A stretch of 64,000 nt of DNA, from the NCBI GenBank assembly GCA_041737595.1, contig JBGSRK010000010.1, forward strand, positions 46,393-110,392. Reading direction: 5' to 3'. The notes below the pieces were generated by a model, which ran no database searches, had not been told where the DNA came from, and saw nothing but the letters and a program-made list of their open reading frames with translations. Numbering within the stretch: the stretch's first letter is position 1; each line of letters begins with the position of its first letter. The position numbers and the translations under genes are program-made. Shown one piece after another: positions 1 through 64,000 of this stretch. Origin of the DNA: Patescibacteria group bacterium. GTDB lineage: Bacteria > Patescibacteriota > CPR2 > UBA1875.

Positions 1-935
1 ATTGGGTTAGCTTCTGCAGGACTAATCATAGGTTCTCCTGCGCCTATACCTGAAGGTGTAGACATGGTATCAAAATTTGGGTCAACTCCTGACATATTTG
101 TAGGTTGATTATTGGGGGTTATATTCATTGATTGTGGTTGAAAATAATTTTCTGGAGTTGGCTGAATTGGAGTTTGAACAGTTTGTGGAACATCTTGAAC
201 CATATCTGGCTTAATAGAAGATTCTGTTGGGTTAATTGCTACTGGTGATTCTTCGTTTATTGTTTGTACATCTGTCTGAATATTATTAGCAATTGGTTGT
301 TGGGTTTGAGAATTATCGTTAGATGGTTCTGTTGTTTGGTCATTTGTTATTTGTTGAGGTTGAGACTCATTTATTTGAGATTGGTTAATTTGAGGTGTAA
401 TTTCCTCTGAATGTTCTGAATTTTGTTTTTCTTCTACAACTTGCGCAGAATTAATTCCATCGTTTGGGATTACATCTAAATTAGGGGTATTCTCTTTAGG
501 ATTACTCCCTACTGATGATGGAAAATCTGGGATTGGTATTTTGGGACTATTATCCTGTTCTACTGGTGTATTAAAGGATGGAGTATCAGAAGCCTGTTCA
601 ATCTCTTTTTGTATTTCATCTCTAACAGGAGTTTTTATATCTGATTCGTTTGGTTGGTCAGCAGAAATATAATTTTCTTGCAAGCTAGTATCATTTTGGG
701 GGACAACCGGCGCAATAGGCTCTGTTTGAATTATTGGTTGTGATTGATCTGGCTCTACTTGTGCTGTATCAAATTGTGGTGCATGATTTTCAATATTTAT
801 AGAGGGAGGAACAGTTGGCTGTTCTGTTTGATTATCGGTATTAGTTTGGTCAGCAGAAATTTCAATACCACAATCAAGACAAACGTATTTACCGTTAACA
901 TTTATAGCTTCTTTGTGGCAATTAGGACACTGCAA
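1..935 (-). CDS. hypothetical protein with N-terminal zinc ribbon (CPNC...CLDC) and a long Pro/Gln/Thr/Asn-rich low-complexity region; 3'-partial, continues beyond the window start; probable TTG start
   Basis: Manual minus-strand translation of 1-935 gives an open frame: (TTG)QCPNCHKEAINVNGKYVCLDCGIEISADQTNTDNQTEQPTVPP... with no stop up to position 1. The ORF track missed it (truncated, non-ATG start). The 744..1082 + ORF is antisense to it. Confidence 0.45.
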   Translation of the reverse strand, partial: MQCPNCHKEAINVNGKYVCLDCGIEISADQTNTDNQTEQPTVPPSINIENHAPQFDTAQVEPDQSQPIIQTEPIAPVVPQNDTSLQENYISADQPNESDIKTPVRDEIQKEIEQASDTPSFNTPVEQDNSPKIPIPDFPSSVGSNPKENTPNLDVIPNDGINSAQVVEEKQNSEHSEEITPQINQSQINESQPQQITNDQTTEPSNDNSQTQQPIANNIQTDVQTINEESPVAINPTESSIKPDMVQDVPQTVQTPIQPTPENYFQPQSMNITPNNQPTNMSGVDPNFDTMSTPSGIGAGEPMISPAEANP

Positions 936-989
936 GTGACCCCCCTTGTTTACATATTAATTATTATATCTTTAACTGAATTTGGCAAG

Positions 990-3371
990 TTATTCTTTAA
1001 TTTTGCTTTTCAATTCTTCTATCTCTTTTTGAACATTTGCAAGTTCAGACATTATAAGTCTTTCTTCAACTTCAGCAATTAATTTTCTAGTATTAGAAAG
1101 AGCATCTGGCATCACTGAAATTGATGTTGCCCCCCATTCTACTAATTTTTGGGTAATTTCTGGATAAACACTTGGTGCCTGACCACAAATTGAACAGGTT
1201 ATGCCTGCTTCTTTACAACCTCTTACAGTTCTTTCAAGCATCCATAACACTGCTGGATTCCTTTCATCAAATTCTTCTGCCACAACAGAGGAATCACGAT
1301 CAAGCCCTAATGTAAGTTGGGTAAGGTCATTTGAACCAATTGAAACACCATCTATGCCTTCACGAGCAAATTCATCAATTAATATAACAGCAGAAGGGAC
1401 TTCAACCATAATCCATAGTTTAAATGAAGAATCTGTCTCTTTAGAAAGCCCAGCCTCTGCCATTATTTTCTTAACGCCACGAAATTCATCAATTGTTCTT
1501 ACAAAAGGAACCATTACATGTAAATTATTGTATTGCTCACGAACTTTTTTAATTGCTTCGATTTCTAAATTAAATACTTCAGGATCTTTATGATATCTAA
1601 AACAACCACGATACCCGATCATAGGGTTCTCTTCTTCTGGTTCAAACTTTTCACCACCAGAAAGATTTCTATATTCATTTGTTTTAAAATCAGTAAATCT
1701 ATAAACAACTGGTCGAGGATAAAAACTTTGAGCAAATTTCATTAAACCCGTGGTTAATTTGTCGGTAAATTCTTTACCTCTTCCTTCAGCTATCATTTTT
1801 TTAGGATGTTCTTTAATATCTTCTGCAATTATAAATTCAGCTCGAAGAAGTCCTACACCGTCAACATCTTTTGCTGCCATTTTTTCAGCCATTTCTGGTT
1901 CGGCAGAAATTACATAAAGTTTTGTTGCGGTAATTATTTTAGATTCTTGTTGGGTTACTTGAACTTCTGGGTCTATTTTTTCTTTTTGAGGAGTAACATT
2001 ACCTTTATAAACATTCCCACTATGACCATCTACAGTAATAGTACCTATATTCAAAAGATCTTTTGTCGCAGTGTCTGTACCAACCACACAAGGAATGCCT
2101 AATTCTCGAGAAACAATTGCAGCATGACAAGTTCGTCCCCCCTTATCTGTTACTATTGCAACGGCTCTTTTCATTGCTGGTACAAAATCTGGAGTTGTCA
2201 TTTCAGTTACAAGAATATCTCCCTCTTTTATCTTATCCATTTCTTTTGGAGAATGAATAACAACAACATTTCCAGAAGCTATACCAACTGAAGCGCCTGC
2301 ACCACTAAGAATTACTTCTGCTGTTGTAATATCTCCATCTCTCGGCTCATCTCCAGTATCTTTTTGAGGGTCTTTATTATCTAATGTTGTAACAGGTCGA
2401 GATTGAACCATATATACTCTTCCACCTTCTATCGCCCATTCTGTATCTTGGGGCTTACCATAATGTTTTTCTATCGCAAGTGCTAAATCAAATAATTTAA
2501 AAATTAATTTATCATCAATTTTTTGAGAATTTTGTTTATTTATTGGAACATCAACCCCCGATTTTGAAAGATCATCTAAATTATCTGTATCAGAAGAACC
2601 TGATTCACGTGTAAGCATCCATGTTTGTTTTGTAATTTCTTTTTCTGATATTTCTCTAGTTTTTTTATCAATTAAATATCTATCTGGAGTTACTGCTCCA
2701 AGAACTACTACTTCTCCAAGACCATAGGCAGCTTCAATTGAAACATGGTTTAAATCATTATTTGTCGGATCAATAGTAAACATTACGCCTGCTGTGTCAG
2801 AATTAACCATTTTTTGGACAGGGACTGCTATCCCAACAGAAAGTTGGTCAAATCCATTATCATTTCGATAATAAATAGCACGAGCTTCAAACAATGAGGC
2901 CCAACATTTTAAAACAGCAACACAAACTTCGTTATCACCTATTACATTTAAATAGGTTGCTTGTTGACCTGCAAAAGAAGCGTCTGCTAAATCTTCGGCC
3001 GTTGCAGATGATCGCACTGCTACATAAAGTTTTTCAGTATTAGTATCTTTAGCTAATTTTTTATATGCTTCAACTATTCCTTTATGTAAAAAATCCGGGA
3101 GCGGAGTATCCACAATTAATTTTTGAGCTTTTTCAGCTCTGTCTTGAAGGTCTTTATTATTTTCAAAATCAAGCCCGTCTAATAATTTTTTAAGTTTTTC
3201 GTCCAGGCCAGTTTTTTTAATATAATCGAAATATGCTTCTGATGTAATAATATATCCCGGCGGGACAGGGAAACCTGCTCTGGTGAGTTCACCAAGATTA
3301 GCGCCTTTCCCACCAACTAATTGACCATCATCTTTCCCTACTTCTGAAAACCATACTATATTTTTAGACAA
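990..3371 (-). CDS. ppsA: phosphoenolpyruvate synthase (PEP-utilizing enzyme)
   Basis: 793 aa. N-terminal GGKGANLGE ATP-grasp motif, central phosphohistidine motif GGRTCHAAIVSRELGIPCVVG, C-terminal PEP-utilizer TIM barrel. Size matches PpsA rather than PPDK. Confidence 0.85.
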   Translation of the reverse strand: MSKNIVWFSEVGKDDGQLVGGKGANLGELTRAGFPVPPGYIITSEAYFDYIKKTGLDEKLKKLLDGLDFENNKDLQDRAEKAQKLIVDTPLPDFLHKGIVEAYKKLAKDTNTEKLYVAVRSSATAEDLADASFAGQQATYLNVIGDNEVCVAVLKCWASLFEARAIYYRNDNGFDQLSVGIAVPVQKMVNSDTAGVMFTIDPTNNDLNHVSIEAAYGLGEVVVLGAVTPDRYLIDKKTREISEKEITKQTWMLTRESGSSDTDNLDDLSKSGVDVPINKQNSQKIDDKLIFKLFDLALAIEKHYGKPQDTEWAIEGGRVYMVQSRPVTTLDNKDPQKDTGDEPRDGDITTAEVILSGAGASVGIASGNVVVIHSPKEMDKIKEGDILVTEMTTPDFVPAMKRAVAIVTDKGGRTCHAAIVSRELGIPCVVGTDTATKDLLNIGTITVDGHSGNVYKGNVTPQKEKIDPEVQVTQQESKIITATKLYVISAEPEMAEKMAAKDVDGVGLLRAEFIIAEDIKEHPKKMIAEGRGKEFTDKLTTGLMKFAQSFYPRPVVYRFTDFKTNEYRNLSGGEKFEPEEENPMIGYRGCFRYHKDPEVFNLEIEAIKKVREQYNNLHVMVPFVRTIDEFRGVKKIMAEAGLSKETDSSFKLWIMVEVPSAVILIDEFAREGIDGVSIGSNDLTQLTLGLDRDSSVVAEEFDERNPAVLWMLERTVRGCKEAGITCSICGQAPSVYPEITQKLVEWGATSISVMPDALSNTRKLIAEVEERLIMSELANVQKEIEELKSKIKE

Positions 3372-3446
3372 GAATAACCCTCCGTTATTTATTTAATTTT
3401 GACATACTATTAAGCTTATTTCAATCTTGTTTTAATAAACAATTTG

Positions 3447-4133
3447 CTACTTATTTATTAAATAGGCAATTAAATACTTTCGCTTATATACTTTACTAGA
3501 TATCTCTACTCGACCCTCTGTTTTAATAATTTTGTCTACATTAAAAAATTCTTTATACATATCCAAGAAATCAGACAAAGCAAAAACTCTTTCTGTGATT
3601 CCTAATTCTTTCATTAAATATGTATCCTTTTCTGGACCGGGTGACAATTTTATTAAATTCTGAGCATTTTTATCACCATCTTTTAAAAGTGTTCTAACAA
3701 AAAAGTATCCTCCTTTTTTAAGCACTCTGTGAACTTCGGATAAATATATTTTTCTTTCTTTTTCTGTTAATGCATTTGAGGTTGTAATATCAAGAACTAT
3801 TCCAAAACTTTTATCTAAAAATGGGAGAGGTTCACCTATACTTTTTTTAATATATTTAACAGTAACATTATTCTTTTTGGCTTCAGATTCTGAAATTTTT
3901 ATTGCCTCTTTCGAAATTTCAATTCCAATAACTTCATTGCCCAAACTCGCAAGATAATTTGCGTTACGGCCAGTCCCTGAACCTAAATCTAATATTTTAT
4001 AATTTGTGACTGACTTATTATTTTGCTTTTTCAAATATTTTAAATAAGTTAAAAACGCATTTTGCGGTTTTACAAAACCACTAAGCATTTTTTTATTTCT
4101 ATATTCTTTATCCCAACTATTTGCTTGAGCCAT
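3447..4133 (-). CDS. class I SAM-dependent methyltransferase
   Basis: Motif I ILDLGSGTGRNANYLA and the overall Rossmann MTase layout. Confidence 0.65.
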   Translation of the reverse strand: MAQANSWDKEYRNKKMLSGFVKPQNAFLTYLKYLKKQNNKSVTNYKILDLGSGTGRNANYLASLGNEVIGIEISKEAIKISESEAKKNNVTVKYIKKSIGEPLPFLDKSFGIVLDITTSNALTEKERKIYLSEVHRVLKKGGYFFVRTLLKDGDKNAQNLIKLSPGPEKDTYLMKELGITERVFALSDFLDMYKEFFNVDKIIKTEGRVEISSKVYKRKYLIAYLINK

Positions 4134-4160
4134 AAAAATATTTTATCACAACAATCTTAA

Positions 4161-5018
4161 CTAAGCTTTTCCAGCACTCCCAAATAATCTGATTTTCTCA
4201 ATAACAACTTTTTCTACTGCTTCACCACCAGCTGGTAAGTATTTATAAGGGACTACTTGGTCTGGGTGAACCTCAAATTCATGTAAAATTCCTTTATGAA
4301 ATGCCACTCTTAATTCAGTATTAACATTAATTTTTACCACACCAAGCGCGATGGCTTTTTTAATTTGATTTTTAGGTATTCCAGAACCTCCGTGTAGAGA
4401 AAAATATTTTTTTACTAGTTTTTTAATTTCTTTAAGTCTTTCAAAATCAAGTTGAGGAGGATTTGAATATATACCATGGATATTACCAATAGAGACAGCG
4501 AGAACATCTACTCCTGTCTCTCTTACAAATTTTAAAGCTTCTTTAGGATCAGTTAAATTTTCTTCTGCAATTTCAATTTTCTTTGAATGAGATTCAGAAC
4601 TACCTGCTATATGACCTATTTCCCCCTCAATTGAAAGATTATGTAAATGGGCTAATTTTGTTGCAACTTTTGTTAGTTTCACGTTTTCGTTGTATGGGAG
4701 TGATGAACCATCTAGGTGGATTGAAGTATAACCAGCCTCAATCGCATTTTTAACAGACTCTAATGAAGCACCATGATCTAAATGTAAAACAATTGGTATT
4801 TTAGATTTTTTTGCTAACTCTTTCACTTCTGCGGCGGATATTTCAGGTGTAAGATGCTTCATTTCTCCTTCTGAAGTTTCAATAATTACAGGTGAATTCA
4901 TTTTTTCAGCAGCAGAAATAATTGCTTTCGTTATTTCTAAATTTGAAGTATTAAAAGCACCAATCGCATAACCACCTTTTTGGGCTTTTTTAAATATATT
5001 TTTTGATGTTGTTAACAA
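4161..5018 (-). CDS. fba: class II fructose-bisphosphate aldolase
   Basis: GAFN, HLDHG and the 285 aa length are typical of class II FBA/tagatose-bisphosphate aldolase. It sits in the glycolytic operon with tpi, pgk and gap. Confidence 0.85.
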   Translation of the reverse strand: MLTTSKNIFKKAQKGGYAIGAFNTSNLEITKAIISAAEKMNSPVIIETSEGEMKHLTPEISAAEVKELAKKSKIPIVLHLDHGASLESVKNAIEAGYTSIHLDGSSLPYNENVKLTKVATKLAHLHNLSIEGEIGHIAGSSESHSKKIEIAEENLTDPKEALKFVRETGVDVLAVSIGNIHGIYSNPPQLDFERLKEIKKLVKKYFSLHGGSGIPKNQIKKAIALGVVKINVNTELRVAFHKGILHEFEVHPDQVVPYKYLPAGGEAVEKVVIEKIRLFGSAGKA

Positions 5019-5028
5019 ACTCGTATCC

Positions 5029-5064
5029 TCTCGTCATTCCCGCGAAGGCGGGAATCTAGATTGC
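5029..5064. repeat. palindromic GTCATTC...GAATC element (GTCATTCCCGCGAAGGCGGGAATC) in the tpi-fba intergenic spacer
   Basis: Inverted repeat ATTCCCGC/GCGGGAAT seen directly. The same GTCATTC...GAATC frame recurs at 9426-9452 and 52727-52786. Confidence 0.4.
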
Positions 5065-5106
5065 CAATCAATTGTTGTAACTATTTAATTATAAAATAAT
5101 GTCAAA

Positions 5107-5943
5107 TTATTTTTTCTTTTTTGTTTTTTTATTTGAATCTATTTTTTTAGATTTAGAATTTAGAATTAAGACTTCGGAAATTTCATCTTTGCCCTCAACT
5201 ATATTTACTATTTTTGTAAAAACTTTAAAATCTGGAGAAACTGTTCCTACAAGTACACCATCAATATCTGTTTCTTTTATAAAACTTTCTACATTTTTAT
5301 CATCAACACTACCACCATAAATAATATGTGTTGAATTTGCAGTTTTTTCTCCATAAAGTGCCTTAATCAAATCCCTAATTTGTTTTATTGCTTCATTTGC
5401 TTTTTTGGGTTCACAAACATGACCAGTTCCGATTGCCCAAACAGGTTCATAAGCAATAATAGATTTTGCAATCTCATCCTTAGTCAAATCAGAAAGTGAA
5501 GCTTCAAGTTGTCCAGTTACAACAAGCTTTGTTAAACCATCCATTTTTTCATGTAAAGATTCACCAACACAGATAACTGGAGTAATATTATGTCGTACTA
5601 AAGATGCTGCTTTTTTTGCCACAATTTTGTCTGTTTCTAAAAAATATTTTCTTCTCTCAGAATGGCCAACGATACAATATTTAGCAAACCCTTTTAATTG
5701 ATGAGCTGAAATCTCACCAGTGTAAGCACCAGCATCTTCCCAAAAAGTATTTTGGGCACAAATCTCAATATCGGAATTTTTAACTATATCAGAAGCTGGA
5801 TAAATAGATAAATATGAAGGGCAAACGGCCACAATTGTTTTGTCAACTTTAATTGTTTTTATTAAACGCTCTAAAAGAAGTGTGCTCTCTGGTACAGTTA
5901 AATTCATTTTCCAATTACCAATAACAATTTTAGTTCTATTCAT
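5107..5943 (-). CDS. tpiA: triosephosphate isomerase with Lys-rich C-terminal tail
   Basis: IGNWKMN, AYEPVWAIGTG and YGGSV TIM motifs. A ~30 aa extra K-rich tail (…KSKKIDSNKKTKKKK). Confidence 0.9.
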   Translation of the reverse strand: MNRTKIVIGNWKMNLTVPESTLLLERLIKTIKVDKTIVAVCPSYLSIYPASDIVKNSDIEICAQNTFWEDAGAYTGEISAHQLKGFAKYCIVGHSERRKYFLETDKIVAKKAASLVRHNITPVICVGESLHEKMDGLTKLVVTGQLEASLSDLTKDEIAKSIIAYEPVWAIGTGHVCEPKKANEAIKQIRDLIKALYGEKTANSTHIIYGGSVDDKNVESFIKETDIDGVLVGTVSPDFKVFTKIVNIVEGKDEISEVLILNSKSKKIDSNKKTKKKK

Positions 5944-6018
5944 TTTCCCTCCCTGATTTATCTTTTTCTATTATGAAGAAAAATATATGATAAATCAATT
6001 TTTAATTAAAATTAAAAA

Positions 6019-7191
6019 TTATTTTTTAAGTACTTCTAACCCGGGTAATTTCTTTCCTGATAAAAATTCTAATGTTGCTCCCCCACCAGTTGAAACAAAA
6101 TCAAATTTAAGATCTAAATCATTTACAGCAGCCAAAGTATCTCCACCACCAATGATAGAATTCGCATTCGATTGACTTATTATTTTTGCAACTGCGATAG
6201 TCCCTTTTGCACTATTTTTGTGTTCAGAAATTCCAACTGGCCCATTCCAAAAAATCATTCCAGCAAATTTCAAAGGTTCTGAATATTTTGAGATAGTATT
6301 GGGCCCCACATCAACAATAATGTCAGATTTTTCAACTTCATCTATCGATTTTGATTCAGTTTTGGCTGAAATATTTATACTTTTAGCACAAATAACATCA
6401 TCTGGGAGAATAAGTTCAACTCCTTTTTCATCACATAATCTTTTAATATCATCCGCCACATTTTCAGATTCTGGTTCATAAAGAGATTTGCCGACATCGT
6501 AACCTTCTGCTGCCAAAAAAGTATTTGCCATTGCTCCGCCGATTATTAAAACATCTGCTTTTTGAATTAAGCCAGAAAGCACATCAATTTTATCAGATAT
6601 TTTTGCTCCTCCAGAAACAACCACAAATGGTCTCTTGGGGTTTAGGAGTATATTATCTAGATATGTAGCTTCTTCTATTAATGAAAAACCTGCATAAGAT
6701 GACAAAAATTCTGTAATAGCAACAACAGAAGCATGATTTCGATGTGAAGCAGAAAAAGCATCATTTACATATAAATCACATCCTTCAGCTAATTTATGTG
6801 CAAAATCTTTATCGTTTTTTTCTTCAACATCATAAAATCTAACATTTTCAAGGAGTAAAACATCCCCAGATTTTGAAGATTCTATAGCTTTTAACTTTTC
6901 ATGTCCGATACAATCAGTTACAAAAGTAATTTTTTTATCTAAGTTTTTTTCGAGTTCGGAAACAATTATTTTTAAACTAAATTCTTTATTTTTTTTACCT
7001 TCAGGACGTCCAAAATGTGAACATAAAATCACTGTCGCGCCTTCAGAAAGAAGCCACTTTATAGTTTTTAAACTTGATAAAATCCTTTCATTATTCGTTA
7101 CTTTGCCAGAAGCAATAGGAACATTATAATCAACTCGAACAAGGACTTTTTTACCCCTTACAGAAATATCTTTAATATTTTTTAATTTCAT
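6019..7191 (-). CDS. pgk: phosphoglycerate kinase
   Basis: VLVRVDYNVP N-terminal motif, 390 aa, glycolytic operon context. Confidence 0.9.
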   Translation of the reverse strand: MKLKNIKDISVRGKKVLVRVDYNVPIASGKVTNNERILSSLKTIKWLLSEGATVILCSHFGRPEGKKNKEFSLKIIVSELEKNLDKKITFVTDCIGHEKLKAIESSKSGDVLLLENVRFYDVEEKNDKDFAHKLAEGCDLYVNDAFSASHRNHASVVAITEFLSSYAGFSLIEEATYLDNILLNPKRPFVVVSGGAKISDKIDVLSGLIQKADVLIIGGAMANTFLAAEGYDVGKSLYEPESENVADDIKRLCDEKGVELILPDDVICAKSINISAKTESKSIDEVEKSDIIVDVGPNTISKYSEPLKFAGMIFWNGPVGISEHKNSAKGTIAVAKIISQSNANSIIGGGDTLAAVNDLDLKFDFVSTGGGATLEFLSGKKLPGLEVLKK

Positions 7192-7251
7192 TTATTGCCA
7201 TCCCTTGTTCTTTTGTAATTTTAAAATTAATTTAAAATTTAGAACTTAAAA

Positions 7252-8265
7252 TTATAAATTTCTAACGACTAGATCTGTAAGATCTGCAAGTCGGTTAGCG
7301 TATCCCCATTCATTATCATACCAACCGAATACTTTAAAAAAATTACCACCAATATTCTTTATTAAAAGACCGTCAAAAATAGATGAATAATTACTTCCTC
7401 TCCAATCAGTTGAAACGGTTGGATCCATAGAAACAAAAAGATAATTTTTCATTTGCCCCCTTGATGCTTTTAGCATTGCTTTTGTTATTTCTTCTGGGGT
7501 TGTTTCTTTTTCTAATTCAACAACTATGTCATTTATTGAAACCGTAGGAGTCGGAACACGGATTGCGACACCATCCATAATATCTTCTAATTCTGGGATA
7601 ACTTCTTTAAGTGCTTTTGCGGCACCTGTAGTGGTCGGAATAATATTAACGGCTGCGGCCCTTGCTCTTCTTAAATCTTCATGTGGAACATCTAATATTC
7701 TTTGATCATTAGTATAAGAATGAACCGTAGTTAAAAACCCTCTTTTGACACCAAAAGAATCAACCAAAACCTTCATAATTGGAGCAAGACCATTAGTTGT
7801 ACAAGAGGCATTTGAAATAATATGATGCTCTTTTGAATTGTATTTTTCTTCATTAACTCCTAATACAATTGTTATATCATGGTTTTTAGCAGGTGCGGAA
7901 ATAACTACTTTTTTTGCACCAGCTCTAATATGTTGACCAGCGAGTTCTCCGTCAGTAAAAAAACCTGTGCATTCAAGTACTACATCAACTCCAAGTTTTT
8001 TCCATGGAAGTTTTGACGGAATTTTTTCTGCAAATGTTTTAATTTTTTTACCATTTACCTTAATACAATCCTTTCCTGGTTCTATTTTTGCTTTCCATGT
8101 ACCATAATTTGAATCAAATTTTAATAAATGCGCAAGAGTCTCATTATCTGTAAGATCATTAATTGCAACTACTTGAATTTTTTTATTATATTTTTCTGTC
8201 AAAATCTTAAATACTTGTCGACCTATTCGTCCAAAACCGTTAATTGCTACTTTTGTCATTTTCAT
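7252..8265 (-). CDS. gap: glyceraldehyde-3-phosphate dehydrogenase (type I)
   Basis: NGFGRIGR NAD-binding motif and SNASCTTNGLAP active site. Catalytic Cys is present; the second Cys is replaced by Gly. Confidence 0.9.
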   Translation of the reverse strand: MKMTKVAINGFGRIGRQVFKILTEKYNKKIQVVAINDLTDNETLAHLLKFDSNYGTWKAKIEPGKDCIKVNGKKIKTFAEKIPSKLPWKKLGVDVVLECTGFFTDGELAGQHIRAGAKKVVISAPAKNHDITIVLGVNEEKYNSKEHHIISNASCTTNGLAPIMKVLVDSFGVKRGFLTTVHSYTNDQRILDVPHEDLRRARAAAVNIIPTTTGAAKALKEVIPELEDIMDGVAIRVPTPTVSINDIVVELEKETTPEEITKAMLKASRGQMKNYLFVSMDPTVSTDWRGSNYSSIFDGLLIKNIGGNFFKVFGWYDNEWGYANRLADLTDLVVRNL

Positions 8266-8470
8266 TCCCCTTTTTCTTTTGCTTTTTTATTTTCTCTTTT
8301 GCATACTCTTTTATTTTATCAAAAAAAACTAAATTTATCCCTATAAGTTCTAAACCTACAAAAATAAGAAGCCAGCCAGGAACAATTGGGAATAAAAGAC
8401 CTGCAATCCCAGCGAATATTAAAATAAATCCAGCAATTCTTTTTAAAATAAATTTTTTTTCTTCATTCAT
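8240..8470 (-). CDS. small membrane protein, PGPGW-like
   Basis: 76 aa with two predicted TM helices and a PIVPGW motif. Overlaps the gap start by ~25 nt. Confidence 0.4.
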   Translation of the reverse strand: MNEEKKFILKRIAGFILIFAGIAGLLFPIVPGWLLIFVGLELIGINLVFFDKIKEYAKEKIKKQKKKGNENDKSSN

Positions 8471-8555
8471 ACTTCTATTATGACTGTTTTATAAAACAAT
8501 TGAAATACAAAAGAACTAGAAAAAATTAAAATTTTAGAGTAGTTTTTATAAATTA

Positions 8556-9161
8556 TTATAATATTGTTTTACCGCGTTTATTATAGCGGTCATATTCATT
8601 AAAATTTCCGCCTGGATTAACTTTTTTCAATACTTCGTGTCTAGCTTTCACTGCAATATCATTTTTAAGTACATTATCCATTTGGCTCATATGTTCTGGG
8701 TCGGAAATAACTCCTTTTTCTTCCATGGCCATTTCTGAACTATTTATCGCAACATCTCTTGTCAATTTTCTTTGTGATGGAACTCCTCTTTTAATATATT
8801 CTATTTCTTTTTTATAAGAGTCTCTCGTAGATTCTCTACCAGTAATTACATCTTTAATTTTCTCAAATTTTGTTGTTGGTTCTTCTTCGGATGCTAGTTT
8901 TTCTTCCAATTCGTCGATTCTTTTATTATCTTCTTCGGCCATTTTTTGAGCCATTTCTTTATCATCTACTCTCAAGTAATTTTCATCACTTTTATCAGCT
9001 ACAAGTGCATTTCTTGCTTTTTCTATTGCACTTGTTTCTAAGGATTTTAATTGCCCAGTAGTTAAATCACTTAACCCTAATATTTTTTTTCTTTCATGAA
9101 GATCTTCAGATTTATAATCTACATCTTCGTTTTCTGCTTGATCTTTTTCTAATTCAGTCAT
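8556..9161 (-). CDS. hypothetical highly charged coiled-coil protein
   Basis: 201 aa, E/K-rich, no recognisable catalytic motif. Confidence 0.4.
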   Translation of the reverse strand: MTELEKDQAENEDVDYKSEDLHERKKILGLSDLTTGQLKSLETSAIEKARNALVADKSDENYLRVDDKEMAQKMAEEDNKRIDELEEKLASEEEPTTKFEKIKDVITGRESTRDSYKKEIEYIKRGVPSQRKLTRDVAINSSEMAMEEKGVISDPEHMSQMDNVLKNDIAVKARHEVLKKVNPGGNFNEYDRYNKRGKTIL

Positions 9162-9345
9162 ATAAATAACTCCTTATAAAATTTTGAACTGCCTATATAA
9201 TACTCCAATTAATATTTGTATTGCAAGGGGGGAAGGTTATTTTACGTTATTGTGAACAATAGCACGACAATCTATTTTCAACCACTCAGGGGTTCTTATA
9301 CCTTGACCACTAAAAAAGCCAGCGAGGTGCAAGCACTTCTCTGGC

Positions 9346-9364
9346 TTTTTGGCAGTCCCAAGGG
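9346..9364 (-). repeat. duplicated 3'-terminal fragment of tRNA-Glu (TTTTTGGCAGTCCCAAGGG), ~170 bp beyond the intact tRNA 3' end
   Basis: A 19-nt identical match to 9527-9545. The flanking ~60 bp (CCTTGAMACTAAAAARAGCC…) is also duplicated. Confidence 0.5.
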
Positions 9365-9531
9365 AACGACAAGTCGTATTCTCACCGCTATTCATAGTTA
9401 TATACTAGTGAAAGCAGAGCACTTTAGCTGTCATTCTGAACTTGTTTCAGAATCTATGTTTTTATCATGCAGGGCTTCTTACCCCTTGAAACTAAAAAGA
9501 GCCCGAGCGGATAAACCGTTCTGACTCTTTT

Positions 9532-9606
9532 TGGCAGTCCCAAGGGGATTCGAACCCCTGTTACTAGGATGAAAACCTAGCGTCCTAACCCCTAGACGAT
9601 GGGACC
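9532..9606 (-). tRNA. tRNA-Glu(TTC), CCA encoded
   Basis: Hand-folded cloverleaf: acceptor GGTCCCA/TGGGACT, D-stem GTCT/GGAC, anticodon stem CTAGG/CCTAG with loop TTTTCAT, T-arm AGGGG-TTCGAAT-CCCCT. Confidence 0.85.
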
Positions 9607-9855
9607 ATAAAAATTTATGTCACGTAATAACCTTTCTCTGATCTGCCCGTGACTTTTAAGCTGTTTTTCTCTCTTTCGAGCATCTGCATAGTTTTTATAC
9701 TGCTCTAGGTGTGCAATAACAAACGGTGCTCTTCCTTTAGTTGATTTATTATAACCTCTATTATGTTGATATAGTCTAGATTCAAAATTTTTTGTTATAC
9801 CAATGTAGAATCCTTTGTCCCTATCACTTTTCAAGATATAAACATAACAAATCAT
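9592..9855 (-). CDS. GIY-YIG nuclease family protein (UPF0213/YhbQ-like)
   Basis: VYILKSDRDKGFYIGITKNFESRLYQHN … E..LK is the GIY-YIG core. The track ORF (to 9981) has an N-terminal extension that just translates a tRNA fragment, so the start is more likely the ATG at 9855. The last 5 codons overlap the tRNA-Glu 5' end. Confidence 0.65.
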   Translation of the reverse strand: MICYVYILKSDRDKGFYIGITKNFESRLYQHNRGYNKSTKGRAPFVIAHLEQYKNYADARKREKQLKSHGQIRERLLRDINFYGPIV

Positions 9856-9877
9856 TATTCGATTATAAAGGTTTTTT

Positions 9878-9921
9878 GTCCTAACCTCTAGACCCTGCCT
9901 GCCGCAGGCGGGGATGGGACC
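9878..9921 (-). pseudogene. tRNA-Glu 5' fragment (acceptor/D-arm copy) interrupted by a 19-nt GC palindrome
   Basis: GGTCCCATC[CCCGCCTGCGGCAGGCAGG]GTCTAGAGGTTAGGAC matches the first 25 nt of the intact tRNA-Glu, then diverges directly into the GIY-YIG ORF. Confidence 0.5.
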
Positions 9922-10081
9922 GTGGACGCCACAAATTATACCATTCTTGAGCGTAAATTTCAATTCTAAATTATAAAACAAATACTAAAGCTATAAAGAT
10001 AGTTATTAAATCTTTTTTTATATTATTATTTGGATTAGTTATGCTCATATCCACCTTAATGAATCAGATGGTTTATTCCAT

Positions 10082-10612
10082 CTATCTCTCAAGCCACTGC
10101 TGTTTAAGATAAACTTCAGAATCGTGATTATTTTGTAACCAATCTCGAAGTGAAAAAATATTAAGAACTACTAATGGTTTTGCCTTCATGATTTTGTTAT
10201 TTAGTTTGTAATAAATTTCTTCCTTGCCACCCAGAAATCCTAAGGCTATCGACTTCTTAATATTTGAAGTTTTTTTATTAACCCCATATGCACTTAAATC
10301 TAAAGTTGGTGTTATTTTCCAAAACCTTGGCAGATTATCATATGTGAATCCTTGATCACCTATATTCCCAACCTTCTCGACTCCCAGTTCTTGCATATTC
10401 TTATTATTTAAACCAACAAAAACAGTAAAATCAGGCTTTTTTGCGAACATTTTTCTAAGTTTTTCTTCTGCTGGTCTTTTATTAAATTTTTGATTGTAAC
10501 AATTCATTAATAACCCATATTTTGGTAATTTTTGATAATCGAAAACAGCCAATACATAAGTAAGTCCTAAGCTTGTTGGTATTTCTAAAATATCACCAAT
10601 TTTTATGTTCAT
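10082..10612 (-). CDS. putative immunity protein for the upstream RHS C-terminal toxin
   Basis: 176 aa ORF immediately 3' of the RHS toxin gene on the same strand with a 28-bp gap. This is the canonical toxin/immunity position. No catalytic motifs. Confidence 0.45.
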   Translation of the reverse strand: MNIKIGDILEIPTSLGLTYVLAVFDYQKLPKYGLLMNCYNQKFNKRPAEEKLRKMFAKKPDFTVFVGLNNKNMQELGVEKVGNIGDQGFTYDNLPRFWKITPTLDLSAYGVNKKTSNIKKSIALGFLGGKEEIYYKLNNKIMKAKPLVVLNIFSLRDWLQNNHDSEVYLKQQWLER

Positions 10613-10640
10613 CGATTCTCCAATGATATAATATTATCTA

Positions 10641-13600
10641 TTATCTTAATAGGGCTTTCGTACCTTCATTTATGTAATGGCTATAATTAGGGTTTAGTGT
10701 AGATATCCCATTAATTTTATTTGCTAAATTAGTCAAGCCACCGTTATTATCTATTAATATCTGTTCAACGCCTCTCGCCTGAGCGTAAGTAAGATTACTA
10801 TAAACTTCCTGCACGATACGACCATCAGAAGACCACTCTTTTGCCCTTCGTACTATATCAACCGTTCTCCCTACGTAGTTTATAACCCCAGCAGATTTCT
10901 CCACATATACCGAATAGGTCCTGTCTGCTAACCCATTAGCGGCGGTAATGGTTGTACTAGATGCCACCAAGGCTTTGGCCAATATCGTTACGGAAGCTGC
11001 TGTAATGCCAGCGCTAATAGCGCCACTAATTGCCCCGCCAATTGCACCCGCAGTACTGCCCTTACTAAAACCATTATTAAATGAGTTACCGATGCTTGAC
11101 TTTTTACCACTCGCCCTGTCGATAGCCACCTGGGTAAGACCTCCAGCAACCCCACCAGCCACATAACCGGCAAGTGCACCCGTTATTGCACCTGCAACGA
11201 ATGCACCAGCAACATAACCAGCACCTGTGCCAAGCCCTCCCGTAGCTAAGCCGACCACCGCACCCACCGCAACACCAACTACCGTCCCAACAACCCCACC
11301 AACAATGGCTGCAGCATTGTTTTTCACCCAGCTAAAAAAACCTTTACCACTAGGGTCAATCCTAGTAATTGGGTTATTGGCCGTGTAAAGATATGGATTT
11401 TGATCTAGCGCAAATTCACTGGCCACCACAGGATCTTTTGAAAAGAACCGGCCCGTTTCGGGATCATACATACGAACCTTCATGAAGTACTGTGCAAGGT
11501 CAGAGTCGTACCAATAAGAAGCATATAATCTAGGGTTAAGTTCATTGAGATTTGCAGGTACGGTGTCTGATATAGTTTCCGACTTAAGAACGTTACCCCA
11601 AGAATCATATTCATAATTAACCACCTTAGCACCGGTGGTGTCCGTAAGCCCCAGTACATCGCCCTTAGCATTTTTTACATATTGATACGTTTTAAATGTC
11701 CCATCTGAATTGTATATAGAGATACTGATAAGGTTTTCATTTTCATCCCAAGTATATGCCCTAATCAAATTGCCATTTAAATCAGACTCAGAAATCAGCA
11801 TATCTCCGTCATAAGAGAAATTTATATAAGATTTAGTACCCGCTGTGTCGGTTTTAATACGTTGGATTCTCCGTCCAGAATTTGAATCATAAATGTACTC
11901 AATAACAACACCAGAAGGCAAAATTGCTTTCTTGAGCTTATTTGAACTATCATATTCATAGTTGGTAATACCTGATTTACTGTTGTTGCGACTTGTAACA
12001 TTCCCTGATTTATCATAAGAAAAAGTAGCCGAATAACTATTATTTTCGTCGTTGGCCGTGTAATTATACTGAGTAAGCTTATTACCATCACCGTTCTCAT
12101 CATAAGTATAATTTATAACGCCATCAGAACCATTTCGTGTGAGTCGGTTACCGGCAATATCATAACTATAACTATATTTTTCATCTTCAGTTAATTGGTT
12201 CCTTACATCATAGGAATAATTAAATCTTTCTTGCCTTACTTTATCAATTATCGAGGTAACGTTTGAATTGGCATCATATTCATAACCAAACGACGCCAGA
12301 ACCATAGCATTGCGATTAGTAGTTACCGTTGATATAGTACGTCCACCATTGTCATAACCAAATCTAGTTATATCACCATTTGCTTTTGTAATTTGAGTAA
12401 TTTTACCTTCCGCATCTCGCAATATTTGACCACTTGCCAGTACAGCGCCATTACTATTTTGTATATTAGTCACACCAGTCACCTGGTTATTCACATCGTA
12501 AGTCAGACTCACTGTATTTGTTGCGGAAACAGATTGAGTGATATTACCGGCTGCATCTACAGCATCTCTTGCAATACCATTAGTATTTGTTGCAATTTGA
12601 GTAGGTCTATTAACTGGGTCATAACTTACTGAAACGGTTTCGGAACCAGATGAAACCTGGAGATCATCAAAGGAAGCATTAGTTTGATAAGTCGCAAGTT
12701 CTATTTGACCTTCTTTAAGTCCACGCGTAAAGGTGTAATCAATAACTTTTACATTATTTACATATAGTTTTACATTTTCACCCAAAGACACAATTTTTAT
12801 GTTGTACCATGTATTTACAGCCAAAGTCCCAGTACCATTTGCGTATTGTTCTGTCTGACCAGTTATTACTGCCCCGGCACGCCATAATGAACCGATGTAG
12901 CCAATATAATAGTTATTGGCTCCACTAGAGCGATAAAGTAATCTAAAATACGGAGCAGTGGTTGAAGAACGGCGTACTCTAAATTCAACTGTACCATTAG
13001 AAAAGTTTAGATTTCGAATAGTGCTTTTACGATAAGTAGTTATAGCAGTTGAACTATCGGTTTGATTATATGTACCGCCAGTTAGATTCCAGCTACCAGA
13101 TATAGGCGCAAGTGAATCTTGGCGTGTAATATTAAAATCGTTTTTATATAACAATTTATTCACACTTGTAGTACCAGTAACTGCTGTTACATTATGATTT
13201 TTGTCATAAATATTATTTGAGCCACCCTCAGGAGTTACTGAATTTACAACAGCGCCCATCTTGTCATAAGTAGAAGTAGAGGTATTCCCCTTTTCGTCAG
13301 TAGTAGAAACAATATTCCCATTTCTATCATAAGTTACATTTATCGTATTACCTTCTGGGTCGGTCTGTGAAATAATTTGATTTAATACATCAAAGTTATA
13401 AGTAAAAATCTTTCCTTTTGCGTTTATCATTTTTACTTTATTCCCCACCTTGTCATATTCAAATTGAGTAGTAGCACCAGCTTCATCTGTCGCTTTTATC
13501 ATACGACCCAGTAAATCATAATCCATTAATCTTGCATTGCTTTTAGGGTCAGTTGTCTTGATTACATTACCACCTACACTATATTCAGTAATAATTGTTG

Positions 13601-16600
13601 TTCCTAAAGGATCAGTAACTTTTACTGGCCGATTAAGTCCGTCATATTCAATAGTAGAAATCTTACCAAGCGTAGATATATTCTTTATAATTAGCCCAAT
13701 ACTGTTATATTCGTTAGTCATAATTTCTCCTTTAGGAGTAACAGCCGTAAGAATATCTCCCTCCGAATTATAGGTATAACGGCTTACTTGTAATTTAGGG
13801 TCAGTAACCGAAACTATTCTGCCCATCGCATCATACCCATAAGTAGTAACCTTGGCGTTACTGTCGGTAACACTTAAAAGAAGTCTTTTACCATCTGTAG
13901 AATAAGTATATCTTGTAATTTGACCCTTCATATCTGTAGAAGAAGTCATATCATTCCCTACATATACATAAGTAGTTTTATTACCATCAGGATAAGTTGT
14001 CTCTAATAGATTACGATTAACATCATATTTATAATTTATGGAGTAGTAATAAATATCGTTTGTAGCAAGATCAGGGAATGTTTTTGTAAGATTAAAATTT
14101 ATATCATAAACATATTTTTCACGATAATTTTTAGCATTTGTCATCGTAGACAACATATTTGCACTATCAAACCCCAATTTAGTCACTCGACCAAGAGGGT
14201 CAGTAATAGTTGTTAATCTATCGACATATGTAATATTTGTTGCATTTCCGAGAGCATCCGTAATTGCATTAACTTTGTCCCCAGTATATGTTATCGAAGT
14301 AACAGCACCAGCTTTATCCCTAAATCTTTCTAATTTACTTGTTTCAATATATGAATATTCATAATAATTATCTTGACCATCAAACACTTTAGATAACACT
14401 CCATTTGCATCATATTCGTAACGAACCGCTTGATTTGCATTATTATTAACCTTTATTAGGCGACTGGCGGCATTATACTCAAACGCAAGTGACCGATTCT
14501 GATTAATTATACGTGAACAAAGACCATTAACATATTCATAACTTAAAGTATTACCTAATAAATTCGTTTTACGACTTATTTTCCCATCGGTACCAAAATA
14601 GCTTTTGTTACCAGATTTATCTAAAAGATAATATGTTCCATCCAAATTTTTAGTTAGAGATACAGTTATTCCTGCTGGTTTCTTATAGGTACCATCAGTA
14701 TTTTTTGTATATACATTAATATTTCCTGATCCATTTTTGTAATAGATATTTTCAGGATCAGATATATACAACCTCTCCTCAAAACTAGCACTCCAACCAC
14801 TCCCTAATACACCTTGATCTTTCCAAATTTCAGGGTTATAAGTACTATATATAAGCCCACTTAATGGTTGAGCAGATGTATTTGTAAATCTCGCCGACAT
14901 CTGCCAGCTGGCGGAGCCTTGAGAAACCTTTAAGGTAAGTGAGTTCCAGCCCTGTCGCAAATTTGCAGATACTATGTCACTATCAAGAGTTAGTGTTCTA
15001 GTAATTTCTCGAGAAATAAGAACTGTTCCATTTAACCAAGCCTTAATCCCATCATCAGAACCTAATCTTAATTGTACTGTCTGATCTGACGGTGAATAGA
15101 CATAAACATGAGCGTAGGCAGAAACATTAGTGGCCGTATCTACTTGGAAATTTGATAAACGGTGAAAAACCTGATTAAGTCTAACTTGAGTAGTCTCTGT
15201 TTCTGTTTCGGGGGCCCATAGATTATTACTTCCAGTCATACCTGGGCTTGGTTTCATAGTAGCTTCACCAGGTATAAATGCTTTAGTCAGCCTACTAGCA
15301 ACCACTGCTTCTTTATATGGACCATTAAAAAGCCATGTCTTTATATACCCATTTGCATCTTGATTAAAAGTCTTATTAGAAAGCTGATTTGAATCATAGC
15401 TTCTGCTAAATGAAACACCACCAATACTTGAAGGTACTGACATATCAGTAGAACTATAAGAAATTCCACCCGTTACAGCATCAACTGGCCCTACTTTAGA
15501 ATAAATCGAGTCAGACCCAATATGAGTTATAGAAGAAAATGATGGAGCACTTACCGTAACGGTTTTGAGACCCTTAACTACACCTTGATCAGAAAACCAA
15601 GTAATACCTGGCTGTATCATATCCCATTGAAGAGTATATGACCCAGCAATAGTTGGCACCTTCACTTTTGCTAAAACCGTTGTTATCCCACCCTTAGCAG
15701 CCACATTTGCTGGTATATCTGTCTGTAGCCCTGATTTTAAGACGGCACCGGTAGTATTATTAACCCAGTGATAACTAACCTTAGTTTGGCTAGATAACCA
15801 AACATTTCTACCCGTGTTTACAACTGTAATTGGAACTTCCGTCGTTGTACCTGCAAACATGGACGGTACATCAGTAGGATAATAAGTAGCATTATAATCA
15901 TTATAACTAACGGTTAATTTAGGATAACTATTACTGTAGTCAGGGTTATTCTTGGAAACCCAGGTGCGATAGCCCCAAGTACCTTCTGCGGTAGAGGCAA
16001 AACCAATAGAACCAATCCAAGATCCCGTGCTATTTCCACCTTCATACCAATGTCTCACTAGACTCGATACATCTTGATGGTACCAACCATATGGGTTTGC
16101 TTGTGAAGCAGACCCCCAACTATTAAGAAAAGCTGGTTTATTATTCCAATAAACATTAGTGGGGTTATAAGAAGCAGTTGTATAAGCAGTTACACTACTT
16201 GTAGGACAAACTCCATTACAGTTACCATATTGGTAAACATCAAAAGCAGCACTTAAAATTCGAGCACCAGAAAGGTCAGGTAAAGTAAACTTTGTTTCGG
16301 TTCTCATAATCCCTTTTGTTGAACCAGTCCCTACATATAATGCACGTTGATCCCACGATGTTGTTGTAGGATAACCACTTTGGACATAAGAATCCTCGGT
16401 TACATATTGAGTAATTGTAGGATCAATATAAATTGGGAATACACGCTCAGGTGCACTAAGCCACCTTAAGTCAGGTTTTACTGTTAAACGATAACCACCA
16501 GTAATAGTGCTTAAAACAGTGGGTACATTATAATTATATGAATTCTGTTCATTATCTTTACCACCTTTCGAATCCCACATTAAAAAACGTGGGATACGAA

Positions 16601-17309
16601 ATATTTCAGTATTAGTTCTTGCACTTACAATTTTATATGAACCATCACCTATCGCCGCAATTGTCCCACCACTTACAGCTAAGTCAAAAGAAAATTCTCC
16701 TAAAGAACTCTGTTTATAAAGTGTAATATATTCTTTTATACCATCATTAACTGAGTAAAAAGTTAAATCAGTATTTGGTATTACATTGGCATAATTAAGT
16801 TTATTAGTACCAGTTGTATAAGTTTTTGATGAAGCAGTTGATTTTGTAAGAAGCGTAGCACCTGTTTTAGATTTGAATTCACCAATATTGGCAGTAATAG
16901 AAACACCATCTTTATTTAATGAAAAACTTTTTTTTGAAAGATTCTTACTGAGTCTTAAATCAAAACTATTTTTATTATTTTTATAATCATCACCATATAA
17001 AAGACTACTTAAAAGACCAGTATCCGTAATATTTGAATCAATGTCCTCAAAAGTCCTTACATTATTTATTGTACTTTCATAATGCATAGGTATTTCGGCT
17101 GTTACTAGCTCCTTACTACCATCGGACTTAAGATAAATTTTGCTATTTTCTGTTCTTTTTGATGTAAGTTCTATTTTACCAGTGGCGGGTGGGGTAGGTT
17201 CTGCCTCAGCCGTAGCATCAGCAGCAGCAAAAGCAACTGATGGAGTAACTGGTAAAAGAGAAAACATCATTATAAATATTAAAAACCAGGAAAACATTTT
17301 TCTAAGCAT
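10641..17309 (-). CDS. secreted RHS/YD-repeat polymorphic toxin, 2222 aa: signal peptide, PA14-like and LamG-like inserts, YD repeats, RHS core (…YDPETGRFFSKDP…DPSGKG), Gly/Ala/Val-rich glycine-zipper segment, C-terminal GIY-YIG-like nuclease toxin domain
   Basis: N-terminal MLRKMFSWFLIFIMMFSLLPVTPSVAFA signal and many YEYD/YTYD/FEYD repeats. RHS core motif present. C-terminal YSVYVEKSAGVINYVGRTVDIVRRAKEW…GVEQIL resembles a GIY-YIG (URI) fold. GGAGGAGG RBS 5 nt upstream. GC clearly above the genome background. Confidence 0.85.
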   Translation of the reverse strand: MLRKMFSWFLIFIMMFSLLPVTPSVAFAAADATAEAEPTPPATGKIELTSKRTENSKIYLKSDGSKELVTAEIPMHYESTINNVRTFEDIDSNITDTGLLSSLLYGDDYKNNKNSFDLRLSKNLSKKSFSLNKDGVSITANIGEFKSKTGATLLTKSTASSKTYTTGTNKLNYANVIPNTDLTFYSVNDGIKEYITLYKQSSLGEFSFDLAVSGGTIAAIGDGSYKIVSARTNTEIFRIPRFLMWDSKGGKDNEQNSYNYNVPTVLSTITGGYRLTVKPDLRWLSAPERVFPIYIDPTITQYVTEDSYVQSGYPTTTSWDQRALYVGTGSTKGIMRTETKFTLPDLSGARILSAAFDVYQYGNCNGVCPTSSVTAYTTASYNPTNVYWNNKPAFLNSWGSASQANPYGWYHQDVSSLVRHWYEGGNSTGSWIGSIGFASTAEGTWGYRTWVSKNNPDYSNSYPKLTVSYNDYNATYYPTDVPSMFAGTTTEVPITVVNTGRNVWLSSQTKVSYHWVNNTTGAVLKSGLQTDIPANVAAKGGITTVLAKVKVPTIAGSYTLQWDMIQPGITWFSDQGVVKGLKTVTVSAPSFSSITHIGSDSIYSKVGPVDAVTGGISYSSTDMSVPSSIGGVSFSRSYDSNQLSNKTFNQDANGYIKTWLFNGPYKEAVVASRLTKAFIPGEATMKPSPGMTGSNNLWAPETETETTQVRLNQVFHRLSNFQVDTATNVSAYAHVYVYSPSDQTVQLRLGSDDGIKAWLNGTVLISREITRTLTLDSDIVSANLRQGWNSLTLKVSQGSASWQMSARFTNTSAQPLSGLIYSTYNPEIWKDQGVLGSGWSASFEERLYISDPENIYYKNGSGNINVYTKNTDGTYKKPAGITVSLTKNLDGTYYLLDKSGNKSYFGTDGKISRKTNLLGNTLSYEYVNGLCSRIINQNRSLAFEYNAASRLIKVNNNANQAVRYEYDANGVLSKVFDGQDNYYEYSYIETSKLERFRDKAGAVTSITYTGDKVNAITDALGNATNITYVDRLTTITDPLGRVTKLGFDSANMLSTMTNAKNYREKYVYDINFNLTKTFPDLATNDIYYYSINYKYDVNRNLLETTYPDGNKTTYVYVGNDMTSSTDMKGQITRYTYSTDGKRLLLSVTDSNAKVTTYGYDAMGRIVSVTDPKLQVSRYTYNSEGDILTAVTPKGEIMTNEYNSIGLIIKNISTLGKISTIEYDGLNRPVKVTDPLGTTIITEYSVGGNVIKTTDPKSNARLMDYDLLGRMIKATDEAGATTQFEYDKVGNKVKMINAKGKIFTYNFDVLNQIISQTDPEGNTINVTYDRNGNIVSTTDEKGNTSTSTYDKMGAVVNSVTPEGGSNNIYDKNHNVTAVTGTTSVNKLLYKNDFNITRQDSLAPISGSWNLTGGTYNQTDSSTAITTYRKSTIRNLNFSNGTVEFRVRRSSTTAPYFRLLYRSSGANNYYIGYIGSLWRAGAVITGQTEQYANGTGTLAVNTWYNIKIVSLGENVKLYVNNVKVIDYTFTRGLKEGQIELATYQTNASFDDLQVSSGSETVSVSYDPVNRPTQIATNTNGIARDAVDAAGNITQSVSATNTVSLTYDVNNQVTGVTNIQNSNGAVLASGQILRDAEGKITQITKANGDITRFGYDNGGRTISTVTTNRNAMVLASFGYEYDANSNVTSIIDKVRQERFNYSYDVRNQLTEDEKYSYSYDIAGNRLTRNGSDGVINYTYDENGDGNKLTQYNYTANDENNSYSATFSYDKSGNVTSRNNSKSGITNYEYDSSNKLKKAILPSGVVIEYIYDSNSGRRIQRIKTDTAGTKSYINFSYDGDMLISESDLNGNLIRAYTWDENENLISISIYNSDGTFKTYQYVKNAKGDVLGLTDTTGAKVVNYEYDSWGNVLKSETISDTVPANLNELNPRLYASYWYDSDLAQYFMKVRMYDPETGRFFSKDPVVASEFALDQNPYLYTANNPITRIDPSGKGFFSWVKNNAAAIVGGVVGTVVGVAVGAVVGLATGGLGTGAGYVAGAFVAGAITGALAGYVAGGVAGGLTQVAIDRASGKKSSIGNSFNNGFSKGSTAGAIGGAISGAISAGITAASVTILAKALVASSTTITAANGLADRTYSVYVEKSAGVINYVGRTVDIVRRAKEWSSDGRIVQEVYSNLTYAQARGVEQILIDNNGGLTNLANKINGISTLNPNYSHYINEGTKALLR

Positions 17310-17339
17310 TTTAGACCTCCTCCCCCAATTTATTAGTAC

Positions 17340-17370
17340 AAAAAAGACCGCACAGGGCGGTCGTAAAAAT
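17340..17370 (-). terminator. rho-independent terminator-like hairpin (GACCGCCCTGTGCGGTC + T-run on the minus strand)
   Basis: Perfect 7-bp GC stem followed by TTTTTT in minus-strand sense, between the kinase and RHS genes. Confidence 0.5.
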
Positions 17371-17611
17371 ATCCTCTAACGCTATTATAGCCAGTGAGTT
17401 GTAAAACGACAGGCTTGTATGCCTGTCCCCCTTTCTCAAAACATTAAGCGAACTGCTCAACATTGATAATCCTTATATTTAATTAAGCTAATACTATACC
17501 TAGGTATAATTAATGTCAATAGTTTTTATTTGTCATCTTAGTTATGGCTAATAATAGTAAGTAAGCGGTAGAGTATATTATTTTTGCTTGTCCCTAAATT
17601 TCAATTATAAA

Positions 17612-20017
17612 TTATGATTTTACTTTTAGTTCTTTTGCAGTTTGTTCGAGGTCTTTTTTATCTACACTATCAGGAAGGGGCGTTTCAATCCCTGCTGCTT
17701 TTGTTGCAATCACATCTCCTGTGGCAATTGGACTCCCAGGTGTAACAGTTGCTCCTATTTCTGCTTTTGTATTTTCTAAAACTGATGGGCTAACCCCTAT
17801 TCCTGCAGCAAGTTCTCCAATAGCTGGGGTTGTAGGAGAACCAGGTGTTGGGGCAGGAGCAGAAGCTCGTTTTATTTTTAATTTTGATTTTATTGGTAAT
17901 TTAAATCCAAATACTGATCCTTTGCCTTCTTCTGAATGAAAAATAAGTTCTCCACCATGATCATCCATAACACGTTTTGCAAGATAAATCCCAAGCCCTG
18001 TTCCATCTGGACGAACATGTCTTGCGTTATCGGCTCGATAAAACTTAGTAAACAAATTTGCCTGTTGAGCCTTAGGGACACCAATACCTGTATCTGTTAC
18101 TTTAAAAATAACGTTTTCTTTATCATGTTCAAGGGTTATTGTGGCACTTCCTTCAGTCGTATAATAAACCGCATTATCTATAAAATTCATCATTACCTGT
18201 CTTATTTTTGTTTCGTCGGCCCAAACATGAGGAGTTTTGCCCTTTATTACAAGTGATAATTTTAATTTCTTTTCTTTAGCATGATTTTGTAATTGTTTAA
18301 CTTCTTCCCCTGCCACTCTTTCCATATCAATCTCCACTGGTTCAATAAAAAATCTGCCTGTTTCCATTCTTGATACATTCAAAAGATCATTTATTAACCC
18401 AACCATACGATTTGCGCCCGAAAAAGCCTCGTTTACGAAGTCGTATTGTGAAACTTTTATTTCCCCTGCATCACCTTCAAGCAACATAGAAAGATAGCCC
18501 TTGATGGCTGTAAGTGGTGTACGAAGCTGATGAGAAGCCATTGAGATAAATTCATCCTTAGCTTTATCAAGTTCTCGGAGCTGACTATTCTTTTTTTCAA
18601 GTTCATGAGTTGCTTTTTTAATCTCCTGCCGTAAAGTAACATTAAATTTTTCAATCTTTTCAAAAGACTTTGCATTAGTAATCGCAACTGCCATTTCTGG
18701 AGCAATAATTTCAAATATTTTATGATCAGAACCAGAATACATATCACCAGATTGTTTTTCGCCAAGAAGAAGTACACCAACTGTGTCTGCATTTGTTTTT
18801 ATCGGCACAGAAACAGAAACATTATATTTTTTTAGAAGTTTTTTATAATGAGATGAGTCTTCTAATTCATCACTAATTAATATGCCATCTTTTGCAAGCT
18901 TAACTATATCTGCTTCTTCTAATTTTATTGCTTCTTTATAACCTATGGTTTGAGAATTATATATCTCGCCAACATCTGTTAAAACAACTAAAACCCCTCT
19001 TGTAATTTTCATTTCACGCTGCAGAAGTTCAAGTATTTTATACATCATTTCAATAAGAACAATTGTGGAACCGATTGTATGCGCAAAAGTATCTAGAAGT
19101 GCCTCTGGATCATATTGATTTTTAAAGAATATTTTATCTGTAATACGCGTAATCCAACGCTTAAGTGGTTGGAAAGAGAAAGCCATAAGAACAGCAAGAG
19201 TTGTACGAACGGCCATTTGTCCAAGATTTAATGTGTTTTGTCCTGGGAATAAAATACGCTCAAATCCAAAAACACCTCCAGCGTAAATTGCCGCCATTGA
19301 AAATACCAGAATTGAATACGCCACAGACCGCGCCACCACCATCCGAATATCCATCATTTTATGTTTGACAATCGCATAAGCAGTAAATGATAAGAAGAAA
19401 ATTAAAGAAGAAGGGATAATGCTTGAACCAACAATCTTCCCTAACATTAAAGAAATCCCCAAAATTGACAATGCAATAACAGCAGTTAAAAATACTCCAA
19501 AAAACATCAGTTTAATCTGTTCTCTAACTATCCCTTTTGATTTATAGCGCTTATATAAAAGCATGCTAAGGGCTAAAATTGAATATAAAATAAAATATAT
19601 TTGAAAATATATATAAAGTTGGCCTGGAATCATTTCAGCTATATTCCCATCAACTATATTTACAGATAAATTTGAATTACTTAATAAATAAGGGAGAAAG
19701 AATAAAGGTGGCAAAAATAAAACTAGTTTGAATATTTTATTAATTTTTGGTTTTTCAATAGGAAAATATATAGAAAAAAGCAATAAAAAAGAAGCAATAA
19801 ATAATGCTCCTAATAATGTGGTCCTAGACCAAAAAAGTTCTCCACTTACAGTACTTGAAAAATCGGCAAGTATATTAGTTATTAACCATAACACCATTGA
19901 TGCACCAATCCCGGCAAAACTAATATTGATACTGTTTTTTATATTACGCAACAAAACTAATATTGAAATAAATATTGTTACTAATAAAACTAAAATTCCA
20001 ACGTATGTTCCAAACAC
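17612..20017 (-). CDS. sensor histidine kinase with N-terminal multi-TM sensor domain, HisKA (SHQLRTPLTAIKGY), HATPase_c and a Pro/Thr/Gly-rich C-terminal tail
   Basis: ~9 TM helices at the N-terminus, then H-box, then N/G1/G2 boxes (NFIDNAVYYT, DTGIGV, GLGI). 801 aa. Confidence 0.85.
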   Translation of the reverse strand: MFGTYVGILVLLVTIFISILVLLRNIKNSINISFAGIGASMVLWLITNILADFSSTVSGELFWSRTTLLGALFIASFLLLFSIYFPIEKPKINKIFKLVLFLPPLFFLPYLLSNSNLSVNIVDGNIAEMIPGQLYIYFQIYFILYSILALSMLLYKRYKSKGIVREQIKLMFFGVFLTAVIALSILGISLMLGKIVGSSIIPSSLIFFLSFTAYAIVKHKMMDIRMVVARSVAYSILVFSMAAIYAGGVFGFERILFPGQNTLNLGQMAVRTTLAVLMAFSFQPLKRWITRITDKIFFKNQYDPEALLDTFAHTIGSTIVLIEMMYKILELLQREMKITRGVLVVLTDVGEIYNSQTIGYKEAIKLEEADIVKLAKDGILISDELEDSSHYKKLLKKYNVSVSVPIKTNADTVGVLLLGEKQSGDMYSGSDHKIFEIIAPEMAVAITNAKSFEKIEKFNVTLRQEIKKATHELEKKNSQLRELDKAKDEFISMASHQLRTPLTAIKGYLSMLLEGDAGEIKVSQYDFVNEAFSGANRMVGLINDLLNVSRMETGRFFIEPVEIDMERVAGEEVKQLQNHAKEKKLKLSLVIKGKTPHVWADETKIRQVMMNFIDNAVYYTTEGSATITLEHDKENVIFKVTDTGIGVPKAQQANLFTKFYRADNARHVRPDGTGLGIYLAKRVMDDHGGELIFHSEEGKGSVFGFKLPIKSKLKIKRASAPAPTPGSPTTPAIGELAAGIGVSPSVLENTKAEIGATVTPGSPIATGDVIATKAAGIETPLPDSVDKKDLEQTAKELKVKS

Positions 20018-20053
20018 TTTCCCTCCGAATTTAATAAGCTATAAACCATTATA

Positions 20054-20719
20054 TTATTTTTTAGCAATAATTAGAACACTAGTATTACAGTAAACTAATT
20101 TTTTTGTAATAACATTTAGCCCACTATTATTAATGGCTTCGATTATTTCGTCTTTTTTATATATTCTAATATTTTTCGGATTAACTAAAAATATATTTAA
20201 CAAAAAAACTAAAATTAGACCTGGAGTATATATAATAATTTTAGGGATATATTTAGCCTTAATCCCAGTTAATGAACATTTTATAATTTTTAAAATATTA
20301 TTTTCAATTGAACTGGTTATTACTAATTCTCCATTTTCTGTTAATAATGAGTTAATTTCTAAAAAAAATTTATTTATATCATCTACCCCTATTAGAGAAT
20401 TTATTGAAATTATTTTTTCAAATTTTTTATTTAATGGATAATGATATTTATTCATATCATGGATAATAAAACTACCTTTTTTGATTTTTTTCTTCGATAT
20501 TTTAACCATCTGTTTTGAACTATCCATCATAGTAAAATTGCCAGTATCACCATATAATCTTTCAAAATTACCAGTACCTGAACCAATATCTAACACATTT
20601 TCATTGGAGTTTATATTTGAAGCAATAAATATGTTATTTAATAATTGATTATAAGAGGGTAACGCTAATAAAGAATTATATAAATATGAATAAACATGCC
20701 ATAAATATTTTTCTTTCAT
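20054..20719 (-). CDS. class I SAM-dependent methyltransferase
   Basis: Motif I VLDIGSGTGNF. Overlaps the ThiF-like gene by 4 nt (likely co-translated). Confidence 0.6.
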   Translation of the reverse strand: MKEKYLWHVYSYLYNSLLALPSYNQLLNNIFIASNINSNENVLDIGSGTGNFERLYGDTGNFTMMDSSKQMVKISKKKIKKGSFIIHDMNKYHYPLNKKFEKIISINSLIGVDDINKFFLEINSLLTENGELVITSSIENNILKIIKCSLTGIKAKYIPKIIIYTPGLILVFLLNIFLVNPKNIRIYKKDEIIEAINNSGLNVITKKLVYCNTSVLIIAKK

Positions 20720-21531
20720 TTTTTTAATAACTCATAAAAATCAATTTCATAATATTCTGGGGTGATTTTTAATTCTTTTTTATACACAAATTGTTTTATT
20801 ATAGCCATCTCAATAAGAGATGCTGCGGCCGTAACACCTAAACTAGTACTGGGAATATATGTTTCTCTTTTGAATATTTTTTGAGCCAAAGCTTTTGCAG
20901 TATAAGTAGGAATTTTAGGGCAAAACTTATTTATTGGGATTCTATGTTTGTTTATGGCCTCTGTTGTCATTTTTTCTGGTTTTTTTAATCCAATATAATC
21001 TTCAAATTTTATACTTTTATCAGAAAAAACAAATAAATTCGCCCCTAAACCAATTGCTTGAGCCGCAAGAACAATTTTATTATTTTCTCTGGCTACCTTA
21101 TGAAGTAAGTATAAATAGTAAGGCAGATTATATTCTATAGCATCTACAATAATATCTGATTGTACAAATCTTTGTACATTTTCTTCTGACACACCCTCTT
21201 TAAATATCTCTATCTTGAGATTGGGATTTATTTTTTTACAATTATCTAAAATTATATCGATTTTTTTTCTATTTATATTAGTAGAATCCGAAAAAATTTG
21301 TCTATTTAAATTTGAAATTTCAAAAATATCAGGTTCAGCAACTTTAAATTTTTCTATTCCAAGCCGAACAAGTCTTTCAAATAAAATTCCACCCACACCA
21401 CCAAGCCCAGCTATTGATACTGAAATATTTTTTATTTTCTCTTGTTCTTTTTCTGTAAAAACTCCAATATTCCTCTGAAAAATTTCATCATAAGTATATT
21501 TTTGTTTTTTATCGGACTTTTTGTCGGTCAT
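20716..21531 (-). CDS. ThiF/MoeB/HesA-family E1-like adenylyltransferase
   Basis: Rossmann nucleotide loop SIAGLGGVGG and the downstream conserved R..IF.D motif. 271 aa, no rhodanese or peptide-clamp domain visible. AAGGGGGA RBS. Confidence 0.75.
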   Translation of the reverse strand: MTDKKSDKKQKYTYDEIFQRNIGVFTEKEQEKIKNISVSIAGLGGVGGILFERLVRLGIEKFKVAEPDIFEISNLNRQIFSDSTNINRKKIDIILDNCKKINPNLKIEIFKEGVSEENVQRFVQSDIIVDAIEYNLPYYLYLLHKVARENNKIVLAAQAIGLGANLFVFSDKSIKFEDYIGLKKPEKMTTEAINKHRIPINKFCPKIPTYTAKALAQKIFKRETYIPSTSLGVTAAASLIEMAIIKQFVYKKELKITPEYYEIDFYELLKK

Positions 21532-21628
21532 AAATCCCCCTTGCTTTGTGCTTCCATAATAACATAAATGATACTTTCATAAAATTATAAATATAAATAC
21601 AAATTTAAAAGAACTGACCTTATCAAAA

Positions 21629-21653
21629 TTGATGGAAGTCGGACTTCCATCAA
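21629..21653. promoter_or_regulatory. 25-bp perfect palindrome TTGATGGAAGTC-G-GACTTCCATCAA
   Basis: 12-bp arms are exactly reverse-complementary. Lies between the regulator gene stop and the operator element A. Confidence 0.35.
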
Positions 21654-21658
21654 TTTAT

Positions 21659-21712
21659 CTACTTCACTTTATAAAAGCACAAGCAAATTATGTACTTCAC
21701 TTTAGTGACGTA
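21659..21712. promoter_or_regulatory. operator/repeat element copy A (TACTTCACTTTAT…AAGCA…TTATGTACTTCACTTTAGTGACG) ~130 bp upstream of the ThiF-like/MTase operon
   Basis: Shares a 30-40 bp core with copies at 24107-24161 and 24935-24970. Contains the inverted repeat CTTCAC-TTTA-GTGACG. Confidence 0.5.
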
Positions 21713-21746
21713 TCTAAATATTTATATGTTTATTTTTTCTTTTAAT

Positions 21747-22760
21747 TTATTCCGAGGTAGCATGTTTAATCATTACCTCTACTTCTTGACTTGCATTAAT
21801 GTATTTTACTTCTCTTTTCTTGTTTTGATTTGCCCAAACTCTAAAAATCTCATCAGCAAAGCCCTGCCCTATCATTTTTATACCCTTAAAATCTAAAGTT
21901 AAAATATCAAATTTACCAAGACCAAAAAGAATTCTTCTTGCTTGAGATCTGGAAATATAAACTGTATCGTTTTTATAAAGATTTACTTTTATTTCTGTTT
22001 TAGTAAACTTAAATGTTTCAGGATCGGAATACTTATTAAAAACATCAGAGAGATTTTTGATAGCGTCTTTTTTAATAGAAAAAGAAACCCGAGTCCCGCA
22101 TCTTTTTGGGTTAGTAGCAAGAAAAACGTCGGGTATGGTATTATCAAAAATAATTTTATGCCCCGAGCCATATATTATAAATTTATCTGCAATCTTTGAG
22201 GTAAAAAAAATCCCTTCACCCGAATGTGCCTCTGGCGCGGTGGTTTGTTTCCCTTTCATTAAATCTTGTATTGCTTCAATATCTGACTTTAATTTTTTTT
22301 TCTTCCTTATATTATTAAAAATACCAACACCATCATCTGAGATATTAAAATTAATCAGATTATTATCTTTTTCAAATTGAATATTTATTTTTTCAGATTT
22401 TGAATGATCTATCGCATTATTAAGCATTTCGGTAAATGCATAAGTAATAATTTCTTTTGTTTTTTTACTAACATCACTAAACAATGTTTCATCTTTTATT
22501 CTGTCCCAAATAAAATCCTCGCTCAGGTCCTTATTTTTAAATTCCCGCATTAAAACCTTGCTTGCAAAGTTTTTAGAACCAAGAACATAAATAGCTTTGT
22601 TGGCCCTACCAATAAGAGATATTTCACCTAGGCGAACCATTTCACTCATCTTTCGTTGTATATACGCACGACTATAGCCAGTTTCAAGTGTAATATCTGA
22701 AACTTTAATTTGCCCTTTTTCTTTTATTCTCTTCTTTACTATTTCTTTTATTTTTTCCAT
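21747..22760 (-). CDS. putative transcriptional regulator: N-terminal winged HTH + GHKL (HATPase_c-like) ATPase domain + C-terminal STAS-like/DUF4325 region
   Basis: The N-terminal ~70 aa is HTH-like. N-box EMLNNAIDHS, G1 DDGVGI, G2 GEGIFF. Sits centrally among three promoters carrying the shared operator. Confidence 0.55.
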   Translation of the reverse strand: MEKIKEIVKKRIKEKGQIKVSDITLETGYSRAYIQRKMSEMVRLGEISLIGRANKAIYVLGSKNFASKVLMREFKNKDLSEDFIWDRIKDETLFSDVSKKTKEIITYAFTEMLNNAIDHSKSEKINIQFEKDNNLINFNISDDGVGIFNNIRKKKKLKSDIEAIQDLMKGKQTTAPEAHSGEGIFFTSKIADKFIIYGSGHKIIFDNTIPDVFLATNPKRCGTRVSFSIKKDAIKNLSDVFNKYSDPETFKFTKTEIKVNLYKNDTVYISRSQARRILFGLGKFDILTLDFKGIKMIGQGFADEIFRVWANQNKKREVKYINASQEVEVMIKHATSE

Positions 22761-22819
22761 GATTTGTTTACAACTTATTATAATTAGATTTTATATAGTT
22801 GTATATAAGTTGTCAACTA

Positions 22820-23203
22820 TTAAACTTGATTATTAATCTTTTCTTTTAACTTATTCCAAAATAAAAAGGTTGAAATAAAAATCCAACCAATAAAAAGCAC
22901 CCAGAACCACCAAGGAATATTTCGGCCCCAACCAATTACATAAATATATGGCATAACCCAAGCGGCTCGATTAACCACTAATGGGAAAATAAATCCGTTT
23001 TCGGTTAGAATATCTGTAATTTTAAGATTTAAATTTTTGTCTTTATATCTTTTTCTAAAATCTACTGCCTCGCGCAAAAGCCCATACCAACCGAAGTAAT
23101 AGAATGGGACAGAAAATAACATCAAAAAAATAAATATTTTTGGGTCAACATGATATTGGTTAACAGCGAGATCGTTCCATATCTGAATAATATTAATATT
23201 CAT
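22820..23203 (-). CDS. small integral membrane protein (3-4 TM)
   Basis: Hydrophobic segments with W-rich PWWFWVLFIGWIFI. Overlaps the GNAT gene by 11 nt. Confidence 0.45.
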   Translation of the reverse strand: MNINIIQIWNDLAVNQYHVDPKIFIFLMLFSVPFYYFGWYGLLREAVDFRKRYKDKNLNLKITDILTENGFIFPLVVNRAAWVMPYIYVIGWGRNIPWWFWVLFIGWIFISTFLFWNKLKEKINNQV

Positions 23204-23981
23204 CCCTTATGAGCCCCCCTAAACTAACAATAGAACGAACCACAACTTCGTTACCTGGTTTTAAATAATGTTTTGCAAAAATTCGAAGCTTTTTATCTGG
23301 GATATTTTCTGTTTCTCTAAAAATAAGATTCGGCTTATCATCATAAAAACCTATCATTACGTCACCACATCTATCAAGTTTTCGATAAGTTTCACCTGTT
23401 GCTTTAAGATAAAGATTGATCGTTTCCCAAGTTCTATCATCTGCATAATCAATCTTCCCTGTTTTCTCGTCTACTTTATACGGGTTAGGATAAATAAAAT
23501 CAGCCACTTTTGCTAAAGCCCCAATAGTTCTAATATTAGGAGTAATAAAAACAAACTCAATTTTTGTTTTAAAGTGTAATAAATTTTCCATGAATATTTT
23601 AAGGCCAAGAGTAGCATGCATTTTTTTCATAAAGCCAAGCCCTTGATAATCAGGGTCAACAGCCGTAAGCCCAAATGAATACACATATCTTCCATCAATA
23701 TGAATTTTTTTAATCGGGGCTACCCCAATTAGATCATCCTTATTATTTCTTAAAAGCATTAAATATCTTGTATGTAAAATACTGTTTTCCAAATATTTCT
23801 TAGGAAATTTGCCCCAAGCTTTTTCAACCACTTTTGAAATCTCTTCAAGCGCTTCGGATTGATTTTTTTTAGGGATATTGTTTAGCGAATCTTTAATTAT
23901 TTCGGCATAAAAATGAACACTCTCTGCAGAGCGTACCACTCTTAATTCTTTAACATTACTAAATTTAGAATAACGCTTCAT
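23193..23981 (-). CDS. GNAT-family N-acyltransferase-like protein
   Basis: Motif A-like YQGLGFMKKMHA (Q/R-x-x-G-x-G/A) preceded by a beta-strand rich region. 262 aa. Confidence 0.5.
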   Translation of the reverse strand: MKRYSKFSNVKELRVVRSAESVHFYAEIIKDSLNNIPKKNQSEALEEISKVVEKAWGKFPKKYLENSILHTRYLMLLRNNKDDLIGVAPIKKIHIDGRYVYSFGLTAVDPDYQGLGFMKKMHATLGLKIFMENLLHFKTKIEFVFITPNIRTIGALAKVADFIYPNPYKVDEKTGKIDYADDRTWETINLYLKATGETYRKLDRCGDVMIGFYDDKPNLIFRETENIPDKKLRIFAKHYLKPGNEVVVRSIVSLGGLIRDEY

Positions 23982-24106
23982 TAATAATTGCTTTAACCAC
24001 TACATTTTAACATAATTTATTATTTTTTATCATAAAACTTGTAATTCAAAAAAAACTAAAAATCAATTAACTCCATTCACAATAAATGTGTATATACCAC
24101 ACTACT

Positions 24107-24161
24107 ATACTTCACTTTATGAAAGCATAAGCATGTTATGTACTTCGCTTTAGCGAAGTGG
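24107..24161. promoter_or_regulatory. operator/repeat element copy B (…TTATGTACTTCGCTTTAGCGAAGTGG) ~125 bp upstream of the GNAT/membrane-protein operon
   Basis: Inverted repeat CTTCGC-TTTA-GCGAAG. Relative to copies A and C the A:T pair is replaced by G:C in both arms (covariation). Confidence 0.5.
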
Positions 24162-24174
24162 TTAGACAAAAAAA

Positions 24175-24843
24175 TTAAGAAACTTTTTTTCTATATTTTT
24201 TTAGAAAAACTTTAATTGTTTTTGATAAAATCTTTCCAAAGTCTTTTTCTGATTTCGCAATTTTTTCGATATCTTTTCTAAGATTTTGGTGGTTTGGATA
24301 TCCTTTAGACGGTATACTCCATTTTTCAAATTCAGGGTTCAGAAGTACTGTTAGCGCTTCTTTAATATCATGTGCTTGTTGATTTGAAAGACCAGCATCA
24401 AGCATCATCTTCCAATAATATTTATGAACTATAAGATGCATACATTCATGCATCGCAGTTTTATAAAACCAATCTGGACTTGCCCCATAATGGGCATAAA
24501 ATCCCCCATCATCCGAATCATATGGACAACGCATATTAGTTGTAAAAATTACATAAACTTCTTTAAATGGTACTTTTTTACCAGTTATTTTTATAAGAGG
24601 TTCTTCTATATTTTTTGGATTTATGGCAACCTGCATCCATTCAATATATTTTTTTACTGCACCACTCTTATAATATTTATTATTTAAATATGCACGCATT
24701 TTCTTTTTATCATGAGCATCCTTTTTTGTTAGATCTTTGGGCCAATTTTTAAGCCAATCCTGCCCATAGGAACCTGTATTATTTAAGGTTTCTTGCCAAT
24801 TCCAAACATCACTAGATATACTTTCCTTATATATTAATTTCAT
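24175..24843 (-). CDS. hypothetical HExxH protein (possible zinc metallopeptidase)
   Basis: HECMHLIVH motif. 222 aa with a K-rich C-terminus. Strong AAAGGAGA RBS. Confidence 0.45.
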   Translation of the reverse strand: MKLIYKESISSDVWNWQETLNNTGSYGQDWLKNWPKDLTKKDAHDKKKMRAYLNNKYYKSGAVKKYIEWMQVAINPKNIEEPLIKITGKKVPFKEVYVIFTTNMRCPYDSDDGGFYAHYGASPDWFYKTAMHECMHLIVHKYYWKMMLDAGLSNQQAHDIKEALTVLLNPEFEKWSIPSKGYPNHQNLRKDIEKIAKSEKDFGKILSKTIKVFLKKYRKKVS

Positions 24844-24934
24844 TTTATCTCCTTTTACTACTTATAATTATTCTACCACTAATTACTTAAAATATTATAT
24901 TCCTTATCTTAAAAATATAGACCTAGATATTATA

Positions 24935-24970
24935 ACATAAGCATGTTATGTACTTCACTTTAGTGACGTG
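24935..24970. promoter_or_regulatory. operator/repeat element copy C (AACATAAGCATGTTATGTACTTCACTTTAGTGACGTG) overlapping an extended -10 (TGtTATAAT) upstream of the HExxH gene
   Basis: Near-identical to the right half of copy A. In gene sense it sits just upstream of TGTTATAAT. Confidence 0.5.
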
Positions 24971-25008
24971 ACTATATAAATTTTACTAAATATATTTATT
25001 TTTATTCA

Positions 25009-25032
25009 CTTTACTAATGTACATTAGTAAAG
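25009..25032. promoter_or_regulatory. 24-bp perfect palindrome CTTTACTAATGT|ACATTAGTAAAG in the divergent greA / HExxH intergenic region
   Basis: 12-bp arms exactly reverse-complementary with no spacer. Confidence 0.35.
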
Positions 25033-25100
25033 TAGTTAAAAATATTTTTAAAAAAATGAATAAATATCGGTGTTTGTGATAAAATTTATCTACATATTTT

Positions 25101-25571
25101 ATGAACTATTTATATTTAACCCCAGAAGATAAAGATAAGGTCGAAATAAAAATCGACCTGTTAAAACATGAAAAGGAGTTATTTTCACGAAAACTTGGAG
25201 AAGCTGCAGCACACGGTGGGTCATTCCCCCAAGGAATTCCAGAATATGTTGTTCTTGAAAATAAAATTCATCGGTTGGAAGATGAAATGATTTTGCTTAA
25301 AAAAATATTAGATGAATACGAAATTATCGAAATAGAAAAATTACCAAAAAATATTATTACTACTTATTCCAATGTAAAAGCAGAAAATAATGAGAATATA
25401 ACTACCTTTCAAATAATCGAGTCTATAATATCTAAAGAAAAAGATGGAATAAAAATAGTTTCTCCCAAAAGCCCTGTTGGTTCGGCGTTTCTTGGGAAAA
25501 AGAAAGGAGAGGTTGCAAAAGTCAACCTCCCCCAAAAAAACGAGATATATAAAATTCTAGAAATTAATTAA
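25101..25571 (+). CDS. greA: transcription elongation factor GreA
   Basis: N-terminal coiled coil (LTPEDKDKVEIKIDLLKHEKELFSRKLGEAAAHGG) and C-terminal FKBP-like SPKSPVGSAFLGKKKGEVAKV, both GreA/GreB hallmarks. Confidence 0.8.
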   Translation: MNYLYLTPEDKDKVEIKIDLLKHEKELFSRKLGEAAAHGGSFPQGIPEYVVLENKIHRLEDEMILLKKILDEYEIIEIEKLPKNIITTYSNVKAENNENITTFQIIESIISKEKDGIKIVSPKSPVGSAFLGKKKGEVAKVNLPQKNEIYKILEIN

Positions 25572-25577
25572 TCTTTT

Positions 25578-25898
25578 TTATATTTTCCCAATATCATCTG
25601 TCTGAAGTGCTTGATTCATTTCAATAATTCTATTTTTTAATAATTCAAATTCTTCTCGAGCAATGATATCAATATTAGGAACATTATCTACAATATATTT
25701 ATTTGCTTCTTCATTTTTACCTTCAGCAATAATTTTCTCAAGTTCTTTAACTTTTTCTTCAGGTAATTCATCCATAATTCTTGATGAAATTTTTTCTTCT
25801 AAAATCTCTGCGTATTTCTTGCGCATCTCGTCTTTTTCTTCATTACTTAAATGTTCAAGTTTAAGTTCTTTAATTAAATCAAATTTTAGATCTGTCAT
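25578..25898 (-). CDS. hypothetical acidic helical protein
   Basis: 106 aa, E/K-rich, no motif. Confidence 0.35.
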   Translation of the reverse strand: MTDLKFDLIKELKLEHLSNEEKDEMRKKYAEILEEKISSRIMDELPEEKVKELEKIIAEGKNEEANKYIVDNVPNIDIIAREEFELLKNRIIEMNQALQTDDIGKI

Positions 25899-25908
25899 AA
25901 TTCCTCCT

Positions 25909-28290
25909 TTAACCCATTAATGTACCAACCCAAGTTAACGAACCTGCAGGTAATCCAACTGCAATGCCAGCAATGCCCATATTTCTTAATATATGATTTC
26001 TAACAATATTCTCTTCATCATGTCTCTTATCTATAGATCTATCAAAAGTTCTTATAGACTCTAACAATATCTTACTCCTAGCTGCTTCAATTTCTCCAAG
26101 AGTTAATGGGATTTTTTCACCTTTTTTTTCTTGAGCTTTTTTTAGTTCTTTTTTAAGTTTCTCGACTGTAAGCACTTTAAGTCTTTTCGTCATTTCTTCT
26201 ACTTGGTGTTCATAACTTAGTCTATCTTCCTCATGTGCACCTCTTATCGGATGTACACCAGTCCCAATTCTTTCGCCAACTCTTATATTATGTGCAGCCT
26301 GTGCACCAAGTCTTTTATAAATATCATCTTCTGACATTGCATCAATTACTCCAGATTCTTGTTTATGTAATAAACTATCTCTATTTCTATTCCTTGTCTC
26401 AGAGAAGGCGTGAGTTGCAGATGCTGCAGATGTGGCACCAAGTAGCCCAACAACTATTGGTAAACCGCCACTAGCTGTTAGAGTAATGGCTGCACCAGAA
26501 ATAGCAATTGATGCGACAGATGAAATAACTGGATGTTTTCTAATAAAATTTTTCACCTTCCGATAGGCACCACCAAACAAACCTTCATTATCTTCTTTAT
26601 CAGCTTCTTCATTAATTCTGTTTTTACTTTCTTCTTCAAAAAATAATTTTGCGGTTTCTTCGTGAACTAAATCAAAGAAAGATTTTGCCCATTTTTCTAA
26701 TTTTTTATTGTATTGTTCAAGAGTTTCTTTAGGTTTTGGTTTTAATCTTTCCCATTCATCCATTTGCATAGGTCTCTTTGGTTTTATATCTCTTTTTGCA
26801 TTCTCATATTCTTCTATTGTTAATGGTTCTTGAGGTTTTTCATCTTTATGTTTAATTAATGATTTTTCATATTTAGCCACTTTAAGATCAAAATCAATTT
26901 GTGTTTCGTTTACCCCTCTTTTTGGTGGTACTGGTTCACTGCCTTTCCAAGCCTTTAATTTTTTATCATACTCATATGGGTTTCTCGATTCATAATTTTC
27001 TTTCCATTCTTTTTCTCTCAAAGTATATTTATATGGGCTCACATCATCATTAGCTTCTTCCCATTCTTTTAATGTTTTTTCATAAGTCTCTTCTGTTTCT
27101 ATTCTTTCGGGCCTTCTTCCACGTTCACTTCTTTTAGCCCTTGCTAATCCTTCTTGATTCGCATAATTTAGGATACCTGATTCATATTCAACACGAGCAC
27201 GATTTAATTCACCCTGTTTAGCTGGGTTCCAAGTGAATTGTGATCTAAGTTTTCTTTTATCTAAAAGTCTATCAGTATAATTGTTTCTTAGTGTTGAAAT
27301 ATCAATATATCCGCCTGTTTCTCCTGAACTTTCATATAACTTAGTTGCAGTTTCAATTAATGTATAGTTTGTATCATCGATTTTTTCAGTTTCAGACGGT
27401 TCAACAGAATCACCATCTTCACTCCTTGGCTTGTTCCCACTCCCATCATTATCACTATTTTCTCCATCCTCCCCAGTAGTTGCTGGGGGAGTATTATTTG
27501 GGTCTGGTGGAGTTGATGGTTGAATTGGAGGTTGAACAGGCTCTTCGTCTTCATCTTCTTTAGTTTCTTTTTTACCCTCTTCTTCTAAAATTTTATCTAT
27601 AGTTGAAATAGTATCGTTAATCCATTCTAATGTGGTTCTTATTTCAGTTGAAGTCCCTTCGTCTTCGACATGAGATCTTATTAAAATTTGAATCGCAAGA
27701 AGAACTTTTTTCATTTTTTTCGCATCTATCATATCTTCTACAAATTCAGCGGGGTTATTACTAATTTGTTCTAACTTAGCCAATAAACTTTTGACCCCTT
27801 TGGGAGAAATTTCAGTTAATACTTTTAATATTTCTTCTGATAGAAATTCACCACCTTTGGCTTTTTCACCTTTTTCTTCTACTTCTTTAGCCTCTTTTTC
27901 TGCTCGTTCTTTTGCTATAATTTCATCTAATTTCTCTTTTTGAGCCTTTTCCATTTCTCTTTTTGCAGCATTTTCTTGTCTTTGAGTTACTTCAAAAAAT
28001 GGTCTTATTTCACCAACTCTATCCCCAGTTTCATCTATAATATCTCCTATACGCGCGCCTCCACGTACTAAAGAATCATTCGATTTTATTCTAGAATTAA
28101 TTTGATTTCTAGTTTGTTCGACTGTCATATCTGACTGCTCGGCAATTTCTTGAACATTGGTTGCACCTAAACCTTCGGCAGTTTTAAAATCATCACCAAA
28201 CTCTCCATTATGCATAGAGTCTGTATATTGAGTAGTTGGAGACTTATCTCCTCCCCCCTCTAATTCATGATATGAAATAACTTCGCTCAT
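25909..28290 (-). CDS. large hypothetical acidic protein with Pro-rich linker and two C-terminal hydrophobic hairpins
   Basis: 793 aa. Long E/K/D-rich coiled-coil-like regions, PPIQPSTPPDPNNTPPATT linker, and C-terminal TM-like AISGAAITLTASGGLPIVVGLLG and GIAGIAVGLPAGSLTWVG. Confidence 0.4.
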   Translation of the reverse strand: MSEVISYHELEGGGDKSPTTQYTDSMHNGEFGDDFKTAEGLGATNVQEIAEQSDMTVEQTRNQINSRIKSNDSLVRGGARIGDIIDETGDRVGEIRPFFEVTQRQENAAKREMEKAQKEKLDEIIAKERAEKEAKEVEEKGEKAKGGEFLSEEILKVLTEISPKGVKSLLAKLEQISNNPAEFVEDMIDAKKMKKVLLAIQILIRSHVEDEGTSTEIRTTLEWINDTISTIDKILEEEGKKETKEDEDEEPVQPPIQPSTPPDPNNTPPATTGEDGENSDNDGSGNKPRSEDGDSVEPSETEKIDDTNYTLIETATKLYESSGETGGYIDISTLRNNYTDRLLDKRKLRSQFTWNPAKQGELNRARVEYESGILNYANQEGLARAKRSERGRRPERIETEETYEKTLKEWEEANDDVSPYKYTLREKEWKENYESRNPYEYDKKLKAWKGSEPVPPKRGVNETQIDFDLKVAKYEKSLIKHKDEKPQEPLTIEEYENAKRDIKPKRPMQMDEWERLKPKPKETLEQYNKKLEKWAKSFFDLVHEETAKLFFEEESKNRINEEADKEDNEGLFGGAYRKVKNFIRKHPVISSVASIAISGAAITLTASGGLPIVVGLLGATSAASATHAFSETRNRNRDSLLHKQESGVIDAMSEDDIYKRLGAQAAHNIRVGERIGTGVHPIRGAHEEDRLSYEHQVEEMTKRLKVLTVEKLKKELKKAQEKKGEKIPLTLGEIEAARSKILLESIRTFDRSIDKRHDEENIVRNHILRNMGIAGIAVGLPAGSLTWVGTLMG

Positions 28291-28343
28291 TAACCCCCTT
28301 TTGGTATAAGTATTATAAGATAATTAGTATAAAAAAGAAATGT

Positions 28344-30050
28344 TTAACAGGTATAGAAAGAATCAATCTGTTTTTTATACTTTTCTGTGATTTCTTTCCG
28401 GCGAGCTTTTAAAGTTGGAGTTAGAAGACCATTCTCAACCGTAAAAGGCTTCTGAATAATTAAAAATTTTCTAATTTGTTCATAAGTCGCTACATCTTTA
28501 TTCAAAAAGATATCTATTTCTTTTTGGATAACTGCGTACTGTTTTTCTTTATTAAAACCCTGAATTTTTGTTTTTTCTGGGACAATTAATGCAGCAACAT
28601 GTTTTTCACAATCTCCAAAAACAAATGATTGTGAAATATATGGAGACATTTGCATCTTTTCCTCAAGGTGAGCTGGCCCGACATTTTTGCCCGTTGAAAG
28701 AACTATTATTTCTTTTTGTCTTGCTCCAAATTTTATAAATCCTTCTTTATCTATAGTGACAAGGTCACCGGTCTTAAACCAACCATCAGTTGTAAAAGCT
28801 TCTTTAGTTGCTTCTGGATTTTTATAATAAGACTTAAAAACATTTGGACCCTTTACTAAAAGTTCTCCATTTTTTACTTTTACTGAAACATTTGGAAGAG
28901 CCTTCCCTACAGTCCCATATTTTCTATTTTTTAAAGTATTATTAGCTAAAATCGGGGATGTTTCTGTTAGCCCAAATCCCTCTAAAACTGGGATATCAAG
29001 TGCATCAAAAAATTCACCAATTTCTTGTGCAAGTGACGCTGCGCCTGAAACAAAAAATCTTAATTGCCCACCAAACGCATTTTTTATTTTATGAAAAACA
29101 ACTTTGTCGGCTAATTTATATGCAATTGTATCTCTTGGAAAATCTTTACCTATTTTAAAAGCAATTTTAAATATTATTTTTGTAATCGGTGATTTTTCGG
29201 CTGACTCTTTAACTTTGGCGTAAACTTTTTCAAAAAGACGTGGGACCGCAATTATTATAGTTGGTTTCTCTTTTTGAGCAAATTCGGAAAGCTGATTTGA
29301 ATCAATAACATAAGAAATTGTTGCACCGCGCACGAGAGGAATATAATATCCAACTGTTCTTTCAAACACATGAGAGAGTGGCAAAATTGATAAAAACTTA
29401 TCATTTTCGGTTATTTCTACACCTGCAAGAACGCCCTCAATGTTTGACATAATATTTCGATTAGTTAACTCAACCCCCTTAAATCTACCAGTTGTGCCCG
29501 AGGTATAAATTATAGTAATAATTCTATCTTCATCATGTTTTATTGGATTAATTTTAGTTTCATATTTTCGATCATATACTTCAGTTTTAAAAAGATAAGT
29601 TGATTTATCTAATAAGGTTGGGTGGTCAGATTCTAAATCTGATTCCATATAAATTATTTTTGTATTTTTTGGGAAAATATTTTTAATTTCAGAAACCTTA
29701 TCAAAAATTTCTCTGTCGGACACAAATATCATTTTAGGTTCTGTTTCTTCAATTATGCTACTAATTTGGGTAGCAGAAAGGACACTATGAATAGGGACCA
29801 ATATTGCTCCTAAAATTAATGAAGCAATATCTGTTATAACCCATTCTGGTCGATTTTCTGAGATAATCATAATTCTATCATTAGAAACAACACCCATGTC
29901 TTTCATGAAGATAGCTAACTTCTCAGCATATTTATATATCTCAGCATATGAAAGTGATTCAAAATGATGATTTTCTTTATAAAAAAGTGCAGTTTTTTCT
30001 GGAAACTTCCCTACACTTTCTATAAATGAATCTATAACAGTTGTTTTCAT
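28344..30050 (-). CDS. AMP-dependent synthetase/ligase (long-chain fatty-acid--CoA ligase-like)
   Basis: AMP-binding signature IYTSGTTGRFKGVELTNRN. 568 aa. Confidence 0.8.
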   Translation of the reverse strand: MKTTVIDSFIESVGKFPEKTALFYKENHHFESLSYAEIYKYAEKLAIFMKDMGVVSNDRIMIISENRPEWVITDIASLILGAILVPIHSVLSATQISSIIEETEPKMIFVSDREIFDKVSEIKNIFPKNTKIIYMESDLESDHPTLLDKSTYLFKTEVYDRKYETKINPIKHDEDRIITIIYTSGTTGRFKGVELTNRNIMSNIEGVLAGVEITENDKFLSILPLSHVFERTVGYYIPLVRGATISYVIDSNQLSEFAQKEKPTIIIAVPRLFEKVYAKVKESAEKSPITKIIFKIAFKIGKDFPRDTIAYKLADKVVFHKIKNAFGGQLRFFVSGAASLAQEIGEFFDALDIPVLEGFGLTETSPILANNTLKNRKYGTVGKALPNVSVKVKNGELLVKGPNVFKSYYKNPEATKEAFTTDGWFKTGDLVTIDKEGFIKFGARQKEIIVLSTGKNVGPAHLEEKMQMSPYISQSFVFGDCEKHVAALIVPEKTKIQGFNKEKQYAVIQKEIDIFLNKDVATYEQIRKFLIIQKPFTVENGLLTPTLKARRKEITEKYKKQIDSFYTC

Positions 30051-30076
30051 CTTGCCCTTAGTATAACAAAAAGTTT

Positions 30077-30883
30077 TTAATAATCTATCTTAAAAAATTT
30101 GCAGGCTTCATAAAAAATTGTTCTTTTTGCGGGTTCAGAAAGAAATGCATGATAAACATTATCAATTTTAAATATTTGCTTTCTTTTTGAACTAACTGAA
30201 TCAATTATTATTTGAGGTGATTCAGGTCTAATTAAGTTACTTTTTTCTGATTGAATGACAAGAACGTCACAAGTAACTTTTTTTAAAAAACTTTTTTGTT
30301 TCTCAATAAATTCAATAACTTGTGCAATATTATCTAGTGGCATCTTATCAAGCACTCCTTGTTTAAAAACAATTTCTTTTTCAGGGTGTTTTAAAACTTT
30401 CAAATATTGTTTATTCCAATATTCCATTCCTATTTTTTTAGCATAAGGTATGGCTCTTTTCGTTATAGGTTGATATTTGATTTTCATTGGTGTTTCGATA
30501 CATACAAGGCCTTTAATTATACCCGGATGGATTGCATCGAATTTTAAAGCTAAATTACCACCAAATGAAATAGCGACAATATATATTTCTTTAACATTTT
30601 TTGATAATTCTAAAATTCCTTTTTCAACTTCATTATACCAATCCTTAGGGGTGGTTTTAGCTAAATCTTCCCAATTAGTCCCATGACCTGGCAATAAAAC
30701 TCCCTTAGTAGTTATTCCTCTTTTTGAAAGAAATTTTGCAAAGCCATTAACCCGACAAAGTGAATCAGAAAAACCATGGACAAAGAATATAGCTCTTTCA
30801 CCGGCTGGATAATAAAAGGCTTGAGCTTCTTTTGGGACCTCATTAATTTTTATATCATTTTTTTCAACAGTTAATGTATTCAT
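30077..30883 (-). CDS. alpha/beta hydrolase (esterase/lipase-like)
   Basis: HGFSDS oxyanion region and GxSxG-type nucleophile elbow AISFGGNLA. Confidence 0.65.
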   Translation of the reverse strand: MNTLTVEKNDIKINEVPKEAQAFYYPAGERAIFFVHGFSDSLCRVNGFAKFLSKRGITTKGVLLPGHGTNWEDLAKTTPKDWYNEVEKGILELSKNVKEIYIVAISFGGNLALKFDAIHPGIIKGLVCIETPMKIKYQPITKRAIPYAKKIGMEYWNKQYLKVLKHPEKEIVFKQGVLDKMPLDNIAQVIEFIEKQKSFLKKVTCDVLVIQSEKSNLIRPESPQIIIDSVSSKRKQIFKIDNVYHAFLSEPAKRTIFYEACKFFKIDY

Positions 30884-30975
30884 ATAATTAAAACGGAAAG
30901 CCCATTAAGCTTTCCACCTTGCAATAATTATAACATACTTTTATAATTAGAATGCAATAATATATTGAAGGACAT

Positions 30976-31362
30976 ATGGCTATAAAAATTATACTTGCGG
31001 AAGATGACCTACAATTAATCGACATGTATCGTCGAAAGTTCGAGATGGAAGGTTTTGAAGTCCAATTTGCTGAAGATGGAGAAAAAGCAATTACAATTTT
31101 AGAAGGTTGGAAACCCGATATTGCACTCCTTGATATTATGATGCCGAAAGTAAATGGATTAGATGTTTTAAAATACATTAAAGAAAAACAAGGGTATGAA
31201 GATGTAATCACTGTAATGCTAACCAACCTCGGTAATGAATCAACTGCTGAAGAAATTTATAAACTCGGGGCAACTGAATATATTGTAAAGGCAGATATGA
31301 CCCCTCTAGAAGTCTCGGATAAAGTGAAAGCTTTAATAAAATTTTACAAAAAAGGCGCATAA
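30976..31362 (+). CDS. single-domain response regulator (CheY-like receiver)
   Basis: Acidic pocket EDD, phospho-acceptor D in LLDIMMP, and a conserved T/K. 128 aa. Confidence 0.85.
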   Translation: MAIKIILAEDDLQLIDMYRRKFEMEGFEVQFAEDGEKAITILEGWKPDIALLDIMMPKVNGLDVLKYIKEKQGYEDVITVMLTNLGNESTAEEIYKLGATEYIVKADMTPLEVSDKVKALIKFYKKGA

Positions 31363-31376
31363 AAGCGCCTTTTCAG
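31350..31376. terminator. bidirectional rho-independent terminator hairpin (GGCGC-ATAAAA-GCGCC flanked by A/T runs)
   Basis: Seen directly between the convergent receiver and thioredoxin genes. Confidence 0.5.
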
Positions 31377-31396
31377 ATTGTTATTTAATAAGATAT

Positions 31397-31888
31397 TTAG
31401 TTTTTAGATATCTCTTCTAAGGTTTCTATAATTTTATCTTTTTCCTGTTCCCCTATTAATCTTTTAACTTCTGTACCATCTTTAAAAAATATTAATGCTG
31501 GGACACTTTCAATCTTATAATCAGTTGCAGATTTTGAAGAAGTCATAACATCAAGTTTACCAATTTTATATTTTCCTTTAAATTCTTTGGCAATTTCAGT
31601 GATAACGGGACCAAGGTTTTGGCAATGAGGACATGTTGGTGAAAACATATCAACCATTACAATCCCCTTATATTCTAAAACCTCTTTATCAAAATTATCG
31701 TCGGTTATTTTTATCTCAGGCGCTTCGATCTTTGAAGCTGCATTTTCTACTGTATTATCTGTTTGGATTATACTTTCTGACTTTGAATCTGTTGATCCAC
31801 TAGAAAATTTAATTGCGACCCCTACTCCTAAGATTGCAAGAAATGCTACTATCCCAATAACTATAGGCGTAATGTTTTTTGTTTTCAT
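31397..31888 (-). CDS. membrane-anchored thioredoxin
   Basis: N-terminal TM helix and the CPHC active site in FSPTCPHCQNLGPVI. Confidence 0.8.
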   Translation of the reverse strand: MKTKNITPIVIGIVAFLAILGVGVAIKFSSGSTDSKSESIIQTDNTVENAASKIEAPEIKITDDNFDKEVLEYKGIVMVDMFSPTCPHCQNLGPVITEIAKEFKGKYKIGKLDVMTSSKSATDYKIESVPALIFFKDGTEVKRLIGEQEKDKIIETLEEISKN

Positions 31889-31972
31889 AATGATTATTCT
31901 ACTCCATTAATTATTATTTTCATAATAGATTTATAATATATTTTTCTATTAATTCTATGGCTTATTTTGAAC

Positions 31973-32048
31973 TGGTGGGCCCGGTGCGGCTCGAACGCAC
32001 GACCAATTGCTTAAGAGGCAACTGCTCTACCAGCTGAGCTACGGGCCC
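31973..32048 (-). tRNA. tRNA-Lys(CTT), CCA encoded
   Basis: Hand fold: acceptor GGGCCCG/CGGGCCC, anticodon stem GTTGC/GCAAT with loop CTCTTAA, T-arm GTGCG-TTCGAGC-CGCAC. Confidence 0.85.
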
Positions 32049-32080
32049 ACGTCGGAATTCGCTGACGGATTCCGACGTGG
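32049..32080 (-). other. GC-rich perfect hairpin (CACGTCGGAAT-loop-ATTCCGACGTG) abutting the 5' end of tRNA-Lys
   Basis: 11-bp perfect stem immediately upstream of the mature tRNA 5' end. A related hairpin precedes tRNA-Arg(TCT). Confidence 0.35.
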
Positions 32081-32123
32081 GCCAAACCAAGTCTTCATCC
32101 TTTCGCAAATCCTCCTCTTTCGG

Positions 32124-32144
32124 CAAAAATCAATAGATTTTGTC
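32124..32144. promoter_or_regulatory. conserved palindrome AAAATC-AATA-GATTTT ~80 bp upstream of tRNA-Lys, with an inverted second copy at 32155-32170
   Basis: Same core upstream of tRNA-Arg(TCT) and of the Pro-Gly-Arg-His tRNA cluster. Confidence 0.45.
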
Positions 32145-32243
32145 GATTTAAAATGAAAATCTGTTGGTTTTCATTTTTGAGGAAGAATAACGAGAAACCG
32201 AAAAAAATATATAATTTTGAAGGTTGTCAGTTTATTCTGATGA

Positions 32244-32319
32244 TGGTGCGCCCGGTAGGATTCGAACCTACGACCAATAGCTTAGAAGGCTACTGCTCTA
32301 TCCCCTGAGCTACGGGCGC
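32244..32319 (-). tRNA. tRNA-Arg(TCT), CCA encoded
   Basis: Hand fold: acceptor GCGCCCG/CGGGCGC, anticodon stem GTAGC/GCTAT with loop CTTCTAA, T-arm GTAGG-TTCGAAT-CCTAC. Confidence 0.85.
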
Positions 32320-32345
32320 ACGTCAGCGAAAGCTGACGTGCTTCA
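32320..32345 (-). other. GC-rich hairpin (CACGTCAGC-GAA-GCTGACGTG) abutting the 5' end of tRNA-Arg(TCT)
   Basis: 9-bp perfect stem. Shares GCTGACG with the tRNA-Lys-associated hairpin. Confidence 0.35.
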
Positions 32346-32390
32346 AAATAATTTATATTATTTATTCCGCACTTACGCTACGCTTCCTTT

Positions 32391-32419
32391 GCAATTTAAA
32401 TCAACAGATTTAAATTGTC
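32391..32419. promoter_or_regulatory. conserved palindrome AATTTAAATC-AACA-GATTTAAATT ~75 bp upstream of tRNA-Arg(TCT)
   Basis: 10-bp perfect arms. The core AAATC-AACA-GATTT is shared with the other two tRNA loci. Confidence 0.45.
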
Positions 32420-32508
32420 TTTTTAACTTCGATATTATAACGTATTTCAAGAAAATATTCCATTGTTTAAACTAGTTTGATACAATATAATATGTAAAAG
32501 AGGGGAAA

Positions 32509-33183
32509 ATGGACTCAACAATAAAACCACAAAATGAATTTTATACACCTGAAACAGGAATAGTTCCTGGCGCTGAATCTCAGGTCGCTCAGGCTGGACA
32601 AGATATTAGTGCAGAAAATCCATTCCCAAATATCCAACCTTCTGAAATTCTCACAAATACAATGGCTTCAGAGGTTACTCAACCACAGTCAGAATTACCA
32701 GTTGAGTCTGATGATGAATTGGCAAAAGAAATTAACGCTGGGCCAGATTTAAAAGTTGTACCAGACCCTGCAGAAATTTCTATTGATTCTACTTATACTA
32801 ATGATGTCCCCGAAGCTACCCCAACAGTGATTGAACCAGCACCAATTGAAACTGTTCAACCCGAAATTGTAGCCGAAACACCTGAAGTAATAGAAGAAGT
32901 AAAGGAAGATCCAGAAGCAATATTATCAGAAATTGACGAAGACTTTGAAGCTATAGATGGGAAAATTGCAGAATATCTAAGTGCAAACCGAGAAAAAATA
33001 ACCTCTTTAGAAGATTCTATTAAAGAGGCCGAAGATAGACTTGAGAATACAAGACTTGCAACAGAACAAAGTATTAAAGATAAAAAAGCTGAAATTGTTG
33101 AACTTAAAAAAATGCGAGACAGAATAAGTGCTTATAAAGAGAGAACTAAAATAAATAAAAATCCTACTGAAATCGCAGCATAA
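32509..33183 (+). CDS. hypothetical acidic protein with Pro/Glu-rich N-terminus and C-terminal coiled coil
   Basis: 224 aa, low complexity, no catalytic motif. Confidence 0.4.
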   Translation: MDSTIKPQNEFYTPETGIVPGAESQVAQAGQDISAENPFPNIQPSEILTNTMASEVTQPQSELPVESDDELAKEINAGPDLKVVPDPAEISIDSTYTNDVPEATPTVIEPAPIETVQPEIVAETPEVIEEVKEDPEAILSEIDEDFEAIDGKIAEYLSANREKITSLEDSIKEAEDRLENTRLATEQSIKDKKAEIVELKKMRDRISAYKERTKINKNPTEIAA

Positions 33184-33197
33184 AATACCCGTGTTTA

Positions 33198-33914
33198 TTA
33201 TTTTATAACGAACCCGATATACCTTGCAGATATATTTTTAGGTAATAAATCTAGTATTTTACCAAAAAAATTTATTACATTTTCTAATATAGAATAGTAT
33301 CTGCCTTTTTTGGTTACAAATCTAAAATAAAAATGTCCAACATAATCTGCTTTCGTTAAATTATGGTCAGTTGTCCTGATATATCTTTTTATTTTATTTA
33401 GAGACATAGCATCAGATATATGATTTTCAAGAACCTTAGGTTCTAATATTTTATAAAGAAAATGGTAAAGTGGAGAATTTAGATTTGGAACTTCTATTAA
33501 GCATATTCCATTTTTACCCATTAAATTTAAGTGTTTATCAATTATTTTTGTCCAATTATTAAAATGTTCAATAAATCCAAAAGAACATACTAAATCATAT
33601 TTTCTAAAAGATCTGTAATTAAGAAAGTCATTTTTTTGGAATACCCCACATTTATAGTTTTTAGACTTAAACCACTCTTCCATAACATTAATATTTTCGT
33701 TCCAATCTACACCGTTTATTTCATAGCCCATTTTGCCTATTAAAGCTAGAAATTTTCCTGGATAACAACCTATTTCAAGACATTTTAGATTATCCCCTGT
33801 TGGAGTATTATTATTTATCCATAAAGCAACAGGATGAGTAGTTATAGTAGCCTCTTTATATATAACTTTTCCCCAATGTTCTTCCCAATAATTAATATCT
33901 GTTATTGACCCCAT
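33198..33914 (-). CDS. class I SAM-dependent methyltransferase
   Basis: Motif I CLEIGCYPGKFLALIG and a post-I acidic residue. 238 aa. Confidence 0.6.
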   Translation of the reverse strand: MGSITDINYWEEHWGKVIYKEATITTHPVALWINNNTPTGDNLKCLEIGCYPGKFLALIGKMGYEINGVDWNENINVMEEWFKSKNYKCGVFQKNDFLNYRSFRKYDLVCSFGFIEHFNNWTKIIDKHLNLMGKNGICLIEVPNLNSPLYHFLYKILEPKVLENHISDAMSLNKIKRYIRTTDHNLTKADYVGHFYFRFVTKKGRYYSILENVINFFGKILDLLPKNISARYIGFVIK

Positions 33915-34000
33915 AAATTGATTTTAACACAAAAAAGAAACTGTTTAAGGTTTCTTTTTTATAATAATTACTGGGGTCGGATAGTGAGAGATATCAGAAC
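33915..34000 (-). promoter_or_regulatory. duplicated ~85-bp upstream module copy 1: extended -10 (TGTGTTAAAAT) abutting the ATG, hairpin + T-run, and a conserved 29-nt box TGGGGTCGGATAGTGAGAGATATCAGAAC
   Basis: Near-identical architecture and sequence to 34354-34439. Confidence 0.45.
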
Positions 34001-34014
34001 CGAGATTTTTAGAA

Positions 34015-34353
34015 CTATTTAACACACGCTAATATAATAAAAGCAAAAACTGCTAAAGTTATACCAAAATATCCTATTGGCGACAAAACTTCTTTCAAAA
34101 ATAAAAAACTTAATAAATTAACAAGAATAATAGAAAAAGCACCAAACATTGCCATTGTTTTTCCAACTGGCATTGTGGTGAAAACATATAATTGTCCAAA
34201 TGTTGCTACGGTTCTCATTAATGTATATCCCAGAAACCACCAGGTAAGAAATGTTGAAATAGTAAAACCATTTCTTTGCATACCACTTTTTGCTAAGATG
34301 TCCCCTGAGGTAAAAAGAATCTGAGATATTGCTAAAACTATTAACGGATTCAT
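34015..34353 (-). CDS. small 4-TM membrane protein, SMR/EamA (DMT superfamily)-like
   Basis: 112 aa with four hydrophobic helices. Resembles single-domain DMT/ArnE-like small transporters. Confidence 0.5.
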   Translation of the reverse strand: MNPLIVLAISQILFTSGDILAKSGMQRNGFTISTFLTWWFLGYTLMRTVATFGQLYVFTTMPVGKTMAMFGAFSIILVNLLSFLFLKEVLSPIGYFGITLAVFAFIILACVK

Positions 34354-34439
34354 AAAATAATTTTAACACAAAAAGGAACCTAAATCGGTCCCTTTTTGTA
34401 ATATTTAAAATGGGGTCGGATAGTGCGAGAAGTCAGAAC
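34354..34439 (-). promoter_or_regulatory. duplicated upstream module copy 2 (box TGGGGTCGGATAGTGCGAGAAGTCAGAAC)
   Basis: Same elements as copy 1: TTGTGTTAAAAT before the ATG, a hairpin/T-run, and the 29-nt box with 3 substitutions. Confidence 0.45.
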
Positions 34440-34478
34440 TAAAATAGTACAAAATGCTATTAATTTTGCAAAATTGGT

Positions 34479-35186
34479 TTGATGGTGCTAAAATTAAATA
34501 TGGATAGAGACGTCAAACAGATTGAGTCGATTTACGGAAGCAACACCTTCCTGAGCGAACAAAAAGAAAATAAAGAAGTGAAGCACCTAAGAAGGGTGTT
34601 TTTTTCGTTAACAAAGGATTTGCACGGCAAAAGAATATTATTCATTGGTTGTGGTGATGGCGAAGAATCCATCCAATACAGCAAATGTGGTGCAACAGCA
34701 TATGGTGTTGATATTAGTCCCTTATTAATCGCGGAAGCGAAAAAAAACAATCCTTTGGGTAAATTTATGGCAGGAGATTTTCGGAATATTGCTATAAAGA
34801 ACTCTTTTGATATTGTTGTATCTATTTTGTCACTGCATTACTCAAAAGATTTAAATAACTCGTTTTCAAAAATATACACACTTCTTAAGCCTGGTGGGAT
34901 TTGCTTGATAGCGACCACTCACCCAACCCATAAAATGGTTACATACAACAACGGGAATTATTTTCGAAAAGGTAAGGTTTGGTATGAATGGAAGGGGTTA
35001 AAAAGATTTAATTATTTCTATCTTATAGAAGATTATATAAACGGTTTTGCAAAAAGTAATTTTCAGATAAAAGAAATGCTTGAAGTTTTTACCCCAGTTA
35101 AATTCCGTTCAGTAGAAAATAAAAATAATGAAAACCCTATCTTTACTATATATAAGATTAAAAAACCATTAAATCAAATAGATTAA
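34479..35186 (+). CDS. class I SAM-dependent methyltransferase
   Basis: Motif I ILFIGCGDGEES and motif II VDISPLLIAEAKKN. 235 aa. Confidence 0.65.
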   Translation: MMVLKLNMDRDVKQIESIYGSNTFLSEQKENKEVKHLRRVFFSLTKDLHGKRILFIGCGDGEESIQYSKCGATAYGVDISPLLIAEAKKNNPLGKFMAGDFRNIAIKNSFDIVVSILSLHYSKDLNNSFSKIYTLLKPGGICLIATTHPTHKMVTYNNGNYFRKGKVWYEWKGLKRFNYFYLIEDYINGFAKSNFQIKEMLEVFTPVKFRSVENKNNENPIFTIYKIKKPLNQID

Positions 35187-35221
35187 TTCTGATAAGGCAT
35201 CTTCTAGGGTAAATATTAGAA

Positions 35222-35252
35222 CTAAAAAAGAAGTCCTTTTGAACTTCCTTTT
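35222..35252 (-). terminator. rho-independent terminator downstream of the tRNA cluster (GGAAGT-loop-ACTTCT + T-run in minus sense)
   Basis: Hairpin plus TTTTTT immediately 3' of tRNA-His on the minus strand. Confidence 0.45.
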
Positions 35253-35267
35253 TAATCTTTTCAAAAC

Positions 35268-35345
35268 TGGGGTGGCTGATGGGATTCGAACCCACGACCC
35301 TCGGCACCACAAGCCGATGCTCTAACCAACTGAGCTACAACCACC
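35268..35345 (-). tRNA. tRNA-His(GTG) with encoded G-1 and CCA
   Basis: Hand fold: extra 5' G pairing with discriminator C, acceptor GTGGTTG/CAGCCAC, anticodon loop TTGTGGT. Confidence 0.85.
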
Positions 35346-35349
35346 ACGT

Positions 35350-35426
35350 TGGTGCGCCCTGAGGGATTCGAACCCCCGGCCTTCTGGTCCGAAGCCAGAC
35401 GCTCTATCCAGCTGAGCTAAGGGCGC
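35350..35426 (-). tRNA. tRNA-Arg(TCG), CCA encoded
   Basis: Acceptor GCGCCCT/AGGGCGC, anticodon stem TCTGG/CCAGA with loop CTTCGGA, T-loop TTCGAAT. Confidence 0.8.
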
Positions 35427-35449
35427 ACATTTTTTAGTTTCTTATATAT

Positions 35450-35524
35450 TGGAGCGGGTAAGGAGAGTCGAACTCCTGTCTTCAGCTTGGAAGGCTGACA
35501 TAATAGCCACTATACGATACCCGC
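35450..35524 (-). tRNA. tRNA-Gly(TCC), CCA encoded, U73 discriminator
   Basis: Acceptor GCGGGTA/TACCCGC, anticodon stem TCAGC/GCTGA with loop CTTCCAA, T-arm AGGAG-TTCGACT-CTCCT. Confidence 0.85.
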
Positions 35525-35526
35525 AT

Positions 35527-35602
35527 TGGTCGGGGAGACAGGACTCGAACCTGCGACCTCATGGTCCCAAACCACGCGCGCTACCAGCTGCGCCACTCCC
35601 CG
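35527..35602 (-). tRNA. tRNA-Pro(TGG), CCA encoded
   Basis: Acceptor CGGGGAG/CTCCCCG, anticodon stem CGTGG/CCATG with loop TTTGGGA, T-arm GCAGG-TTCGAGT-CCTGT. Confidence 0.85.
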
Positions 35603-35674
35603 TCATCGTCGAAATCTGCTTATGAGTTTTGACATGGCCATCCAAGTCTTAACCCAACTGCAGTTTCTCCTCTT

Positions 35675-35700
35675 AGAACAAAATCAACAGATTTTGTTCT
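35675..35700. promoter_or_regulatory. conserved palindrome AGAACAAAATC-AACA-GATTTTGTTCT ~75 bp upstream of the Pro-Gly-Arg-His tRNA operon
   Basis: 11-bp perfect arms. Preceded by TCTCCTCTTAG, as the tRNA-Lys copy is preceded by TCCTCCTCTTT. Confidence 0.45.
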
Positions 35701-35770
35701 TTTGAAGCAAATTACAAACAAGTTATAACGAGGATAATTATAACCGATTTATAGCTATTTATCAATAAAT

Positions 35771-35796
35771 TTAAAAAGGAGCCAGTGGCTCCTTTT
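35771..35796. terminator. terminator hairpin GGAGCCA-GT-GGCTCC flanked by A and T runs, 3' of hup
   Basis: AAAAAGGAGCCAGTGGCTCCTTTTTATT seen directly. Confidence 0.5.
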
Positions 35797-35798
35797 TA

Positions 35799-36071
35799 TT
35801 ATCTAACTTCTTCTTTTAAACCTTTACCAGCACGGAAACGAGGAAGTTTCATACTTGGTATAGTGATTTCTTTCCCAGTTTGAGGATCACGTCCTCTGCG
35901 TTTAGCAATTTGCCCAAGATAAAATGTTCCAAATGAAGTAATAGAAACTTTTTCGCCTTTTTTTATTTTTTCAGTTATTGATTCAACCATGCTATTCATT
36001 ATTTTTTCAATTTCTCTTTTTGAATGGCCGGTCTTTGTTGCAAGTTCTGATACTAATTCTCTTTTTGTCAT
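35799..36071 (-). CDS. hup: DNA-binding protein HU
   Basis: 90 aa. The GFGTF-like arm and the R..RNP..G..I.I motif (RRGRDPQTGKEITIP) are typical of HU/IHF. Confidence 0.9.
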   Translation of the reverse strand: MTKRELVSELATKTGHSKREIEKIMNSMVESITEKIKKGEKVSITSFGTFYLGQIAKRRGRDPQTGKEITIPSMKLPRFRAGKGLKEEVR

Positions 36072-36139
36072 TTTTACTCCTTTTATTTCAACTTAAATAT
36101 TTTATCAATCGTTTATCCCTATGTCAAAGGATTTTTTTA

Positions 36140-36928
36140 TTATTTATCAATCCTTTTAATTTTTATTGGTTTAAATTCTTTATCAAATGAAATTAAAACT
36201 GAATTAAAAACACCTTTTCCATCGGCTACTTCAAATTTACCACCTGTACCCTTTATAAATCGTTCAAGTATAATTTCGCTTTTAACTCCAAGCACAGAAT
36301 TTTTTGGACCTGTCATTCCAACATCTGAAATATAAATGGTACCATTTTTTAGAATCTTTGCATCTGCTGTTGGAACATGTGTGTGAGTACCAATTACTGC
36401 TGATATCTTACCATCTGCATGAAACCCCATTGCAACTTTTTCTGATGTCATTTCTGCATGAAAATCTAGAATTGAAATATCATAATCTTTTTTGCTAGCA
36501 AGGATTTCATCAAGTTTTTTAAATGGGTTAGAAGTTTTTTCATTTATTCCTTCTTTACCAAGAAGATTTATTATTAACAACCTGCCGAAAGAAGTTGTAA
36601 GAACACGATAACCGTGACCTGGATATTTAGAGGTAAAGTTTGCTGGTCTTAAAACAGGCATTCCTTTTTTTGCGATATCTGTAATAAATGATTTTTCTCT
36701 CCAAACATGATTACCTGTAGTAAAAAAATCTATTCCCACTTCGTGCATTTCAAGTAAAATATCGCGGTTAACACCTACTCTTTCAGAAAGATGTTCACCA
36801 TTAGCAATAACATAATCAATCTTATATTTTTCTCTTATTATCGGTAAATATTTTTTTACAGTATCTCGACCAGCTTTACCTATAATATCTCCGATAAATA
36901 ATATGTTTATTTCTTTTTTTGAGGTCAT
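36140..36928 (-). CDS. ymdB: YmdB-family metallophosphoesterase (2',3'-cyclic-nucleotide 2'-phosphodiesterase)
   Basis: N-terminal ILFIGDIIGKAGRD…GEH…GNH metal-binding motifs. Conserved synteny directly downstream of rny. Confidence 0.8.
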   Translation of the reverse strand: MTSKKEINILFIGDIIGKAGRDTVKKYLPIIREKYKIDYVIANGEHLSERVGVNRDILLEMHEVGIDFFTTGNHVWREKSFITDIAKKGMPVLRPANFTSKYPGHGYRVLTTSFGRLLIINLLGKEGINEKTSNPFKKLDEILASKKDYDISILDFHAEMTSEKVAMGFHADGKISAVIGTHTHVPTADAKILKNGTIYISDVGMTGPKNSVLGVKSEIILERFIKGTGGKFEVADGKGVFNSVLISFDKEFKPIKIKRIDK

Positions 36929-36979
36929 TTTTTTCCTTCTTCAGTTAGATACTGATCCATTTATAATGGAAACCCCTGT

Positions 36980-38524
36980 TTATTTTGCGTATTCTACTGC
37001 CCTCGTCTCACGAATAACATTTACTTTAATTTGACCTGGATATTTAAGATCAGACTCAATTTTTCGGGCTACTTCTTTGGCTAATTTTTCAGCACCAAGA
37101 TCGTCTATTGCTTTAGGAGTAACCATCACACGAACTTCGCGGCCAGCTTGAATTGCAAAGGCTTTTTCAACCCCTTCAAAAGAAGTAGCTATGCCTTCTA
37201 GCTCAGTTAAGCGCTTAATATAATTATCCATTGAGTCTCTTCTTACCCCTGGGCGAGATGCAGAAATTGCATCAGCTGAAAGAATAATAATAGCTTCAAC
37301 GGTTTTTGGTTCAACATCTTCATGATGAGCTTCAACTGCATGTTGTATTTCTTCAGAGATTCCATATTTTTTACAAATATCTCGAGAAATAATAGCATGA
37401 GAGCCAGTCATTTCTTGATCAATTGCTTTACCTATATCATGCAGGAGACCAGCTTTTTTCGCAATTGCAACATCTGCACCCATCTCAGCAGCCATTGTAC
37501 CTGCAAGGTGTGCTGTTTCGATTGAGTGATCTAATACATTTTGAGAAAATGAGGTTCTAAATTTTAAACGGCCAATAACTTTTAAAAGTTCAACTGGAAG
37601 CCCAGCAACACCAGTTTCATAGGCTGCTCTTTCTCCGGCTTCTTTAACAATTTTATCAATATCAGCTTGTGCTTTTTCAACAGCTTCTTCAATTTTTGAA
37701 GGATGAATGCGACCGTCTGCTATTAAACGTTCTAGAGTTAGCTTAGCAACTTGTCGACGAACAGGGTCAAAACCTGAGATAACAATAGTTTCTGGAGTAT
37801 CATCAACAATAATATCGCAACCAGTTAATTTTTCGATTGCTTGGATATTTCTTCCTTCTCGGCCAATTATTCTTCCTTTCATTTCATCGCTTGGTAGGGT
37901 AATTGCAGTAACTGTGGATTCGGCGGTTTGATCTGAAGAAAGTCTTTGAATAGCAGTTGCAATTATTTCTCTTGCCTCTTTGTCTGCATCTTCTTTGGCG
38001 TCATCTTTTACTTTTCTAATTCTTTCAACAATATCTTTCTTATAATCTTTTTCTACCATTTCAAGTAATTTTTTTTGAGCATCGTCTTTTGAAAGTTTAG
38101 AAATCTTTTCTAAATTTTTTTCTTGTTTTTCTCGTAGGTCACGAAGATAATTTTTGTTTTCATCTATCTCTGCTTTATCTTTTTCTATTGCATCTCTTTT
38201 TGTGTCAATATCTGTTAATTTTTTATCAATTGATTCTTCTTTGATCGCAAGTCTTTTTTCCAGGTCTAATAGGTCTGATCTTCTTTCCTTTTCTTCTTTT
38301 TTTGCAATGTCAGTAATTTTTGAGGCTTCTTCTTTTGCATTAAGAATTGTTTCCTTTGCTTCGGACTTTGCGCTATCAATTACTTTTTGGGCCTGGGCTT
38401 CAGCATTTGAGGTTTGTGTTTTTGCTTTTACGTTGCGCGCCACCCAACCAGAAACACCCCCAGCCGTAAGCCCGACTACAAGCCAAACTAATATCGGTGT
38501 CATTTTCTCTCCTTTTCTCAACAC
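36980..38524 (-). CDS. rny: ribonuclease Y
   Basis: N-terminal TM anchor, long coiled coil, KH domain (IIGREGRNIQAIEKLTG) and HD domain (HSIETAHLAGTMAAEMG…LLHDIGK). Confidence 0.9.
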   Translation of the reverse strand: MLRKGEKMTPILVWLVVGLTAGGVSGWVARNVKAKTQTSNAEAQAQKVIDSAKSEAKETILNAKEEASKITDIAKKEEKERRSDLLDLEKRLAIKEESIDKKLTDIDTKRDAIEKDKAEIDENKNYLRDLREKQEKNLEKISKLSKDDAQKKLLEMVEKDYKKDIVERIRKVKDDAKEDADKEAREIIATAIQRLSSDQTAESTVTAITLPSDEMKGRIIGREGRNIQAIEKLTGCDIIVDDTPETIVISGFDPVRRQVAKLTLERLIADGRIHPSKIEEAVEKAQADIDKIVKEAGERAAYETGVAGLPVELLKVIGRLKFRTSFSQNVLDHSIETAHLAGTMAAEMGADVAIAKKAGLLHDIGKAIDQEMTGSHAIISRDICKKYGISEEIQHAVEAHHEDVEPKTVEAIIILSADAISASRPGVRRDSMDNYIKRLTELEGIATSFEGVEKAFAIQAGREVRVMVTPKAIDDLGAEKLAKEVARKIESDLKYPGQIKVNVIRETRAVEYAK

Positions 38525-38780
38525 TTAAAAGGCGGTTGAGTATAAGCCGCAAGCTGACAATATTTAGTCACATAACCTAGGTAGTTTTTAACTAGCCTGA
38601 TTATTTATATTTGAGATTTAAAGACAAAATAATATTTTGAGTCGGATTAATATGAATTTTTTAATATATTTTAGTTTCTCTAGGTTGTCAGCTTTTTATT
38701 TTAATTTCTAATTGGATTATAGCTCAAAATTAACTATTTTGCAATCTGTATTTTTCTCTATTTTAAAGTAAAATAGAGTT

Positions 38781-39638
38781 ATGAAACCAAAAATTTCTTA
38801 CCATTTTGCAAAACTTCCATTAACAAAACTTCATTATGCTAAATGTGGTAATGGAGAACCACTTATTATTGTCCCTGCAACTATCTCTGAAATTGATAAT
38901 TGGAAAGGTTTAATTGAATTTTTTGGGCAAAAATATACTGTATATTTTTTTGAACTTCCGGGCCATGGTAAATCAGAAAAGTTTTCAGGTAGATTTAAAA
39001 GCGAACTTGTTACGAAAACAGTCTCTGATTTAATTGACTTTTTAGGCTATAAAAAAGTAAATTTGATGGGTTTTTCTTTTGGAGGTATTTTAACAATTAA
39101 AATTTTAAATAAACTTACTTCAAAAATAGAAAAAACTATTTTAGTATCCCCTTGTTTAACAAATAAAGCACTTACTCATAAAAAATGGCAACTTTTGTCT
39201 ATTAGATTATTAACTAAAATATTGCGACCAAAAATATCTCAAAAAATTATTTTAAAAATAATGCATGGTCAAAGAACATCAAAAATCATAATGTGGATAT
39301 TAGAAAAAATTGGTAAAGTTGAACATTTGAATGAATTAAGAAAAAAAATACTCATATTCCCAGCGGAAAAACTAGATGTTGTTATATATCAAATAGATGA
39401 AATCCTAAATACTAATTTTAAATATATTAAAGAACAATTTGAAAATAAATTATATTTTGCAATGTCTACAAATGACCCTTTGCTTAATTATCAAACCACT
39501 GAAAATGAAATAAAAAGACTATTTAAAAAAACCTACATCCATAAATTTGACTTCCCTTATCACCAACCCCCAAAACCATTTACTTGTGAAGGATTAAATG
39601 AAAATTATAGAGATTTACTAAGTGAAATAGTTAAATAG
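38781..39638 (+). CDS. alpha/beta hydrolase family protein
   Basis: HG oxyanion region (FELPGHGKSE) and nucleophile elbow NLMGFSFGG. Confidence 0.55.
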   Translation: MKPKISYHFAKLPLTKLHYAKCGNGEPLIIVPATISEIDNWKGLIEFFGQKYTVYFFELPGHGKSEKFSGRFKSELVTKTVSDLIDFLGYKKVNLMGFSFGGILTIKILNKLTSKIEKTILVSPCLTNKALTHKKWQLLSIRLLTKILRPKISQKIILKIMHGQRTSKIIMWILEKIGKVEHLNELRKKILIFPAEKLDVVIYQIDEILNTNFKYIKEQFENKLYFAMSTNDPLLNYQTTENEIKRLFKKTYIHKFDFPYHQPPKPFTCEGLNENYRDLLSEIVK

Positions 39639-40181
39639 TTATAGTTTTAGATATTTTTTTAATTTCTCAAAAGCTAATCTTCTCATACTAATTTTGTTTT
39701 TTTCTGCAGGTGACATTTCTGCAAAAGTTTTATTATAACCTTCTGGAATGAATATTGGTTCCCAACCAAAATCACTTGAACCCATTTGATCAACAATTTT
39801 CCCTAAATTTTCACCTTTAAAAAATTTTATTTCATCTCTGTTTTTTGCATATCCAATTAGTGTTACTGCTCTTGCCCCATCTTTACCTATTTTTTTAGCA
39901 ATATTTGAAAGACCAGTATTCCCAATCGTTTTCATAAACCATTTAATTAACGGTCCAGGTAAATCTTTCCCTAGAGCTTCCATATATAATGAAGTATCTT
40001 CAACAATAAATGGTCCTTTGTGATGTTTAAATGCTTCTTTTAATTTTTCATTGATTATTTTATGTGGGTCGATTTCTTGTATTTCTGGCAAATCAATATC
40101 AATCCCTTCGATCTTATCATCCCCTAATATAGCTTTTGCTTCAGCTAATTTAAATTTACTCCCAGTAATAAAATATATCAT
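39639..40181 (-). CDS. rdgB: non-canonical purine NTP pyrophosphatase (Ham1/RdgB/ITPase)
   Basis: FITGSKFKLAEA…, FGWEPIFIPEGYNKTFAEMSPAEKNKISMR C-terminal signature. Confidence 0.85.
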   Translation of the reverse strand: MIYFITGSKFKLAEAKAILGDDKIEGIDIDLPEIQEIDPHKIINEKLKEAFKHHKGPFIVEDTSLYMEALGKDLPGPLIKWFMKTIGNTGLSNIAKKIGKDGARAVTLIGYAKNRDEIKFFKGENLGKIVDQMGSSDFGWEPIFIPEGYNKTFAEMSPAEKNKISMRRLAFEKLKKYLKL

Positions 40182-40585
40182 TTTAATCCTTTAGGTTTAG
40201 TTATTATTGGTTCTGAGCCATAGAATGGCAATGCGATTTTTTTTGGATCGTCTAAATTAATTATTTTTTTTGTCTTTGTTTCGTAAATTGGTATATTAAG
40301 AGCAAATGCAATACCATTAGCAAAAGAAATACCTATTCTAAGACCCGTAAAACTTCCTGGTCCAACAAAAACACAAATACCCAATAAATCACCGGGTTTA
40401 ATAATAGATTCATTGAAAATATCGGTGTACTTTTTTGAAAGAGTAGCTGAAAGTTCTCTCCCTGCCATCCAAGTAATCGATTTTATAATTTCTTTTGATT
40501 TACAAATAGAAATAGTAGCTTCTACATCTGCTGTATCAATATATAAAATGTAATTATCTGATTTCAAGTTCTCTTTCATGTTCAC
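40178..40585 (-). CDS. tsaB: tRNA t6A biosynthesis protein TsaB (YeaZ), short form
   Basis: GPGSFTGLRIGISFANGIA signature. Only 135 aa (N-domain only). Adjacent to tsaE. Confidence 0.7.
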   Translation of the reverse strand: MNMKENLKSDNYILYIDTADVEATISICKSKEIIKSITWMAGRELSATLSKKYTDIFNESIIKPGDLLGICVFVGPGSFTGLRIGISFANGIAFALNIPIYETKTKKIINLDDPKKIALPFYGSEPIITKPKGLK

Positions 40586-40967
40586 CTTTCCATTTAAAAT
40601 TAATTGAAGTATATTTACTCGGTTTAAAATCTCCTAATCTATCTGCCCATTCAACTGCTAAAACACCATTTTTATCTTTAATTGCTTCTTCTATTAAAAG
40701 TTTTATATCCTGGTCTAACACTTCTTCTCTATATAAATCAAAATGATAAAGACTAATTTTAGGTCCGTTATAAATTTTTTCATATGTAAATGTTGGGCTT
40801 GTTATATCTTCTGAAATTAAAAGCCCTTTAGCTAACCCTTTTACAAATTGAGTCTTTCCACCGCCGAGCTCTCCGGACAATAGAAAAACTTCGCCACCTT
40901 TGCATTTTTTGCCATAGGTTTCTCCAATATTTTTCGTATCCTTCTCGCTCGATGTTAAATGTAGCAA
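40554..40967 (-). CDS. tsaE: tRNA t6A biosynthesis ATPase TsaE (YjeE)
   Basis: Walker A LSGELGGGKTQFVKG and a typical ~140 aa size. Confidence 0.8.
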   Translation of the reverse strand: MLHLTSSEKDTKNIGETYGKKCKGGEVFLLSGELGGGKTQFVKGLAKGLLISEDITSPTFTYEKIYNGPKISLYHFDLYREEVLDQDIKLLIEEAIKDKNGVLAVEWADRLGDFKPSKYTSINFKWKGEHERELEIR

Positions 40968-42129
40968 ATATTTTTTCCTTGTTTACGTATAAAGTATAGG
41001 CAAAGGCAGAAAAAATTGCTACCCCGATAAATATTATTCCAAGCATTTTATCTGAAGGACTAGTGTTATTAAATGGTTTATCAAATATATTACTTATTTT
41101 GGGTTCATTTTGTGACCCCATTACCTCAGCTGAAGGGACTGTCCCCTTTTTTGTTTTAATTTTTATGTCTGATGCTTCTGTTTTTTTTTGGGACATAACT
41201 GCCCCTAAAGTATCTGTAATTGATTCATATGTAATAATATTCTTTGCCGCAGGAGTTGGGGTTTTTGTCCATTGCCATTTTTCACCATTAAAAGCATATG
41301 AATAACCTTTTTTTGAGGCCCCAAAACTTGTACCACTATCATCAAAAATAACTCCCATACCATCTATTAATACTAACCCATCACCATCATTATTTAATGA
41401 TATGCCGGTTTTATCAGAATAAAAAACCATATACTGGCCTTCTGAAATATTTATTCCTTCTGGAACTGTATATTTTTTTATACTTCCAAGTTTATCTGAA
41501 ATTATTAGGCCTGAAATATCCTTTGAAACTTCAGAATTATATATTTCAAACCATTCTTTACCATCTTCGGGGGATGGCATAATTTCTGTTAAACATAAAC
41601 CACTATAATCCTTGTTATTAATTATTTGTTTTTCATAGAAATCATAATAGTTATTATCTGTGTCAGTTGTATTTTTACGGTACCAAATATTGTTTTTAGC
41701 AGATGGAGCAGGCTTTGTTTCAAAATCTGACGACTTACCAAAACCAACTTTATCAACTATTGTTTTACCCGAATCAGAAAAAAGTATTATCGAGTTATCT
41801 TCAGATATAGAATAATCTGTGGAATAATAAATGTCTGGATTTTCAGTACTATCTTTGTGCCCTATTATTAATGACTCATTTGGCCTGATTTCTGCTGAGG
41901 GGAATTCTGTAATTAAATTGTATTTACTCCCTGATGCAGTTTTTTTAGCAAGTTGCCAACCTATAATATTAATATTTTCAGATGAAATATTTCTTAGTTC
42001 AACAAACTCATCAGTAGTTTTTTCACCAGCCACTTTATAAGAATAAATTATTATATTGTTTGATACGGCAAATACAGGAAGTTGGACAGATAATAATAAA
42101 CAAAATAATATTATCATTTTAATAAACAT
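40828..42129 (-). CDS. secreted/membrane-anchored protein with two lamin-tail (LTD) domains and a C-terminal TM helix
   Basis: N-terminal signal-like segment. Two LTD-like blocks (…DEFVELRNIS…IIGW; …KEWFEIYNSEV…ISGL). C-terminal TM GIIFIGVAIFSAFAYTLYV. The 3' 140 nt overlaps tsaE out of frame. Confidence 0.55.
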   Translation of the reverse strand: MFIKMIILFCLLLSVQLPVFAVSNNIIIYSYKVAGEKTTDEFVELRNISSENINIIGWQLAKKTASGSKYNLITEFPSAEIRPNESLIIGHKDSTENPDIYYSTDYSISEDNSIILFSDSGKTIVDKVGFGKSSDFETKPAPSAKNNIWYRKNTTDTDNNYYDFYEKQIINNKDYSGLCLTEIMPSPEDGKEWFEIYNSEVSKDISGLIISDKLGSIKKYTVPEGINISEGQYMVFYSDKTGISLNNDGDGLVLIDGMGVIFDDSGTSFGASKKGYSYAFNGEKWQWTKTPTPAAKNIITYESITDTLGAVMSQKKTEASDIKIKTKKGTVPSAEVMGSQNEPKISNIFDKPFNNTSPSDKMLGIIFIGVAIFSAFAYTLYVNKEKIFATFNIEREGYEKYWRNLWQKMQRWRSFSIVRRARRWKDSICKRVS

Positions 42130-42262
42130 AAGTATATTATAATACTTATGTTTGGATACTCAAGAGTTATTTATAAAAAATCATTATTATATAGCCAAAA
42201 AAAATATAACTTTTTTTCTGCTTTTTTTAGTCCTCTTAGTGCGTTAAAATAATATTATCATA

Positions 42263-44233
42263 TTGGAGGGGAAGTACTTGATTAAACTAAAAACTGAAGA
42301 GTTAAAAAAACTATTAACTAGCAATCATCTTATTACCGATGCAAAAATTATTGAGATTGAAAAGCTTGCCGAAAGCCAACATAAATCTTTTCAAGATATG
42401 CTAGTAGATAAGAAAGTGATTACTGAAAAAGACCTAGTAAAAATTTATGGTCAAGCTTTTGACATTCCATATATTGATCTCTCACAAATTGAAGTTAAAA
42501 AAGATATTTTAAATAGGCTATCAGAAAAAATTGCTAGAAGATACCAAGCGGTTGTTTTTGATGAAGAAGAAGGTGCACTTTCACTAGCAATGGCAGACCC
42601 ATTAGATGTTCAAGCTGAACAATTTATAGAAAAAGAGTTAGGATATTCAACAAAAGTATATATATCATCATCTTCAGATATTTCCCAAATTTTAGATTTA
42701 TATAAAGAAGGAATATCTTCAGAAATTTCAAAAGTAATTAAAGATACAGAAGAAATTTCAATAGACGAAGAAGGTATAGAAGAAAATGCTTCTGCAGAAA
42801 ATGTACAAGAAATTGTTCAAGAAGCCCCAATAGCAAGAGCTTTAAATATAGTTTTAGAATATGCAGCTAAATCAAGAGCCTCTGATATCCATATTGAACC
42901 AAGAGAAGGTTTTATACAGGTTAGATTTAGAGTTGATGGCATTCTTCAAGACACAATGACACTCCCAAGACAGATTCTTTCAGCAATTGTTACAAGAATT
43001 AAAATTTTATCAAACCTAAGAATTGATGAACACCGAATCCCTCAAGATGGGAGAATAAAGATAAAAGTTGGGACAAGAACTATTTCAATTCGTGTTTCAA
43101 CGCTTCCAATTATTGATGGTGAAAAAGTTGTTATGAGACTTTTAGATGAATCAAATAAAGCTCCAACTCTTGAGGAACTTGGTTTTTCTGGAATGGCACT
43201 TTTGGGTATAAAAACAGCCCTATCACAACCACATGGTATGCTTCTCGTAACAGGACCAACGGGTTCTGGAAAATCGACAACGCTTTATTCAGCAATTTCT
43301 ATGCTTAATTCAATGGAAGTAAATATTTCTACTGTTGAAGACCCTATTGAATATAAAATACCAGGGGTAAACCAAACTCAAGCAAATGTAAAAGCAGGGA
43401 TGACTTTTGCTTCTGGTTTGAGAGCCCTTTTAAGACAAGATCCTGACATAATAATGGTAGGTGAAGTAAGAGATAAGGAAACTGCCGAAATGGCTGTCCA
43501 CGCTGCCCTAACAGGTCATGTGGTTCTTTCTACTCTTCATACAAACAATGCGGCTGGTTGTCTCCCAAGACTTTTAGATATGGAAGTTGAACCTTTTCTT
43601 ATTGCCTCAACCGTTAATGCTGTAATTGGCCAAAGATTAGTAAGAAAACTTTGTCCAGAATGTCGAGAGGCATATCAAGTATCTAAAGAAGAAATTGAGG
43701 AAATTATTAATGCTTTCGACCTCGATCGTAATTTCCTTTCCACTACTCCTCCAAAAGAAGCTATACGTGAAATACAAAAAGTTACAGCAAATTATGGTGA
43801 AAAAATAATTGCAGCCCCAAAAACAATTACTCAAAAAGAATCAATATTAGATCGAATTGCAAAAGACCCTAATATAATTAATCGTTCTCTTTCTGAAGCG
43901 GACAAAAATGAAGGTGTATCAATTGGAGAAACTATATTTTCAAATGAAGATAAAAAAAGTGTATCGCATAATCACGAACTTTCATTAACACTTTATCGGG
44001 CAAAAGGGTGTAAAAAGTGCGCATCTACTGGCTATTTGGGAAGAGTTGGAATATATGAGGTACTTCAAGTGACAGAAAAAATTGGCTCAATGATAATTTC
44101 CCATGCTTCAACAGATACAATTCAAAAAGAAGCAGTAACAGGTGGAATGGTTACAATGGCACAAGATGGATTTATTAAATCATTAATCGGAGTAACGAGT
44201 GTTGAGGAAGTAATGAGAGTCACAAGAGAATAA
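42263..44233 (+). CDS. pilB: type IV pilus assembly ATPase PilB (GspE family)
   Basis: T2SSE_N domain, Walker A VTGPTGSGKST, Asp/His boxes, tetracysteine CPEC…CKKC. TTG start (alternative TTG at 42278, 7 nt after GGAGGGG). Confidence 0.9.
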   Translation: MEGKYLIKLKTEELKKLLTSNHLITDAKIIEIEKLAESQHKSFQDMLVDKKVITEKDLVKIYGQAFDIPYIDLSQIEVKKDILNRLSEKIARRYQAVVFDEEEGALSLAMADPLDVQAEQFIEKELGYSTKVYISSSSDISQILDLYKEGISSEISKVIKDTEEISIDEEGIEENASAENVQEIVQEAPIARALNIVLEYAAKSRASDIHIEPREGFIQVRFRVDGILQDTMTLPRQILSAIVTRIKILSNLRIDEHRIPQDGRIKIKVGTRTISIRVSTLPIIDGEKVVMRLLDESNKAPTLEELGFSGMALLGIKTALSQPHGMLLVTGPTGSGKSTTLYSAISMLNSMEVNISTVEDPIEYKIPGVNQTQANVKAGMTFASGLRALLRQDPDIIMVGEVRDKETAEMAVHAALTGHVVLSTLHTNNAAGCLPRLLDMEVEPFLIASTVNAVIGQRLVRKLCPECREAYQVSKEEIEEIINAFDLDRNFLSTTPPKEAIREIQKVTANYGEKIIAAPKTITQKESILDRIAKDPNIINRSLSEADKNEGVSIGETIFSNEDKKSVSHNHELSLTLYRAKGCKKCASTGYLGRVGIYEVLQVTEKIGSMIISHASTDTIQKEAVTGGMVTMAQDGFIKSLIGVTSVEEVMRVTRE

Positions 44234-44234
44234 T

Positions 44235-45443
44235 ATGAAAACATATAACTATTTAGCAAAAAATAATAAGGGTGAAATTTCCAAAGGTTCATTAGAAGCT
44301 GAAAATAATGAATCAGCAGCAGAAGCAATAGAAAACCAATCACTTACACCAATTTCAATAAAAGCAAAAGAGAAAACAGATGTAATCGCTTATATAAATA
44401 CAATTGGCTCAATCCCTACTTCAGAAAAAGTAATGTTTGCAAAACAACTTGCAACTTTAATTTCTGCTGGAATTCCTATTTCACAATCAATGCATATTTT
44501 AGAATCTCAAACTCAAAATGATAAATTAAAAAAAGCAGTTGTTGAGATTGCAGCTGATATTGAGGGGGGTCTTTCACTTTCTTCAGCGATGGAAAAACAA
44601 AAAGGTGTTTTTAATGCATTGTATGTAAGTATGATAAAGGCTGGTGAAGTCGGGGGGATTCTTGAACAAACTCTTGAAAAAATTTCTGAAGAGATTGAAA
44701 AAGAACATGACCTTGTAGTAAAAATTAGAGGAGCAATGGCTTACCCTGCAGTTATATTTGTTGCAATGATTGGGGTTGTAATATATATGGTTACCTCTAT
44801 TATTCCTCAAATTGGAAAAATATTCGGAGAATTAGGTGGTAAATTACCCGCAAGTACCCAATTTATGATGGATTTGAGTGAGATAATTAAGAATTATGGT
44901 ATTTTAATCGCAATTGGAATTGCATTCTCAATTTTTGGAATTAGAATTCTATTAAAACGTAATGATAAATTTAGATATAATTTCCATAAAATTCTAAATA
45001 AACTCCCATTATTTGGCAAATTAATTGTTAAGGTTAATGTTTCTAGATTTTCAAGAACACTTGGATCGCTTCTTTCTTCTGGGGTAACGGTTCTTGAGGC
45101 TATGAAAGTTGCTGCAAATACAATCCAAAATGAAGTTTTTAGAAAAGAAATAAAAGAAGCCGCAGAAAAAGTAAAAAATGGCTCCTCTGTTGCAGATTCA
45201 CTAAAAAATTCTAAAAATTTTCCTATGATTGTTTCTCAGATGATTGCCGTTGGAGAAGAAACTGGAACAATGGATAAAATATTAGATAAACTCACCGAAT
45301 ATTATGAAAAGGAAATTTCGAATGCTGTGGGAACACTTTCAAGTCTTATAGAGCCATTAATGATGATCATTGCAGGTATTGTTGTAGGGTTTATTGTTAT
45401 ATCAGTTATATCTCCAATATATGAGATGGGTAATTTATTTTAA
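44235..45443 (+). CDS. pilC: type IV pilus platform protein PilC (GspF family)
   Basis: Two GspF repeats, ~3 TM, 402 aa, immediately after pilB. Confidence 0.9.
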   Translation: MKTYNYLAKNNKGEISKGSLEAENNESAAEAIENQSLTPISIKAKEKTDVIAYINTIGSIPTSEKVMFAKQLATLISAGIPISQSMHILESQTQNDKLKKAVVEIAADIEGGLSLSSAMEKQKGVFNALYVSMIKAGEVGGILEQTLEKISEEIEKEHDLVVKIRGAMAYPAVIFVAMIGVVIYMVTSIIPQIGKIFGELGGKLPASTQFMMDLSEIIKNYGILIAIGIAFSIFGIRILLKRNDKFRYNFHKILNKLPLFGKLIVKVNVSRFSRTLGSLLSSGVTVLEAMKVAANTIQNEVFRKEIKEAAEKVKNGSSVADSLKNSKNFPMIVSQMIAVGEETGTMDKILDKLTEYYEKEISNAVGTLSSLIEPLMMIIAGIVVGFIVISVISPIYEMGNLF

Positions 45444-45519
45444 TATTGATTTGACATTAAAGAGTAAAGTTATCATAATTTAGAAGTAACTCAAAATGAG
45501 TTAGAAAGGGGGTGAAAAA

Positions 45520-45900
45520 ATGAAAAAAGGTTTTACGCTTATCGAGCTTCTTATCGTAATCGTGATCATCGGCATTCTTGCCGTGATTGTTGTTGGATTG
45601 GTGGCCACCAATAGCAAGAATCGTGCGAACGACGCGCGCAAAAAATCAATTATGCGCGAAGTTCAAACTGCACTTGAACAATATATGATTGATAATGACA
45701 CTTATCCTGCAGATATAGCTACGCTATATACGGATAATGATTATCTAACTGAGGCCCCTGAAGTAATAGATGAAGATGCTTATGGGTATGTTACTGCAAA
45801 TGATGATACAGAATATACTCTAACCGTTGATATGTCTAATGCTAATGATAAAGGACCAAACGTTGAAGATGGTGTTTATACATTAACTCAAAAGCAATAG
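45520..45900 (+). CDS. pilA: type IV pilin (major pilin candidate)
   Basis: Class III signal MKKGFTLIELLIVIVIIGILA (G|FTLIE cleavage/methylation motif). Strong GGGGGTGA RBS. Followed by a terminator. Confidence 0.85.
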   Translation: MKKGFTLIELLIVIVIIGILAVIVVGLVATNSKNRANDARKKSIMREVQTALEQYMIDNDTYPADIATLYTDNDYLTEAPEVIDEDAYGYVTANDDTEYTLTVDMSNANDKGPNVEDGVYTLTQKQ

Positions 45901-45904
45901 TTTA

Positions 45905-45945
45905 AATTCAAAAACTCCCAAGGATTTCTGCGGGAGTTTTTGAAT
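45905..45945 (+). terminator. rho-independent terminator after pilA (AAAACTCCC-loop-GGGAGTTTTT)
   Basis: 9-bp stem plus T-run seen directly. Confidence 0.5.
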
Positions 45946-46389
45946 TATCAAATCCGCTGTATAATAATAAAGGGGGATACAATAATTAAAAACTCAAAAT
46001 TAAAAATTAAAAATTTTAAACATGGATTTACTCTTCTTGAAATCATTATTCTTCTTTCTATTATTTCTATAATGATGTCTGGAATATTAACTCTTTTTTT
46101 TAATGTAATCACAGTAAATAAATCAGCTGAATATTATTCAACCGCATACAAATTAATGGATTCAAAAATTGAAGAGCTCAGAGGTACTTCTTTTGAAACT
46201 ATAATAGATGATACTTATCAAATATCTGAATTACCTCAAGGGGAAGGAATAATAAGTATATCCAATGAGATTGATGGCGCTCCCCAATCAGATATTATAA
46301 AAGTAGATTTAAATATTTCTTGGTATTTTAAGAAAAAAAATCAAATTAGAGAAGTCACATATATTACTAAGGGTGGAATAAAAAAGTGA
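45940..46389 (+). CDS. minor pilin / pseudopilin
   Basis: Prepilin motif KHGFTLLEIIILLSIISIM after a long leader. Confidence 0.6.
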   Translation: MNYQIRCIIIKGDTIIKNSKLKIKNFKHGFTLLEIIILLSIISIMMSGILTLFFNVITVNKSAEYYSTAYKLMDSKIEELRGTSFETIIDDTYQISELPQGEGIISISNEIDGAPQSDIIKVDLNISWYFKKKNQIREVTYITKGGIKK

Positions 46390-46979
46390 AATTTCAAATT
46401 AAAAATTATAAATTAAAAATTATTAAAGGGTTTACCTTAATTGAACTTTTAATTTCAATTTCATTACTTGGGATAATACTTGCGGCAACTGTATCAATTT
46501 TTGTCACAGCATTAAAAAATTACCAGGTTAATTTCCAAAAAAGCACAATGCAAAAAGAAATTAACTTTACTTTAGATTCAATTGGAAATGACATTAAAAG
46601 TGGAGCTGTAATTGAAGGGTCTTATGAAGATTTTGTTAGCTCAGGTAATACTATAATAATTGGGATTCCAGCCGTAGATGATGACAATAATTTTATTTAT
46701 ACTGGAGATGCAATAGAACTTGACTATTTTGTTTATTATCAGGCCGGGCAAACAATTAAAAAACATATTTATGCAAACTCTCTAGGCAAAAGAACCGGGC
46801 AAGACGGTAGTGACTATGTAATACTAGATAATTTAAACACTCTTTCTTTCGAATATACACCTGGGTTAGCTTCGGCAAATCAAATTAAAACAACAATTGA
46901 AACAGTAAAAAATATTAGCAATACAAATGTTAAAATGACCGAATCAAAAATTACTAACCTAAGAAATACAAATGAATAA
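46386..46979 (+). CDS. minor pilin / pseudopilin
   Basis: Prepilin motif KGFTLIELLISISLLGIILA. Confidence 0.65.
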   Translation: MKFQIKNYKLKIIKGFTLIELLISISLLGIILAATVSIFVTALKNYQVNFQKSTMQKEINFTLDSIGNDIKSGAVIEGSYEDFVSSGNTIIIGIPAVDDDNNFIYTGDAIELDYFVYYQAGQTIKKHIYANSLGKRTGQDGSDYVILDNLNTLSFEYTPGLASANQIKTTIETVKNISNTNVKMTESKITNLRNTNE

Positions 46980-48330
46980 GATAAAAGAATTAAAACTTAA
47001 TAAAGGGAATGCCTGGGTTGGGATTTTAATTATGTTAGTTATAATAACAGCGCTTGGTCTTTCATTGATTGCAGAAGTATTAGGGACAATTATTGCATCA
47101 AAAAAATCTGCACAAGTTATAACCGCTCAAGCTCTTTGTGATGCCGGAGTTGAAAAAGCAGTTTGGAAATTAAATCATGACACTAGCGGATATACTGGTG
47201 AAGATGATATTAATCTAGAAACTGGAATAATTGATATCGAGGTAACAAGTATTGATACTGAAACAAAGAGTGTACTTGTAACATCTTATGTCCCAGATAA
47301 AACAGATTCAAAAGTAACTCGAAAAGTGAGAGCCAAGGTTAAAGCAGATATAAACGAATCAAACATAAGTTTCCATTATGGTGTACAGGTTGGTGGTCTT
47401 GGAGTAACAATGTCAAATAATTCTAAAATATTTGGGAATGTTTATTCAGATGGGCCAATAATAGGTGGGGGGGGATCTAAGATAACTGGAGATGCTATTT
47501 CTTCTGGTCCGACCGGTAGTATTAGGGGTTCTGGTAATAGCCAAAGAATAACTATTGGGAATGATGCCAGGGCAAATACGCTTCAATATTTAAATATTAC
47601 AAGAGATGCTTATTATAATAATATTTCAAGTTCAACTGTAACCGGAATATCATATCCAGGGAGTACCAACCCTACACCCGTTGGATTACCAATCGACCAA
47701 AATACTATTGATACTTGGGAATCTTGGGCTCAAACTGGTTCAACTTATAATGGTAATTATACTCTTGATGGCAATAATAGCACTCTTGGACCAATAAAAA
47801 TTAATGGTAATTTAACTGTAATTAATGGTTCAGTACTTACCATGACTGGGGTTATTTGGGTTACAGGGAATATATCTTTTGCCAATAATGCCGTTATTAA
47901 ACTTGATCCATCATTTGGCCAAAATAGTGGGATGATAATTACAGACAGCCCGACAGATAAAGCAACTTACGGTAAAGTTGAAGTTTCAAACAATGTTAGA
48001 GTTTGCGGTTCATATACACTTGACCAGTGTTTAGATGATGACCCACCAGAAAATAATAAAAGTTATATAATGATTCTTTCTACAAATACAGGTTCAACTA
48101 CCTCAAACCCGGCTATTGATGCTGGTAACAATTCTAAGGCCGTAGTATATTATACAACTGTTGGGATGCTTGAGGTTGCAAATAACGGCAGACTTCGAGC
48201 AGTTACTGGTGGTGGGCTTCATCTTTCAAATGGTGCAGAAGTTCAATATGATATTGGGCTGGCGGATGCAAATTTTTCTGGTGGGCCAGGCGGATCATGG
48301 GTTTTAACAGAATGGCAAATAGTCCATTGA
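46972..48330 (+). CDS. large pilus-associated protein (PilX/tip-adhesin-like) with N-terminal TM
   Basis: 452 aa. N-terminal hydrophobic helix then a Gly/Asn/Thr-rich beta-rich domain. Sits in the pilin operon. Confidence 0.45.
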   Translation: MNKIKELKLNKGNAWVGILIMLVIITALGLSLIAEVLGTIIASKKSAQVITAQALCDAGVEKAVWKLNHDTSGYTGEDDINLETGIIDIEVTSIDTETKSVLVTSYVPDKTDSKVTRKVRAKVKADINESNISFHYGVQVGGLGVTMSNNSKIFGNVYSDGPIIGGGGSKITGDAISSGPTGSIRGSGNSQRITIGNDARANTLQYLNITRDAYYNNISSSTVTGISYPGSTNPTPVGLPIDQNTIDTWESWAQTGSTYNGNYTLDGNNSTLGPIKINGNLTVINGSVLTMTGVIWVTGNISFANNAVIKLDPSFGQNSGMIITDSPTDKATYGKVEVSNNVRVCGSYTLDQCLDDDPPENNKSYIMILSTNTGSTTSNPAIDAGNNSKAVVYYTTVGMLEVANNGRLRAVTGGGLHLSNGAEVQYDIGLADANFSGGPGGSWVLTEWQIVH

Positions 48331-48385
48331 GGAATTTATTCTTTTAAGTTAAAATTAGTTTACTAGGAGGGGTTCAATTAAAGAT

Positions 48386-49411
48386 CTGATTTACAAAAAA
48401 AAGGATGTTTTAGGACTAGATATCGGTGTAAGCACTGTTAAATTTGTCCAGCTTAAAGTTTCTGGCAAATTAACTAAACTGGTCGGTTATGGGAAAATTG
48501 AACTCCCTAAAGATATTATTATTGAAGGGATAATATCAGAACCGGAGAAATTAGCTGATATTCTAACAAAATCATTCAAAACACCTCCTTGGGGTAAAAT
48601 AACAGCTGAACGAGTAATTGCCTCTCTCCCGGAATCAAAATTATTCACCCGTATAATAGATTTACCAACTCTAACAAAAAAAGATATTACAGAAGCTATA
48701 AAATATGAAGTGGAACAATCGGTCCCTATCTCTGTAGATGATTTATATATTGATTGGCAAATAATAAATGAAACAAAAGATAAAACTACTGTTTTTCTAG
48801 CTGCCGCACCTAAAAGTATTGTTAATTCATATATGCAACTTTTTACGCTACTTAATCTTGATCCTATTGCACTTGAAATGTCTCTTGGAGCAATAGCAAG
48901 GTCAATGGTTTCAAATAAACAAAAAATTGAACCAGTTATAATATTTGATATTGGTGATCAATCATCAAATATTGCTGTTTTTGATTCTAATTTACAAGTA
49001 ACTGGGAGCCATCCGATTGGTGGTGGGACAATTAGACAACTTCTTGAAAATACTCTAAAAATTTCTGATAAAGAATCATACTTATTAACTAGAGGTGGTA
49101 TAAAGGGTAAAACAAAAGAGGCAGATATTATTCGTGCAGAAGTAGATAAATTAATTTTAGAAATTAAAAAGATCGATCAATACTATAAAGAAAAAACCAA
49201 TTATGATAAACCTTTAAGTGTTCTAATTTGTGGGGGGCTTGGATTTATGCCAGGTTTACCAGAATATTTAAAAGAACATGGGTATGAATCAAGGGTGGGT
49301 AATCCTTGGGTTAATATATCAATTTATCCAATAAAACCCGTCCCAAAAGAAGAGGTCCCTGGTTATGCAACGGCAATAGGTTTAAGTTTAAGAGGGCTTG
49401 AGAATGATTAA
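48386..49411 (+). CDS. pilM: type IV pilus assembly protein PilM (actin-like ATPase); start codon uncertain and non-canonical
   Basis: The frame open from 48359 encodes …KKDVLGLDIGVSTVKFVQLK… (PilM N-terminal ATPase motif). No ATG/GTG/TTG lies in frame between the upstream stop and the GTG at 48710, which is the track start. The AGGAGG RBS at 48366-48371 suggests CTG (48386) or ATT (48389). Confidence 0.65.
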   Translation: MIYKKKDVLGLDIGVSTVKFVQLKVSGKLTKLVGYGKIELPKDIIIEGIISEPEKLADILTKSFKTPPWGKITAERVIASLPESKLFTRIIDLPTLTKKDITEAIKYEVEQSVPISVDDLYIDWQIINETKDKTTVFLAAAPKSIVNSYMQLFTLLNLDPIALEMSLGAIARSMVSNKQKIEPVIIFDIGDQSSNIAVFDSNLQVTGSHPIGGGTIRQLLENTLKISDKESYLLTRGGIKGKTKEADIIRAEVDKLILEIKKIDQYYKEKTNYDKPLSVLICGGLGFMPGLPEYLKEHGYESRVGNPWVNISIYPIKPVPKEEVPGYATAIGLSLRGLEND

Positions 49412-49970
49412 AGTAAATTTATTACCAGAAGAAGCTAAAGAAAGTATTAACCAAGCTAAAAATAACTCCGCACTTGTAAATATTTTCATAAAAACTGTGT
49501 TTTTATTATTCTTAACAATAATATTCCTTGGTGGGTTATATTTTTATTATAAAGGTGCTCTAGATTCCAGTGTAAAAGTCCTTACTGAAAAACAAAAATT
49601 AATAGACCAATATGGGAATCTTCAAGAAACATCAAAAAAACTATCTGAAAGGTTAGATACAATAAAAAGAATCGATACAAATTCAAATAAATGGTCCGGG
49701 ATTATGACTGAAATCAATAAGGTGGTACCTGCGGGTATCTATCTTACGGGGCTAAAAATGGACTCAAACATTAAAAATCGTAGCCAAATTACTGGTTATG
49801 CTGTTTCAAAAAGAGAAGTAGCATCATTACAAGAAGCTCTAGAAAAATCTGATTTATTAGAATATGTAGATATTGAAGGTTCCCAAACTCAAACTGACCC
49901 CTCAAGTGGGCTAGAAAGAGAAAATTTTACTATTAGCCTAACCTTGAAACGTGAGGCGTTAGATGAATAG
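49398..49970 (+). CDS. pilN: PilN-like pilus assembly protein
   Basis: Single N-terminal TM after a short cytoplasmic segment. Coiled coil. Position after pilM. Confidence 0.6.
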   Translation: MRMIKVNLLPEEAKESINQAKNNSALVNIFIKTVFLLFLTIIFLGGLYFYYKGALDSSVKVLTEKQKLIDQYGNLQETSKKLSERLDTIKRIDTNSNKWSGIMTEINKVVPAGIYLTGLKMDSNIKNRSQITGYAVSKREVASLQEALEKSDLLEYVDIEGSQTQTDPSSGLERENFTISLTLKREALDE

Positions 49971-50541
49971 ACTAAGAAGTTTTAATATAATTATTTCTGT
50001 ATTGTTTTCATTAATGATAATATCTATTTTCGGTTTATTTATTATTGGATATATTTTAATTTCTGATAATAGATCTACTTTAGCTGAAAATGAATATAGA
50101 ATAAGTAAAGTAGATGAAGCAGAAGATAATCTTTCTTCACTTGAAAAAAGATATAATTTGATTAAAAATGATTTGATTAAAATAAATACAGCCCTCCCAG
50201 ATCAAAAAGATAGCTCATTAATAGTATCTGACCTAGATTCACTCGCAAATAGCTCTGGATTAAAACTAGTGTTAATTAAATCTGCTATCACGGGTAAAAA
50301 AAGTTCAAGTTCTGATTTAAGTCTATTACAAACAATTAAGGGTAAATATGGATATGAGATCCCAATAGAAATAAAAGTAGATGGAAGCTTTGGTAGTCTT
50401 TCAGATTTTATTTCTAAAATTGAATCATCTCAAAGATTATTGAATATTACTTATATTGATATTTCTAAGGTTAGTAGGACAGGAGACATGAGTGATAGTA
50501 TAGAAGCAAAAATTAAATTAACGGCTTATTTAAAAAAATGA
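49963..50541 (+). CDS. pilO: PilO-like pilus assembly protein
   Basis: N-terminal TM plus coiled coil. Position after pilN. Confidence 0.5.
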   Translation: MNRLRSFNIIISVLFSLMIISIFGLFIIGYILISDNRSTLAENEYRISKVDEAEDNLSSLEKRYNLIKNDLIKINTALPDQKDSSLIVSDLDSLANSSGLKLVLIKSAITGKKSSSSDLSLLQTIKGKYGYEIPIEIKVDGSFGSLSDFISKIESSQRLLNITYIDISKVSRTGDMSDSIEAKIKLTAYLKK

Positions 50542-50852
50542 AAACAAATAAAACCCAAAATTATAAAATAACAAATCTTAAAGAACTTGGGATTAAACTT
50601 TCCAACCAAAAAACTATGTGGCAAAATGGATTATTTTATGCCGTTATAATCTCTTTGGTTATATTTATATGTGCTATGAGCTATATTTTCTTTAGGCCAC
50701 TTAGCTCTGATATGAAACAAATAATTAATGAAGAAATAAATTCATCTAATGTAACCTTTAATGAAAAGGTGATAGAAGATTTAAGTAAAAAACAACAACC
50801 AATTAAATCATCTGAGACCACAGTCGGTAAAAACCCTTTTTTACCTTTTTAG
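50538..50852 (+). CDS. small single-TM protein in the pilMNO operon (PilP-like position)
   Basis: 104 aa, one TM helix, translationally coupled. Confidence 0.4.
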   Translation: MKTNKTQNYKITNLKELGIKLSNQKTMWQNGLFYAVIISLVIFICAMSYIFFRPLSSDMKQIINEEINSSNVTFNEKVIEDLSKKQQPIKSSETTVGKNPFLPF

Positions 50853-51451
50853 TCGCTCTTTGCTATTTTTTTACCCCTAGTTCTTCTTTCATTTTCTTCA
50901 AGTTCTTTAAGCTCCATTATTTTTCTTTGAAGACCGTCGGGATCATTTATATTATTAAAAATAAAATTTCTTAACTCTCCAGCTGTTTGAATTTCAAGAT
51001 TCCCATAATCTAGAGTTGTTTGGATAATTCCATGTTGCCCAAATGTAACATCTTCTACTTGGTCGAGATCAAGCACAGAAACTTTTCTTGAAAATAATCC
51101 AATTTGCTCAACCTCAACAATATGTTCATCTGTTAAAATCACGACATTATAGTATCTTAAAACCCATGAAGTATAAGGGTAGGTTATAAAAAATAAAATA
51201 GAGATAGATAAAATTATCTCAGGTAATAGATAAATAAAAGAGTCAGAGCCAGTTTTTTTTAATAAAATAAATAAAATGGTTGAGATAATAGAAAAGAAAC
51301 CTCCGATAATAAATGGTGTCAAAAGATAAAACCAATGTTTTCTTGTTATAATTAAAACATTTTCATCATCTTCTTGAGATTCAAAATATTTAAATTTTTT
51401 AAAAGCTGTTCCCACCTTAACTCCAATCCATCCCAGCAAAATAATAAACAA
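50849..51451 (-). CDS. membrane protein with bacterial PH domain (YdbS/YdbT-like)
   Basis: Two TM helices followed by a beta-rich region (…VVILTDEHIVEVEQIGLFSRKVSVLDLDQVEDVTF…). Confidence 0.5.
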   Translation of the reverse strand: MFIILLGWIGVKVGTAFKKFKYFESQEDDENVLIITRKHWFYLLTPFIIGGFFSIISTILFILLKKTGSDSFIYLLPEIILSISILFFITYPYTSWVLRYYNVVILTDEHIVEVEQIGLFSRKVSVLDLDQVEDVTFGQHGIIQTTLDYGNLEIQTAGELRNFIFNNINDPDGLQRKIMELKELEENERRTRGKKIAKSD

Positions 51452-51608
51452 TTACAAGAATATTTATTGAAGCAATAAAGGTAAACAAATAAAGTGTTTT
51501 AATACTAATATCTTTTGGCATTTTAAGTTTTATTACATGATAAATTAAAGTAATATACCAAATAAACCAAATTGCTAAAAAAAGAAATATTATATAGTTT
51601 ATATACAT
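51417..51608 (-). CDS. small hydrophobic protein (2 TM)
   Basis: 63 aa. Overlaps the next gene by 35 nt. Low confidence. Confidence 0.3.
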   Translation of the reverse strand: MYINYIIFLFLAIWFIWYITLIYHVIKLKMPKDISIKTLYLFTFIASINILVIVYYFAGMDWS

Positions 51609-51677
51609 CTTTTATAATTATACACCAATAATAGTCTTTCCAAAAAAATCATATATAAATTAAAAGTTTATAGTATT

Positions 51678-52703
51678 TTATAAAAGTTTTTGTTCGTCAG
51701 AAAAACTTAACCCAAGATGTTTTTTTGCCGCATTAGTAACTTTTCTACCCTTTGGGGTTCTTTCTAAAAATCCGATTTGTATAAGATATGGTTCATAAAC
51801 ATCCTCGATTGTGTCACATTCCTCGGCAGTAGCAGCGGAAAGAGTAGAAAGACCAACGGGCCCATTACCAAATTTTTCGATTATGGTTGTTAATAAATTT
51901 CTATCAGTAGCATCGAGGCCACGCTCATCTACTGCTAATCTTTTAAGGGCCTTTTCTGCAATATCTTTAGAAATCTCGCCTTTTTCTTTAACTTGAGCAT
52001 AATCTCTTACTCTCTTAAGTAATCTATTGGCAATACGAGGAGTTTTTCTTGACCTTTTTGCAATTTCTTCAGCCCCACCTTTATCAATCACAATATTTAA
52101 AATTTTAGCAGACCTTTTTATAATTTTTTCTATTTCACCTTCGTTGTAAAAATCGAGCCTTTCAACCATCCCAAACCTATCTCTTAGGGGAGATGACAAT
52201 AAACCTGCTCTTGTTGTTGCTCCAACAAGCGTAAATTTAGGAATATCTAGCCTAATAGATCTAGCAGATGGACCTTTCCCAATAATTATATCGAGCACAA
52301 AATCTTCCATTCCTGGGTATAAAACCTCTTCTACTACTTTATTTAGACGGTGTATTTCATCGATAAATAGAATGTCTCCCTCTTCGAGGTTTGTAAGAAT
52401 TGAAGCTAAATCCCCCGCTCTTTCAATTGCTGGCCCTGAAGTTACCCTAATATTTGAATTTGTTTCTGCAGCAATAACATGGGCTAAGGTAGTTTTACCT
52501 AATCCTGGAGGCCCATATAAAAGAACATGATCTATTGGTTCTGACCTTTTTTTTGCAGCAGAAATTGCAATCCCAAGATTATCTTTTATCTGCTCTTGGC
52601 CAACATATTCTGAGAATTTTCTTGGACGGAGACTTTCTTCGAAGTCTTCTTCCCCTTTAAATTCTTCTGCATCAGTTATATGTGTTTCTTCAAATTCTGA
52701 CAT
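51678..52703 (-). CDS. ruvB: Holliday junction branch-migration ATPase RuvB
   Basis: Walker [15 protein letters not shown] and the AAA+ sensor arrangement. 341 aa. Confidence 0.95.
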
Positions 52704-52726
52704 CTTTTTCCTTTTGGCTTGTCATT

Positions 52727-52786
52727 CTGAGTGGAACGAAGAATCTACTGCAAGATCCTTCACATTCATTCAGGATGACGATTATT
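52727..52786. repeat. ~60-nt palindromic element with terminal inverted repeats GTCATTCTGA…TCAGGATGAC between ruvB and ruvA
   Basis: The 5' arm GTCATTCTGA and the reverse complement of the 3' arm GTCATCCTGA differ at one position. Begins with the same GTCATTCTGA as the element at 9428. Confidence 0.4.
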
Positions 52787-53351
52787 ATCTTTTCCCTAAA
52801 TTTTTAATCATCCATTTAATTTTTTCATCATTTTCAGTAATTTCTTCAGGTATATTTTTTAAAGCATTAATAATTTCAGGTTTTTGAAAACCAAGACCAA
52901 AAAGAGCATCGATTATATCTGTGGCATCTGTTTGGGTAATTCCATTCAAATTAATATTAGTAAACCCAATTTTACCCTGAAGTTCAATAATGGCTTTTTC
53001 TGCAGTTTTTTTACCTACACCAGAAACAGCTGATAACATTGAAGAATCTCCTTTTAAGATTGAATCCTTCAAATTATCAATAGGAGCAGAACCAATAATA
53101 GCCAGCGCAACTTTTGGCCCAATCCCAGACACAGAAAGTAAATTTTTAAATAATTCTAACCCACTTTTTTCAGAAAAACCAAAAAGAGAAAATTGGTCTT
53201 CTCTAACGTGGGTATAAATATATAATTCAATTTCATTAACCTTAAGATCAATATTTACGGGTATATTAACTTCATATCCAACATTAGACACGTTTAAAAT
53301 AATTTTACCCACTTCTTGTTCTAATATAGTACCTTTTAAATATCCAATCAT
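52785..53351 (-). CDS. ruvA: Holliday junction DNA helicase RuvA
   Basis: N-terminal OB fold MIGYLKGTI, HhH motifs (LLSVSGIGPKVA), 188 aa. Confidence 0.9.
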   Translation of the reverse strand: MIGYLKGTILEQEVGKIILNVSNVGYEVNIPVNIDLKVNEIELYIYTHVREDQFSLFGFSEKSGLELFKNLLSVSGIGPKVALAIIGSAPIDNLKDSILKGDSSMLSAVSGVGKKTAEKAIIELQGKIGFTNINLNGITQTDATDIIDALFGLGFQKPEIINALKNIPEEITENDEKIKWMIKNLGKR

Positions 53352-53396
53352 ATTGCTATTCTACGCGACAGATTTGAAAAATAAAAGTAGACAAAA

Positions 53397-53879
53397 CTAT
53401 TTTATATTTTCGCGCCAGGTTTGAGCATGACAAATTGCAACTGCAAGTGCATCTGCTGCATCATCAGGTTTCGGAATTTCTTTTAGAGAAAGTAACGCTT
53501 TAACCATCTGCTGTATTTGATTTTTATCAGCTCTCCCATAGCCAGTTAAGGCCATTTTTACTTCTAGTGGAGTATATTCAAAAACCAAAAGGCCATTTTT
53601 CTTCCCAGCCAGTAAAATTACTCCCCTTGCATGACCAACTGCAATCGCTGTTTTTGCGTTTGCAGCAAAAAATAATTCTTCAACTGCAATATGATCAGGT
53701 TTATATTTTTTTATTATATCTGAAAGTTCATTAAATATTGTATCCAAACGGTCGTGAAGTGGTGTTTTTGCTGGCGTAGAGATAACTCCGTAATCTAAAA
53801 TATTATATTTTTGGCCTTCTTTTTTTAGTACCCCAAAACCAGTAGTTGCAGTTCCTGGGTCTACTCCAATTATTATCAT
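53397..53879 (-). CDS. ruvC: crossover junction endodeoxyribonuclease RuvC
   Basis: IIGVDPGTATTGFGV N-terminal catalytic Asp motif. 160 aa. Confidence 0.9.
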   Translation of the reverse strand: MIIIGVDPGTATTGFGVLKKEGQKYNILDYGVISTPAKTPLHDRLDTIFNELSDIIKKYKPDHIAVEELFFAANAKTAIAVGHARGVILLAGKKNGLLVFEYTPLEVKMALTGYGRADKNQIQQMVKALLSLKEIPKPDDAADALAVAICHAQTWRENIK

Positions 53880-54286
53880 TTAAACCACCAAATAAATAGT
53901 AACGAAATTCCAATTACAAAAATATCTGTACCTAAAAACAAAAATTCTTTAAAGTGAGGTTGTCTTTTTGTGTGCCATTGTCCTATTTTTTTATCATATA
54001 AAGGCGTATATATCATGAGTAAATCAACAATAATCCCACCACAAGCCCCAGCTAAAAATCCATTTATATTCCCAATATCTTGGTAAATAAAAAAAAGTAT
54101 AAAAAAAACAGTAAAAATACCATCAAGTGCCATTAAAATTCCTTTAGATTTTTTATTTTTAGGCCAAAAATGAGGTATTTTATCTAAAATAAAATGTAAA
54201 ATAATCCCAGCTAAAAACGCCCAGATTGGTGTTCCTATTCTCTGACCAAGTGCTCCACCGCTTAATGCATGAGAAAGGACTAACAT
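53876..54286 (-). CDS. hypothetical integral membrane protein
   Basis: 136 aa, 4 hydrophobic helices. Translationally coupled between yebC and ruvC. Confidence 0.4.
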   Translation of the reverse strand: MLVLSHALSGGALGQRIGTPIWAFLAGIILHFILDKIPHFWPKNKKSKGILMALDGIFTVFFILFFIYQDIGNINGFLAGACGGIIVDLLMIYTPLYDKKIGQWHTKRQPHFKEFLFLGTDIFVIGISLLFIWWFK

Positions 54287-55041
54287 TAAGAGATCTCCTC
54301 TAATATCTCATCAGAAATATCAAAGTTTGAATGAACTGCTACTACATCGTCTAAACCTTCAAGTGTATCCATGATTTTTAAAATACTTTCGGCTTTATCC
54401 TTATCACTTATTGCAACTTCTTTTTTTGGTATAAATGAAAGCTCAGCATTTTCTGAAATAACATTATTTTCCTCTAAATTTAGTTTTACCGATGAAAGTT
54501 CATTCGATTTAGTATATACCGTTATTTGATCTTCATTTTCTTCAAAATCATCTGCTCCAGAATCTAATATAATCAATTCTATTTCATCTTTATTTTTGTT
54601 TTGTGATTTAAGATTAATAGACAAAATACCTTTTTGATCAAAAAGATAAGAAACAGAACCACTATTTCCTAAGCTACCACCATGTTTTGTAAAAGCGGCT
54701 CTTATCTCACCCACTGTACGATTTTTATTATCAGAAGCTGTTTCTACTAAAACTGCTGTCCCTGATGGCCCATAACCTTCATATATAAATTCTTCAATCC
54801 TTACACCACTATCATCTCCCATTCCTCTCTTTATTGCTCTTTCTATATTTGAAAGAGGCATATTAACGGTTTTCGCTTTATCCATAGCTAAACGTAATGA
54901 AAAATTCATTTTAGGATCGTTACCACCTTGTTTCGCAGCAAGTGCTATCATATTTGCGACTTGAGTAAAGGATTTACCTTTTTTAGCATCAACAATAGCT
55001 TTTTTATGTTTAATACTCGACCATTTAGAATGTCCTGACAT
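54286..55041 (-). CDS. yebC: YebC/PmpR-family transcriptional regulator
   Basis: MSGHSKWSSIKHKKA signature N-terminus. Conserved synteny with ruvC. Confidence 0.9.
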   Translation of the reverse strand: MSGHSKWSSIKHKKAIVDAKKGKSFTQVANMIALAAKQGGNDPKMNFSLRLAMDKAKTVNMPLSNIERAIKRGMGDDSGVRIEEFIYEGYGPSGTAVLVETASDNKNRTVGEIRAAFTKHGGSLGNSGSVSYLFDQKGILSINLKSQNKNKDEIELIILDSGADDFEENEDQITVYTKSNELSSVKLNLEENNVISENAELSFIPKKEVAISDKDKAESILKIMDTLEGLDDVVAVHSNFDISDEILEEIS

Positions 55042-55170
55042 ATCTTTTAGCTCCTTCGGTATAAATTATATCACAAGTTATAATTGAGACGATTATTAGT
55101 TACTTTTATAATTTATAATTTGTATAATTTAATGGAAATTTTGGCCAAATTAAGCTATAATCTTTACGCT

Positions 55171-56949
55171 ATGAACATAGAAAACATTAGAAATTTTTGT
55201 ATAATTGCACATATTGATCACGGGAAATCAACACTAGCTGATCGTTTTTTAGAATTCACTGGAACTATTGAAAAAAGAGATATGAAAGAACAAACGCTAG
55301 ATACGATGGATATTGAAAGAGAACGTGGGATTACAATAAAGCTTCAGCCGGCAAGGATGGAATATAAGGGGCATATTTTAAATTTAATTGATACTCCAGG
55401 TCATGTCGATTTTGCTTATGAAGTTTCAAGATCACTTGCAGCTGTAGAGGGGGCAATTCTTATTGTAGATGCTTCTCAAGGGATAGAAGCACAAACACTA
55501 TCTACTTTATATGCAGCACTAGAAGCAAATCTTGAAATTATCCCAATACTTAATAAGATTGATTTACCTCATGCTGATCCAGAAAAAGTTTCTACAGAAA
55601 TTATTAATCTTCTTGGTTGCAAAAAAGAAGATATAATTTTGGCTAGTGGTAAAACGGGGACTGGGATAGAAGCAATTTTAGATAGAATTATTGAAAAAGT
55701 TCCAGCTGCAAAAAATAAACCTGATATTGGCCCAAAAGCATTAATTTTCGATTCCTTTTACGATTCGTATAAGGGAGTAATTACATATATTAGAGTTTTT
55801 AATGGCGAAATAAAAAAAGGAGACAAAATAAAACTTATGGCCGAAAATACCTTAGCAGAAGCTGTTGAAGTTGGGTATCTTACTCCTAAATTTGTAAAAA
55901 CAGATTGTCTTTCTGATGGTGAAATTGGTTATATCATAACTGGTCTTAAAGAAGTTCAAAAAGCTCGTGTTGGTGATACTGTAACCCTGTTAAATAATTC
56001 TGCTGAAAAACCTTTATCTGGTTACCAAACTGTAAAACCTTTTGTATTTGCTGGACTATTTACAATAGAAGGAGATGATTTTCCAATGCTTCGCGACGCA
56101 CTAGGGAAATTAAAACTTTCTGATTCATCCTTGGTTTATGAACCAGAAAATTCAATCGCTCTTGGTTTTGGTTTTAGATGCGGGTTTTTAGGACTTCTGC
56201 ATATGGAAATAGTAAAAGAAAGACTAGAACGAGAGTTTAATCTTGATTTAATAGCTACATCCCCTTCTGTATCCTATGAAGTTCTAAAAACTAGTGGTAA
56301 TCCATTTATCATAACTTCTCCATCAGAATTACCAGACAGATCAATAATAAAAGAGGTTAGGGAGCCATACGTTAAGCTCGAAGTTGTTTCCCCGTCAGAT
56401 TATTTAGGCCCAATTATGAAACTTGCTCAAGAAAGACATGGAATTTATAAAAATACTTCATATCTTGATGAGGAAAGGGCAGTTTTGGAATATGAAATAC
56501 CTCTCTCTGGTATAGTTACTGATTTTTTTGATAAATTAAAAAGCGCAACATCTGGATATGCTTCTCTAAATTATGATTTTTTAGGTTATAGGGCTGGAGA
56601 CCTCGTAAAAGTTGATATTTTAATTAATGGTCAATCTTTTGATACTCTTGCTCTAATAGTTAATCGACTAGATTCTCAAAGAATTGGTGATGAACTGGTT
56701 AAAAAATTAAAAGAATTAATTCCAAGACAAAATTTCAAAATTCCAATTCAGGCTGCCATAGGTGGTAAAATTATCGCACGCGAGGATATCCCTGCTTACA
56801 GAAAAGATGTTACGGCAAAACTTTATGGTGGAGATGTAACCAGAAAAAATAAACTTTTAGATAAACAAAGAAAAGGTAAAAAAAGAATGAAGAATGTTGG
56901 GAATGTTGAGATTCCGACAGATACTTTTATTAAACTTTTAAAAAATTAA
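55171..56949 (+). CDS. lepA: elongation factor 4 (LepA)
   Basis: G1 AHIDHGKST, DTPGHVDF, and the LepA C-terminal domain. The track ORF starts at 55084, but the homologous N-terminus begins at MNIENIRNF (55171). Confidence 0.9.
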   Translation: MNIENIRNFCIIAHIDHGKSTLADRFLEFTGTIEKRDMKEQTLDTMDIERERGITIKLQPARMEYKGHILNLIDTPGHVDFAYEVSRSLAAVEGAILIVDASQGIEAQTLSTLYAALEANLEIIPILNKIDLPHADPEKVSTEIINLLGCKKEDIILASGKTGTGIEAILDRIIEKVPAAKNKPDIGPKALIFDSFYDSYKGVITYIRVFNGEIKKGDKIKLMAENTLAEAVEVGYLTPKFVKTDCLSDGEIGYIITGLKEVQKARVGDTVTLLNNSAEKPLSGYQTVKPFVFAGLFTIEGDDFPMLRDALGKLKLSDSSLVYEPENSIALGFGFRCGFLGLLHMEIVKERLEREFNLDLIATSPSVSYEVLKTSGNPFIITSPSELPDRSIIKEVREPYVKLEVVSPSDYLGPIMKLAQERHGIYKNTSYLDEERAVLEYEIPLSGIVTDFFDKLKSATSGYASLNYDFLGYRAGDLVKVDILINGQSFDTLALIVNRLDSQRIGDELVKKLKELIPRQNFKIPIQAAIGGKIIAREDIPAYRKDVTAKLYGGDVTRKNKLLDKQRKGKKRMKNVGNVEIPTDTFIKLLKN

Positions 56950-56984
56950 ATCTAAATATTCCCCTTTCATTAATTTAATATGAA

Positions 56985-57161
56985 TTAATGAACTCTTAAA
57001 GATTCAAGCCTATGAATTTCCTGTTGAAGACGACGTGCTATACCCATTCGACGTCTTTCTTCTTGAGCAATTAAACGATCTACTCGCGCTTCTTCTCTCT
57101 CAAGATTCGCGATTTTGTCGTGTTCTCTTGCTTCTTCCCTAAAGCGAGTATTTATATCCAT
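56985..57161 (-). CDS. small highly charged helical protein (58 aa), not in the ORF track
   Basis: Manual translation gives MDINTRFREEAREHDKIANLEREEARVDRLIAQEERRRMGIARRLQQEIHRLESLRVH, with a strong GGAGGAGGAG RBS 6 nt upstream of the ATG. Confidence 0.35.
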   Translation of the reverse strand: MDINTRFREEAREHDKIANLEREEARVDRLIAQEERRRMGIARRLQQEIHRLESLRVH

Positions 57162-57341
57162 GATACTCTCCTCCTCCGCTTTCGCGGGTTACCCAACTAT
57201 CTTTAATAATTATGAGTTATTTTTTATTTAAAAACTACGTTAATAAAGCCAAAAAATAGTTTTATTTATTATATAGAATGTTTTTAGATATAATAAAAAT
57301 AATCAATTTATTTTCTACTGATTATTTAAATAATATTATAT

Positions 57342-57923
57342 TTAAATATTAAGTTCAGCTTCTAGTTTTTTAAGAGCAATACGTCGCATTGAGGTTTCTT
57401 TTTGCTCCTCTGGTATCATCTCCCCCCAGGTCTTATCATAGCCCTTTGGAATAAATATTGGGTCCCAACCAAAACCATGTTCTCCCCTTGGTTTTTTTGC
57501 AATCGACCCCACTGAACTTCCAAAAAAAGTCCGTAGTTTCGTCCCGTCATAAAGCCCAAACAGCACTTCTGCTCGAGCCGATCTGTCTTCATAGCCATCA
57601 AGAAGTCGAGCCAGACCTTCGTTATCTAATTCTGTAAGAAACCACTTGATGAGCGGTCCTGGTAATTTGCCTAAGGCTGTAAATACAAGAGAGGTATCTT
57701 CAATTAGAACTGGAGTACCTACTATTTTAAAAGCCTCTTTTGCTTTATGCTTCACGATTTCATTGAGATCAAGTGATTGAATTTCGACTAAATCCACTTT
57801 TTGATGTGTTACTGGAAAATTTAAATGTCGTCCTAACTGTTCAGCCTTGGCTGCATTTCCTGTAATAAAAGTAAGTTTGTTGAATTTGATCATATGGAAA
57901 TTATATAAAAAATATCTAACCAT
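57342..57923 (-). CDS. second Ham1/RdgB-family non-canonical purine NTP pyrophosphatase (paralog)
   Basis: FITGNAAKAEQ…, GFGWDPIFIPKGYDKTWGEMIPEEQKETSMR. Shares LPGPLIKWF with the 39639 paralog. Higher GC. Start probably at internal MIKFNK (57893). Confidence 0.8.
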   Translation of the reverse strand: MVRYFLYNFHMIKFNKLTFITGNAAKAEQLGRHLNFPVTHQKVDLVEIQSLDLNEIVKHKAKEAFKIVGTPVLIEDTSLVFTALGKLPGPLIKWFLTELDNEGLARLLDGYEDRSARAEVLFGLYDGTKLRTFFGSSVGSIAKKPRGEHGFGWDPIFIPKGYDKTWGEMIPEEQKETSMRRIALKKLEAELNI

Positions 57924-58010
57924 TAATAGAGTGTTGCGTCATCAATATAAAAAGACCAATAAATTCGGTCTCATTAACTGTTTATTTTGACTCTGCGTAT
58001 CGATTCAGTA

Positions 58011-58421
58011 CTAAATTACCTTAGTTAGATCTCTTCCGATGAGAATAGGCTCAAAACCTTTTATCTCGTCCTGAAGTATCCCTTCTGGGATATTATTATA
58101 TAAATATATCTTTTTATTTAATCTAAAAGCATCATACATTTCAAGAAAAGTTGCTCCACCAATGTAATTTTTTACCCCATTTTTTTCAAAGTTTAGAACC
58201 AATACTGCATCTATTGCGTTTATAACATCAGTGCTATGCTTAAGCATTGTTGATTTCCATTCTGAATGTTCCTTTAACCCAAGATTCCTATATCTTTCTT
58301 CAGTCCCAGGATCATCAAAGCAATTAGGCAAAGAGATAATATGACCTGCTTTTTCCAATTCAGCCTTAATCGGCAGAACTTTACTGTAAAAATTTTTACT
58401 ACAAATTATAAATATTTTCAT
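58011..58421 (-). CDS. nucleoside 2-deoxyribosyltransferase-like protein
   Basis: 136 aa flavodoxin-like fold; the MKIFIICS… N-terminus and overall pattern resemble the NDT/YtoQ family. Weak. Confidence 0.35.
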   Translation of the reverse strand: MKIFIICSKNFYSKVLPIKAELEKAGHIISLPNCFDDPGTEERYRNLGLKEHSEWKSTMLKHSTDVINAIDAVLVLNFEKNGVKNYIGGATFLEMYDAFRLNKKIYLYNNIPEGILQDEIKGFEPILIGRDLTKVI

Positions 58422-58423
58422 TT

Positions 58424-58951
58424 TTAAACCTTGAAATATCTTTCTTTATTAACAATATTACTTAGAGCACAGATTAATGCCTGTGTTAATATTTCCTCTC
58501 GTCTAAGTAAACCCTTTGTAAAGTAATTTATAGGGTCTTTTTCTGCATCTTTGTCTAATTCCTGAATTATAAAGCCTAATTCGGTATGTTCATTAAATAT
58601 TCTGTCAATCATCCATTGAGGGACATTGTAACCCGCACCAATTGAAAAGAATTTATCGCCATCTTTTGTTAAAACACAAATTACAGGTAAATCAAACCAT
58701 TCACTTGTTTCCACTACTTGAAGAAGGCCATTTTCAATCCCAATTCCAATTTGTGATTCATTTACTTTTCTTAACGCTTCTTTAGCTCTATTTAAGGCTC
58801 CCAATGTCATTTCTTCATAACCGACAGGGGCATTTGGAACCAATGATTTTGAATTATGACCGATAACTTCACCATTTATACCAAGCAACTTAAGAGATGC
58901 GCTCACAGCCCTTAGTTTTAATTTACTTTCTGTCCCTACTGCAATTTTCAT
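58424..58951 (-). CDS. inosine/xanthosine triphosphatase (YjjX / NTPase_I-T family)
   Basis: 175 aa. MKIAVGTESKLKL N-terminus and conserved …LTQALICALSNIVN C-terminal helix as in E. coli YjjX. Confidence 0.6.
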   Translation of the reverse strand: MKIAVGTESKLKLRAVSASLKLLGINGEVIGHNSKSLVPNAPVGYEEMTLGALNRAKEALRKVNESQIGIGIENGLLQVVETSEWFDLPVICVLTKDGDKFFSIGAGYNVPQWMIDRIFNEHTELGFIIQELDKDAEKDPINYFTKGLLRREEILTQALICALSNIVNKERYFKV

Positions 58952-59077
58952 AATAATATAATATCACAAATTAAGGCTTAAAATTACAGGTTCTATAGGA
59001 GTTAAGGGGATAAGTATCAAAGAAAAGATTTTACTAAGTCTCTTTTTATATATCTCGCTTGGTGAAAGGATTTAGAA

Positions 59078-59323
59078 CTAATCCAGAGATATATCTATCA
59101 TTCCAAACTTTTGAGATAATGGATGATTTCGGTCTTCAAGTAAGTTTGTCGTCCAGGTCCTATATCTAGAAACGAATTTCCCTTCTGAATACTCAGAAAT
59201 CCTCGAAATTCTGATACCACAATTAAACTCCATGGTTATTAGGGTATCTGGAGGACCATTTTTATCGAGAAGGTACTCTCTTATTTCTTCAGCAGTAAGT
59301 GTTGTTATCCCCGCTTCATGCAA
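59078..59323 (-). CDS. hypothetical protein
   Basis: 81 aa ORF 13 nt after the upstream gene. No motif. Confidence 0.3.
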   Translation of the reverse strand: MHEAGITTLTAEEIREYLLDKNGPPDTLITMEFNCGIRISRISEYSEGKFVSRYRTWTTNLLEDRNHPLSQKFGMIDISLD

Positions 59324-59335
59324 TTCTGCAAGAAA

Positions 59336-60133
59336 CTAGTCTAATGTCTTTGGTTGTTTCTTTCCATGTTCCTTTAATTCAACACTATTTTCTATAACAA
59401 GCCCTTTTTCTTTTCTCTCCTCAGGTGTCATTTCTTCATAATATTTCCAGAGCGTAGGAGCATATTTTTTTAATGCAACCATTCCCTCGTTTAACATAGA
59501 ATATGCATTATGCTCGTCCATCCATCCCTGCCCTAAAATTTGTTTAATGATTTTATCCATATTTGCACCTGTTCCAACAAAATCTTCAGCAGTCCGCGCC
59601 ATTAATTCACTGGGTGACTGTGATTTTTTAATTGAATTTTCAAGTACCCGTAAGCCTTTTACTAACTTATCCTGTATCTCTTCTTTACCAGAACTTTGCA
59701 TTTGATCTATTAACATTCTTGGTAGAGAAAATCCTGGAAGTGCGTTTATCGGTGCCATAGTTTCAGTATAATTATCAGGGACTGATTGAATTTCAAATTT
59801 ACCAGCAGGTTCATCGTCCATCCTGTCAGCAGCTTTCTTAAATTCTTGATAAAGTTCTGGATTGTAATGTTCAATTTCACGGCTAATATAGCCATACCAA
59901 AAGTTAACTTCTCCATAACGATTTATCATTTTTTCAGGACCACGACCCCCCTCTTCTGTTGGAGCGATAAGTTCCTCTACCACTGGACAACCTGCTCTCT
60001 GTCCTAAAAATCTTGCTTGGTCTTCCAGCGACATTTCAAAAAATGCAGGGTCGTTTATGTCTTCGACAAATTTCCCAGTTCCAAATGTTTCTTCTGATGG
60101 TCTTGATAATTCCATAATAAAATAATACCACAC
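59336..60133 (-). CDS. hypothetical protein (higher-GC block)
   Basis: 265 aa. Start probably MELSRPSEE (60115). No recognisable motif. Confidence 0.4.
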   Translation of the reverse strand: MWYYFIMELSRPSEETFGTGKFVEDINDPAFFEMSLEDQARFLGQRAGCPVVEELIAPTEEGGRGPEKMINRYGEVNFWYGYISREIEHYNPELYQEFKKAADRMDDEPAGKFEIQSVPDNYTETMAPINALPGFSLPRMLIDQMQSSGKEEIQDKLVKGLRVLENSIKKSQSPSELMARTAEDFVGTGANMDKIIKQILGQGWMDEHNAYSMLNEGMVALKKYAPTLWKYYEEMTPEERKEKGLVIENSVELKEHGKKQPKTLD

Positions 60134-60282
60134 TTATGTTCAACAGTTCCATCATCCGATTTGGGGTATATAAAAAAAGGCTTAATAAAGCCGAATTTAT
60201 TTTGGCTCAGCACTCCGCTCAAGAACCCTAGGGCAGTTTTAAGTACGAAATGGCACAATTTGGCACAGTAATTAGACTGGAT

Positions 60283-60427
60283 GTCTCACTTTTCGACGAA
60301 TTAAGCACAAAATGAGACAAATGAGACAGTTATTAAGTGTATTTATGTCAGTGTCTCAAAATCATGTGCTTAATTAATGAGACTGAGACAAATGAGACAC
60401 TATAAAGAGAGATGTACCAGTGTCTCA
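60283..60427. promoter_or_regulatory. array of eight TGAGACA/TGTCTCA boxes (5 direct, 3 inverted) with nested inverted repeats TTAAGCACA…TGTGCTTAA
   Basis: Boxes at 60283, 60313, 60322, 60353, 60378, 60384, 60393 and 60421, arranged as two similar modules GTCTCA-N~20-TGAGAC(n)TGAGAC. Confidence 0.5.
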
Positions 60428-60435
60428 AGCAAGTA

Positions 60436-61551
60436 TTATTTGAATCTTCCCGAGATCTCTTCAACACATTTGCTAAATAGGCTACCGTTTATAGAAGGTT
60501 TACCGTCTTTATCTTTCCTGATAGCACAGCAGTGCAGTAGCGCTTGGACTGCTTGATCGTTTGAGACATCTTCGCCTTTCGAAATCTTTACTAGCGTGCG
60601 CACCTCTTCTTCTGTAAACATTTCAATAAGCCTTTGGTGATAAATGTTATAAATTAGATTCATCAGTCCAGCAGACTCGAGATTAGCTTCTATCTTCTTA
60701 GAATCAATGTCGCTTCCCGTAAATGTTTTCCGAGGGTTAAATAGTGGAGCTGATTTATCGTAGAAAGTTTTTACTAGAGTCACGGTTTCGGCTGGCCAAC
60801 CTCCAGTAAGAGCAATAATCTTATCAATTGCCGCCTCGTCAAATGTAACCCCATGTTTTGCGAAGTGCCTATCCAGAAGCTCGGATATTTCGTCAAGTTC
60901 TAGCGGCCTTACGAATACTTTCTCGATATCAGCCATTTCGGCCGAACCTAGAGCATTAAGTGTAACCGTATTTCTGTGTGTCTGACATAGGAATTTTAAA
61001 GCCTTTTTTCCTTTAAGTTTTGCTAGCAACTCTGCAATCCTTAGCGTTTCATCTTGTCCGTAGTCACGGATAGCCATTAACTCGTCGACAGTAATAAGAA
61101 GGGTTCGACCATTGGACTCTAGATATTCGTCAAGTTCTGTTAAACTTTTGAAATCTGAGTTTAATTCAGTATTTATATGATTTAACATGTATTCAAAAAC
61201 AGCATCGGCGCCCTCATTTCCCCTCTGGGCTACAGAGAAATCTCTTAAATCAATGTCGACACCGTTTTCAGCAAAGTAACGCTCTTTAACTTGTGCCTGA
61301 AGATAAGATGCGCCTTGCCTTTTCATGCTCTCTATTAGTACGAGACTTGCTCGAGAAAAAGCATCGTATATATCTTCTTGTTGATCTACTCTACTCTCAA
61401 GCTCTACCCGTCCACGCTTAGCCATTGTCTCTACACCGCCGGTCTCGAACTCGATGTCTCTGAGTAATGATTTATCCGAAATTAAATCACTATTCTGATT
61501 GGTTTTTGGGTCAGAATAATCGCCTGGTGCCCCTACCCTTATTTCATTCAT
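60436..61551 (-). CDS. hypothetical protein with archaeal-ATPase(ATPase_2)-like central region but no Walker A
   Basis: LLITVDELMAIRDYG (Walker-B-like) and LTGGWP resemble the ATPase_2 family. No GxxxxGK[ST] found. Confidence 0.35.
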   Translation of the reverse strand: MNEIRVGAPGDYSDPKTNQNSDLISDKSLLRDIEFETGGVETMAKRGRVELESRVDQQEDIYDAFSRASLVLIESMKRQGASYLQAQVKERYFAENGVDIDLRDFSVAQRGNEGADAVFEYMLNHINTELNSDFKSLTELDEYLESNGRTLLITVDELMAIRDYGQDETLRIAELLAKLKGKKALKFLCQTHRNTVTLNALGSAEMADIEKVFVRPLELDEISELLDRHFAKHGVTFDEAAIDKIIALTGGWPAETVTLVKTFYDKSAPLFNPRKTFTGSDIDSKKIEANLESAGLMNLIYNIYHQRLIEMFTEEEVRTLVKISKGEDVSNDQAVQALLHCCAIRKDKDGKPSINGSLFSKCVEEISGRFK

Positions 61552-61573
61552 ATATTTTCCTTATATACTTTCA

Positions 61574-62386
61574 CTATACATTATACCCGAAAAAGTTTGC
61601 GCTCTCATATCGGCGAAGGGCTCTCTTAAGTACAAGCTTTGATAATAACCACCAAGCAATGGCGACCAAATAGGCAATTATTATTGTGTACCAAGAAAAT
61701 TTGGTAAATATTTCCACCGGGAAGCCACCTAATAGCATGGCAGGGATTACAAAAATGTATATGTATCTCATCGTACCCTCAAGCAAACCAATTGGTTGGA
61801 TCGAAGGTGTAATAATTAAGTCAAAGAAGGCGTTGCCTAACCCTTCAATCTGTGGGAACCAAAACACAATGCATCCAGTCACAATTCCAAAGGAAACCTC
61901 AGCGAGAATCGCGGTGGGCAGGATAAGTGCTAAAAGCAGGACCTGTTGTATGCTCGGTTGCATAATAATTAAGAAAATAATTATACCGATAAATCCCTGT
62001 ATCAAGTCGCCCAGAGATGACACGGAAAATCTTTGGTTAAGTATTCTCACATAAAGACTTTTGGGCTTAGTTAATAGGCTGTCAAAGGAACCGCTGATTA
62101 CATTATCATCGAGTCCATTCATGCTCCCAAACAGAGCATGGCTTACCCCGTATGTGAAAATTGAAATACTCAAAAGCCCGAAGACCTCTTTTACACCCCA
62201 GCCATTTGTAGTTCCGATAGCCTTTATAAAGAATAACCAAATAATAAAGAAGGCAATATTGTTTAAAAACATCCCCAGTACTTGCAATCCAAAGCTCATT
62301 CTGAGCGCTCTTTGGTTTTTGAGGTTCTTGCCCAGTTGATATAAATAGAAATTCAGTTCTTTTTTGAAATTACTCATACTAACCAC
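61574..62386 (-). CDS. ABC-2 family transporter permease
   Basis: 270 aa, 6 TM helices, typical ABC-2 spacing. Overlaps the next gene by 8 nt. Confidence 0.6.
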   Translation of the reverse strand: MVSMSNFKKELNFYLYQLGKNLKNQRALRMSFGLQVLGMFLNNIAFFIIWLFFIKAIGTTNGWGVKEVFGLLSISIFTYGVSHALFGSMNGLDDNVISGSFDSLLTKPKSLYVRILNQRFSVSSLGDLIQGFIGIIIFLIIMQPSIQQVLLLALILPTAILAEVSFGIVTGCIVFWFPQIEGLGNAFFDLIITPSIQPIGLLEGTMRYIYIFVIPAMLLGGFPVEIFTKFSWYTIIIAYLVAIAWWLLSKLVLKRALRRYESANFFGYNV

Positions 62387-63182
62387 CGTTAACTGTTAAT
62401 TTAGTGCTAGCAGATATATATGCCCTGTAGACAACAAACAGCAAGACTAACGCCCAAATAATTTGGGTGATCAGGAACCTTGGGAAATTGGTTAAAAAAT
62501 CAGGATAGAAAAGCTGAGTCACATAAATAGCAGCACCCGTTGGTAGCAATTCACCTACGAGTCGGAAAGTTTGAGGGAAAAATCCAATTGGTATATATGC
62601 GCCACCAAAGATCATGATTAATTTATCTAAAATCAGATAAGCTGGCTGGGCATCTATCAGCCAAATAGCACTAATTCCGACTAATGCGTATAGCAAAGTT
62701 GCGATTAATAACCCCAGCAGTAACAACACGAAACCCGCACCAATTCTTAATGGCATTTGCCCAACCTGCGGGAACTGACCACTTAAGACCCAAAAGGCTG
62801 TGGCCGCAAGGATCAAACCAAGTACTACAGGTATACTCTTGCCAAAGACCTCGGCGATTTTTAACTGTATATAGTTTATTGGTTTGTTTATCCATATTTC
62901 GATACCACCAGTTTTAAATTCACGGTTAATAATTGGGAATAAACTTCGATAACCACTCCCGGCATAAATTGCATAAATAATCATCCCCCCGGCAGCTACC
63001 TGAAAATCAATACCGTTTACGGCGTCCCCATTTCGTAGACGATAAATAAAATAGTATAACAGAATAGTCATGCCCATTCGGATTGACCAAGACATGACGC
63101 TTACTGATGCCGCTTTTTTGTGATACCAGGCCTGACGCACATTCATGTGAAAGATGGCGATGAAATTATTCAGGTTTTTCAT
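62379..63182 (-). CDS. ABC-2 family transporter permease
   Basis: 267 aa, 6 TM helices. Overlaps the ATPase gene by 17 nt. Confidence 0.6.
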   Translation of the reverse strand: MKNLNNFIAIFHMNVRQAWYHKKAASVSVMSWSIRMGMTILLYYFIYRLRNGDAVNGIDFQVAAGGMIIYAIYAGSGYRSLFPIINREFKTGGIEIWINKPINYIQLKIAEVFGKSIPVVLGLILAATAFWVLSGQFPQVGQMPLRIGAGFVLLLLGLLIATLLYALVGISAIWLIDAQPAYLILDKLIMIFGGAYIPIGFFPQTFRLVGELLPTGAAIYVTQLFYPDFLTNFPRFLITQIIWALVLLFVVYRAYISASTKLTVNGG

Positions 63183-64000
63183 GCTTTTTCTCAGTAGACT
63201 TGTATATCTCGATAATAACTTCTTCTAGAGTTTCGTCTTGAATTTGAATGTCTTTAACCTTTCCTAGACCCAGAAGAGCCCGCAGGACATCATTAATATC
63301 ATGGTTATTCATCTCCACAACAGCATTTACCACTGACCCCTTGGTGGTTATCTTTACCCCGGGTACTATTACCTTTTGAGGAAGCTCTTCAAACTCAATC
63401 TTTAGATACCTTTTGTTAAGGTATTTGGTTCTTAACTCGTTTGTTTTTGAATCAACAATAATCTGCCCCTTATCAATAACAACCGTCCTCTCCGCAAGAG
63501 CCTCAATGTCGCCTGTATCGTGTGACGTTAGGAAAATCGTAGTGTTTTGGGTTTTATTAAGATTGATTAAGGTTTTTCGGAGCATTCTTTTAGCAACAAC
63601 ATCTAGACCTATCGTTGGTTCATCCAAGAAAACAATCGTGGGCTTATGAATTAAGCTTGCTGCTATTTCACCCCTCATTCTTTGTCCCAAGGAGAGCTGT
63701 CGGACGGGTTGGTCTATAATATTATCTAGCGAGAAAATATCTGACAATTCTCGGATTCTCTGTTCAATAACCTTACTTGGAATGTCATACATCTTACCAA
63801 ACAGTTCAAAGCTGTCTCTGAGCGGCAGGTTTGGTAGAAGTTGAGAACGCTGACCAAATACGCAACCGATTTTATAGCTGAGTTGTCTTCTCTGTTTTAT
63901 CGGATCTAATCCACAAACCTTTATTTTCCCTTCAGTTGGTGAAAGAATTCCAGAGAGCATCTTTATAGTTGTTGATTTTCCCGCTCCGTTGGGACCAACA
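63166..64000 (-). CDS. ABC transporter ATP-binding protein (5'-partial; N-terminus beyond the window end)
   Basis: LSLGQRMRGEIAA signature, Walker B IVFLDEPT, and Walker A GPNGAGKSTT encoded at 63961-64000. The reading frame continues off the window. Confidence 0.85.
   Translation of the reverse strand, partial: VGPNGAGKSTTIKMLSGILSPTEGKIKVCGLDPIKQRRQLSYKIGCVFGQRSQLLPNLPLRDSFELFGKMYDIPSKVIEQRIRELSDIFSLDNIIDQPVRQLSLGQRMRGEIAASLIHKPTIVFLDEPTIGLDVVAKRMLRKTLINLNKTQNTTIFLTSHDTGDIEALAERTVVIDKGQIIVDSKTNELRTKYLNKRYLKIEFEELPQKVIVPGVKITTKGSVVNAVVEMNNHDINDVLRALLGLGKVKDIQIQDETLEEVIIEIYKSTEKKHEKPE

Follow-up and report, generated by a model that had tools for sequence, protein, structure and literature searches.

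How a tRNA gene comes to have a nuclease ORF joined to its first nucleotides, with further copies of both its ends lying close by, is the question raised by a tRNA-Glu locus in the window, a 64-kb stretch of Patescibacteria DNA. The initial annotation had described this locus as a GIY-YIG ORF bracketed by duplicated tRNA fragments, and as the footprint of site-specific insertion or excision, or of repair events, aimed at the tRNA gene. On balance, we consider it probable that the locus holds a mobile, selfish 315-bp GIY-YIG element resident in the tRNA-Glu gene. The element is the form here labelled 5'-type of a widespread family. Read along the minus strand, a strong promoter is followed by tRNA-Glu nt 1-9, a 19-nt GC palindrome, tRNA nt 10-25, a 22-nt linker, the 87-aa GIY-YIG ORF and then the intact tRNA-Glu (L001 and L123 are related loci):

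9935..9963, minus strand: native tRNA promoter, with TTGAAA, a 17-nt spacer and a TG-extended TATAAT; 11 of 12 consensus matches, the best site of the region
9913..9921, minus strand: displaced copy of tRNA-Glu nt 1-9 (GGTCCCATC); 9/9 match, the same piece being present in L001 and L123
9894..9912, minus strand: 19-nt GC palindrome (CCCGCCTGCGGCAGGCAGG), exactly between tRNA nt 9 and 10
9878..9893, minus strand: displaced copy of tRNA-Glu nt 10-25, D-arm (GTCTAGAGGTTAGGAC); 15/16 identical
9856..9877, minus strand: AT-rich 22-nt linker, with TATAAT 6 nt before the ATG; 18/22 bases kept in L001
9592..9855, minus strand: GIY-YIG ORF, 87 aa plus stop; Pfam GIY-YIG E=1.2e-14
9532..9606, minus strand: intact tRNA-Glu(UUC), by ARAGORN and Rfam (62.5 bits)
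9494..9532, no strand assigned: bidirectional terminator hairpin after the tRNA (inverted repeat)
9365..9493, minus strand: ORF-less spacer of the 3' module, ending in GGTGAGAAT and a small hairpin ACGACTTGTCGT (9377-9366)
9345..9364, minus strand: second copy of the tRNA 3' end (CCCTTGGGACTGCCAAAAAG), 20 nt exact, equal to 9527-9546
9268..9350, minus strand: duplicated 3' flank, with a second terminator hairpin (arms 9313-9330 and 9333-9350)

The native tRNA promoter now lies directly upstream of the displaced 5' fragment and, judging from this position, probably drives one transcript spanning fragment, ORF and tRNA; the linker may act as an internal promoter or as a 5' UTR. The full fragment, at 9921-9878(-), reads GGTCCCATC + CCCGCCTGCGGCAGGCAGG + GTCTAGAGGTTAGGAC. 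The window contains this composite pattern a single time and none of 100 shuffles contains it, and the palindrome, whose RNA fold was evaluated at -8.3 kcal/mol, also occurs once in the 64 kb, with 0 occurrences expected. The ORF displays no stop codon of its own, reading 15 nt into the tRNA (nt 1-15) and ending at a TAG of the D-arm, and the 5' end of the intact tRNA-Glu is supplied by the element. The fragment, the ORF and the tRNA agree with the initial annotation, which had already placed a 19-nt hairpin inside the 5' fragment, let the last 15 nt of an 88-codon ORF coincide with tRNA nt 1-15, and called the intact tRNA and a terminator-like region behind it. Nothing was found linking the neighbouring RHS gene, to which it had also drawn attention, to the feature. 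A group I or other intron in the tRNA was considered and rejected, since Rfam gave no intron or other RNA family besides the tRNA in the region at E up to 10, and no intron or other RNA family in 11 related loci. Neither did the stub or the palindrome match a known RNA motif in Rfam, in the window region or in the related loci.

Sequence profiles and the AF2 model were then combined for the ORF product, which is by prediction a catalytic-domain-only nuclease of the UPF0213/SLX1 type. It matches Pfam PF01541 over residues 3-69 (54.7 bits vs a cut-off of 22.6, E=1.2e-14) and contains the motifs YVYIL (Y6) and FYIG (Y17). Family alignments show Y6, Y17, R27, H31 and E63 to be invariant, and from what is known of I-TevI and UvrC we take R27, H31, E63 and the motif residues to be catalytic. 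The AF2 model (pLDDT 86.9) exhibits the beta-beta-alpha-beta-alpha-alpha order of the GIY-YIG fold. Best phmmer matches were 1ywl (1e-4) and 1zg2 (4e-4), while Foldseek returned 1zg2 at 5.6e-5, SLX1 with TMq 0.64-0.68 and I-TevI at E 0.4 or worse, the nearest structures being UPF0213 BH0048 and SLX1 nuclease domains, ahead of I-TevI. Thus, the closest relatives by both sequence and structure are UPF0213 and SLX1, not UvrC or I-TevI, in agreement with the YhbQ-like assignment initially made. No further domain beyond GIY-YIG was found in the 87-aa product, including the SLX1 C-terminal zinc finger, and neither the profiles nor the AF2 model revealed a separate DNA-binding domain (NUMOD, IENR1 or HTH). 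No recognised transposase family (DDE, HUH, Ser, Tyr, Cas1) was detected either, GIY-YIG and T5orf172 being the only profiles to match. An exact look-up of the window's own protein context returned no record. A second GIY-YIG gene, apparent at a tRNA cluster near 35.4 kb, was an artefact of the tRNA-encoded C-terminal residues of the read-through query.

Homologous ORFs numbered 93 among the matches listed, from at least 8 phyla. Within this same set of listed matches, 63 of the 93 directly abut a same-strand tRNA, covering 13 amino-acid types; fusion with a tRNA, which had been singled out as the unusual part of the locus, is therefore the norm in the subfamily. In 80 GTDB species loci among the matches listed, a same-strand tRNA directly follows 50 ORFs and directly precedes 13, and about 31 of those 50 have their stop codon inside the tRNA. 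L001 and L123 share the layout of the window (63% aa identity, same palindrome), which is also found at a tRNA-Ser (L002) and at another tRNA-Glu (L003). In the 3'-type this layout is mirrored exactly: here it is a 3' stub that is displaced, and its T-loop contains the palindrome. The nearest relative sits beside a tRNA for the same amino acid for 38 of 53 ORFs, some of these nearest-relative pairs crossing phyla at 63-72% identity, and an Arg-type and a Leu-type lineage, distinct from each other, coexist in a single MAG (L009, L036). Tandem and nested copies were also observed (L032, L013, L049, L072), as were relatives inside protein-coding genes; the joined flanks of L034 give a full 23S_rRNA_IVP domain. 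Phage carriage was discarded, the alignment-derived pattern having no relatives in viral contigs. A helix sequestering the start codon was likewise rejected as a family-wide feature (median of 8 paired bases vs 7.6 in shuffles, not significant); only a single clade, without ties to tRNA genes, has it in convincing form, supported by covarying extensions.

Occupancy of the target is variable. Among the matches listed, 7-8 of 10 metagenome loci with a tRNA-Glu matching that of the window are empty, and L001 has an isogenic empty counterpart in L129, the two exhibiting a clean 315-bp presence/absence difference; the possibility, raised initially, of a stable ancestral arrangement fails on these observations. 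Beside the insertion, 6 of 17 leader bases differ between L129 and L001 vs 2 of ~62 further upstream, an excess that fits co-conversion, although this is a single clean filled/empty pair, in which gain and precise loss through direct repeats are indistinguishable.

Homing by repair, taken alone as the mechanism of such an element, appears from the sequences as a serious possibility falling just short of probable. The promoter and the original first 25 tRNA nt have stayed upstream as a stub, split at nt 9|10 by the palindrome, and the 3' end of the element brings a fresh copy of tRNA nt 1-25, so that the tRNA is kept intact and the ORF probably rides on its promoter. In a first step, the SLX1-like nuclease would break or nick an unoccupied cognate tRNA gene, with the cut falling probably at a stem/loop junction of transiently folded DNA, and in a second one the occupied copy would serve as template for break repair. 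In a third, the tRNA nt 1-X to the left of the element and the full tRNA to its right would serve as homology arms, both of them thus coming from the tRNA alone, and the architecture would be regenerated in the recipient, however distant its genome. The ORF would lose its stop codon upon RNase P cleavage at tRNA nt 1, which may keep nuclease levels low. Considering that (i) any target inside the tRNA is kept in the rebuilt tRNA, and (ii) the occupied allele combines a stub disrupted by the palindrome with an intact rebuilt tRNA, simple homing immunity fails to account for the safety of occupied alleles; similarly, the lack of a DNA-binding domain leaves this mechanism with no account of sequence-specific recognition of the tRNA gene or of the 20-bp palindrome.

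The palindrome itself was explored across the family. The displaced tRNA stub usually carries it as a precise insertion with consensus CCTGCCTGCCGGCAGGCAGG, of which CCCGCCTGCGGCAGGCAGG in the window is a variant; the L001 copy is identical to that of the window save for the last base. A CCYGCC...GGCRGG palindrome lies within 130 nt upstream in 36 of the 50 5'-positioned ORFs among the matches listed. The 19-nt insert, initially described as a GC hairpin absent from the real tRNA, is not incidental: it varies on a palindrome of conserved sequence by which the family is marked in different phyla. Its insertions are precise, with target bases neither lost nor duplicated, and occur at many non-homologous sites, including non-tRNA DNA and, in L049, the interior of a second palindrome. 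Of 29 precise insertions, 23 fall on stem/loop junction bonds, to which 17% of all bonds belong; this count is inflated by shared ancestry and becomes roughly 14 of 20 over independent tRNA-family-by-site classes. The canonical palindrome is also common far from GIY-YIG genes (41 of 42 sites in viral contigs), only 1 of those 42 adjoining such a gene, and the link between palindrome and nuclease is strong only from the gene's side. An assembly or adapter artefact was discarded, since the palindrome varies in sequence and length, nests in itself and is present in cultured isolates (Aquimarina, Maribacter, Lutimonas, Gaetbulibacter). We infer that it is the cis element of the family, acting either as nuclease binding or cleavage site or as an immunity or anti-excision lock, and it resembles a derivative, devoid of an ORF, of autonomous relatives that enclose theirs in the hairpin. 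Some 15 relatives away from tRNA genes have the ORF flanked by terminal inverted repeats of 15-26 nt (77-100% complementary). Flanking direct repeats of 4 nt (TATG or TACG) also occur in autonomous relatives. In keeping with a deletion derivative, the stub hairpins of L014 have sequence in common with two parts of L080, its right inverted repeat and the 3' end of its ORF.

These insertions also bear on a different explanation, structure-directed transposition. Here the SLX1-like nuclease would cut out or copy a palindrome-bounded unit, with or without ORF, in the form of a single-stranded hairpin, and host enzymes would paste it into other folded DNA at stem/loop junctions; the tRNA duplications would be secondary, no other result of a hit on an essential tRNA gene being survivable. 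The precise insertions at non-homologous sites, that inside the L049 palindrome among them, the preference for stem/loop junctions, the autonomous relatives with inverted and 4-nt direct repeats, and the SLX1-like fold all argue for it. We nonetheless hold it to be rather unlikely, considering that (i) GIY-YIG enzymes hydrolyse DNA, and to our knowledge none carries out strand transfer, (ii) ORF lineages keep one tRNA type long-term and across phyla, and (iii) the 315-bp unit of the window has no inverted repeats around its ORF, as a repeat search indicated. Fidelity to the tRNA type, together with the coexistence of the L009 and L036 lineages in one MAG, fits homology-limited spread better than free hopping.

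A domesticated host module would be a less mobile explanation. The GIY-YIG protein would then work for the host, for instance by repairing or maintaining tRNA genes under heavy transcription, and the hairpin stub would act as a conserved leader regulating an operon of nuclease and tRNA, a unit passed on vertically with occasional losses. Conservation agrees with it, as it does with the selfish element: the window and L001 share 61 of the 66 non-coding nt of stub, palindrome and linker (92%), a conservation equal to that of the tRNA, and the ORF gives a dN of 0.27 with dS saturated and a third-position identity of 45%, reflecting strong purifying selection on both ORF and 66-nt leader. In addition, the arrangement is kept in two lineages, both near gapdh, for which vertical inheritance could hold, and the position of the promoter suggests that expression would be coupled to it. 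On the contrary, near-identical tRNA-Glu genes are patchily occupied and one allele is isogenically empty, copies occur in tandem or nested, relatives sit inside protein-coding genes (L034, 23S_rRNA_IVP), nearest relatives cross phyla, and horizontal transfer of GIY-YIG genes from Patescibacteria is reported (PMC12455944). Such a module is hence considered improbable.

The copy of the tRNA 3' end behaves differently from the 5' features. It was correctly recognised at first as an exact copy, with a length of 20 nt rather than the 19 then given and with similarity running ~95 nt in all, instead of ~60 bp of flank, through the second terminator hairpin to ...ATAGATT; the conserved motif of the duplicated flank is AAGG.ATAAGAACCCCTGAGTGG..AAAATAGATT. 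Homologous ORF-less modules were found in L121, L123, L126 and L128. Three of them (L121, L126, L128) have the module without a GIY-YIG gene, and L001 has the gene without the module. The ~180 bp between the two tRNA 3'-end copies hold no cargo, and a tblastn search there for a decayed GIY-YIG ORF, with all 93 proteins as queries, matched only the tRNA-encoded tail. The 3' duplication is thus a separate, older, ORF-less module with the mirror-image 3'-type layout. The tRNA fragments do not bracket the ORF, which is on the 5' side of the tRNA, whereas the 3' copy is on its 3' side; the two are independent features. What stands of the supposed footprint is a mobile insertion aimed at the tRNA gene; a site-specific recombinase does not form part of it, no recombinase gene being present among the ORFs of the locus between or beside the repeats, and the 3' duplication is a separate event. 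For the 3' module alone, an att remnant of an integrase island is a doubtful but conceivable origin. For the locus as a whole, a classical integrase footprint, with the tRNA-end duplicates as attL/attR remnants of a largely deleted island or prophage and the ORF as leftover cargo, is highly improbable: partial tRNA duplicates commonly flank integrated elements (bioRxiv 10.1101/2022.07.05.498093) and the 3' module is a direct repeat of tRNA 3' end and flank, as at att sites, but a recombinase gene is missing, the 5' duplication is of the tRNA 5' end with tRNA nt 1 joined to the ORF, the 315-bp unit is found again where there is no island, and the 3' module is only ~180 bp, conserved as such and unrelated to GIY-YIG presence.

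If the mobile-element reading is right, an essential gene has been colonised without intron, intein or integrase, the displaced part of the tRNA being replaced and its promoter, even its stop codon, borrowed. tRNA sequences being nearly universal, the element would bring its own homology arms, and this could account for the close relationship between copies from Patescibacteria and Bacteroidota. It would also give a concrete role to the large UPF0213/YhbQ family, bacterial relatives of SLX1, and tie a conserved 20-bp palindrome to a specific enzyme. More tentatively, these elements might constitute an undescribed class of mobile DNA, namely palindrome-bounded hairpin elements served by an SLX1-like, catalytic-domain-only GIY-YIG nuclease acting at stem/loop junctions of folded DNA. 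Such a class would comprise autonomous elements with the ORF inside the hairpin; non-autonomous palindromes of 19-56 nt, dispersed like REPs; and tRNA-resident elements that split and rebuild the gene and hijack its promoter, with the tRNA as universal homology arm for spread between phyla. No description of this family of mobile elements in bacterial tRNA genes was found in open-access PMC papers and bioRxiv preprints. Regarding annotation, stubs and palindrome-bearing pseudo-tRNAs can mislead tRNA calling, and small ORFs that extend into tRNA genes are probably called wrongly. A 92-nt 'tRNA-Met' in L110 is one such pseudo-tRNA.

Among known systems, integrase islands and prophages resemble the window element in inserting into tRNA genes, carrying a replacement of the displaced part and leaving a partial duplicate (bioRxiv 10.1101/2022.07.05.498093). 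One of their traits also occurs at this locus, the 20-nt exact direct repeat of the tRNA 3' end with similar flank. They use, however, a tyrosine or serine recombinase and span 10-100 kb, whereas the window element has neither recombinase and measures 0.3 kb; besides, the family has forms that replace either tRNA end, the 5' one in the 5'-type and the 3' one in the 3'-type, and its stub is interrupted by a palindrome.

Homing endonuclease genes share with the family the presence/absence polymorphism at a conserved target with homologous flanks, although the window element, in comparison with I-TevI and Seg, has neither host intron or intein nor DNA-binding domain. The Seg proteins of T4, such as SegB in the T4 tRNA gene cluster, are free-standing GIY-YIG homing endonucleases (PMC2330249), and in both cases the GIY-YIG gene lies beside tRNA genes without an intron. 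Seg-like spread is thought to proceed by cutting of the allele lacking the gene, followed by recombinational repair and flank co-conversion. Nevertheless, Seg proteins exceed 200 aa and have DNA-binding modules, while the window protein has 87 aa, consists of the catalytic domain only and is nearer to SLX1 than to I-TevI. The window element is moreover chromosomal, with no relatives found in viral contigs, splits and rebuilds its tRNA, and carries a conserved palindrome.

Fold and catalytic motifs are common to the window protein and to UPF0213/YhbQ/YazA and SLX1 (1zg2, 1ywl, 6seh, 4xm5). We know of no report of E. coli yhbQ fused to a tRNA gene, and no mobile-element role of the UPF0213/YhbQ/SLX1 family was found in open-access PMC papers and bioRxiv preprints. 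The substrates of SLX1 are branched and stem-loop DNA, which it cuts at the junctions (PMC7017083), and this matches the junction bias of the palindrome insertions. SLX1 proper has a zinc finger and the partner SLX4, both lacking in the window protein.

REP/RAYT systems combine REP palindromes with a domesticated Y1 transposase (PMC3733652), and resemble the family in having short GC-rich palindromes beside the gene of the presumed cognate enzyme and many dispersed copies. Their enzyme is an HUH Y1 one and that of the window family a GIY-YIG hydrolase, and REP ends are GTAG- or CGTC-tagged, whereas the family palindrome has untagged CCYGCC...GGCRGG ends. Unlike REP/RAYT, the window family is tied to tRNA genes and shows a single palindrome in the 64-kb window.

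GC-rich PstI palindromes flank Neurospora mitochondrial tRNA genes, and yeast mitochondria have GC clusters. Rickettsia palindromic elements, cited in PMC3733652, are small palindromic insertions in reduced genomes. In all of them, as in the window family, short GC-rich palindromes are found precisely in or beside RNA and protein genes of AT-rich genomes. These organelle and reduced-genome palindromes are without an established cognate enzyme, whereas here a nuclease family travels with the palindrome.

The tRNA-Glu locus of the window is organized around a displaced partial tRNA copy (stub), a GIY-YIG ORF and the intact tRNA gene.

Features of the tRNA-Glu locus of the window, in tRNA sense
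9963-9935, minus strand: strong sigma-70-type promoter (TTGAAA, 17-nt spacer, TG-extended TATAAT; 11/12 consensus matches)
9921-9913, minus strand: copy of tRNA-Glu nt 1-9
9912-9894, minus strand: 19-nt GC palindrome, CCCGCCTGCGGCAGGCAGG
9893-9878, minus strand: copy of tRNA nt 10-25 (15/16 bases identical)
Between the nt 10-25 copy and the ORF, minus strand: AT-rich linker, 22 nt
9855-9592, minus strand: GIY-YIG ORF, 87 aa (Pfam GIY-YIG, E=1.2e-14)
9606-9532, minus strand: intact tRNA-Glu(UUC)
Directly 3' of tRNA-Glu: terminator hairpin, then ~130 nt without ORF
9364-9345, minus strand: second copy of the tRNA 3' end (20 nt, exact), with second terminator and similar flank

The ORF has no stop codon of its own, running across tRNA nt 1-15 and terminating at the D-arm TAG. 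The interrupted 5' fragment and the palindrome are each matched once in the window and in none of 100 shuffles; they are therefore not expected by chance, which confirms the arrangement of tRNA-Glu, GIY-YIG ORF and fragments described in the initial annotation. The exact copy of the tRNA 3' end also stands, its length being 20 rather than 19 nt, as does the duplicated 3' flank, which totals ~95 nt instead of ~60 bp, while the idea that both fragments bracket the ORF is abandoned, since the 3' copy does not. The window has six further tRNA genes on the minus strand at 31973-35602 (Lys, Arg, His, Arg, Gly and Pro), four of which form a tight cluster; all six lack a GIY-YIG ORF, a stub and a palindrome, and a GIY-YIG match at ~35.4 kb was rejected as an artefact of a query tail that is encoded by a tRNA. 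Immediately upstream of the element lies the gene of a 2222-aa RHS/YD-repeat protein (10641-17309, minus strand), and beside it a 176-aa ORF with no Pfam match (10082-10612, minus strand) that may encode the cognate immunity protein; nothing was seen within 10082-17309 linking either of them to the tRNA element.

The nearest homologue of the protein (P0002, 63% amino-acid identity) is encoded on contig L001, whose layout equals that of the window base for base, with stub nt 1-9, the same palindrome, nt 10-25, a similar linker and an 87-aa ORF that likewise overlaps tRNA-Glu by 15 nt. A metagenome scan with near-exact tRNA-Glu sequence yielded 10 loci, among which the element was found only in L123, of the L001 lineage; in the others the tRNA directly follows its leader, 7-8 of the 10 counting as empty. 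Locus L129 gives the empty allele isogenic to L001: both flanks align, and the sole large difference is a clean gap of 315 nt, equal in length to the window unit (9921-9607). The mobile-insertion footprint proposed in the initial annotation is thus supported by related tRNA-Glu regions. Next to the insertion 6 of 17 leader bases differ between L001 and L129, versus 2 of ~62 further upstream, which fits a co-conversion tract or else a leader under relaxed constraint.

Comparison of the window and L001 further points to selection. Their ORFs share 67% nucleotide identity, and third codon positions are 45% identical, so that synonymous sites are saturated; a dN of 0.27 therefore shows purifying selection on the protein. 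Across stub, palindrome and linker, 61 of 66 non-coding bases coincide, a conservation as high as that of the tRNA (70/75); the stub is hence a constrained cis element and no decaying pseudogene.

The same plan recurs in more distant homologues at tRNA-Ser (L002) and at another tRNA-Glu (L003), the latter with a second GIY-YIG ORF 3' of the tRNA, beyond which the tRNA 3' end occurs again. An alignment-based scan of one genome per GTDB species confirmed at least 492 of 599 candidate stretches; the best 80 of these loci, cultured isolates among them, belong to Bacteroidota, Patescibacteria, Verrucomicrobiota, Planctomycetota (Scalindua), Desulfobacterota, Ignavibacteria, Acidobacteriota, Eremiobacterota and MAGs labelled Gammaproteobacteria. 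In a census of 93 ORFs from the window and L001-L085, a same-strand tRNA lies directly 3' of the ORF in 50 (5'-type) and directly 5' of it in 13 (3'-type), with partners of 13 amino-acid specificities across the set. The fusion to a tRNA, initially regarded as what was unusual about this protein, is hence a family trait, 63 of the 93 homologous ORFs directly abutting a same-strand tRNA. The stop codon falls within the tRNA in ~31 of the 50 5'-type ORFs, at natural D-arm TAG triplets and with recurrent overlaps of 10, 15 or 23 nt, and about a dozen more end no further than 5 nt from tRNA nt 1. The 3'-type mirrors this order: a tRNA and its terminator come first, then the ORF, a displaced 3' stub with a precise T-loop palindrome, and a duplicate of the 3' flank. 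At L052 (1400-2450) and L072 (1430-1880) palindrome-bearing stubs flank the ORF on both sides, L052 also showing downstream three tandem copies of the tRNA 3' end plus terminator, one with a palindrome at its 5' edge. The C-terminal tail of P0003 (116 aa, on a 551-nt contig), SSNGRTPGFDPGNPGSNPGP, resembles a translated T-arm, its ORF call probably having read through an adjacent tRNA.

Lineages tend to keep to one tRNA type. The nearest relative lies beside a tRNA for the same amino acid in 38 of 53 ORFs, chance being ~20% as estimated from the tRNA-type frequencies of the census. Some such pairs span two phyla with 63-72% identity, for instance L069 (Kaiserbacteria) and L047 (Chitinophaga), which each lie at a tRNA-Leu. 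Clades contain 5'- and 3'-type ORFs mixed, and one MAG holds Arg-type and Leu-type lineages at the matching tRNAs (L009, L036). Horizontal transfer of GIY-YIG genes out of Patescibacteria was inferred independently in a survey (PMC12455944).

In most 5'-type loci the upstream stub extends from nt 1 to nt 25-60 of the cognate tRNA and is interrupted by one or two GC-rich palindromes; a palindrome lies within 130 nt upstream of 36 of the 50 5'-type ORFs, and one Patescibacteria tRNA-Glu clade bears different GC hairpins instead. The palindrome is conserved across phyla and tRNA types (consensus CCTGCCTGCCGGCAGGCAGG; variants of 19-32 nt with common ends CCYGCC...GGCRGG), and no Rfam family covers it in the window or related loci. 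Its insertions are exact, no tRNA base being lost or duplicated in 29 events, and 23 of these 29 fall at cloverleaf stem/loop bonds, which represent 17% of all bonds (~14/20 when counted as independent tRNA-family-by-site classes). Hot spots are the bond between nt 9 and 10, where the window palindrome sits, and the D-loop/D-stem junction. Palindromes are also nested at the stem/loop junction of an outer copy, in its loop in a 56-nt case (L049, 1424-1479) and again at L090 (~4730-4775).

An unbiased scan of viral contigs returned 42 canonical palindrome sites, one of them beside a GIY-YIG ORF (L117, inside a tRNA stub). Another, at L110 2239-2330, is a 92-nt tRNA-Met (ARAGORN) composed of a normal tRNA-Met plus the canonical 20-nt palindrome in the variable region, which might still be functional with the palindrome as an extra arm; the remainder occupy assorted hairpin-rich intergenic DNA. 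Lying mostly away from GIY-YIG ORFs, these sites indicate that the palindrome is also a dispersed mini-element. L087 holds a partly deleted copy related to the L110 tRNA-Met. Downstream of the intact tRNA-Leu(GAG) of L061, a near-full-length pseudo-tRNA-Leu (1840-1965) has two canonical palindromes, in the D-loop and anticodon loop, and a diverged acceptor 5' strand. At least six canonical palindromes occur on one 29.5-kb IMG/VR contig (L106, L113, L114), in whose fetched stretches no GIY-YIG relative was detected; several share the flanks CCCGTAG and GGGCGGCAC, and a larger repeat unit may be involved. Some dispersed palindromes of viral contigs (L088, L094, L104) are accompanied by 7-13-bp direct repeats (CACAGAGA, TCTCGTCTCTCGCT, TTGCGGA), of a sort absent from palindrome insertions in tRNA stubs.

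Away from tRNA genes, ~15 loci enclose the ORF within a long hairpin whose terminal inverted repeats measure 15-26 nt (for example CCAGGTAGTGAAAATTCGA...TCGAATTTCTACTACCTGG). Several are inserted precisely at the start of a host gene (XerC-like, FtsA-like or NYN-domain), at its initiation codon and with TATG at both edges, the right edge lying at ~1790 in L012, L019 and L062 and at ~1550 in L026; in these four the stop codon of the GIY-YIG ORF and the restored ATG of the host gene overlap, suggesting translational coupling. In L034, L054 and L073 (~1470-1760) the element interrupts a 23S-rRNA-intervening-sequence protein gene (PF05635), and joining the L034 flanks restores the full domain (E=1.6e-24). 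Sequence of the L014 stub hairpins, from the Patescibacteria tRNA-Glu clade, reappears in the hairpin-enclosed element L080, at its ORF 3' end and its right inverted repeat; the short palindromes may therefore be ORF-less deletion derivatives of autonomous hairpin elements. In L026, L027, L053, L062 and L012 (~1495-1600 each) 12-13 nt of the start-codon region ATTATGTTC form a perfect pairing with the catalytic E-H-N codons GAACATAAT, ~80 nt downstream; extensions of this pairing covary between loci of the hairpin-enclosed clade. It may form a translation-silencing fold, and was not borne out as a feature across the family.

A 3' module of ~170-180 nt without ORF follows tRNA-Glu in the window, L121, L123, L126 and L128, ending in GGTGAGA, a small hairpin, the second tRNA 3'-end copy and the second terminator, with motif AAGGRGTAAGAACCCYTGARTGATAAAA conserved after each terminator. 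L121, L126 and L128 carry it without the GIY-YIG gene and L001 has the gene without the module; L001 and L123 bear identical elements but differ in its presence. It is regarded as an event independent of the element and probably older. As in the 3'-type layout, it has a stub whose hairpin occupies the T-loop position, and no ORF remnant is detectable in it; a 3'-type element that is non-autonomous or has decayed is a candidate reading, and a remnant of an integrase att site is a possible though rather unlikely one.

The protein retains the GIY and YIG motifs, with R27, H31 and E63 invariant in family alignments, and no second domain is present in its 87 aa. The YhbQ-like assignment made at the outset holds by both sequence and fold: the best solved relatives by sequence are the UPF0213 proteins 1ywl and 1zg2, and the AF2 model (pLDDT 87) retrieves UPF0213 BH0048 first in Foldseek, then SLX1 nuclease domains (TMq 0.64-0.68, rmsd 2-3 Å), with I-TevI scoring below both. 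The modelled fold is thus SLX1-like; SLX1 is a structure-selective nuclease, in a family said to include YhbQ and YazA (PMC7017083).

For a unit whose anatomy, recurrence, presence/absence polymorphism, cis-region constraint and tRNA-type fidelity are established, homing by break and repair is tentatively proposed, with confidence a little short of even. A cognate tRNA gene without the element would be broken by the nuclease, plausibly where stem meets loop while the DNA of such a heavily transcribed gene is transiently folded, and an occupied copy would serve as repair template. The left break end (tRNA nt 1-X) would pair with the stub and the right end with the rebuilt tRNA; DNA synthesis would then copy palindrome, linker, ORF and tRNA nt 1-X and so restore the architecture, tRNA homology alone sufficing. 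Such repair would account for one-tRNA-type lineages that still cross phyla, the mirror-image 5' and 3' forms, the required conservation of the stub and the tRNA remaining functional. The ORF would borrow the tRNA promoter, and RNase P cleavage at tRNA nt 1 would remove its stop codon, limiting expression. The palindrome might serve the nuclease as a site of binding or cleavage, shield the stub from being cut, or act as a lock against loss, as recombination within tRNA nt 10-25 would give a palindrome-carrying, non-functional tRNA. The main weakness is that the rebuilt tRNA keeps any tRNA-internal target, so that a pure homing-immunity scheme is incomplete. Structure-directed transposition of hairpin units, the main mechanistic rival, gives a better account of palindromes inserted precisely at non-homologous sites, and is judged unlikely as the overall mechanism.

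On the overall reading, the unit is probably a nuclease-driven selfish element. Neither a fusion of GIY-YIG genes to tRNA genes nor the palindrome turned up in full-text searches of open-access PMC and bioRxiv. In function the element comes closest to free-standing GIY-YIG homing endonucleases, for instance T4 SegB, located in a phage tRNA cluster (PMC2330249); it lacks two defining features of homing endonucleases, the DNA-binding domain and the intron context, and its nuclease is of SLX1/UPF0213 type. Integrase islands similarly rebuild a split tRNA, whereas the element has no recombinase. REP/RAYT systems likewise combine a scattered palindrome with the gene of an enzyme, though one of another class, and the ends of the palindrome described here differ from those of the known GTAG- and CGTC-tagged REP superfamilies. 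There is a real chance that the wider system constitutes a new class of mobile DNA.

Follow-up and report, generated by a model that had tools for sequence, protein, structure and literature searches.

A probable, divergent RHS polymorphic toxin with a GIY-YIG-type C-terminal domain and a candidate Imm26-like immunity gene

What does a 2222-residue RHS/YD-repeat protein deliver, does the small gene behind it protect the producer, and do the two sit on a foreign island? These questions are raised by a locus in the 64,000-nucleotide stretch of DNA analyzed here (the window). The large gene (10641-17309, minus strand; an ORF with matches to PF05593, TIGR01643 and TIGR03696) is open without interruption across 6.7 kb and is followed, after 28 nt, by a 176-aa ORF with its own ribosome-binding site, GGAGAA (10082-10612, minus strand). 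The 5' leader contains, some 30 nt ahead of the RHS start codon, a terminator-like GC hairpin with a T-run (17340-17362, minus strand), and a hairpin is found at an analogous position in a relative, L003. We consider it likely, with a probability of roughly 0.8, that the two genes form a polymorphic-toxin module, in which an RHS toxin with a C-terminal nuclease of GIY-YIG/URI fold is followed by its immunity gene. This had been proposed from the letters and ORFs alone (the sequence-only reading), and the proposal was upheld in every test that was run. Systems of this kind, bacterial contact weapons, are already well known, and the window locus is a divergent new example. The analysis shows which domains the protein has, that its tip has a GIY-YIG fold with the active-site residues in place, and that the nuclease and immunity families are paired in genomes.

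The carrier has most of the parts that had been read from its sequence. Its N-terminus resembles a Sec-type signal peptide, reading MLRKMFSWFLIFIMMFSLLPVTPSVAFA followed by AA (aa 1-28, read from the sequence as AFA|AA; 17226-17309, minus strand), and this is the sole hydrophobic peak of the protein outside the tail (KD19 maximum 2.11). The YD-repeat shell (aa ~830-1900; 11610-14822, minus strand) is supported by 11 stretches of RHS_repeat (PF05593, E=4.9e-70), by TIGR01643 (E=1.1e-45) and by a partial RHS_core match. Within the shell, a LamG/concanavalin-like domain (aa ~1380-1560; 12630-13172, minus strand) matches PF06439 above its cutoff at aa 1438-1552 (E=1.3e-6, 29 bits vs 26.8). The nearest relative, P0003, is otherwise collinear and lacks ~175 aa at this position, so the domain is a true insert. 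The RHS-associated core (aa 1901-1988; 11346-11609, minus strand) likewise scores well above cutoff (TIGR03696, E=1e-15, 58 bits vs 32.5) and contains YDPETGRF...DPSGKG; the core motifs YDPETGRFFSKDP...NPITRIDPSGKG can be read just ahead of the variable tip. We presume that the core marks an autoproteolytic boundary, as cleavage there would be expected from what is known of the family. The proposed PA14-like domain fared less well: a beta-sandwich-like domain is present at aa ~650-815 (14865-15362, minus strand) and is kept in P0003 at 47-48% identity, but its match to PA14 is below threshold (PF07691, E=0.054, 13.7 bits vs a cutoff of 24), which leaves a conserved domain whose PA14 identity is weaker than claimed.

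Two further domains were absent from the earlier list. A DNRLRE domain, likely a surface or carbohydrate-binding module, lies at aa 305-467 (15909-16397, minus strand; NF033679, E=1.6e-16, 60.8 bits vs 34), and DUF6531, which is common at the start of RHS shells, lies at aa 608-645 (15375-15488, minus strand; PF20148, E=1.2e-7, 32.4 bits vs 24.1). Pfam and NCBIfam scans of the protein revealed no CWB, SLH, LysM or sortase signals, and no PAAR, VgrG-related, SpvB, TcdB or TcA domain was found by Pfam at E<=1.

The presumed toxic tip corresponds to the last ~97 residues (aa 2126-2222; 10644-10934, minus strand). The window's own C-terminal domain (CT) matched no Pfam model at E<=1, and a single-sequence search of solved structures with it returned nothing meaningful; its assignment to the GIY-YIG/Tox-URI1 type therefore rests on family-level evidence and on a structural model. 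An exhaustive HMMER search (E<=1e-3) yielded a family of 430 cluster representatives, with a median distance of 8 residues between the end of the domain and the protein C-terminus; 15 of 150 proteins among the matches listed are longer than 1000 aa. Across 121 family sequences, Y10, Y20, G22, T24, R30, E57 and N72 are invariant or nearly so and R54 is present in 111, and the window CT has the key residues Y2135, Y2145-V-G2147, R2155, R2179-G-V-E2182 and N2197. These positions reproduce the Tox-URI1 signature as published (Y, YxG, R, [RK]xxE, N), in a description that linked it to RHS repeats and to the immunity families Imm14/26/44/51 (PMC3482391). They also fit the pattern of the GIY-YIG superfamily, with Tyr (GIY), Tyr-x-Gly (YIG), Arg about 10 residues further on, Glu and Asn. 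In the wider family, PF01541 (GIY-YIG) was matched at E<=1 by 39 of 50 members (best E=2.3e-6), with the member from locus L089 above the gathering score (23.4 bits vs 22.6), while none of the 50 matched Tox-URI2. The family profile also matched solved GIY-YIG proteins (1zg2 with E=4.9e-4, T4 EndoII, I-TevI, UvrC and SLX1), and hhalign related the family to a free-standing GIY-YIG ORF of the window with 93% probability (E=2.4e-7). The AF2 model of the CT (pLDDT 95.5) has a beta-beta-alpha-beta-alpha-alpha topology and, as modeled, the three-stranded sheet with flanking helices of the GIY-YIG fold. It matches I-TevI and UvrC, and its top Foldseek matches are all UvrC GIY-YIG domains (probability 0.92-1.00). 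The GIY-YIG assignment made by eye is borne out by the signature, the family-level matches and this UvrC-like model.

The window CT departs from most of its family at one position, carrying Trp at the RRxxE-H site where 94 of the 121 members have His. W and Q variants each account for 11% of the family, and the W variant (13/121) includes the full-length relative P0003. The linkers between core and tip are mutually unrelated in the family (zipper, HINT and others), and the CT is found on other carriers, C-terminal in nearly all of them; by its sequence distribution it is a separable module.

The 176-aa ORF is also divergent. It has no Pfam or NCBIfam match of its own, its structure model is of low confidence (pLDDT 33) and the protein has no transmembrane segment. 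Its function as a candidate cognate immunity gene is supported by its neighborhood. In the nearest relative, the RHS gene is followed 11 nt on by an ORF of 184 aa with 38% identity to the window's 176-aa ORF (E=3e-41), with a second immunity paralog further downstream. A metagenome scan seeded with the immunity family alone gave six loci, four of which (L089, L091, L092 and L093) have the same nuclease CT in the ORF immediately upstream, with domain E-values from 9e-8 (L092, a cut ORF of 55 residues) to 1e-26. In the loci compared, the gene directly behind the tip co-varies with it. The window and metagenomic immunity sub-families align with 97.9% probability (hhalign, E=4.5e-13, 152 columns), and Imm26 (PF15428), listed as a partner of Tox-URI1 (PMC3482391), was matched by 2 of the 6 metagenomic members (best E=9.7e-5; the best relative reaches 23.0 bits, below the gathering score of 23.3). 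The link of the 176-aa ORF to Imm26 is transitive, through the sequences of these relatives. Together, the upstream CT in four loci and the Imm26-matching relatives support the toxin/immunity reading. Other members of the CT family carry unrelated small ORFs behind them (DUF695, and unannotated ORFs of 139 and 169 aa), so that the Imm26-like pairing is one of several. The same pair is also present in metagenomic organisms of high GC content (46-61%).

Whether the module is an island is a separate matter. The locus had been described as compositionally foreign, with 38-50% GC over a background of ~30%. We measured 36.7% for the RHS gene, 30.1% for the 176-aa ORF and 32.5% for the rest of the window (32.9% overall), and values of 49-51% were reached only at 10900-11499, which corresponds to the codons of the glycine zipper. 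Given its amino acids and the codon usage of the window, the RHS gene would be expected to have 34.6% GC; the observed value lies 2.1 points above this, where the standard deviation between genes is 1.5, and its GC3 is 0.24, against a window mean of 0.20 (standard deviation 0.067). The composition of the immunity gene is at the window background. Amino-acid content explains most of the shift, which is largely the outcome that the sequence-only reading had itself named as counting against it, and with base composition and codon usage not deviant the claim of a compositionally foreign island is not supported.

A hint of insertion that is independent of composition comes from a 29-nt direct repeat that flanks the two genes exactly. 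Its upstream copy (17587-17615, minus strand) overlaps the HK stop codon and a TTGAAA promoter-like -35, and its downstream copy (9946-9974, minus strand) supplies the -35 of a site that resembles a strong promoter, ahead of the tRNA-Glu half-copy. The copies are identical at 25 of 29 positions, a level reached in 0 of 300 shuffles. The description of a rearranged tRNA-Glu was a fair one: an intact tRNA-Glu(UUC) at 9532-9606 is accompanied by a 5' half-copy at 9878-9921 (24 of 25 positions match if a 19-nt hairpin insert is left out) and by a perfect 20-nt copy of the 3' end at 9345-9364. The immunity gene is separated from the tRNA by the free-standing GIY-YIG ORF. The relative's RHS module has different neighboring genes, and no integrase was found when the module was examined as an island.

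Between the core and the nuclease lies the Gly/Ala/Val-rich, zipper-like stretch that had been noticed in the sequence, and which composition and hydropathy place at aa 1989-2125 (10935-11345, minus strand). It is 55% G+A+V, with 17 GxxxG motifs and three hydrophobic peaks, and its first 72 residues include only two that are charged. The segment is conserved in P0003, and of 117 family representatives, 15, for the most part RHS fragments, have a similar segment ahead of the CT, giving a recurrent layout of RHS core, 2-4 GxxxG helices and Tox-URI1. Judged by eye and unaligned, the zippers of these fragments differ from one another. Tentatively, and with considerable doubt, we suggest that the zipper could be a self-inserting translocation device with which a Sec-exported RHS cocoon moves a soluble nuclease across the target membrane unaided, in a bacterium that has neither T6SS nor Tc injector and may be an ultra-small cell of Patescibacteria type. 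It would then be a convergent or fast-evolving entry module and not a linker.

For the module as a whole, we infer an export route, autoproteolysis, a DNA substrate, direct binding of toxin and immunity protein, and a zipper role in membrane insertion or translocation. The 2222-aa protein would be exported through Sec by its putative signal peptide and would display lectin-like or adhesive domains (DNRLRE, the beta-sandwich and the LamG-like insert). Its YD-repeat shell would fold around its own C-terminal ~234 residues, and the core would be expected to cut the chain autoproteolytically, leaving an encapsulated cargo made of the hydrophobic zipper segment and the ~97-aa Tox-URI1 nuclease. Contact with a target cell may then release this cargo, with the hydrophobic segment probably aiding insertion of the nuclease into, or its passage across, the target membrane. 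Inside, the nuclease would cut nucleic acid, most likely DNA, through a predicted canonical Tyr/Tyr/Arg/Glu/Asn site, while the cytosolic Imm26-like protein would shield the producer.

Membrane-acting toxins are usually paired with membrane-embedded immunity proteins, whereas the one small ORF behind the toxin gene encodes a soluble protein without a transmembrane segment. This weighs against the idea that the zipper is itself the toxin, or the main one, depolarizing membranes or forming pores with the nuclease as a second payload. The immunity family moreover tracks the nuclease and not the zipper, as L089 and L093 have nuclease and immunity gene without it, and just 15 of the 117 representatives have a zipper at all. 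We therefore regard this idea as rather unlikely, even though the segment lies past the RHS cleavage boundary and is thus part of the delivered cargo, has dense GxxxG motifs and three hydrophobic helices, and has precedents in glycine-zipper effectors such as EsxX, TspA and CdzC/D and in ionophoric CdiA-CTs, glycine-zipper C-termini being established membrane-depolarizing toxins (PMC12744356, PMC5380434, PMC11630599). The target could also be a host cell, damaged or killed by a Patescibacteria/CPR-type episymbiont that scavenges its nucleotides. The window context is consistent with this without proving it (low GC at 32.9%, a glycolysis operon, RNase Y, a type IV pilus PilB/PilC cluster and a lamin-tail-domain protein), and no close relative was found in the genome collection searched. 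But tight linkage to an immunity gene is the hallmark of antagonism between kin or competitors, where neighbors would otherwise intoxicate one another, and organisms of 46-61% GC that carry the same pair are unlikely episymbionts, which makes a host target distinctly improbable.

A decayed tip on a protein acting solely as a large surface adhesin is less probable still. The His-to-Trp change and a CT below the Pfam threshold would fit decay, but none of the seven residues invariant in the family is lost, Trp at that position is shared by 13 of 121 members, P0003 among them, the reading frame is unbroken over 6.7 kb, and the immunity gene is kept, intact here and duplicated in the relative. Least credible of all, and extremely unlikely, is delivery by a T6SS or as the TcC-like component of an ABC (Tc) toxin complex. 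Both T6SS and TcdB/TcaC trafficking have been reported for RHS shells that end in Tox-URI1/GIY-YIG tips (PMC3482391), and PAAR-RhsA-GIY-YIG candidates exist in Salmonella (PMC10469887); the window protein, however, has a predicted classical Sec signal peptide and none of the PAAR, VgrG-related, SpvB, TcdB or TcA domains (E<=1). Its neighbors, among ~30 of the window's ORFs scanned, are housekeeping genes, with no T6SS or Tc components and no vgrG, chaperone or other secretion-system gene beside the RHS gene; PilB/PilC homologues of pilus type account for the T2SSE/T2SSF matches at 42.2-45.4 kb.

As an RHS toxin with a nuclease tip and its immunity gene, the locus adds a divergent and well-delimited Tox-URI1/Imm26-type pair on a carrier that would be exported by Sec. 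In the literature searched, GIY-YIG tips on Rhs toxins are computational predictions only, and one handle on them is the ~97-residue family, for which seven residues are invariant and the structural model is confident. The recurrent zipper is another: it sits where other polymorphic toxins have a cell-entry domain, and could reveal how an RHS toxin that lacks injection machinery brings its cargo into the target. If the host is an episymbiotic CPR bacterium, the locus would be a candidate weapon for interactions with hosts or competitors in that group; if not, it is a polymorphic toxin locus of the ordinary kind.

Among known systems, Bacillus subtilis WapA/WapI is reportedly a Sec-exported, wall-associated YD/RHS-repeat toxin of contact-dependent inhibition. 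The window protein shares with WapA an apparent N-terminal Sec signal with no dedicated injection machinery found, an RHS shell with a variable nuclease tip and an immunity gene directly downstream; unlike it, the tip is GIY-YIG and not a tRNase, and the cell-wall-binding repeats of WapA were not detected. The TcB-TcC pair is said to form the BC cocoon of ABC (Tc) toxins, which likewise encapsulates a C-terminal toxic domain in an RHS shell and releases it autoproteolytically through an aspartyl-protease core, as we would expect here; for the window protein no TcA/TcB partner was found among the ORFs scanned and no SpvB/TcdB domains at E<=1, and its target is likely bacterial, not eukaryotic as for Tc toxins. 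A close likeness is to RHS toxins tipped with Tox-URI1 and paired with Imm26 (Zhang, Iyer, Aravind et al. 2012, Biol Direct 7:18; PMC3482391), with which the window protein has in common the signature, the carrier, the extreme C-terminal tip and, just behind the toxin gene, a small gene for a cytosolic immunity protein. It differs from them in a CT and an immunity protein too divergent for a direct Pfam match, in Trp for the common His, and in the long glycine-zipper segment between core and nuclease; a term search of that paper found no mention of a glycine-zipper or membrane segment in the Tox-URI1 family. The Salmonella SPI-6 PAAR-RhsA-GIY-YIG candidates also combine an Rhs carrier, a GIY-YIG C-terminal DNase and a bicistronic predicted immunity gene, but are PAAR-bearing and T6SS-dependent with immunity annotated as CdiI-like (PMC10469887), whereas the window protein has an apparent signal peptide and no PAAR. 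Dense hydrophobic GxxxG helices in a delivered C-terminal region are finally shared with S. aureus EsxX/TspA, Caulobacter CdzC/D and ionophoric CdiA-CTs. There the toxin is the zipper itself, paired with membrane-associated immunity (PMC12744356, PMC5380434, PMC11630599), whereas the window zipper has no immunity gene of its own and precedes an enzymatic nuclease.

The minus-strand ORF at 10641-17309 (2222 codons) encodes what we read as a polymorphic toxin of the RHS type, tipped with a nuclease of the GIY-YIG/URI fold and accompanied by a cognate immunity gene. This was also the core call of the sequence-only reading, and it was supported by every test that we ran. Profile scans and hydropathy confirmed most of the anatomy proposed there: the protein has a signal-peptide-like segment at its N-terminus, a DNRLRE domain (aa 305-467, E=1.6e-16), a DUF6531 match (aa 608-645), 11 stretches of RHS/YD repeats (PF05593, E=4.9e-70; also TIGR01643), a concanavalin/LamG-like insert (aa 1438-1552; PF06439, above cutoff) and an RHS-associated core (aa 1901-1988; TIGR03696, 58 bits against a cutoff of 32.5). 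The "PA14-like" domain was matched at a sub-threshold level only (E=0.054). The putative immunity gene (10082-10612, minus strand, 176 codons) lies 28 nt 3' of the RHS gene, with GGAGAA ahead of its start.

The C-terminal ~97 residues (CT, aa 2126-2222) are too divergent for routine searches. The CT alone gave no match at E<=1 in Pfam and NCBIfam scans, no meaningful match in a single-sequence search against PDB sequences, and no relative in a word-indexed protein homologue search. Exhaustive HMMER searches of 1.84 billion cluster representatives recovered a family of 430 proteins at E<=1e-3. Among the 150 of these that were listed, the match stops a median of 8 residues short of the C-terminus, and 15 proteins exceed 1000 aa. 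RHS repeats are present on the seven full-length carriers that we fetched or scanned (P0003, P0017, P0023 and P0054, and those at loci L003, L089 and L093).

Seven columns are invariant in an alignment of 50 members (Y10, Y20, G22, T24, R30, E57 and N72); they stay invariant or nearly so among 121 sequences, where R54 is found in 111. They correspond to the catalytic constellation of GIY-YIG nucleases, and they literally match the Tox-URI1 signature "Y, YxG, R, [RK]xxE, N" (Zhang et al., 2012; PMC3482391), a family listed in the same work with RHS repeats and with Imm14, Imm26, Imm44 and Imm51. All key residues are intact in the protein studied here (Y2135, Y2145, G2147, R2155, R2179, E2182 and N2197). 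Its sole deviation is Trp2159, at a position held by His in 94 of the 121 members and by Trp or Gln in 11% of the family each. Pfam GIY-YIG was matched by 39 of the 50 members at E<=1 (best 2.3e-6), and one member found later exceeds its gathering score; none of the 50 matched Tox-URI2 in the Pfam scan. Against solved structures, the family profile retrieved UPF0213 (1zg2, E=4.9e-4), followed by T4 endonuclease II, I-TevI, UvrC and SLX1. The alignment-based AlphaFold2 model of the CT (pLDDT 95.5) has a beta-beta-alpha-beta-alpha-alpha topology, and every high-probability Foldseek match to it is a UvrC GIY-YIG domain. The family also aligns with a free-standing GIY-YIG ORF of the window (hhalign probability 93%), which was the only other match when the window was searched by profile for orphan CT or immunity cassettes; none of these was found.

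The immunity ORF likewise gave no match in Pfam and NCBIfam scans, nothing meaningful in a single-sequence search against solved structures, only itself in a word-indexed search, and no match when a genome-contig collection was scanned with the immunity alignment. An AlphaFold model built from a two-sequence alignment reached a pLDDT of 33, and hydropathy indicates no transmembrane segment. We discarded the idea of an ORFan as an artefact of the method, because the word index had overlooked a 184-aa relative with 38% identity (E=3e-41) that was later found by genomic context. This relative starts 11 nt after the gene for P0003, a 2089-aa protein from another metagenome and the nearest full-length relative of the RHS protein; P0003 is ~40% identical to it from end to end, zipper and CT included, and the LamG-like insert is the only part that it is missing. 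A second immunity paralog lies further downstream. At the relative's loci (L003, 12282-14059; L004, 9509-11286), the two paralogs follow the RHS gene with an unannotated ORF of ~141-155 aa between them, a small poly-immunity array that is absent from the window.

As P0003 is collinear with our protein throughout, shared ancestry alone could account for the pairing of toxin and immunity genes there. More discriminating was a metagenome scan with the immunity alignment as its only seed, which yielded six loci, all in organisms with a GC content of 46-61%. In four of them (L089, L091, L092 and L093), the ORF directly ahead of the immunity-like gene has a CT-family GIY-YIG domain at its end, with E-values from 9e-8 (L092, a cut ORF of 55 residues) to 1e-26. 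L094 counts as an orphan, and L090 has no sequence upstream. The two immunity sub-families are linked by hhalign at 97.9% probability over 152 columns, and Pfam Imm26 is matched by two of the six metagenomic members (best E=9.7e-5, at 23.0 bits where the cutoff is 23.3). From this link and these matches, the ORF is best described as encoding a divergent Imm26-like putative immunity protein.

An additional RraB domain (PF06877, E down to 3.6e-7) is found at the C-terminus in four of the six metagenomic immunity-like proteins (L089, 6698-7438; L090; L092; L093, 8001-8744), and a DUF695 protein (L006, 6477-6923) is encoded after the CT-family member P0017. Domains of the RraB/DUF695 type may thus be a recurrent partner of the CT family. 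P0017 is one of several CT-family members that are followed by unrelated small ORFs, encoding DUF695 and unannotated proteins of 139 and 169 aa, and this variety is the usual pattern of one toxin with many immunities.

Between the RHS core and the CT lies a tail (aa 1989-2125) in which Gly, Ala and Val make up 55% of residues. The glycine zipper noticed there from sequence is real: the tail has 17 GxxxG motifs and three hydrophobic peaks (aa ~2006-2022, 2038-2047 and 2098-2109), which together with the signal peptide are the only four hydrophobic features of the whole protein, and it is conserved in P0003 down to an AGGVAGG[LV]TQV motif. Being located after the RHS core, the zipper is part of the presumed released cargo. 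A strongly hydrophobic, GxxxG-rich stretch lies within 120 residues ahead of the nuclease in 15 of 117 CT-family representatives. Those checked are C-terminal pieces of RHS proteins, and their zippers begin directly after the DPSG motif, with sequences that differ when judged by eye without alignment; other members have other linkers at this position, including a HINT domain. Cell-entry domains of other polymorphic toxins occupy the same position. The segment could be a second toxin or an aid to membrane insertion and translocation; we favour the translocation aid by analogy, because of this position and because no membrane-type immunity gene is present at the locus. The zipper codons (10899-11501) have a GC content of 49.9%, against 43.1% expected from amino acids and the codon usage of the window; synonymous codon choice is thus unusually GC-rich here, unlike in the rest of the gene. 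This recurrent zipper ahead of a nuclease is the only feature here that might repay experiments.

A 5' leader of ~180-210 nt precedes both the RHS gene and that of its relative; it has a TTGACA-type promoter at its start and ends in a GC hairpin and T-run ~25-35 nt before the start codon (17340-17362; L003, ~5941-5970). Comparison of these two sequences suggests a possible transcription attenuator. Rfam contains no known RNA matching the RHS leader, and folding of the leaders is not clearly superior to that of shuffled sequences (z = -1.35 and -1.98). Just upstream of the relative's leader, a terminator-like hairpin ends a GC-rich stretch of ~600 nt without a long ORF (L003, 5040-5640) in an otherwise AT-rich contig; no Rfam family matched this stretch at the gathering threshold.

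The locus had also been described as a compositionally foreign island, with GC content well above background. The measured values do not bear this out: 36.7% for the RHS gene and 30.1% for the immunity ORF, against 32.5% for the rest of the window, with 49-51% at the zipper codons (10900-11499). The excess in the RHS gene is mostly at codon position 2 (0.44), and GC3 is 0.24 in both genes, against a window mean of 0.20 (sd 0.067). Protein composition and window codon usage predict 34.6% for the RHS gene, leaving a residual of +2.1 points, or 1.4 sd of the gene-to-gene scatter; the residual of the immunity gene is +1.1 points. The real compositional outlier of the window is the block at 60436-63960, whose GC is 7-9 points above codon-usage expectation. 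Its four minus-strand genes have a GC3 of 0.35-0.44; an ABC-2 permease and an ABC ATPase are encoded among them.

A weak hint of insertion, independent of composition, comes from a 29-nt direct repeat (17587-17615 and 9946-9974, 25/29 identical) that brackets leader, RHS gene and immunity gene exactly. None of 300 shuffles of both intergenic regions reached 25 matches (maximum 21). A common promoter motif was ruled out, as these are the only two sites in the window. In its downstream copy, the repeat provides the -35 of a strong promoter-like site ahead of a tRNA-Glu half-copy. The module may have been inserted between a histidine-kinase gene and the tRNA-Glu promoter; alternatively, a promoter may have been duplicated. 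The relative's RHS module has different neighbour genes, and no integrase was found. The 5' half-copy of the tRNA (9878-9921, minus strand), which matches at 24/25 positions and is split by a 19-nt GC hairpin, lies upstream of the free-standing GIY-YIG ORF (9592-9981, minus strand, likely ATG at 9855; PF01541, E=4.7e-14), the 3' end of which overlaps the intact downstream tRNA-Glu (9532-9606, minus strand) by 15 nt. A perfect 20-nt copy of the tRNA 3' end, together with a terminator-like hairpin, recurs at 9345-9364. The region looks like a GIY-YIG mobile cassette that would have invaded the tRNA gene.

Two sequencing runs carry identical sequence. In a scan with GAPDH, the matches listed were of 60% identity at most and came from many phyla. 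Five sizeable ORFs of the window matched no Pfam family under the thresholds applied: 25909-28290 (793 aa), 23193-23981 (262 aa), 24175-24843 (222 aa), 46972-48330 (452 aa) and 8556-9161 (201 aa). In a collection of 15 billion proteins, the 793-aa protein forms a cluster of its own. A lamin-tail-domain protein (433 aa) adjoins a PilB-type ATPase (T2SSE+MshEN, E=9e-130) and a PilC-type platform protein (T2SSF) at 40828-45443, and RNase Y is encoded at 36980-38524; such a pilus cluster and RNase Y are of a kind common in ultra-small episymbiotic bacteria.

Finally, profile scans found no PAAR, VgrG, SpvB, TcdB or TcA domain in the RHS protein. Its neighbours among the scanned ORFs are a glycolysis operon, the histidine kinase, methyltransferases, RNase Y, RuvB, LepA, the PilB/PilC pilus cluster and the lamin-tail-domain protein; delivery by a T6SS or Tc apparatus was rejected, as no such domain occurs in the protein or in these ORFs. 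The absent injector domains and the neighbour genes therefore make the Sec-exported WapA type, rather than the T6SS or Tc types, the closest functional analogue; no wall-anchoring domain was found in the protein. Rhs effectors tipped with GIY-YIG domains have been predicted in Salmonella (PMC10469887), and the module falls into the pairing of Tox-URI1 with Imm26 known since 2012 (PMC3482391). What is new here is a divergent toxin/immunity pair of a kind already known.

Follow-up and report, generated by a model that had tools for sequence, protein, structure and literature searches.

Results

The window, i.e. the whole stretch of DNA analysed (64 kb), contains the following genes at the locus under study:

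17612-20017, minus strand: HisKA_7TM histidine kinase, conserved right-hand neighbour of the ThiF/methyltransferase pair
20054-20719, minus strand: class I SAM-dependent methyltransferase (MTase; Pfam Methyltransf_31/25/11, ~1e-10)
20716-21531, minus strand: stand-alone E1-like ThiF-family adenylyltransferase, 271 aa (Pfam ThiF, 1.6e-29)
21747-22760, minus strand: regulator-like protein, wHTH + HATPase_c_2 (RsbW/SpoIIAB-like; 3.4e-9) + DUF4325 (STAS-like; 5.5e-13), both Pfam
22820-23203, minus strand: small membrane protein, 127 aa
23193-23981, minus strand: GNAT-like acyltransferase of 262 aa whose C-terminus carries a conserved extension of ~130 aa
24175-24843, minus strand: stand-alone gluzincin-type metallopeptidase-like protein, HExxH at residues 132-136, invariant E162

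Profile searches against Pfam and the PDB confirm all six domain assignments put forward in an earlier note on this DNA, that of the GNAT weakly in the window protein: its GNAT match is only 0.006, but 19 of the 36 family members match Acetyltransf_1, down to 1.9e-10, and the PDB matches of the family profile are all GNATs, but weak. The overlaps of 4 nt between the ThiF and MTase genes and of 11 nt between the GNAT-like and membrane-protein genes are likewise present as described. The ThiF-family protein has neither an RRE nor a rhodanese domain and no CxxC pairs; its top NCBIfam match, NF006077 ('hypothetical protein', 172 bits), stays under the cutoff of that model, and its top PDB match is an uncharacterised THIF-type protein (9egb/9egc, 1e-14, full length). 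The methyltransferase reaches no NCBIfam equivalog cutoff and has diverged strongly from its counterparts in relatives, with identities of 26-27% or no match at all, and the small membrane protein has no family match in Pfam or NCBIfam. The GNAT-like family is rare (61 representatives among 1.84 billion proteins), and so is the HExxH family with 17 proteins; the AlphaFold model of the HExxH protein has a pLDDT of 93.

Judged from gene order, the conserved unit at this locus is formed by the GNAT-like acyltransferase, the small membrane protein, the E1-like ThiF and the methyltransferase, always beside the 7TM histidine kinase. The kinase gene directly follows ThiF(-MTase) in genomes L002, L008/9, L010, L013 and L014 (57-67% identity), and a homologue of the membrane protein directly follows the GNAT-like gene in L002, L008 and L014. 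The GNAT-like/membrane pair and the ThiF/MTase pair are contiguous or nearly so in at least five other genomes, which argues that the two pairs are functionally linked; a 31-nt promoter (87% identical) is common to both operons, GNAT and ThiF, in L008. The L014 homologue of the GNAT-like protein has 79% identity to it. ThiF is 58-62% identical to the proteins of L008, L010 and L011 and only 34-37% to those of the closest syntenic relatives. Conservation of the neighbourhood, which the earlier note had proposed to check, thus holds for the four-gene module next to the kinase but does not extend to the regulator and HExxH genes. The equivalent slots of relatives are occupied by PemK, HicAB and rSAM- or M16-based RiPP-like cassettes.

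The non-coding features of the region are:

21556-21564, minus strand: predicted extended -10 of the ThiF/MTase operon, TGTTATTAT, downstream of palindrome 1, read from sequence
21626-21656, no strand: palindrome 1, perfect, 31 nt, 15-nt arms 100% complementary, then TTTT on the gene strand
21655-21712 (repeat 21660-21711), plus strand: element copy A; half-repeat TACTTCACTTTA at 21660-21671, spacer, second half-repeat and inverted arm at 21693-21711
22761-22819, minus strand: the regulator's own sigma70 promoter, TTGACA-17-TAAAAT at 22816-22788, top promoter match of the region (11/12)
24091-24099, minus strand: predicted extended -10 by copy B, TGGTATATA, directly downstream of B in gene sense
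24107-24161 (repeat 24108-24159), plus strand: element copy B; the hairpin forms a perfect palindrome of 18 bp at 24142-24159
24918-24970 (repeat 24918-24969), plus strand: element copy C; part common with A and B only ~24935-24970
24937-24929 on the gene strand, minus strand: predicted extended -10 of the HExxH gene, a perfect TGTTATAAT, abutted by copy C
24997-25044, no strand: palindrome 2, arms 88% complementary, perfect in its central 24 bp, 25009-25032

The claim that one element occurs in three copies is borne out. All lie on the same strand, and the 64 kb hold no other: the 23-nt core TTATGTACTTCRCTTTAGYGAMG has three exact matches against none expected from shuffles, and an nhmmer profile built from the three copies finds only these in the window (E ~1e-15). 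Within the window the element is therefore a local feature and not a repeat widespread at many unrelated promoters. It measures 35-52 nt and has sharp edges, and copies B and C are 87% and 75% identical to copy A. The upstream direct half-repeat TACTTCACTTTA is indeed found in two copies, A and B; a sixth TTCACTTTA half-site is located at 25005 within palindrome 2, and six of the eight window matches to TTCRCTTTA, all on the plus strand, fall inside this 3.4-kb stretch. The GC content of the region (25.5%) is the lowest in the window, which suggests that the region was acquired recently.

Assignment of the copies to three promoter regions holds by position only, and copy A sits just 3' of the regulator, starting 35 nt past its stop codon, and is separated from ThiF and its promoter by palindrome 1, the likely terminator of the regulator gene. 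Both palindromes reported to flank the block exist, the first with a full length of 31 nt and the second as the core of a longer repeat; in L013 a similar hairpin, TAGTTGGAGGTCCGACCTCCAACTA, adjoins the element. The putative ThiF/MTase promoter box TGTTATTAT is of the same type as the repeated TGGTATTAT promoters in relatives. Copies B and C abut predicted extended -10 boxes, and copy B starts 13 nt past the HExxH stop codon; a second candidate -10, TGTTAAAAT, is closer to the GNAT start. In L002 and L013 five of six element copies are placed 17-28 nt upstream of a promoter box.

Comparison of loci shows that the wHTH-GHKL-DUF4325 gene, a self-contained unit of one gene, has been inserted between those for the membrane protein and ThiF. 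It is absent at this position in L014, L008, L010 and L013. Among relatives L014 has the best synteny, and there the membrane and ThiF genes are direct neighbours (6686/6687) with no regulator between; the family comprises more than 7,400 homologues (~50% identity) in unrelated contexts. The regulator's own promoter is flanked by an inverted repeat, ACAACTTAT / ATAAGTTGT, which is probably its autoregulatory operator: ACAACTTAT...ATAAGTTGT is identical in the window, L002 and the CPR2 locus L003, the proteins being only 54-58% identical, and a Bacteroidota-like homologue has a different inverted repeat at the same position. Elsewhere in the window the motif recurs once only, within a coding region; nothing like it is present inside the element, to which it is unrelated.

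According to the earlier note, the element is the operator of this regulator, and ThiF/MTase, GNAT/membrane and HExxH genes form one regulon. Apart from the regulator, indeed, no DNA-binding protein is encoded by the island in the window or by its other versions, the element combines dyad symmetry with a direct half-repeat, and L002 carries both regulator and element, the latter ~120 nt upstream of the regulator gene. However, L013 has three copies of the related element and no regulator gene within 9 kb on either side, the regulator is missing from this locus in four genomes, and its conserved cis-feature, in three genomes, is the other inverted repeat. In the window its own promoter carries no element copy, and the element of L002 differs strongly from that of the window, although the regulator appears to have kept its DNA specificity. 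The element is probably not the operator of its neighbour, and we consider a regulon of this kind very unlikely.

The HExxH gene, judged by its surroundings, is an independent, relocating single-gene unit. It is found at differing genomic places in L017, L020 and L022, and what follows it on the 3' side varies: the GNAT-like gene in the window, PemK in the case of L014, a peptide gene together with M16 in L002/L013. In three genomes it is bracketed by direct repeats of three unrelated sequences: copies C and B in the window (810 nt apart), a 29-nt repeat in L022 (754 nt apart, present only twice in 12.7 kb) and a 37-nt repeat in L017 (854 nt apart). PemK, HicAB and DUF5674 cassettes in L014 and L002 are bracketed by repeated 20-26-nt sequences as well. 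Such brackets would be expected if the copies were att-like direct repeats resulting from, or serving, insertion and exchange of cassettes by a recombinase encoded elsewhere; the single orientation of the copies and their location at boundaries of variable gene content agree with this, and the hairpin could serve as a structured site. We nevertheless regard this explanation as improbable: no integrase, transposase or recombinase is encoded in any island version or among the window ORFs scanned, integron core sites are absent, the cassettes have their own promoters, the HExxH-flanking repeats are wholly different between genomes, and just one side of the inserted regulator gene carries a copy.

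The hairpin inside the element reads ACTTCAC TTTA GTGACGT in copies A and C, with one T.C mismatch, and is a perfect 8+2+8 palindrome, ACTTCGCT TT AGCGAAGT, in copy B. Copies B and C differ by three substitutions, all in the hairpin arms and with pairing kept or improved. Compensatory change had been taken as an argument for a functional site, but the covariation amounts to a single base pair among three sequences, and 160 of 500 shuffles are equally good, so it is not significant. Single-pair covariation in DNA palindromes can also come from template-switch correction (quasipalindrome mutagenesis). RNA of the gene strand folds better than shuffles for copies A and B (z -3.0 and -3.2, versus -1.5 for the other strand), and both copies closely follow stop codons. 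The element may act as a stem-loop between cistrons or in the 3'-UTR, in which repeated AAAGUGAAGUA segments could pair in alternative ways, and may stabilise or process the HExxH and regulator transcripts or tune read-through into the next operon. Copy C does not fit: it is placed before or across the HExxH -10, the next gene beyond it is divergent, and it is probably not part of a gene-strand transcript. In addition, no U-tract follows the hairpin, the element has no match in Rfam, and in the L002/L013 element the hairpin is out of register, the sequence and not the pairing being invariant. A role as RNA is therefore rather unlikely.

The related elements of L002 and L013 are present in three copies each, within 2.5-3.2 kb of the syntenic region. 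Their top window match is copy B (14/15 and 16/20), at the syntenic position 3' of HExxH, and the top foreign match of the window-element profile in nhmmer is an L014 site just 3' of HExxH; similarity between the window element and those of relatives is confined to a core of 15-20 nt and is not significant (nhmmer E 0.66-2). Since the top alignment puts the window element in opposite orientation relative to the genes and the offset to the nearest promoter box varies between copies, a fixed promoter architecture does not fit. The regulator cassette is accompanied by the window-type element in the window and by the L002-type element in L002, so that element type follows host, not cargo.

L002 and L013 have an identical 24-nt core, GCGCTACACTGCTTTAGGGAAGT, and an identical sigma70 promoter that follows it after 17-19 nt, while the hairpins upstream of the element are unrelated. 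Third-codon identity between these genomes is only 55-59%, and the related element is thus under constraint at the nucleotide level. Conservation of this core fits a recombinase recognition site, but equally a regulatory site. It speaks against the view that the copies are functionless remnants of one duplicated intergenic or promoter segment, similar merely because they are recent. In favour of remnants, copies of a binding site would hardly be expected to share 75-87% identity over as much as 52 nt, and sharp boundaries and low GC content agree with them as well; yet invariance in L002/L013 despite saturated synonymous sites, restriction of the three B-versus-C differences to the hairpin arms and the presence of similar sequences at the corresponding place of three further genomes render such an origin highly improbable.

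Discussion

This part of the genome of an uncultivated, small-genome, Patescibacteria/CPR-like bacterium is an accessory island of mosaic make-up and not one regulated system. Around and into a stable four-gene core, unrelated self-contained units have been spliced, namely the HExxH gene and the wHTH-GHKL-STAS gene, the latter equipped with a promoter and a probable inverted-repeat operator of its own. We tentatively favour the possibility that the element serves as a joint module, constrained in sequence, specific to the host and placed upstream of promoters, with a putative binder. Located at unit boundaries just upstream of the promoter of the next unit, it would work as DNA, in cis, and be bound by a host factor that we infer to be encoded outside the island. 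If it were copied at each addition of a unit, direct repeats would be left bracketing the inserted gene. The restriction of the element to this locus within the 64 kb scanned and the position of its copies at junctions of variable gene content agree with such a module, as do the constraint on the related element, the element type that goes with the host, the direct repeats around HExxH in three genomes and the promoter boxes close to most copies. On the other hand, no island version encodes a candidate binder besides the regulator, what comes after copy A is a palindrome resembling a terminator and not a promoter, copies A and B fold well as gene-strand RNA (z ~-3 against shuffles), and the element on one side only of the regulator insertion means that duplication at insertion leaves some copies unexplained.

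The enzyme set had also been likened to the logic of microcin C synthesis. The earlier note had itself remarked on the lack of a peptide-clamp N-domain in ThiF and of a convincing short precursor ORF ending in Asn, and both observations stand: ORF scans revealed neither such a precursor nor a sulfur-carrier ORF. In addition, no exporter is present and the HExxH gene relocates alone. The candidate was rejected; the locus does not encode a microcin-like system. The 271-aa ThiF of the window differs from the ThiF-type enzyme of microcin C in that the RRE/peptide-clamp domain of the latter is missing from it (PMC12250964).

The repeat element and its hairpin

The minus strand holds every gene between 17.6 and 24.8 kb of the window. 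The local three-copy repeat that an earlier note had described among these genes is real; its three copies lie on the plus strand and none occurs elsewhere in the 64 kb.

21660-21711, plus strand: element copy A (repeat search)
24108-24159, plus strand: element copy B (repeat search; 87% identity to copy A)
24918-24969, plus strand: element copy C (repeat search; 75% identity; only the last ~35 nt are common to the other copies)

The 23-nt core of the element has three exact matches in 64 kb where none is expected, and a profile of the three copies gave no match in the window beyond them. The right edge is sharp and falls right after GAMGT. Both palindromes reported to flank the block were recovered, the first as a perfect 31-mer (21626-21656), while the second includes a sixth TTCACTTTA half-site.

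The hairpin arms of copies A and C read ACTTCAC/GTGACGT with one mismatch, and that of copy B is a perfect 18-bp palindrome. In one of the eight pairs both partners are exchanged (A-U to G-C), and copy B repairs one mismatch. The compensatory pair on which a covarying inverted repeat had been proposed is therefore present; its significance did not hold up, as 160 of 500 shuffles match it with three sequences. All three differences between copies B and C sit within the hairpin arms, and such confinement is unlikely to have arisen by chance. In a DNA quasipalindrome, one point mutation followed by one template-switch correction would yield the identical outcome without selection. A single compensatory change within a DNA palindrome is weak evidence, which is a caution for genome scans.

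Position of the copies relative to genes, promoters and transcripts

Copy A starts 35 nt past the stop codon of the regulator gene (21747-22760, minus strand) and is followed by the 31-nt palindrome and TTTT. The predicted promoter of the gene for the E1-like ThiF protein, TGTTATTAT, and its strong SD sequence lie beyond this palindrome as seen from copy A, which places the copy in the 3' flank of the regulator gene and outside the ThiF core promoter. For copy B the distance is 13 nt from the stop codon of the HExxH gene (24175-24843, minus strand), and TGGTATATA follows in gene sense. Copy C adjoins a perfect extended -10 element, TGTTATAAT, upstream of the HExxH gene, with a divergent GreA-like gene farther out.

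That the element acts as a stem-loop in gene-strand RNA remains a rival reading, since the gene strand of copies A and B folds at a z of about -3 (opposite strand, -1.5). It is countered by copy C, which is probably not transcribed in the gene-strand sense, by the missing U-tract, and by the Rfam 15 covariance models, none of which matched between 19000 and 27000 at E<=1 beyond one sub-threshold hit. That hit, to the L20 leader, lies at 25493-25581 on the minus strand (29 bits versus 58.7, E 0.016) and coincides with a strong terminator-like hairpin (25533-25505) where the GreA-like and DUF5663 genes converge; it is probably just the terminator.

Several conventional identities were rejected. 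The element is not an intrinsic terminator because its hairpin is not followed by a U-tract, and inspection revealed neither consistent hexamers of sigma70, sigma54 or ECF promoters on either strand nor a match to an IHF site. A LytTR-type direct-repeat promoter is at odds with a spacing of 33 instead of 21-22 nt, and the sole response regulator nearby is receiver-only. An ATG-TAC-TTC frame opens on the plus strand in each copy (24948-24971, 24138-24215 and 21690-21896, corresponding to 7, 25 and 68 codons), and the seven-codon frame of copy C, MYFTLVT*, superficially recalls a heptapeptide precursor; the peptide is not conserved. A mini-ORF or leader peptide (MYFTLVT* in copy C, MRYTALGK* in relatives) was dismissed on account of lengths varying from 7 to 68 residues, the lack of SD sequences, and copy-to-copy differences that are all non-synonymous, with shared codons identical at wobble positions.

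The regulator gene is an insertion with a putative operator of its own

Relatives were fetched via the regulator, ThiF and HExxH proteins and compared by tblastn. In the best syntenic relative (L014) the last base of the membrane-protein gene (6686) is followed directly by the first of ThiF (6687), and since the two genes abut there, the regulator gene between them in the window is an insertion. Its sigma70 promoter (11/12 match) starts 4 nt past the stop codon of the membrane-protein gene. The regulator is confined at this locus to the window, an identical strain contig and the related locus L002, which has it in another part of the island. The family comprises more than 7,400 matches at ~50% identity in unrelated neighbourhoods, for example with ComEC in a CPR2 genome or with Por-secreted proteins in a Bacteroidota-like genome; phage and plasmid collections contained no match.

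The protein consists of HATPase_c_2 and DUF4325 domains with a weakly matching N-terminal wHTH. The 59-nt spacer upstream of its gene (TTGACAACTTAT...TATAATAAGTTGTAAAC) carries an inverted repeat, ACAACTTAT/ATAAGTTGT, which is conserved at this promoter in three genomes and unrelated to the element. ACAACTTAT repeats flank the -35 and -10 boxes likewise in L002 and in the CPR2 genome, with proteins only 54-58% identical, and a distant homologue has, at the corresponding position, two pairs of another inverted repeat, TTATAGAAT/ATTCTATAA. Within the window the motif occurs at the regulator promoter and once inside a coding region.

Own-promoter inverted repeats of the regulator family (lineage-specific)
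22761-22819: window
7950-8000: L002
7930-8000: L003, locus of the CPR2 genome
5895-6000: L025, locus from another genome

Judged from its conservation, the repeat would be the signature of autoregulation through the wHTH domain, and the predicted DNA specificity of the regulator is then unrelated to the element. The family is very widespread, and these features suggest a one-component protein that regulates itself and has a kinase/STAS partner-switching pair fused in its chain; we found no functional literature on wHTH-HATPase_c_2-DUF4325 proteins, DUF4325 being named in three papers of which none is functional.

The earlier note had proposed the element as the operator of a single regulon under this regulator. 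Our data do not support this reading, which stays among the less likely rivals: the element differs from the repeat at the regulator's own promoter, no copy is present at that promoter in the window, and the element family is found in L013 (a further related locus) and L014 without a regulator gene in the locus, in L013 with none within 9 kb on either side. A local repeat adjoining the only HTH gene is not in itself a regulon, and genome scans should take this into account.

A mosaic island around a four-gene module

The module of a GNAT-like acyltransferase, a small membrane protein, ThiF and a class I methyltransferase recurs together with the adjoining HisKA_7TM kinase in L002, L008/9, L014 and, with the methyltransferase missing, L010. 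The domain calls previously made for the six proteins stood (ThiF, class I methyltransferase, HATPase_c_2/DUF4325), their grouping into a single unit did not. The GNAT assignment is weak in the window protein and is carried by its family; a single-sequence AlphaFold model was unusable (pLDDT 34), and an Acetyltransf_5 protein of locus L011 was discarded as a homologue at 20% identity.

The window ThiF is 58-62% identical to those of L008, L010 and L011 and 34-37% identical to those of L014, L002 and L013; the GNAT-like protein and the kinase share 79% and 67% identity, respectively, with their L014 counterparts. On these identities, the ThiF/methyltransferase slot has been swapped for a distant variant while the flanking GNAT-like gene and kinase stayed orthologous.

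ThiF/methyltransferase slot
20054-21531: window
6687-8217: L014
12135-13682: L002

The segment with regulator, ThiF and methyltransferase is covered by the lowest GC content of the window (25.5% at 20001-22000 versus ~33% elsewhere), which is consistent with foreign origin. A ThiF-based scan of genome contigs returned only two distant relatives. L002 also contains a truncated ThiF duplicate (11634-12080). Directly downstream of the kinase, 10641-17309 encodes a 2222-aa secreted RHS/YD-repeat-like protein with a variable C-terminal region, possibly a polymorphic toxin.

The island offers three clearly delimited, uncharacterised targets for experiments: the rare four-gene module with its stand-alone E1-like enzyme beside a 7TM kinase, the rare compact gluzincin, and the wHTH-GHKL-STAS one-component protein, which is very widespread and has a recognisable self-operator.

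The E1-like protein and the microcin C idea

What defines ThiF-like enzymes of RiPP pathways (TLAT) is an RRE (peptide-clamp) domain of ~90 residues at the N-terminus (PMC12250964). The window ThiF has 271 residues and an adenylation domain only; the Pfam ThiF match begins at residue 19, and no RRE is present, in agreement with the earlier reading. MccB (E 4e-6) and PaaA (E 4e-8) match it over the Rossmann core only, the alignments starting at MccB residue 87-90 and PaaA residue 127. Its best matches, NF006077 and PDB 9egb, are uncharacterised, and a literature search on 9EGB and PRK08223 returned nothing.

The three spacers hold no plausible precursor ORF. Asn-ending mini-ORFs between 17 and 31 kb all lie within genes or lack an ATG or SD sequence; just one falls in a spacer, a 6-mer with a GTG start (24158-24178) that the other copies do not share. 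As to exporter and immunity, the only membrane protein has 127 residues and no family match, no S66 peptidase was found, and the GNAT-like protein is not of the RimL/MccE type. The proposed microcin C-like logic is not borne out, with RRE, precursor, exporter and MccE/MccF-type immunity all lacking.

Other assignments fared no better. ThiS/MoaD-activating ThiF proteins (92.5, 79.5 and 72.2 bits versus equivalog cutoffs of 159, 275 and 152) and MoeB (59-65 bits versus 266-377) were excluded; no sulfur-carrier ORF (40-120 aa, GG end) is present between 17 and 31 kb, and ThiF has two Cys only and no CxxC pairs. An ordinary activating enzyme with carrier genes nearby, which the earlier note would have accepted as its refutation, was thus looked for and not found. 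The tRNA ct6A dehydratase TcdA was rejected as well (NF011696, 49 bits versus a cutoff of 304; PDB TcdA, E 1.7e-10, N-terminal half only), as was a CBASS/Cap2-type E1-E2 protein, for which PADLOC models cover the E1 core only (E 1.7e-16, profile positions 369-520 of 607); other PADLOC defence models matched none of the six proteins.

In relatives the same island holds RiPP-like cassettes, which combine rSAM-SPASM with a peptide rich in Cys and Asp or M16 with an acidic one; none of them occurs in the window. The module may have a peptide-related role. L014 has a small Cys/Asp-rich ORF (3818-4083; …TPCDDDGSGIDCNCDCDCHDCVDCDSGTDWTGDND) between rSAM-SPASM, which it follows directly, and the HExxH gene; it resembles a RiPP precursor, here in a genome of CPR type. 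Upstream of such cassettes (acidic peptide and M16, or rSAM-SPASM), a conserved structured 5'UTR follows a conserved sigma70 promoter. An outer stem, AAGCUCC/GGGGCUU, surrounds a covarying hairpin stem (GCUGG/CCAGC, GCUAG/CUAGC, GCCAaGG/CCUGGC) with a GGGA loop; it has no match in Rfam and is not present in the window.

Structured 5'UTR in relatives
5470-5560: L002
9865-9950: L013
2395-2468: L014
6100-6175: L020, locus from another genome

Related elements and repeats around the HExxH gene

In the syntenic stretch, L002 and L013 carry three copies each of TTGRTGCGCTACACTGCTTTAGGGAAGT, the first right after the HExxH gene, and L014 has two copies of a 30-bp palindrome with TTTATGAAAGCATAAG in common with copy B, one of them right after the HExxH gene. 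The best match of the window to the L002/L013 element is copy B (14/15 and 16/20), and the best foreign match of the window profile is the L014 site. Both an nhmmer model of the L002/L013 element against the window and the window profile against L014 stayed below significance. As the sequence matches are singly non-significant, homology is argued from position; when best aligned, the window element faces the other way with respect to the genes. Metagenome scans with the window-type and L002/L013-type elements gave no matches in a collection lacking the L002/L013 sample, and viral contigs only two chance coding matches.

At third codon positions L002 and L013 are 55-59% identical, and the hairpins upstream of the element are unrelated, yet the 24-nt core and a sigma70 promoter 17-19 nt downstream are identical. 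An identical core despite such divergence places the L002/L013 element, just upstream of promoters, under nucleotide-level selection. That the window copies are neutral remnants remains a rival explanation; we regard the repeat as probably a functional local joint element of a mosaic island.

The HExxH protein is a gluzincin by its zincin fold, HExxH motif and downstream Glu ligand. In L020 its gene follows M16 and precedes rSAM, in locus L022 it is flanked by a TsaB-like gene and RNase Y, and in locus L017 it comes after an XRE gene; the gene moves independently. Copies C and B bracket it in the window, 810 nt apart. In L022 it is surrounded by a 29-nt repeat (8920-8948 and 9674-9702; 90% identical, 754 nt apart, the only two in 12.7 kb) and in L017 by a 37-nt repeat (8894-8930 and 9748-9784; 81% identical, 854 nt apart), the three repeat sequences being mutually unrelated. 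In L002 a 26-nt promoter recurs ahead of three successive cassettes, and in L008 the GNAT and ThiF operons have a 31-nt promoter in common.

Co-regulation of the HExxH gene with its downstream gene (GNAT, RNase Y or methyltransferase) is unlikely, and the pattern is better explained by copying of a host upstream module at insertion. Copy A is not accounted for in this way, since only one flank of the regulator insertion bears a copy. The copies may also be recombination joints, a reading that continues to compete. We tentatively favour a mechanism in which the element would be a host-specific DNA module upstream of promoters, bound by a host factor encoded outside the island and duplicated where units join. 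A more far-reaching proposal, which we consider rather unlikely, is that HExxH-like single genes would move in small CPR-type genomes as promoter-bearing mini-cassettes, that insertion would duplicate a 30-50-nt host promoter-upstream module, so that each joint would retain direct repeats of a host-specific type while the cassette has no linked recombinase, and that the copies would be footprints, possibly substrates, of an undescribed cassette exchange diversifying the island of E1-like, GNAT-like and methyltransferase genes and 7TM kinase. To our knowledge, gene regulation and gene flux of Patescibacteria/CPR are almost unstudied. If true, the joint-module reading would provide a testable example of accessory-gene shuffling and promoter wiring in these genomes.

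Comparison with known systems

The regulator resembles the RsbW/RsbV and SpoIIAB/SpoIIAA partner-switching systems in having both a STAS-like domain and a GHKL kinase domain of the RsbW type, but fuses both in one chain with an N-terminal wHTH and has no sigma factor partner nearby. As in microcin C and TLAT RiPP clusters (PMC12250964), the E1-like enzyme adjoins a class I methyltransferase and a GNAT-fold protein, and the island of relatives includes RiPP-like cassettes (rSAM-SPASM, M16, small peptides); here, however, RRE, Asn-ending precursor and exporter are lacking and the GNAT-like protein forms a separate rare family.

Short hairpin-forming repeats right after stop codons are reminiscent of REP/BIME sequences. 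Unlike these or MITEs, the three copies lie within 3.3 kb in a single orientation (plus), the remaining 60 kb are free of them, and a RAYT-type gene was not seen. Integron cassette arrays likewise present co-oriented unrelated genes parted by imperfectly palindromic repeats (attC), and gene content of the relatives varies at the repeat positions. No IntI integrase was found among the scanned ORFs (window ORFs to 48 kb) and inspection of the three copies revealed no GTTRRRY/RYYYAAC pair; moreover, attC sites are usually far longer and less similar to one another, the cassettes have their own promoters, and the repeat type is host-specific.

In prokaryotes, reused or 'mobile' promoter-region repeats place one upstream sequence ahead of non-homologous genes within a genome. 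The near-identical 30-50-nt intergenic segments upstream of unrelated genes and beside -10 boxes correspond to this description, and L008 and L002 are alike in this respect. The window element differs in that it is not a recognisable promoter and has a hairpin and a half-repeat, and in that it stands at a variable offset from the -10 boxes, one copy lying ahead of a terminator-like palindrome.
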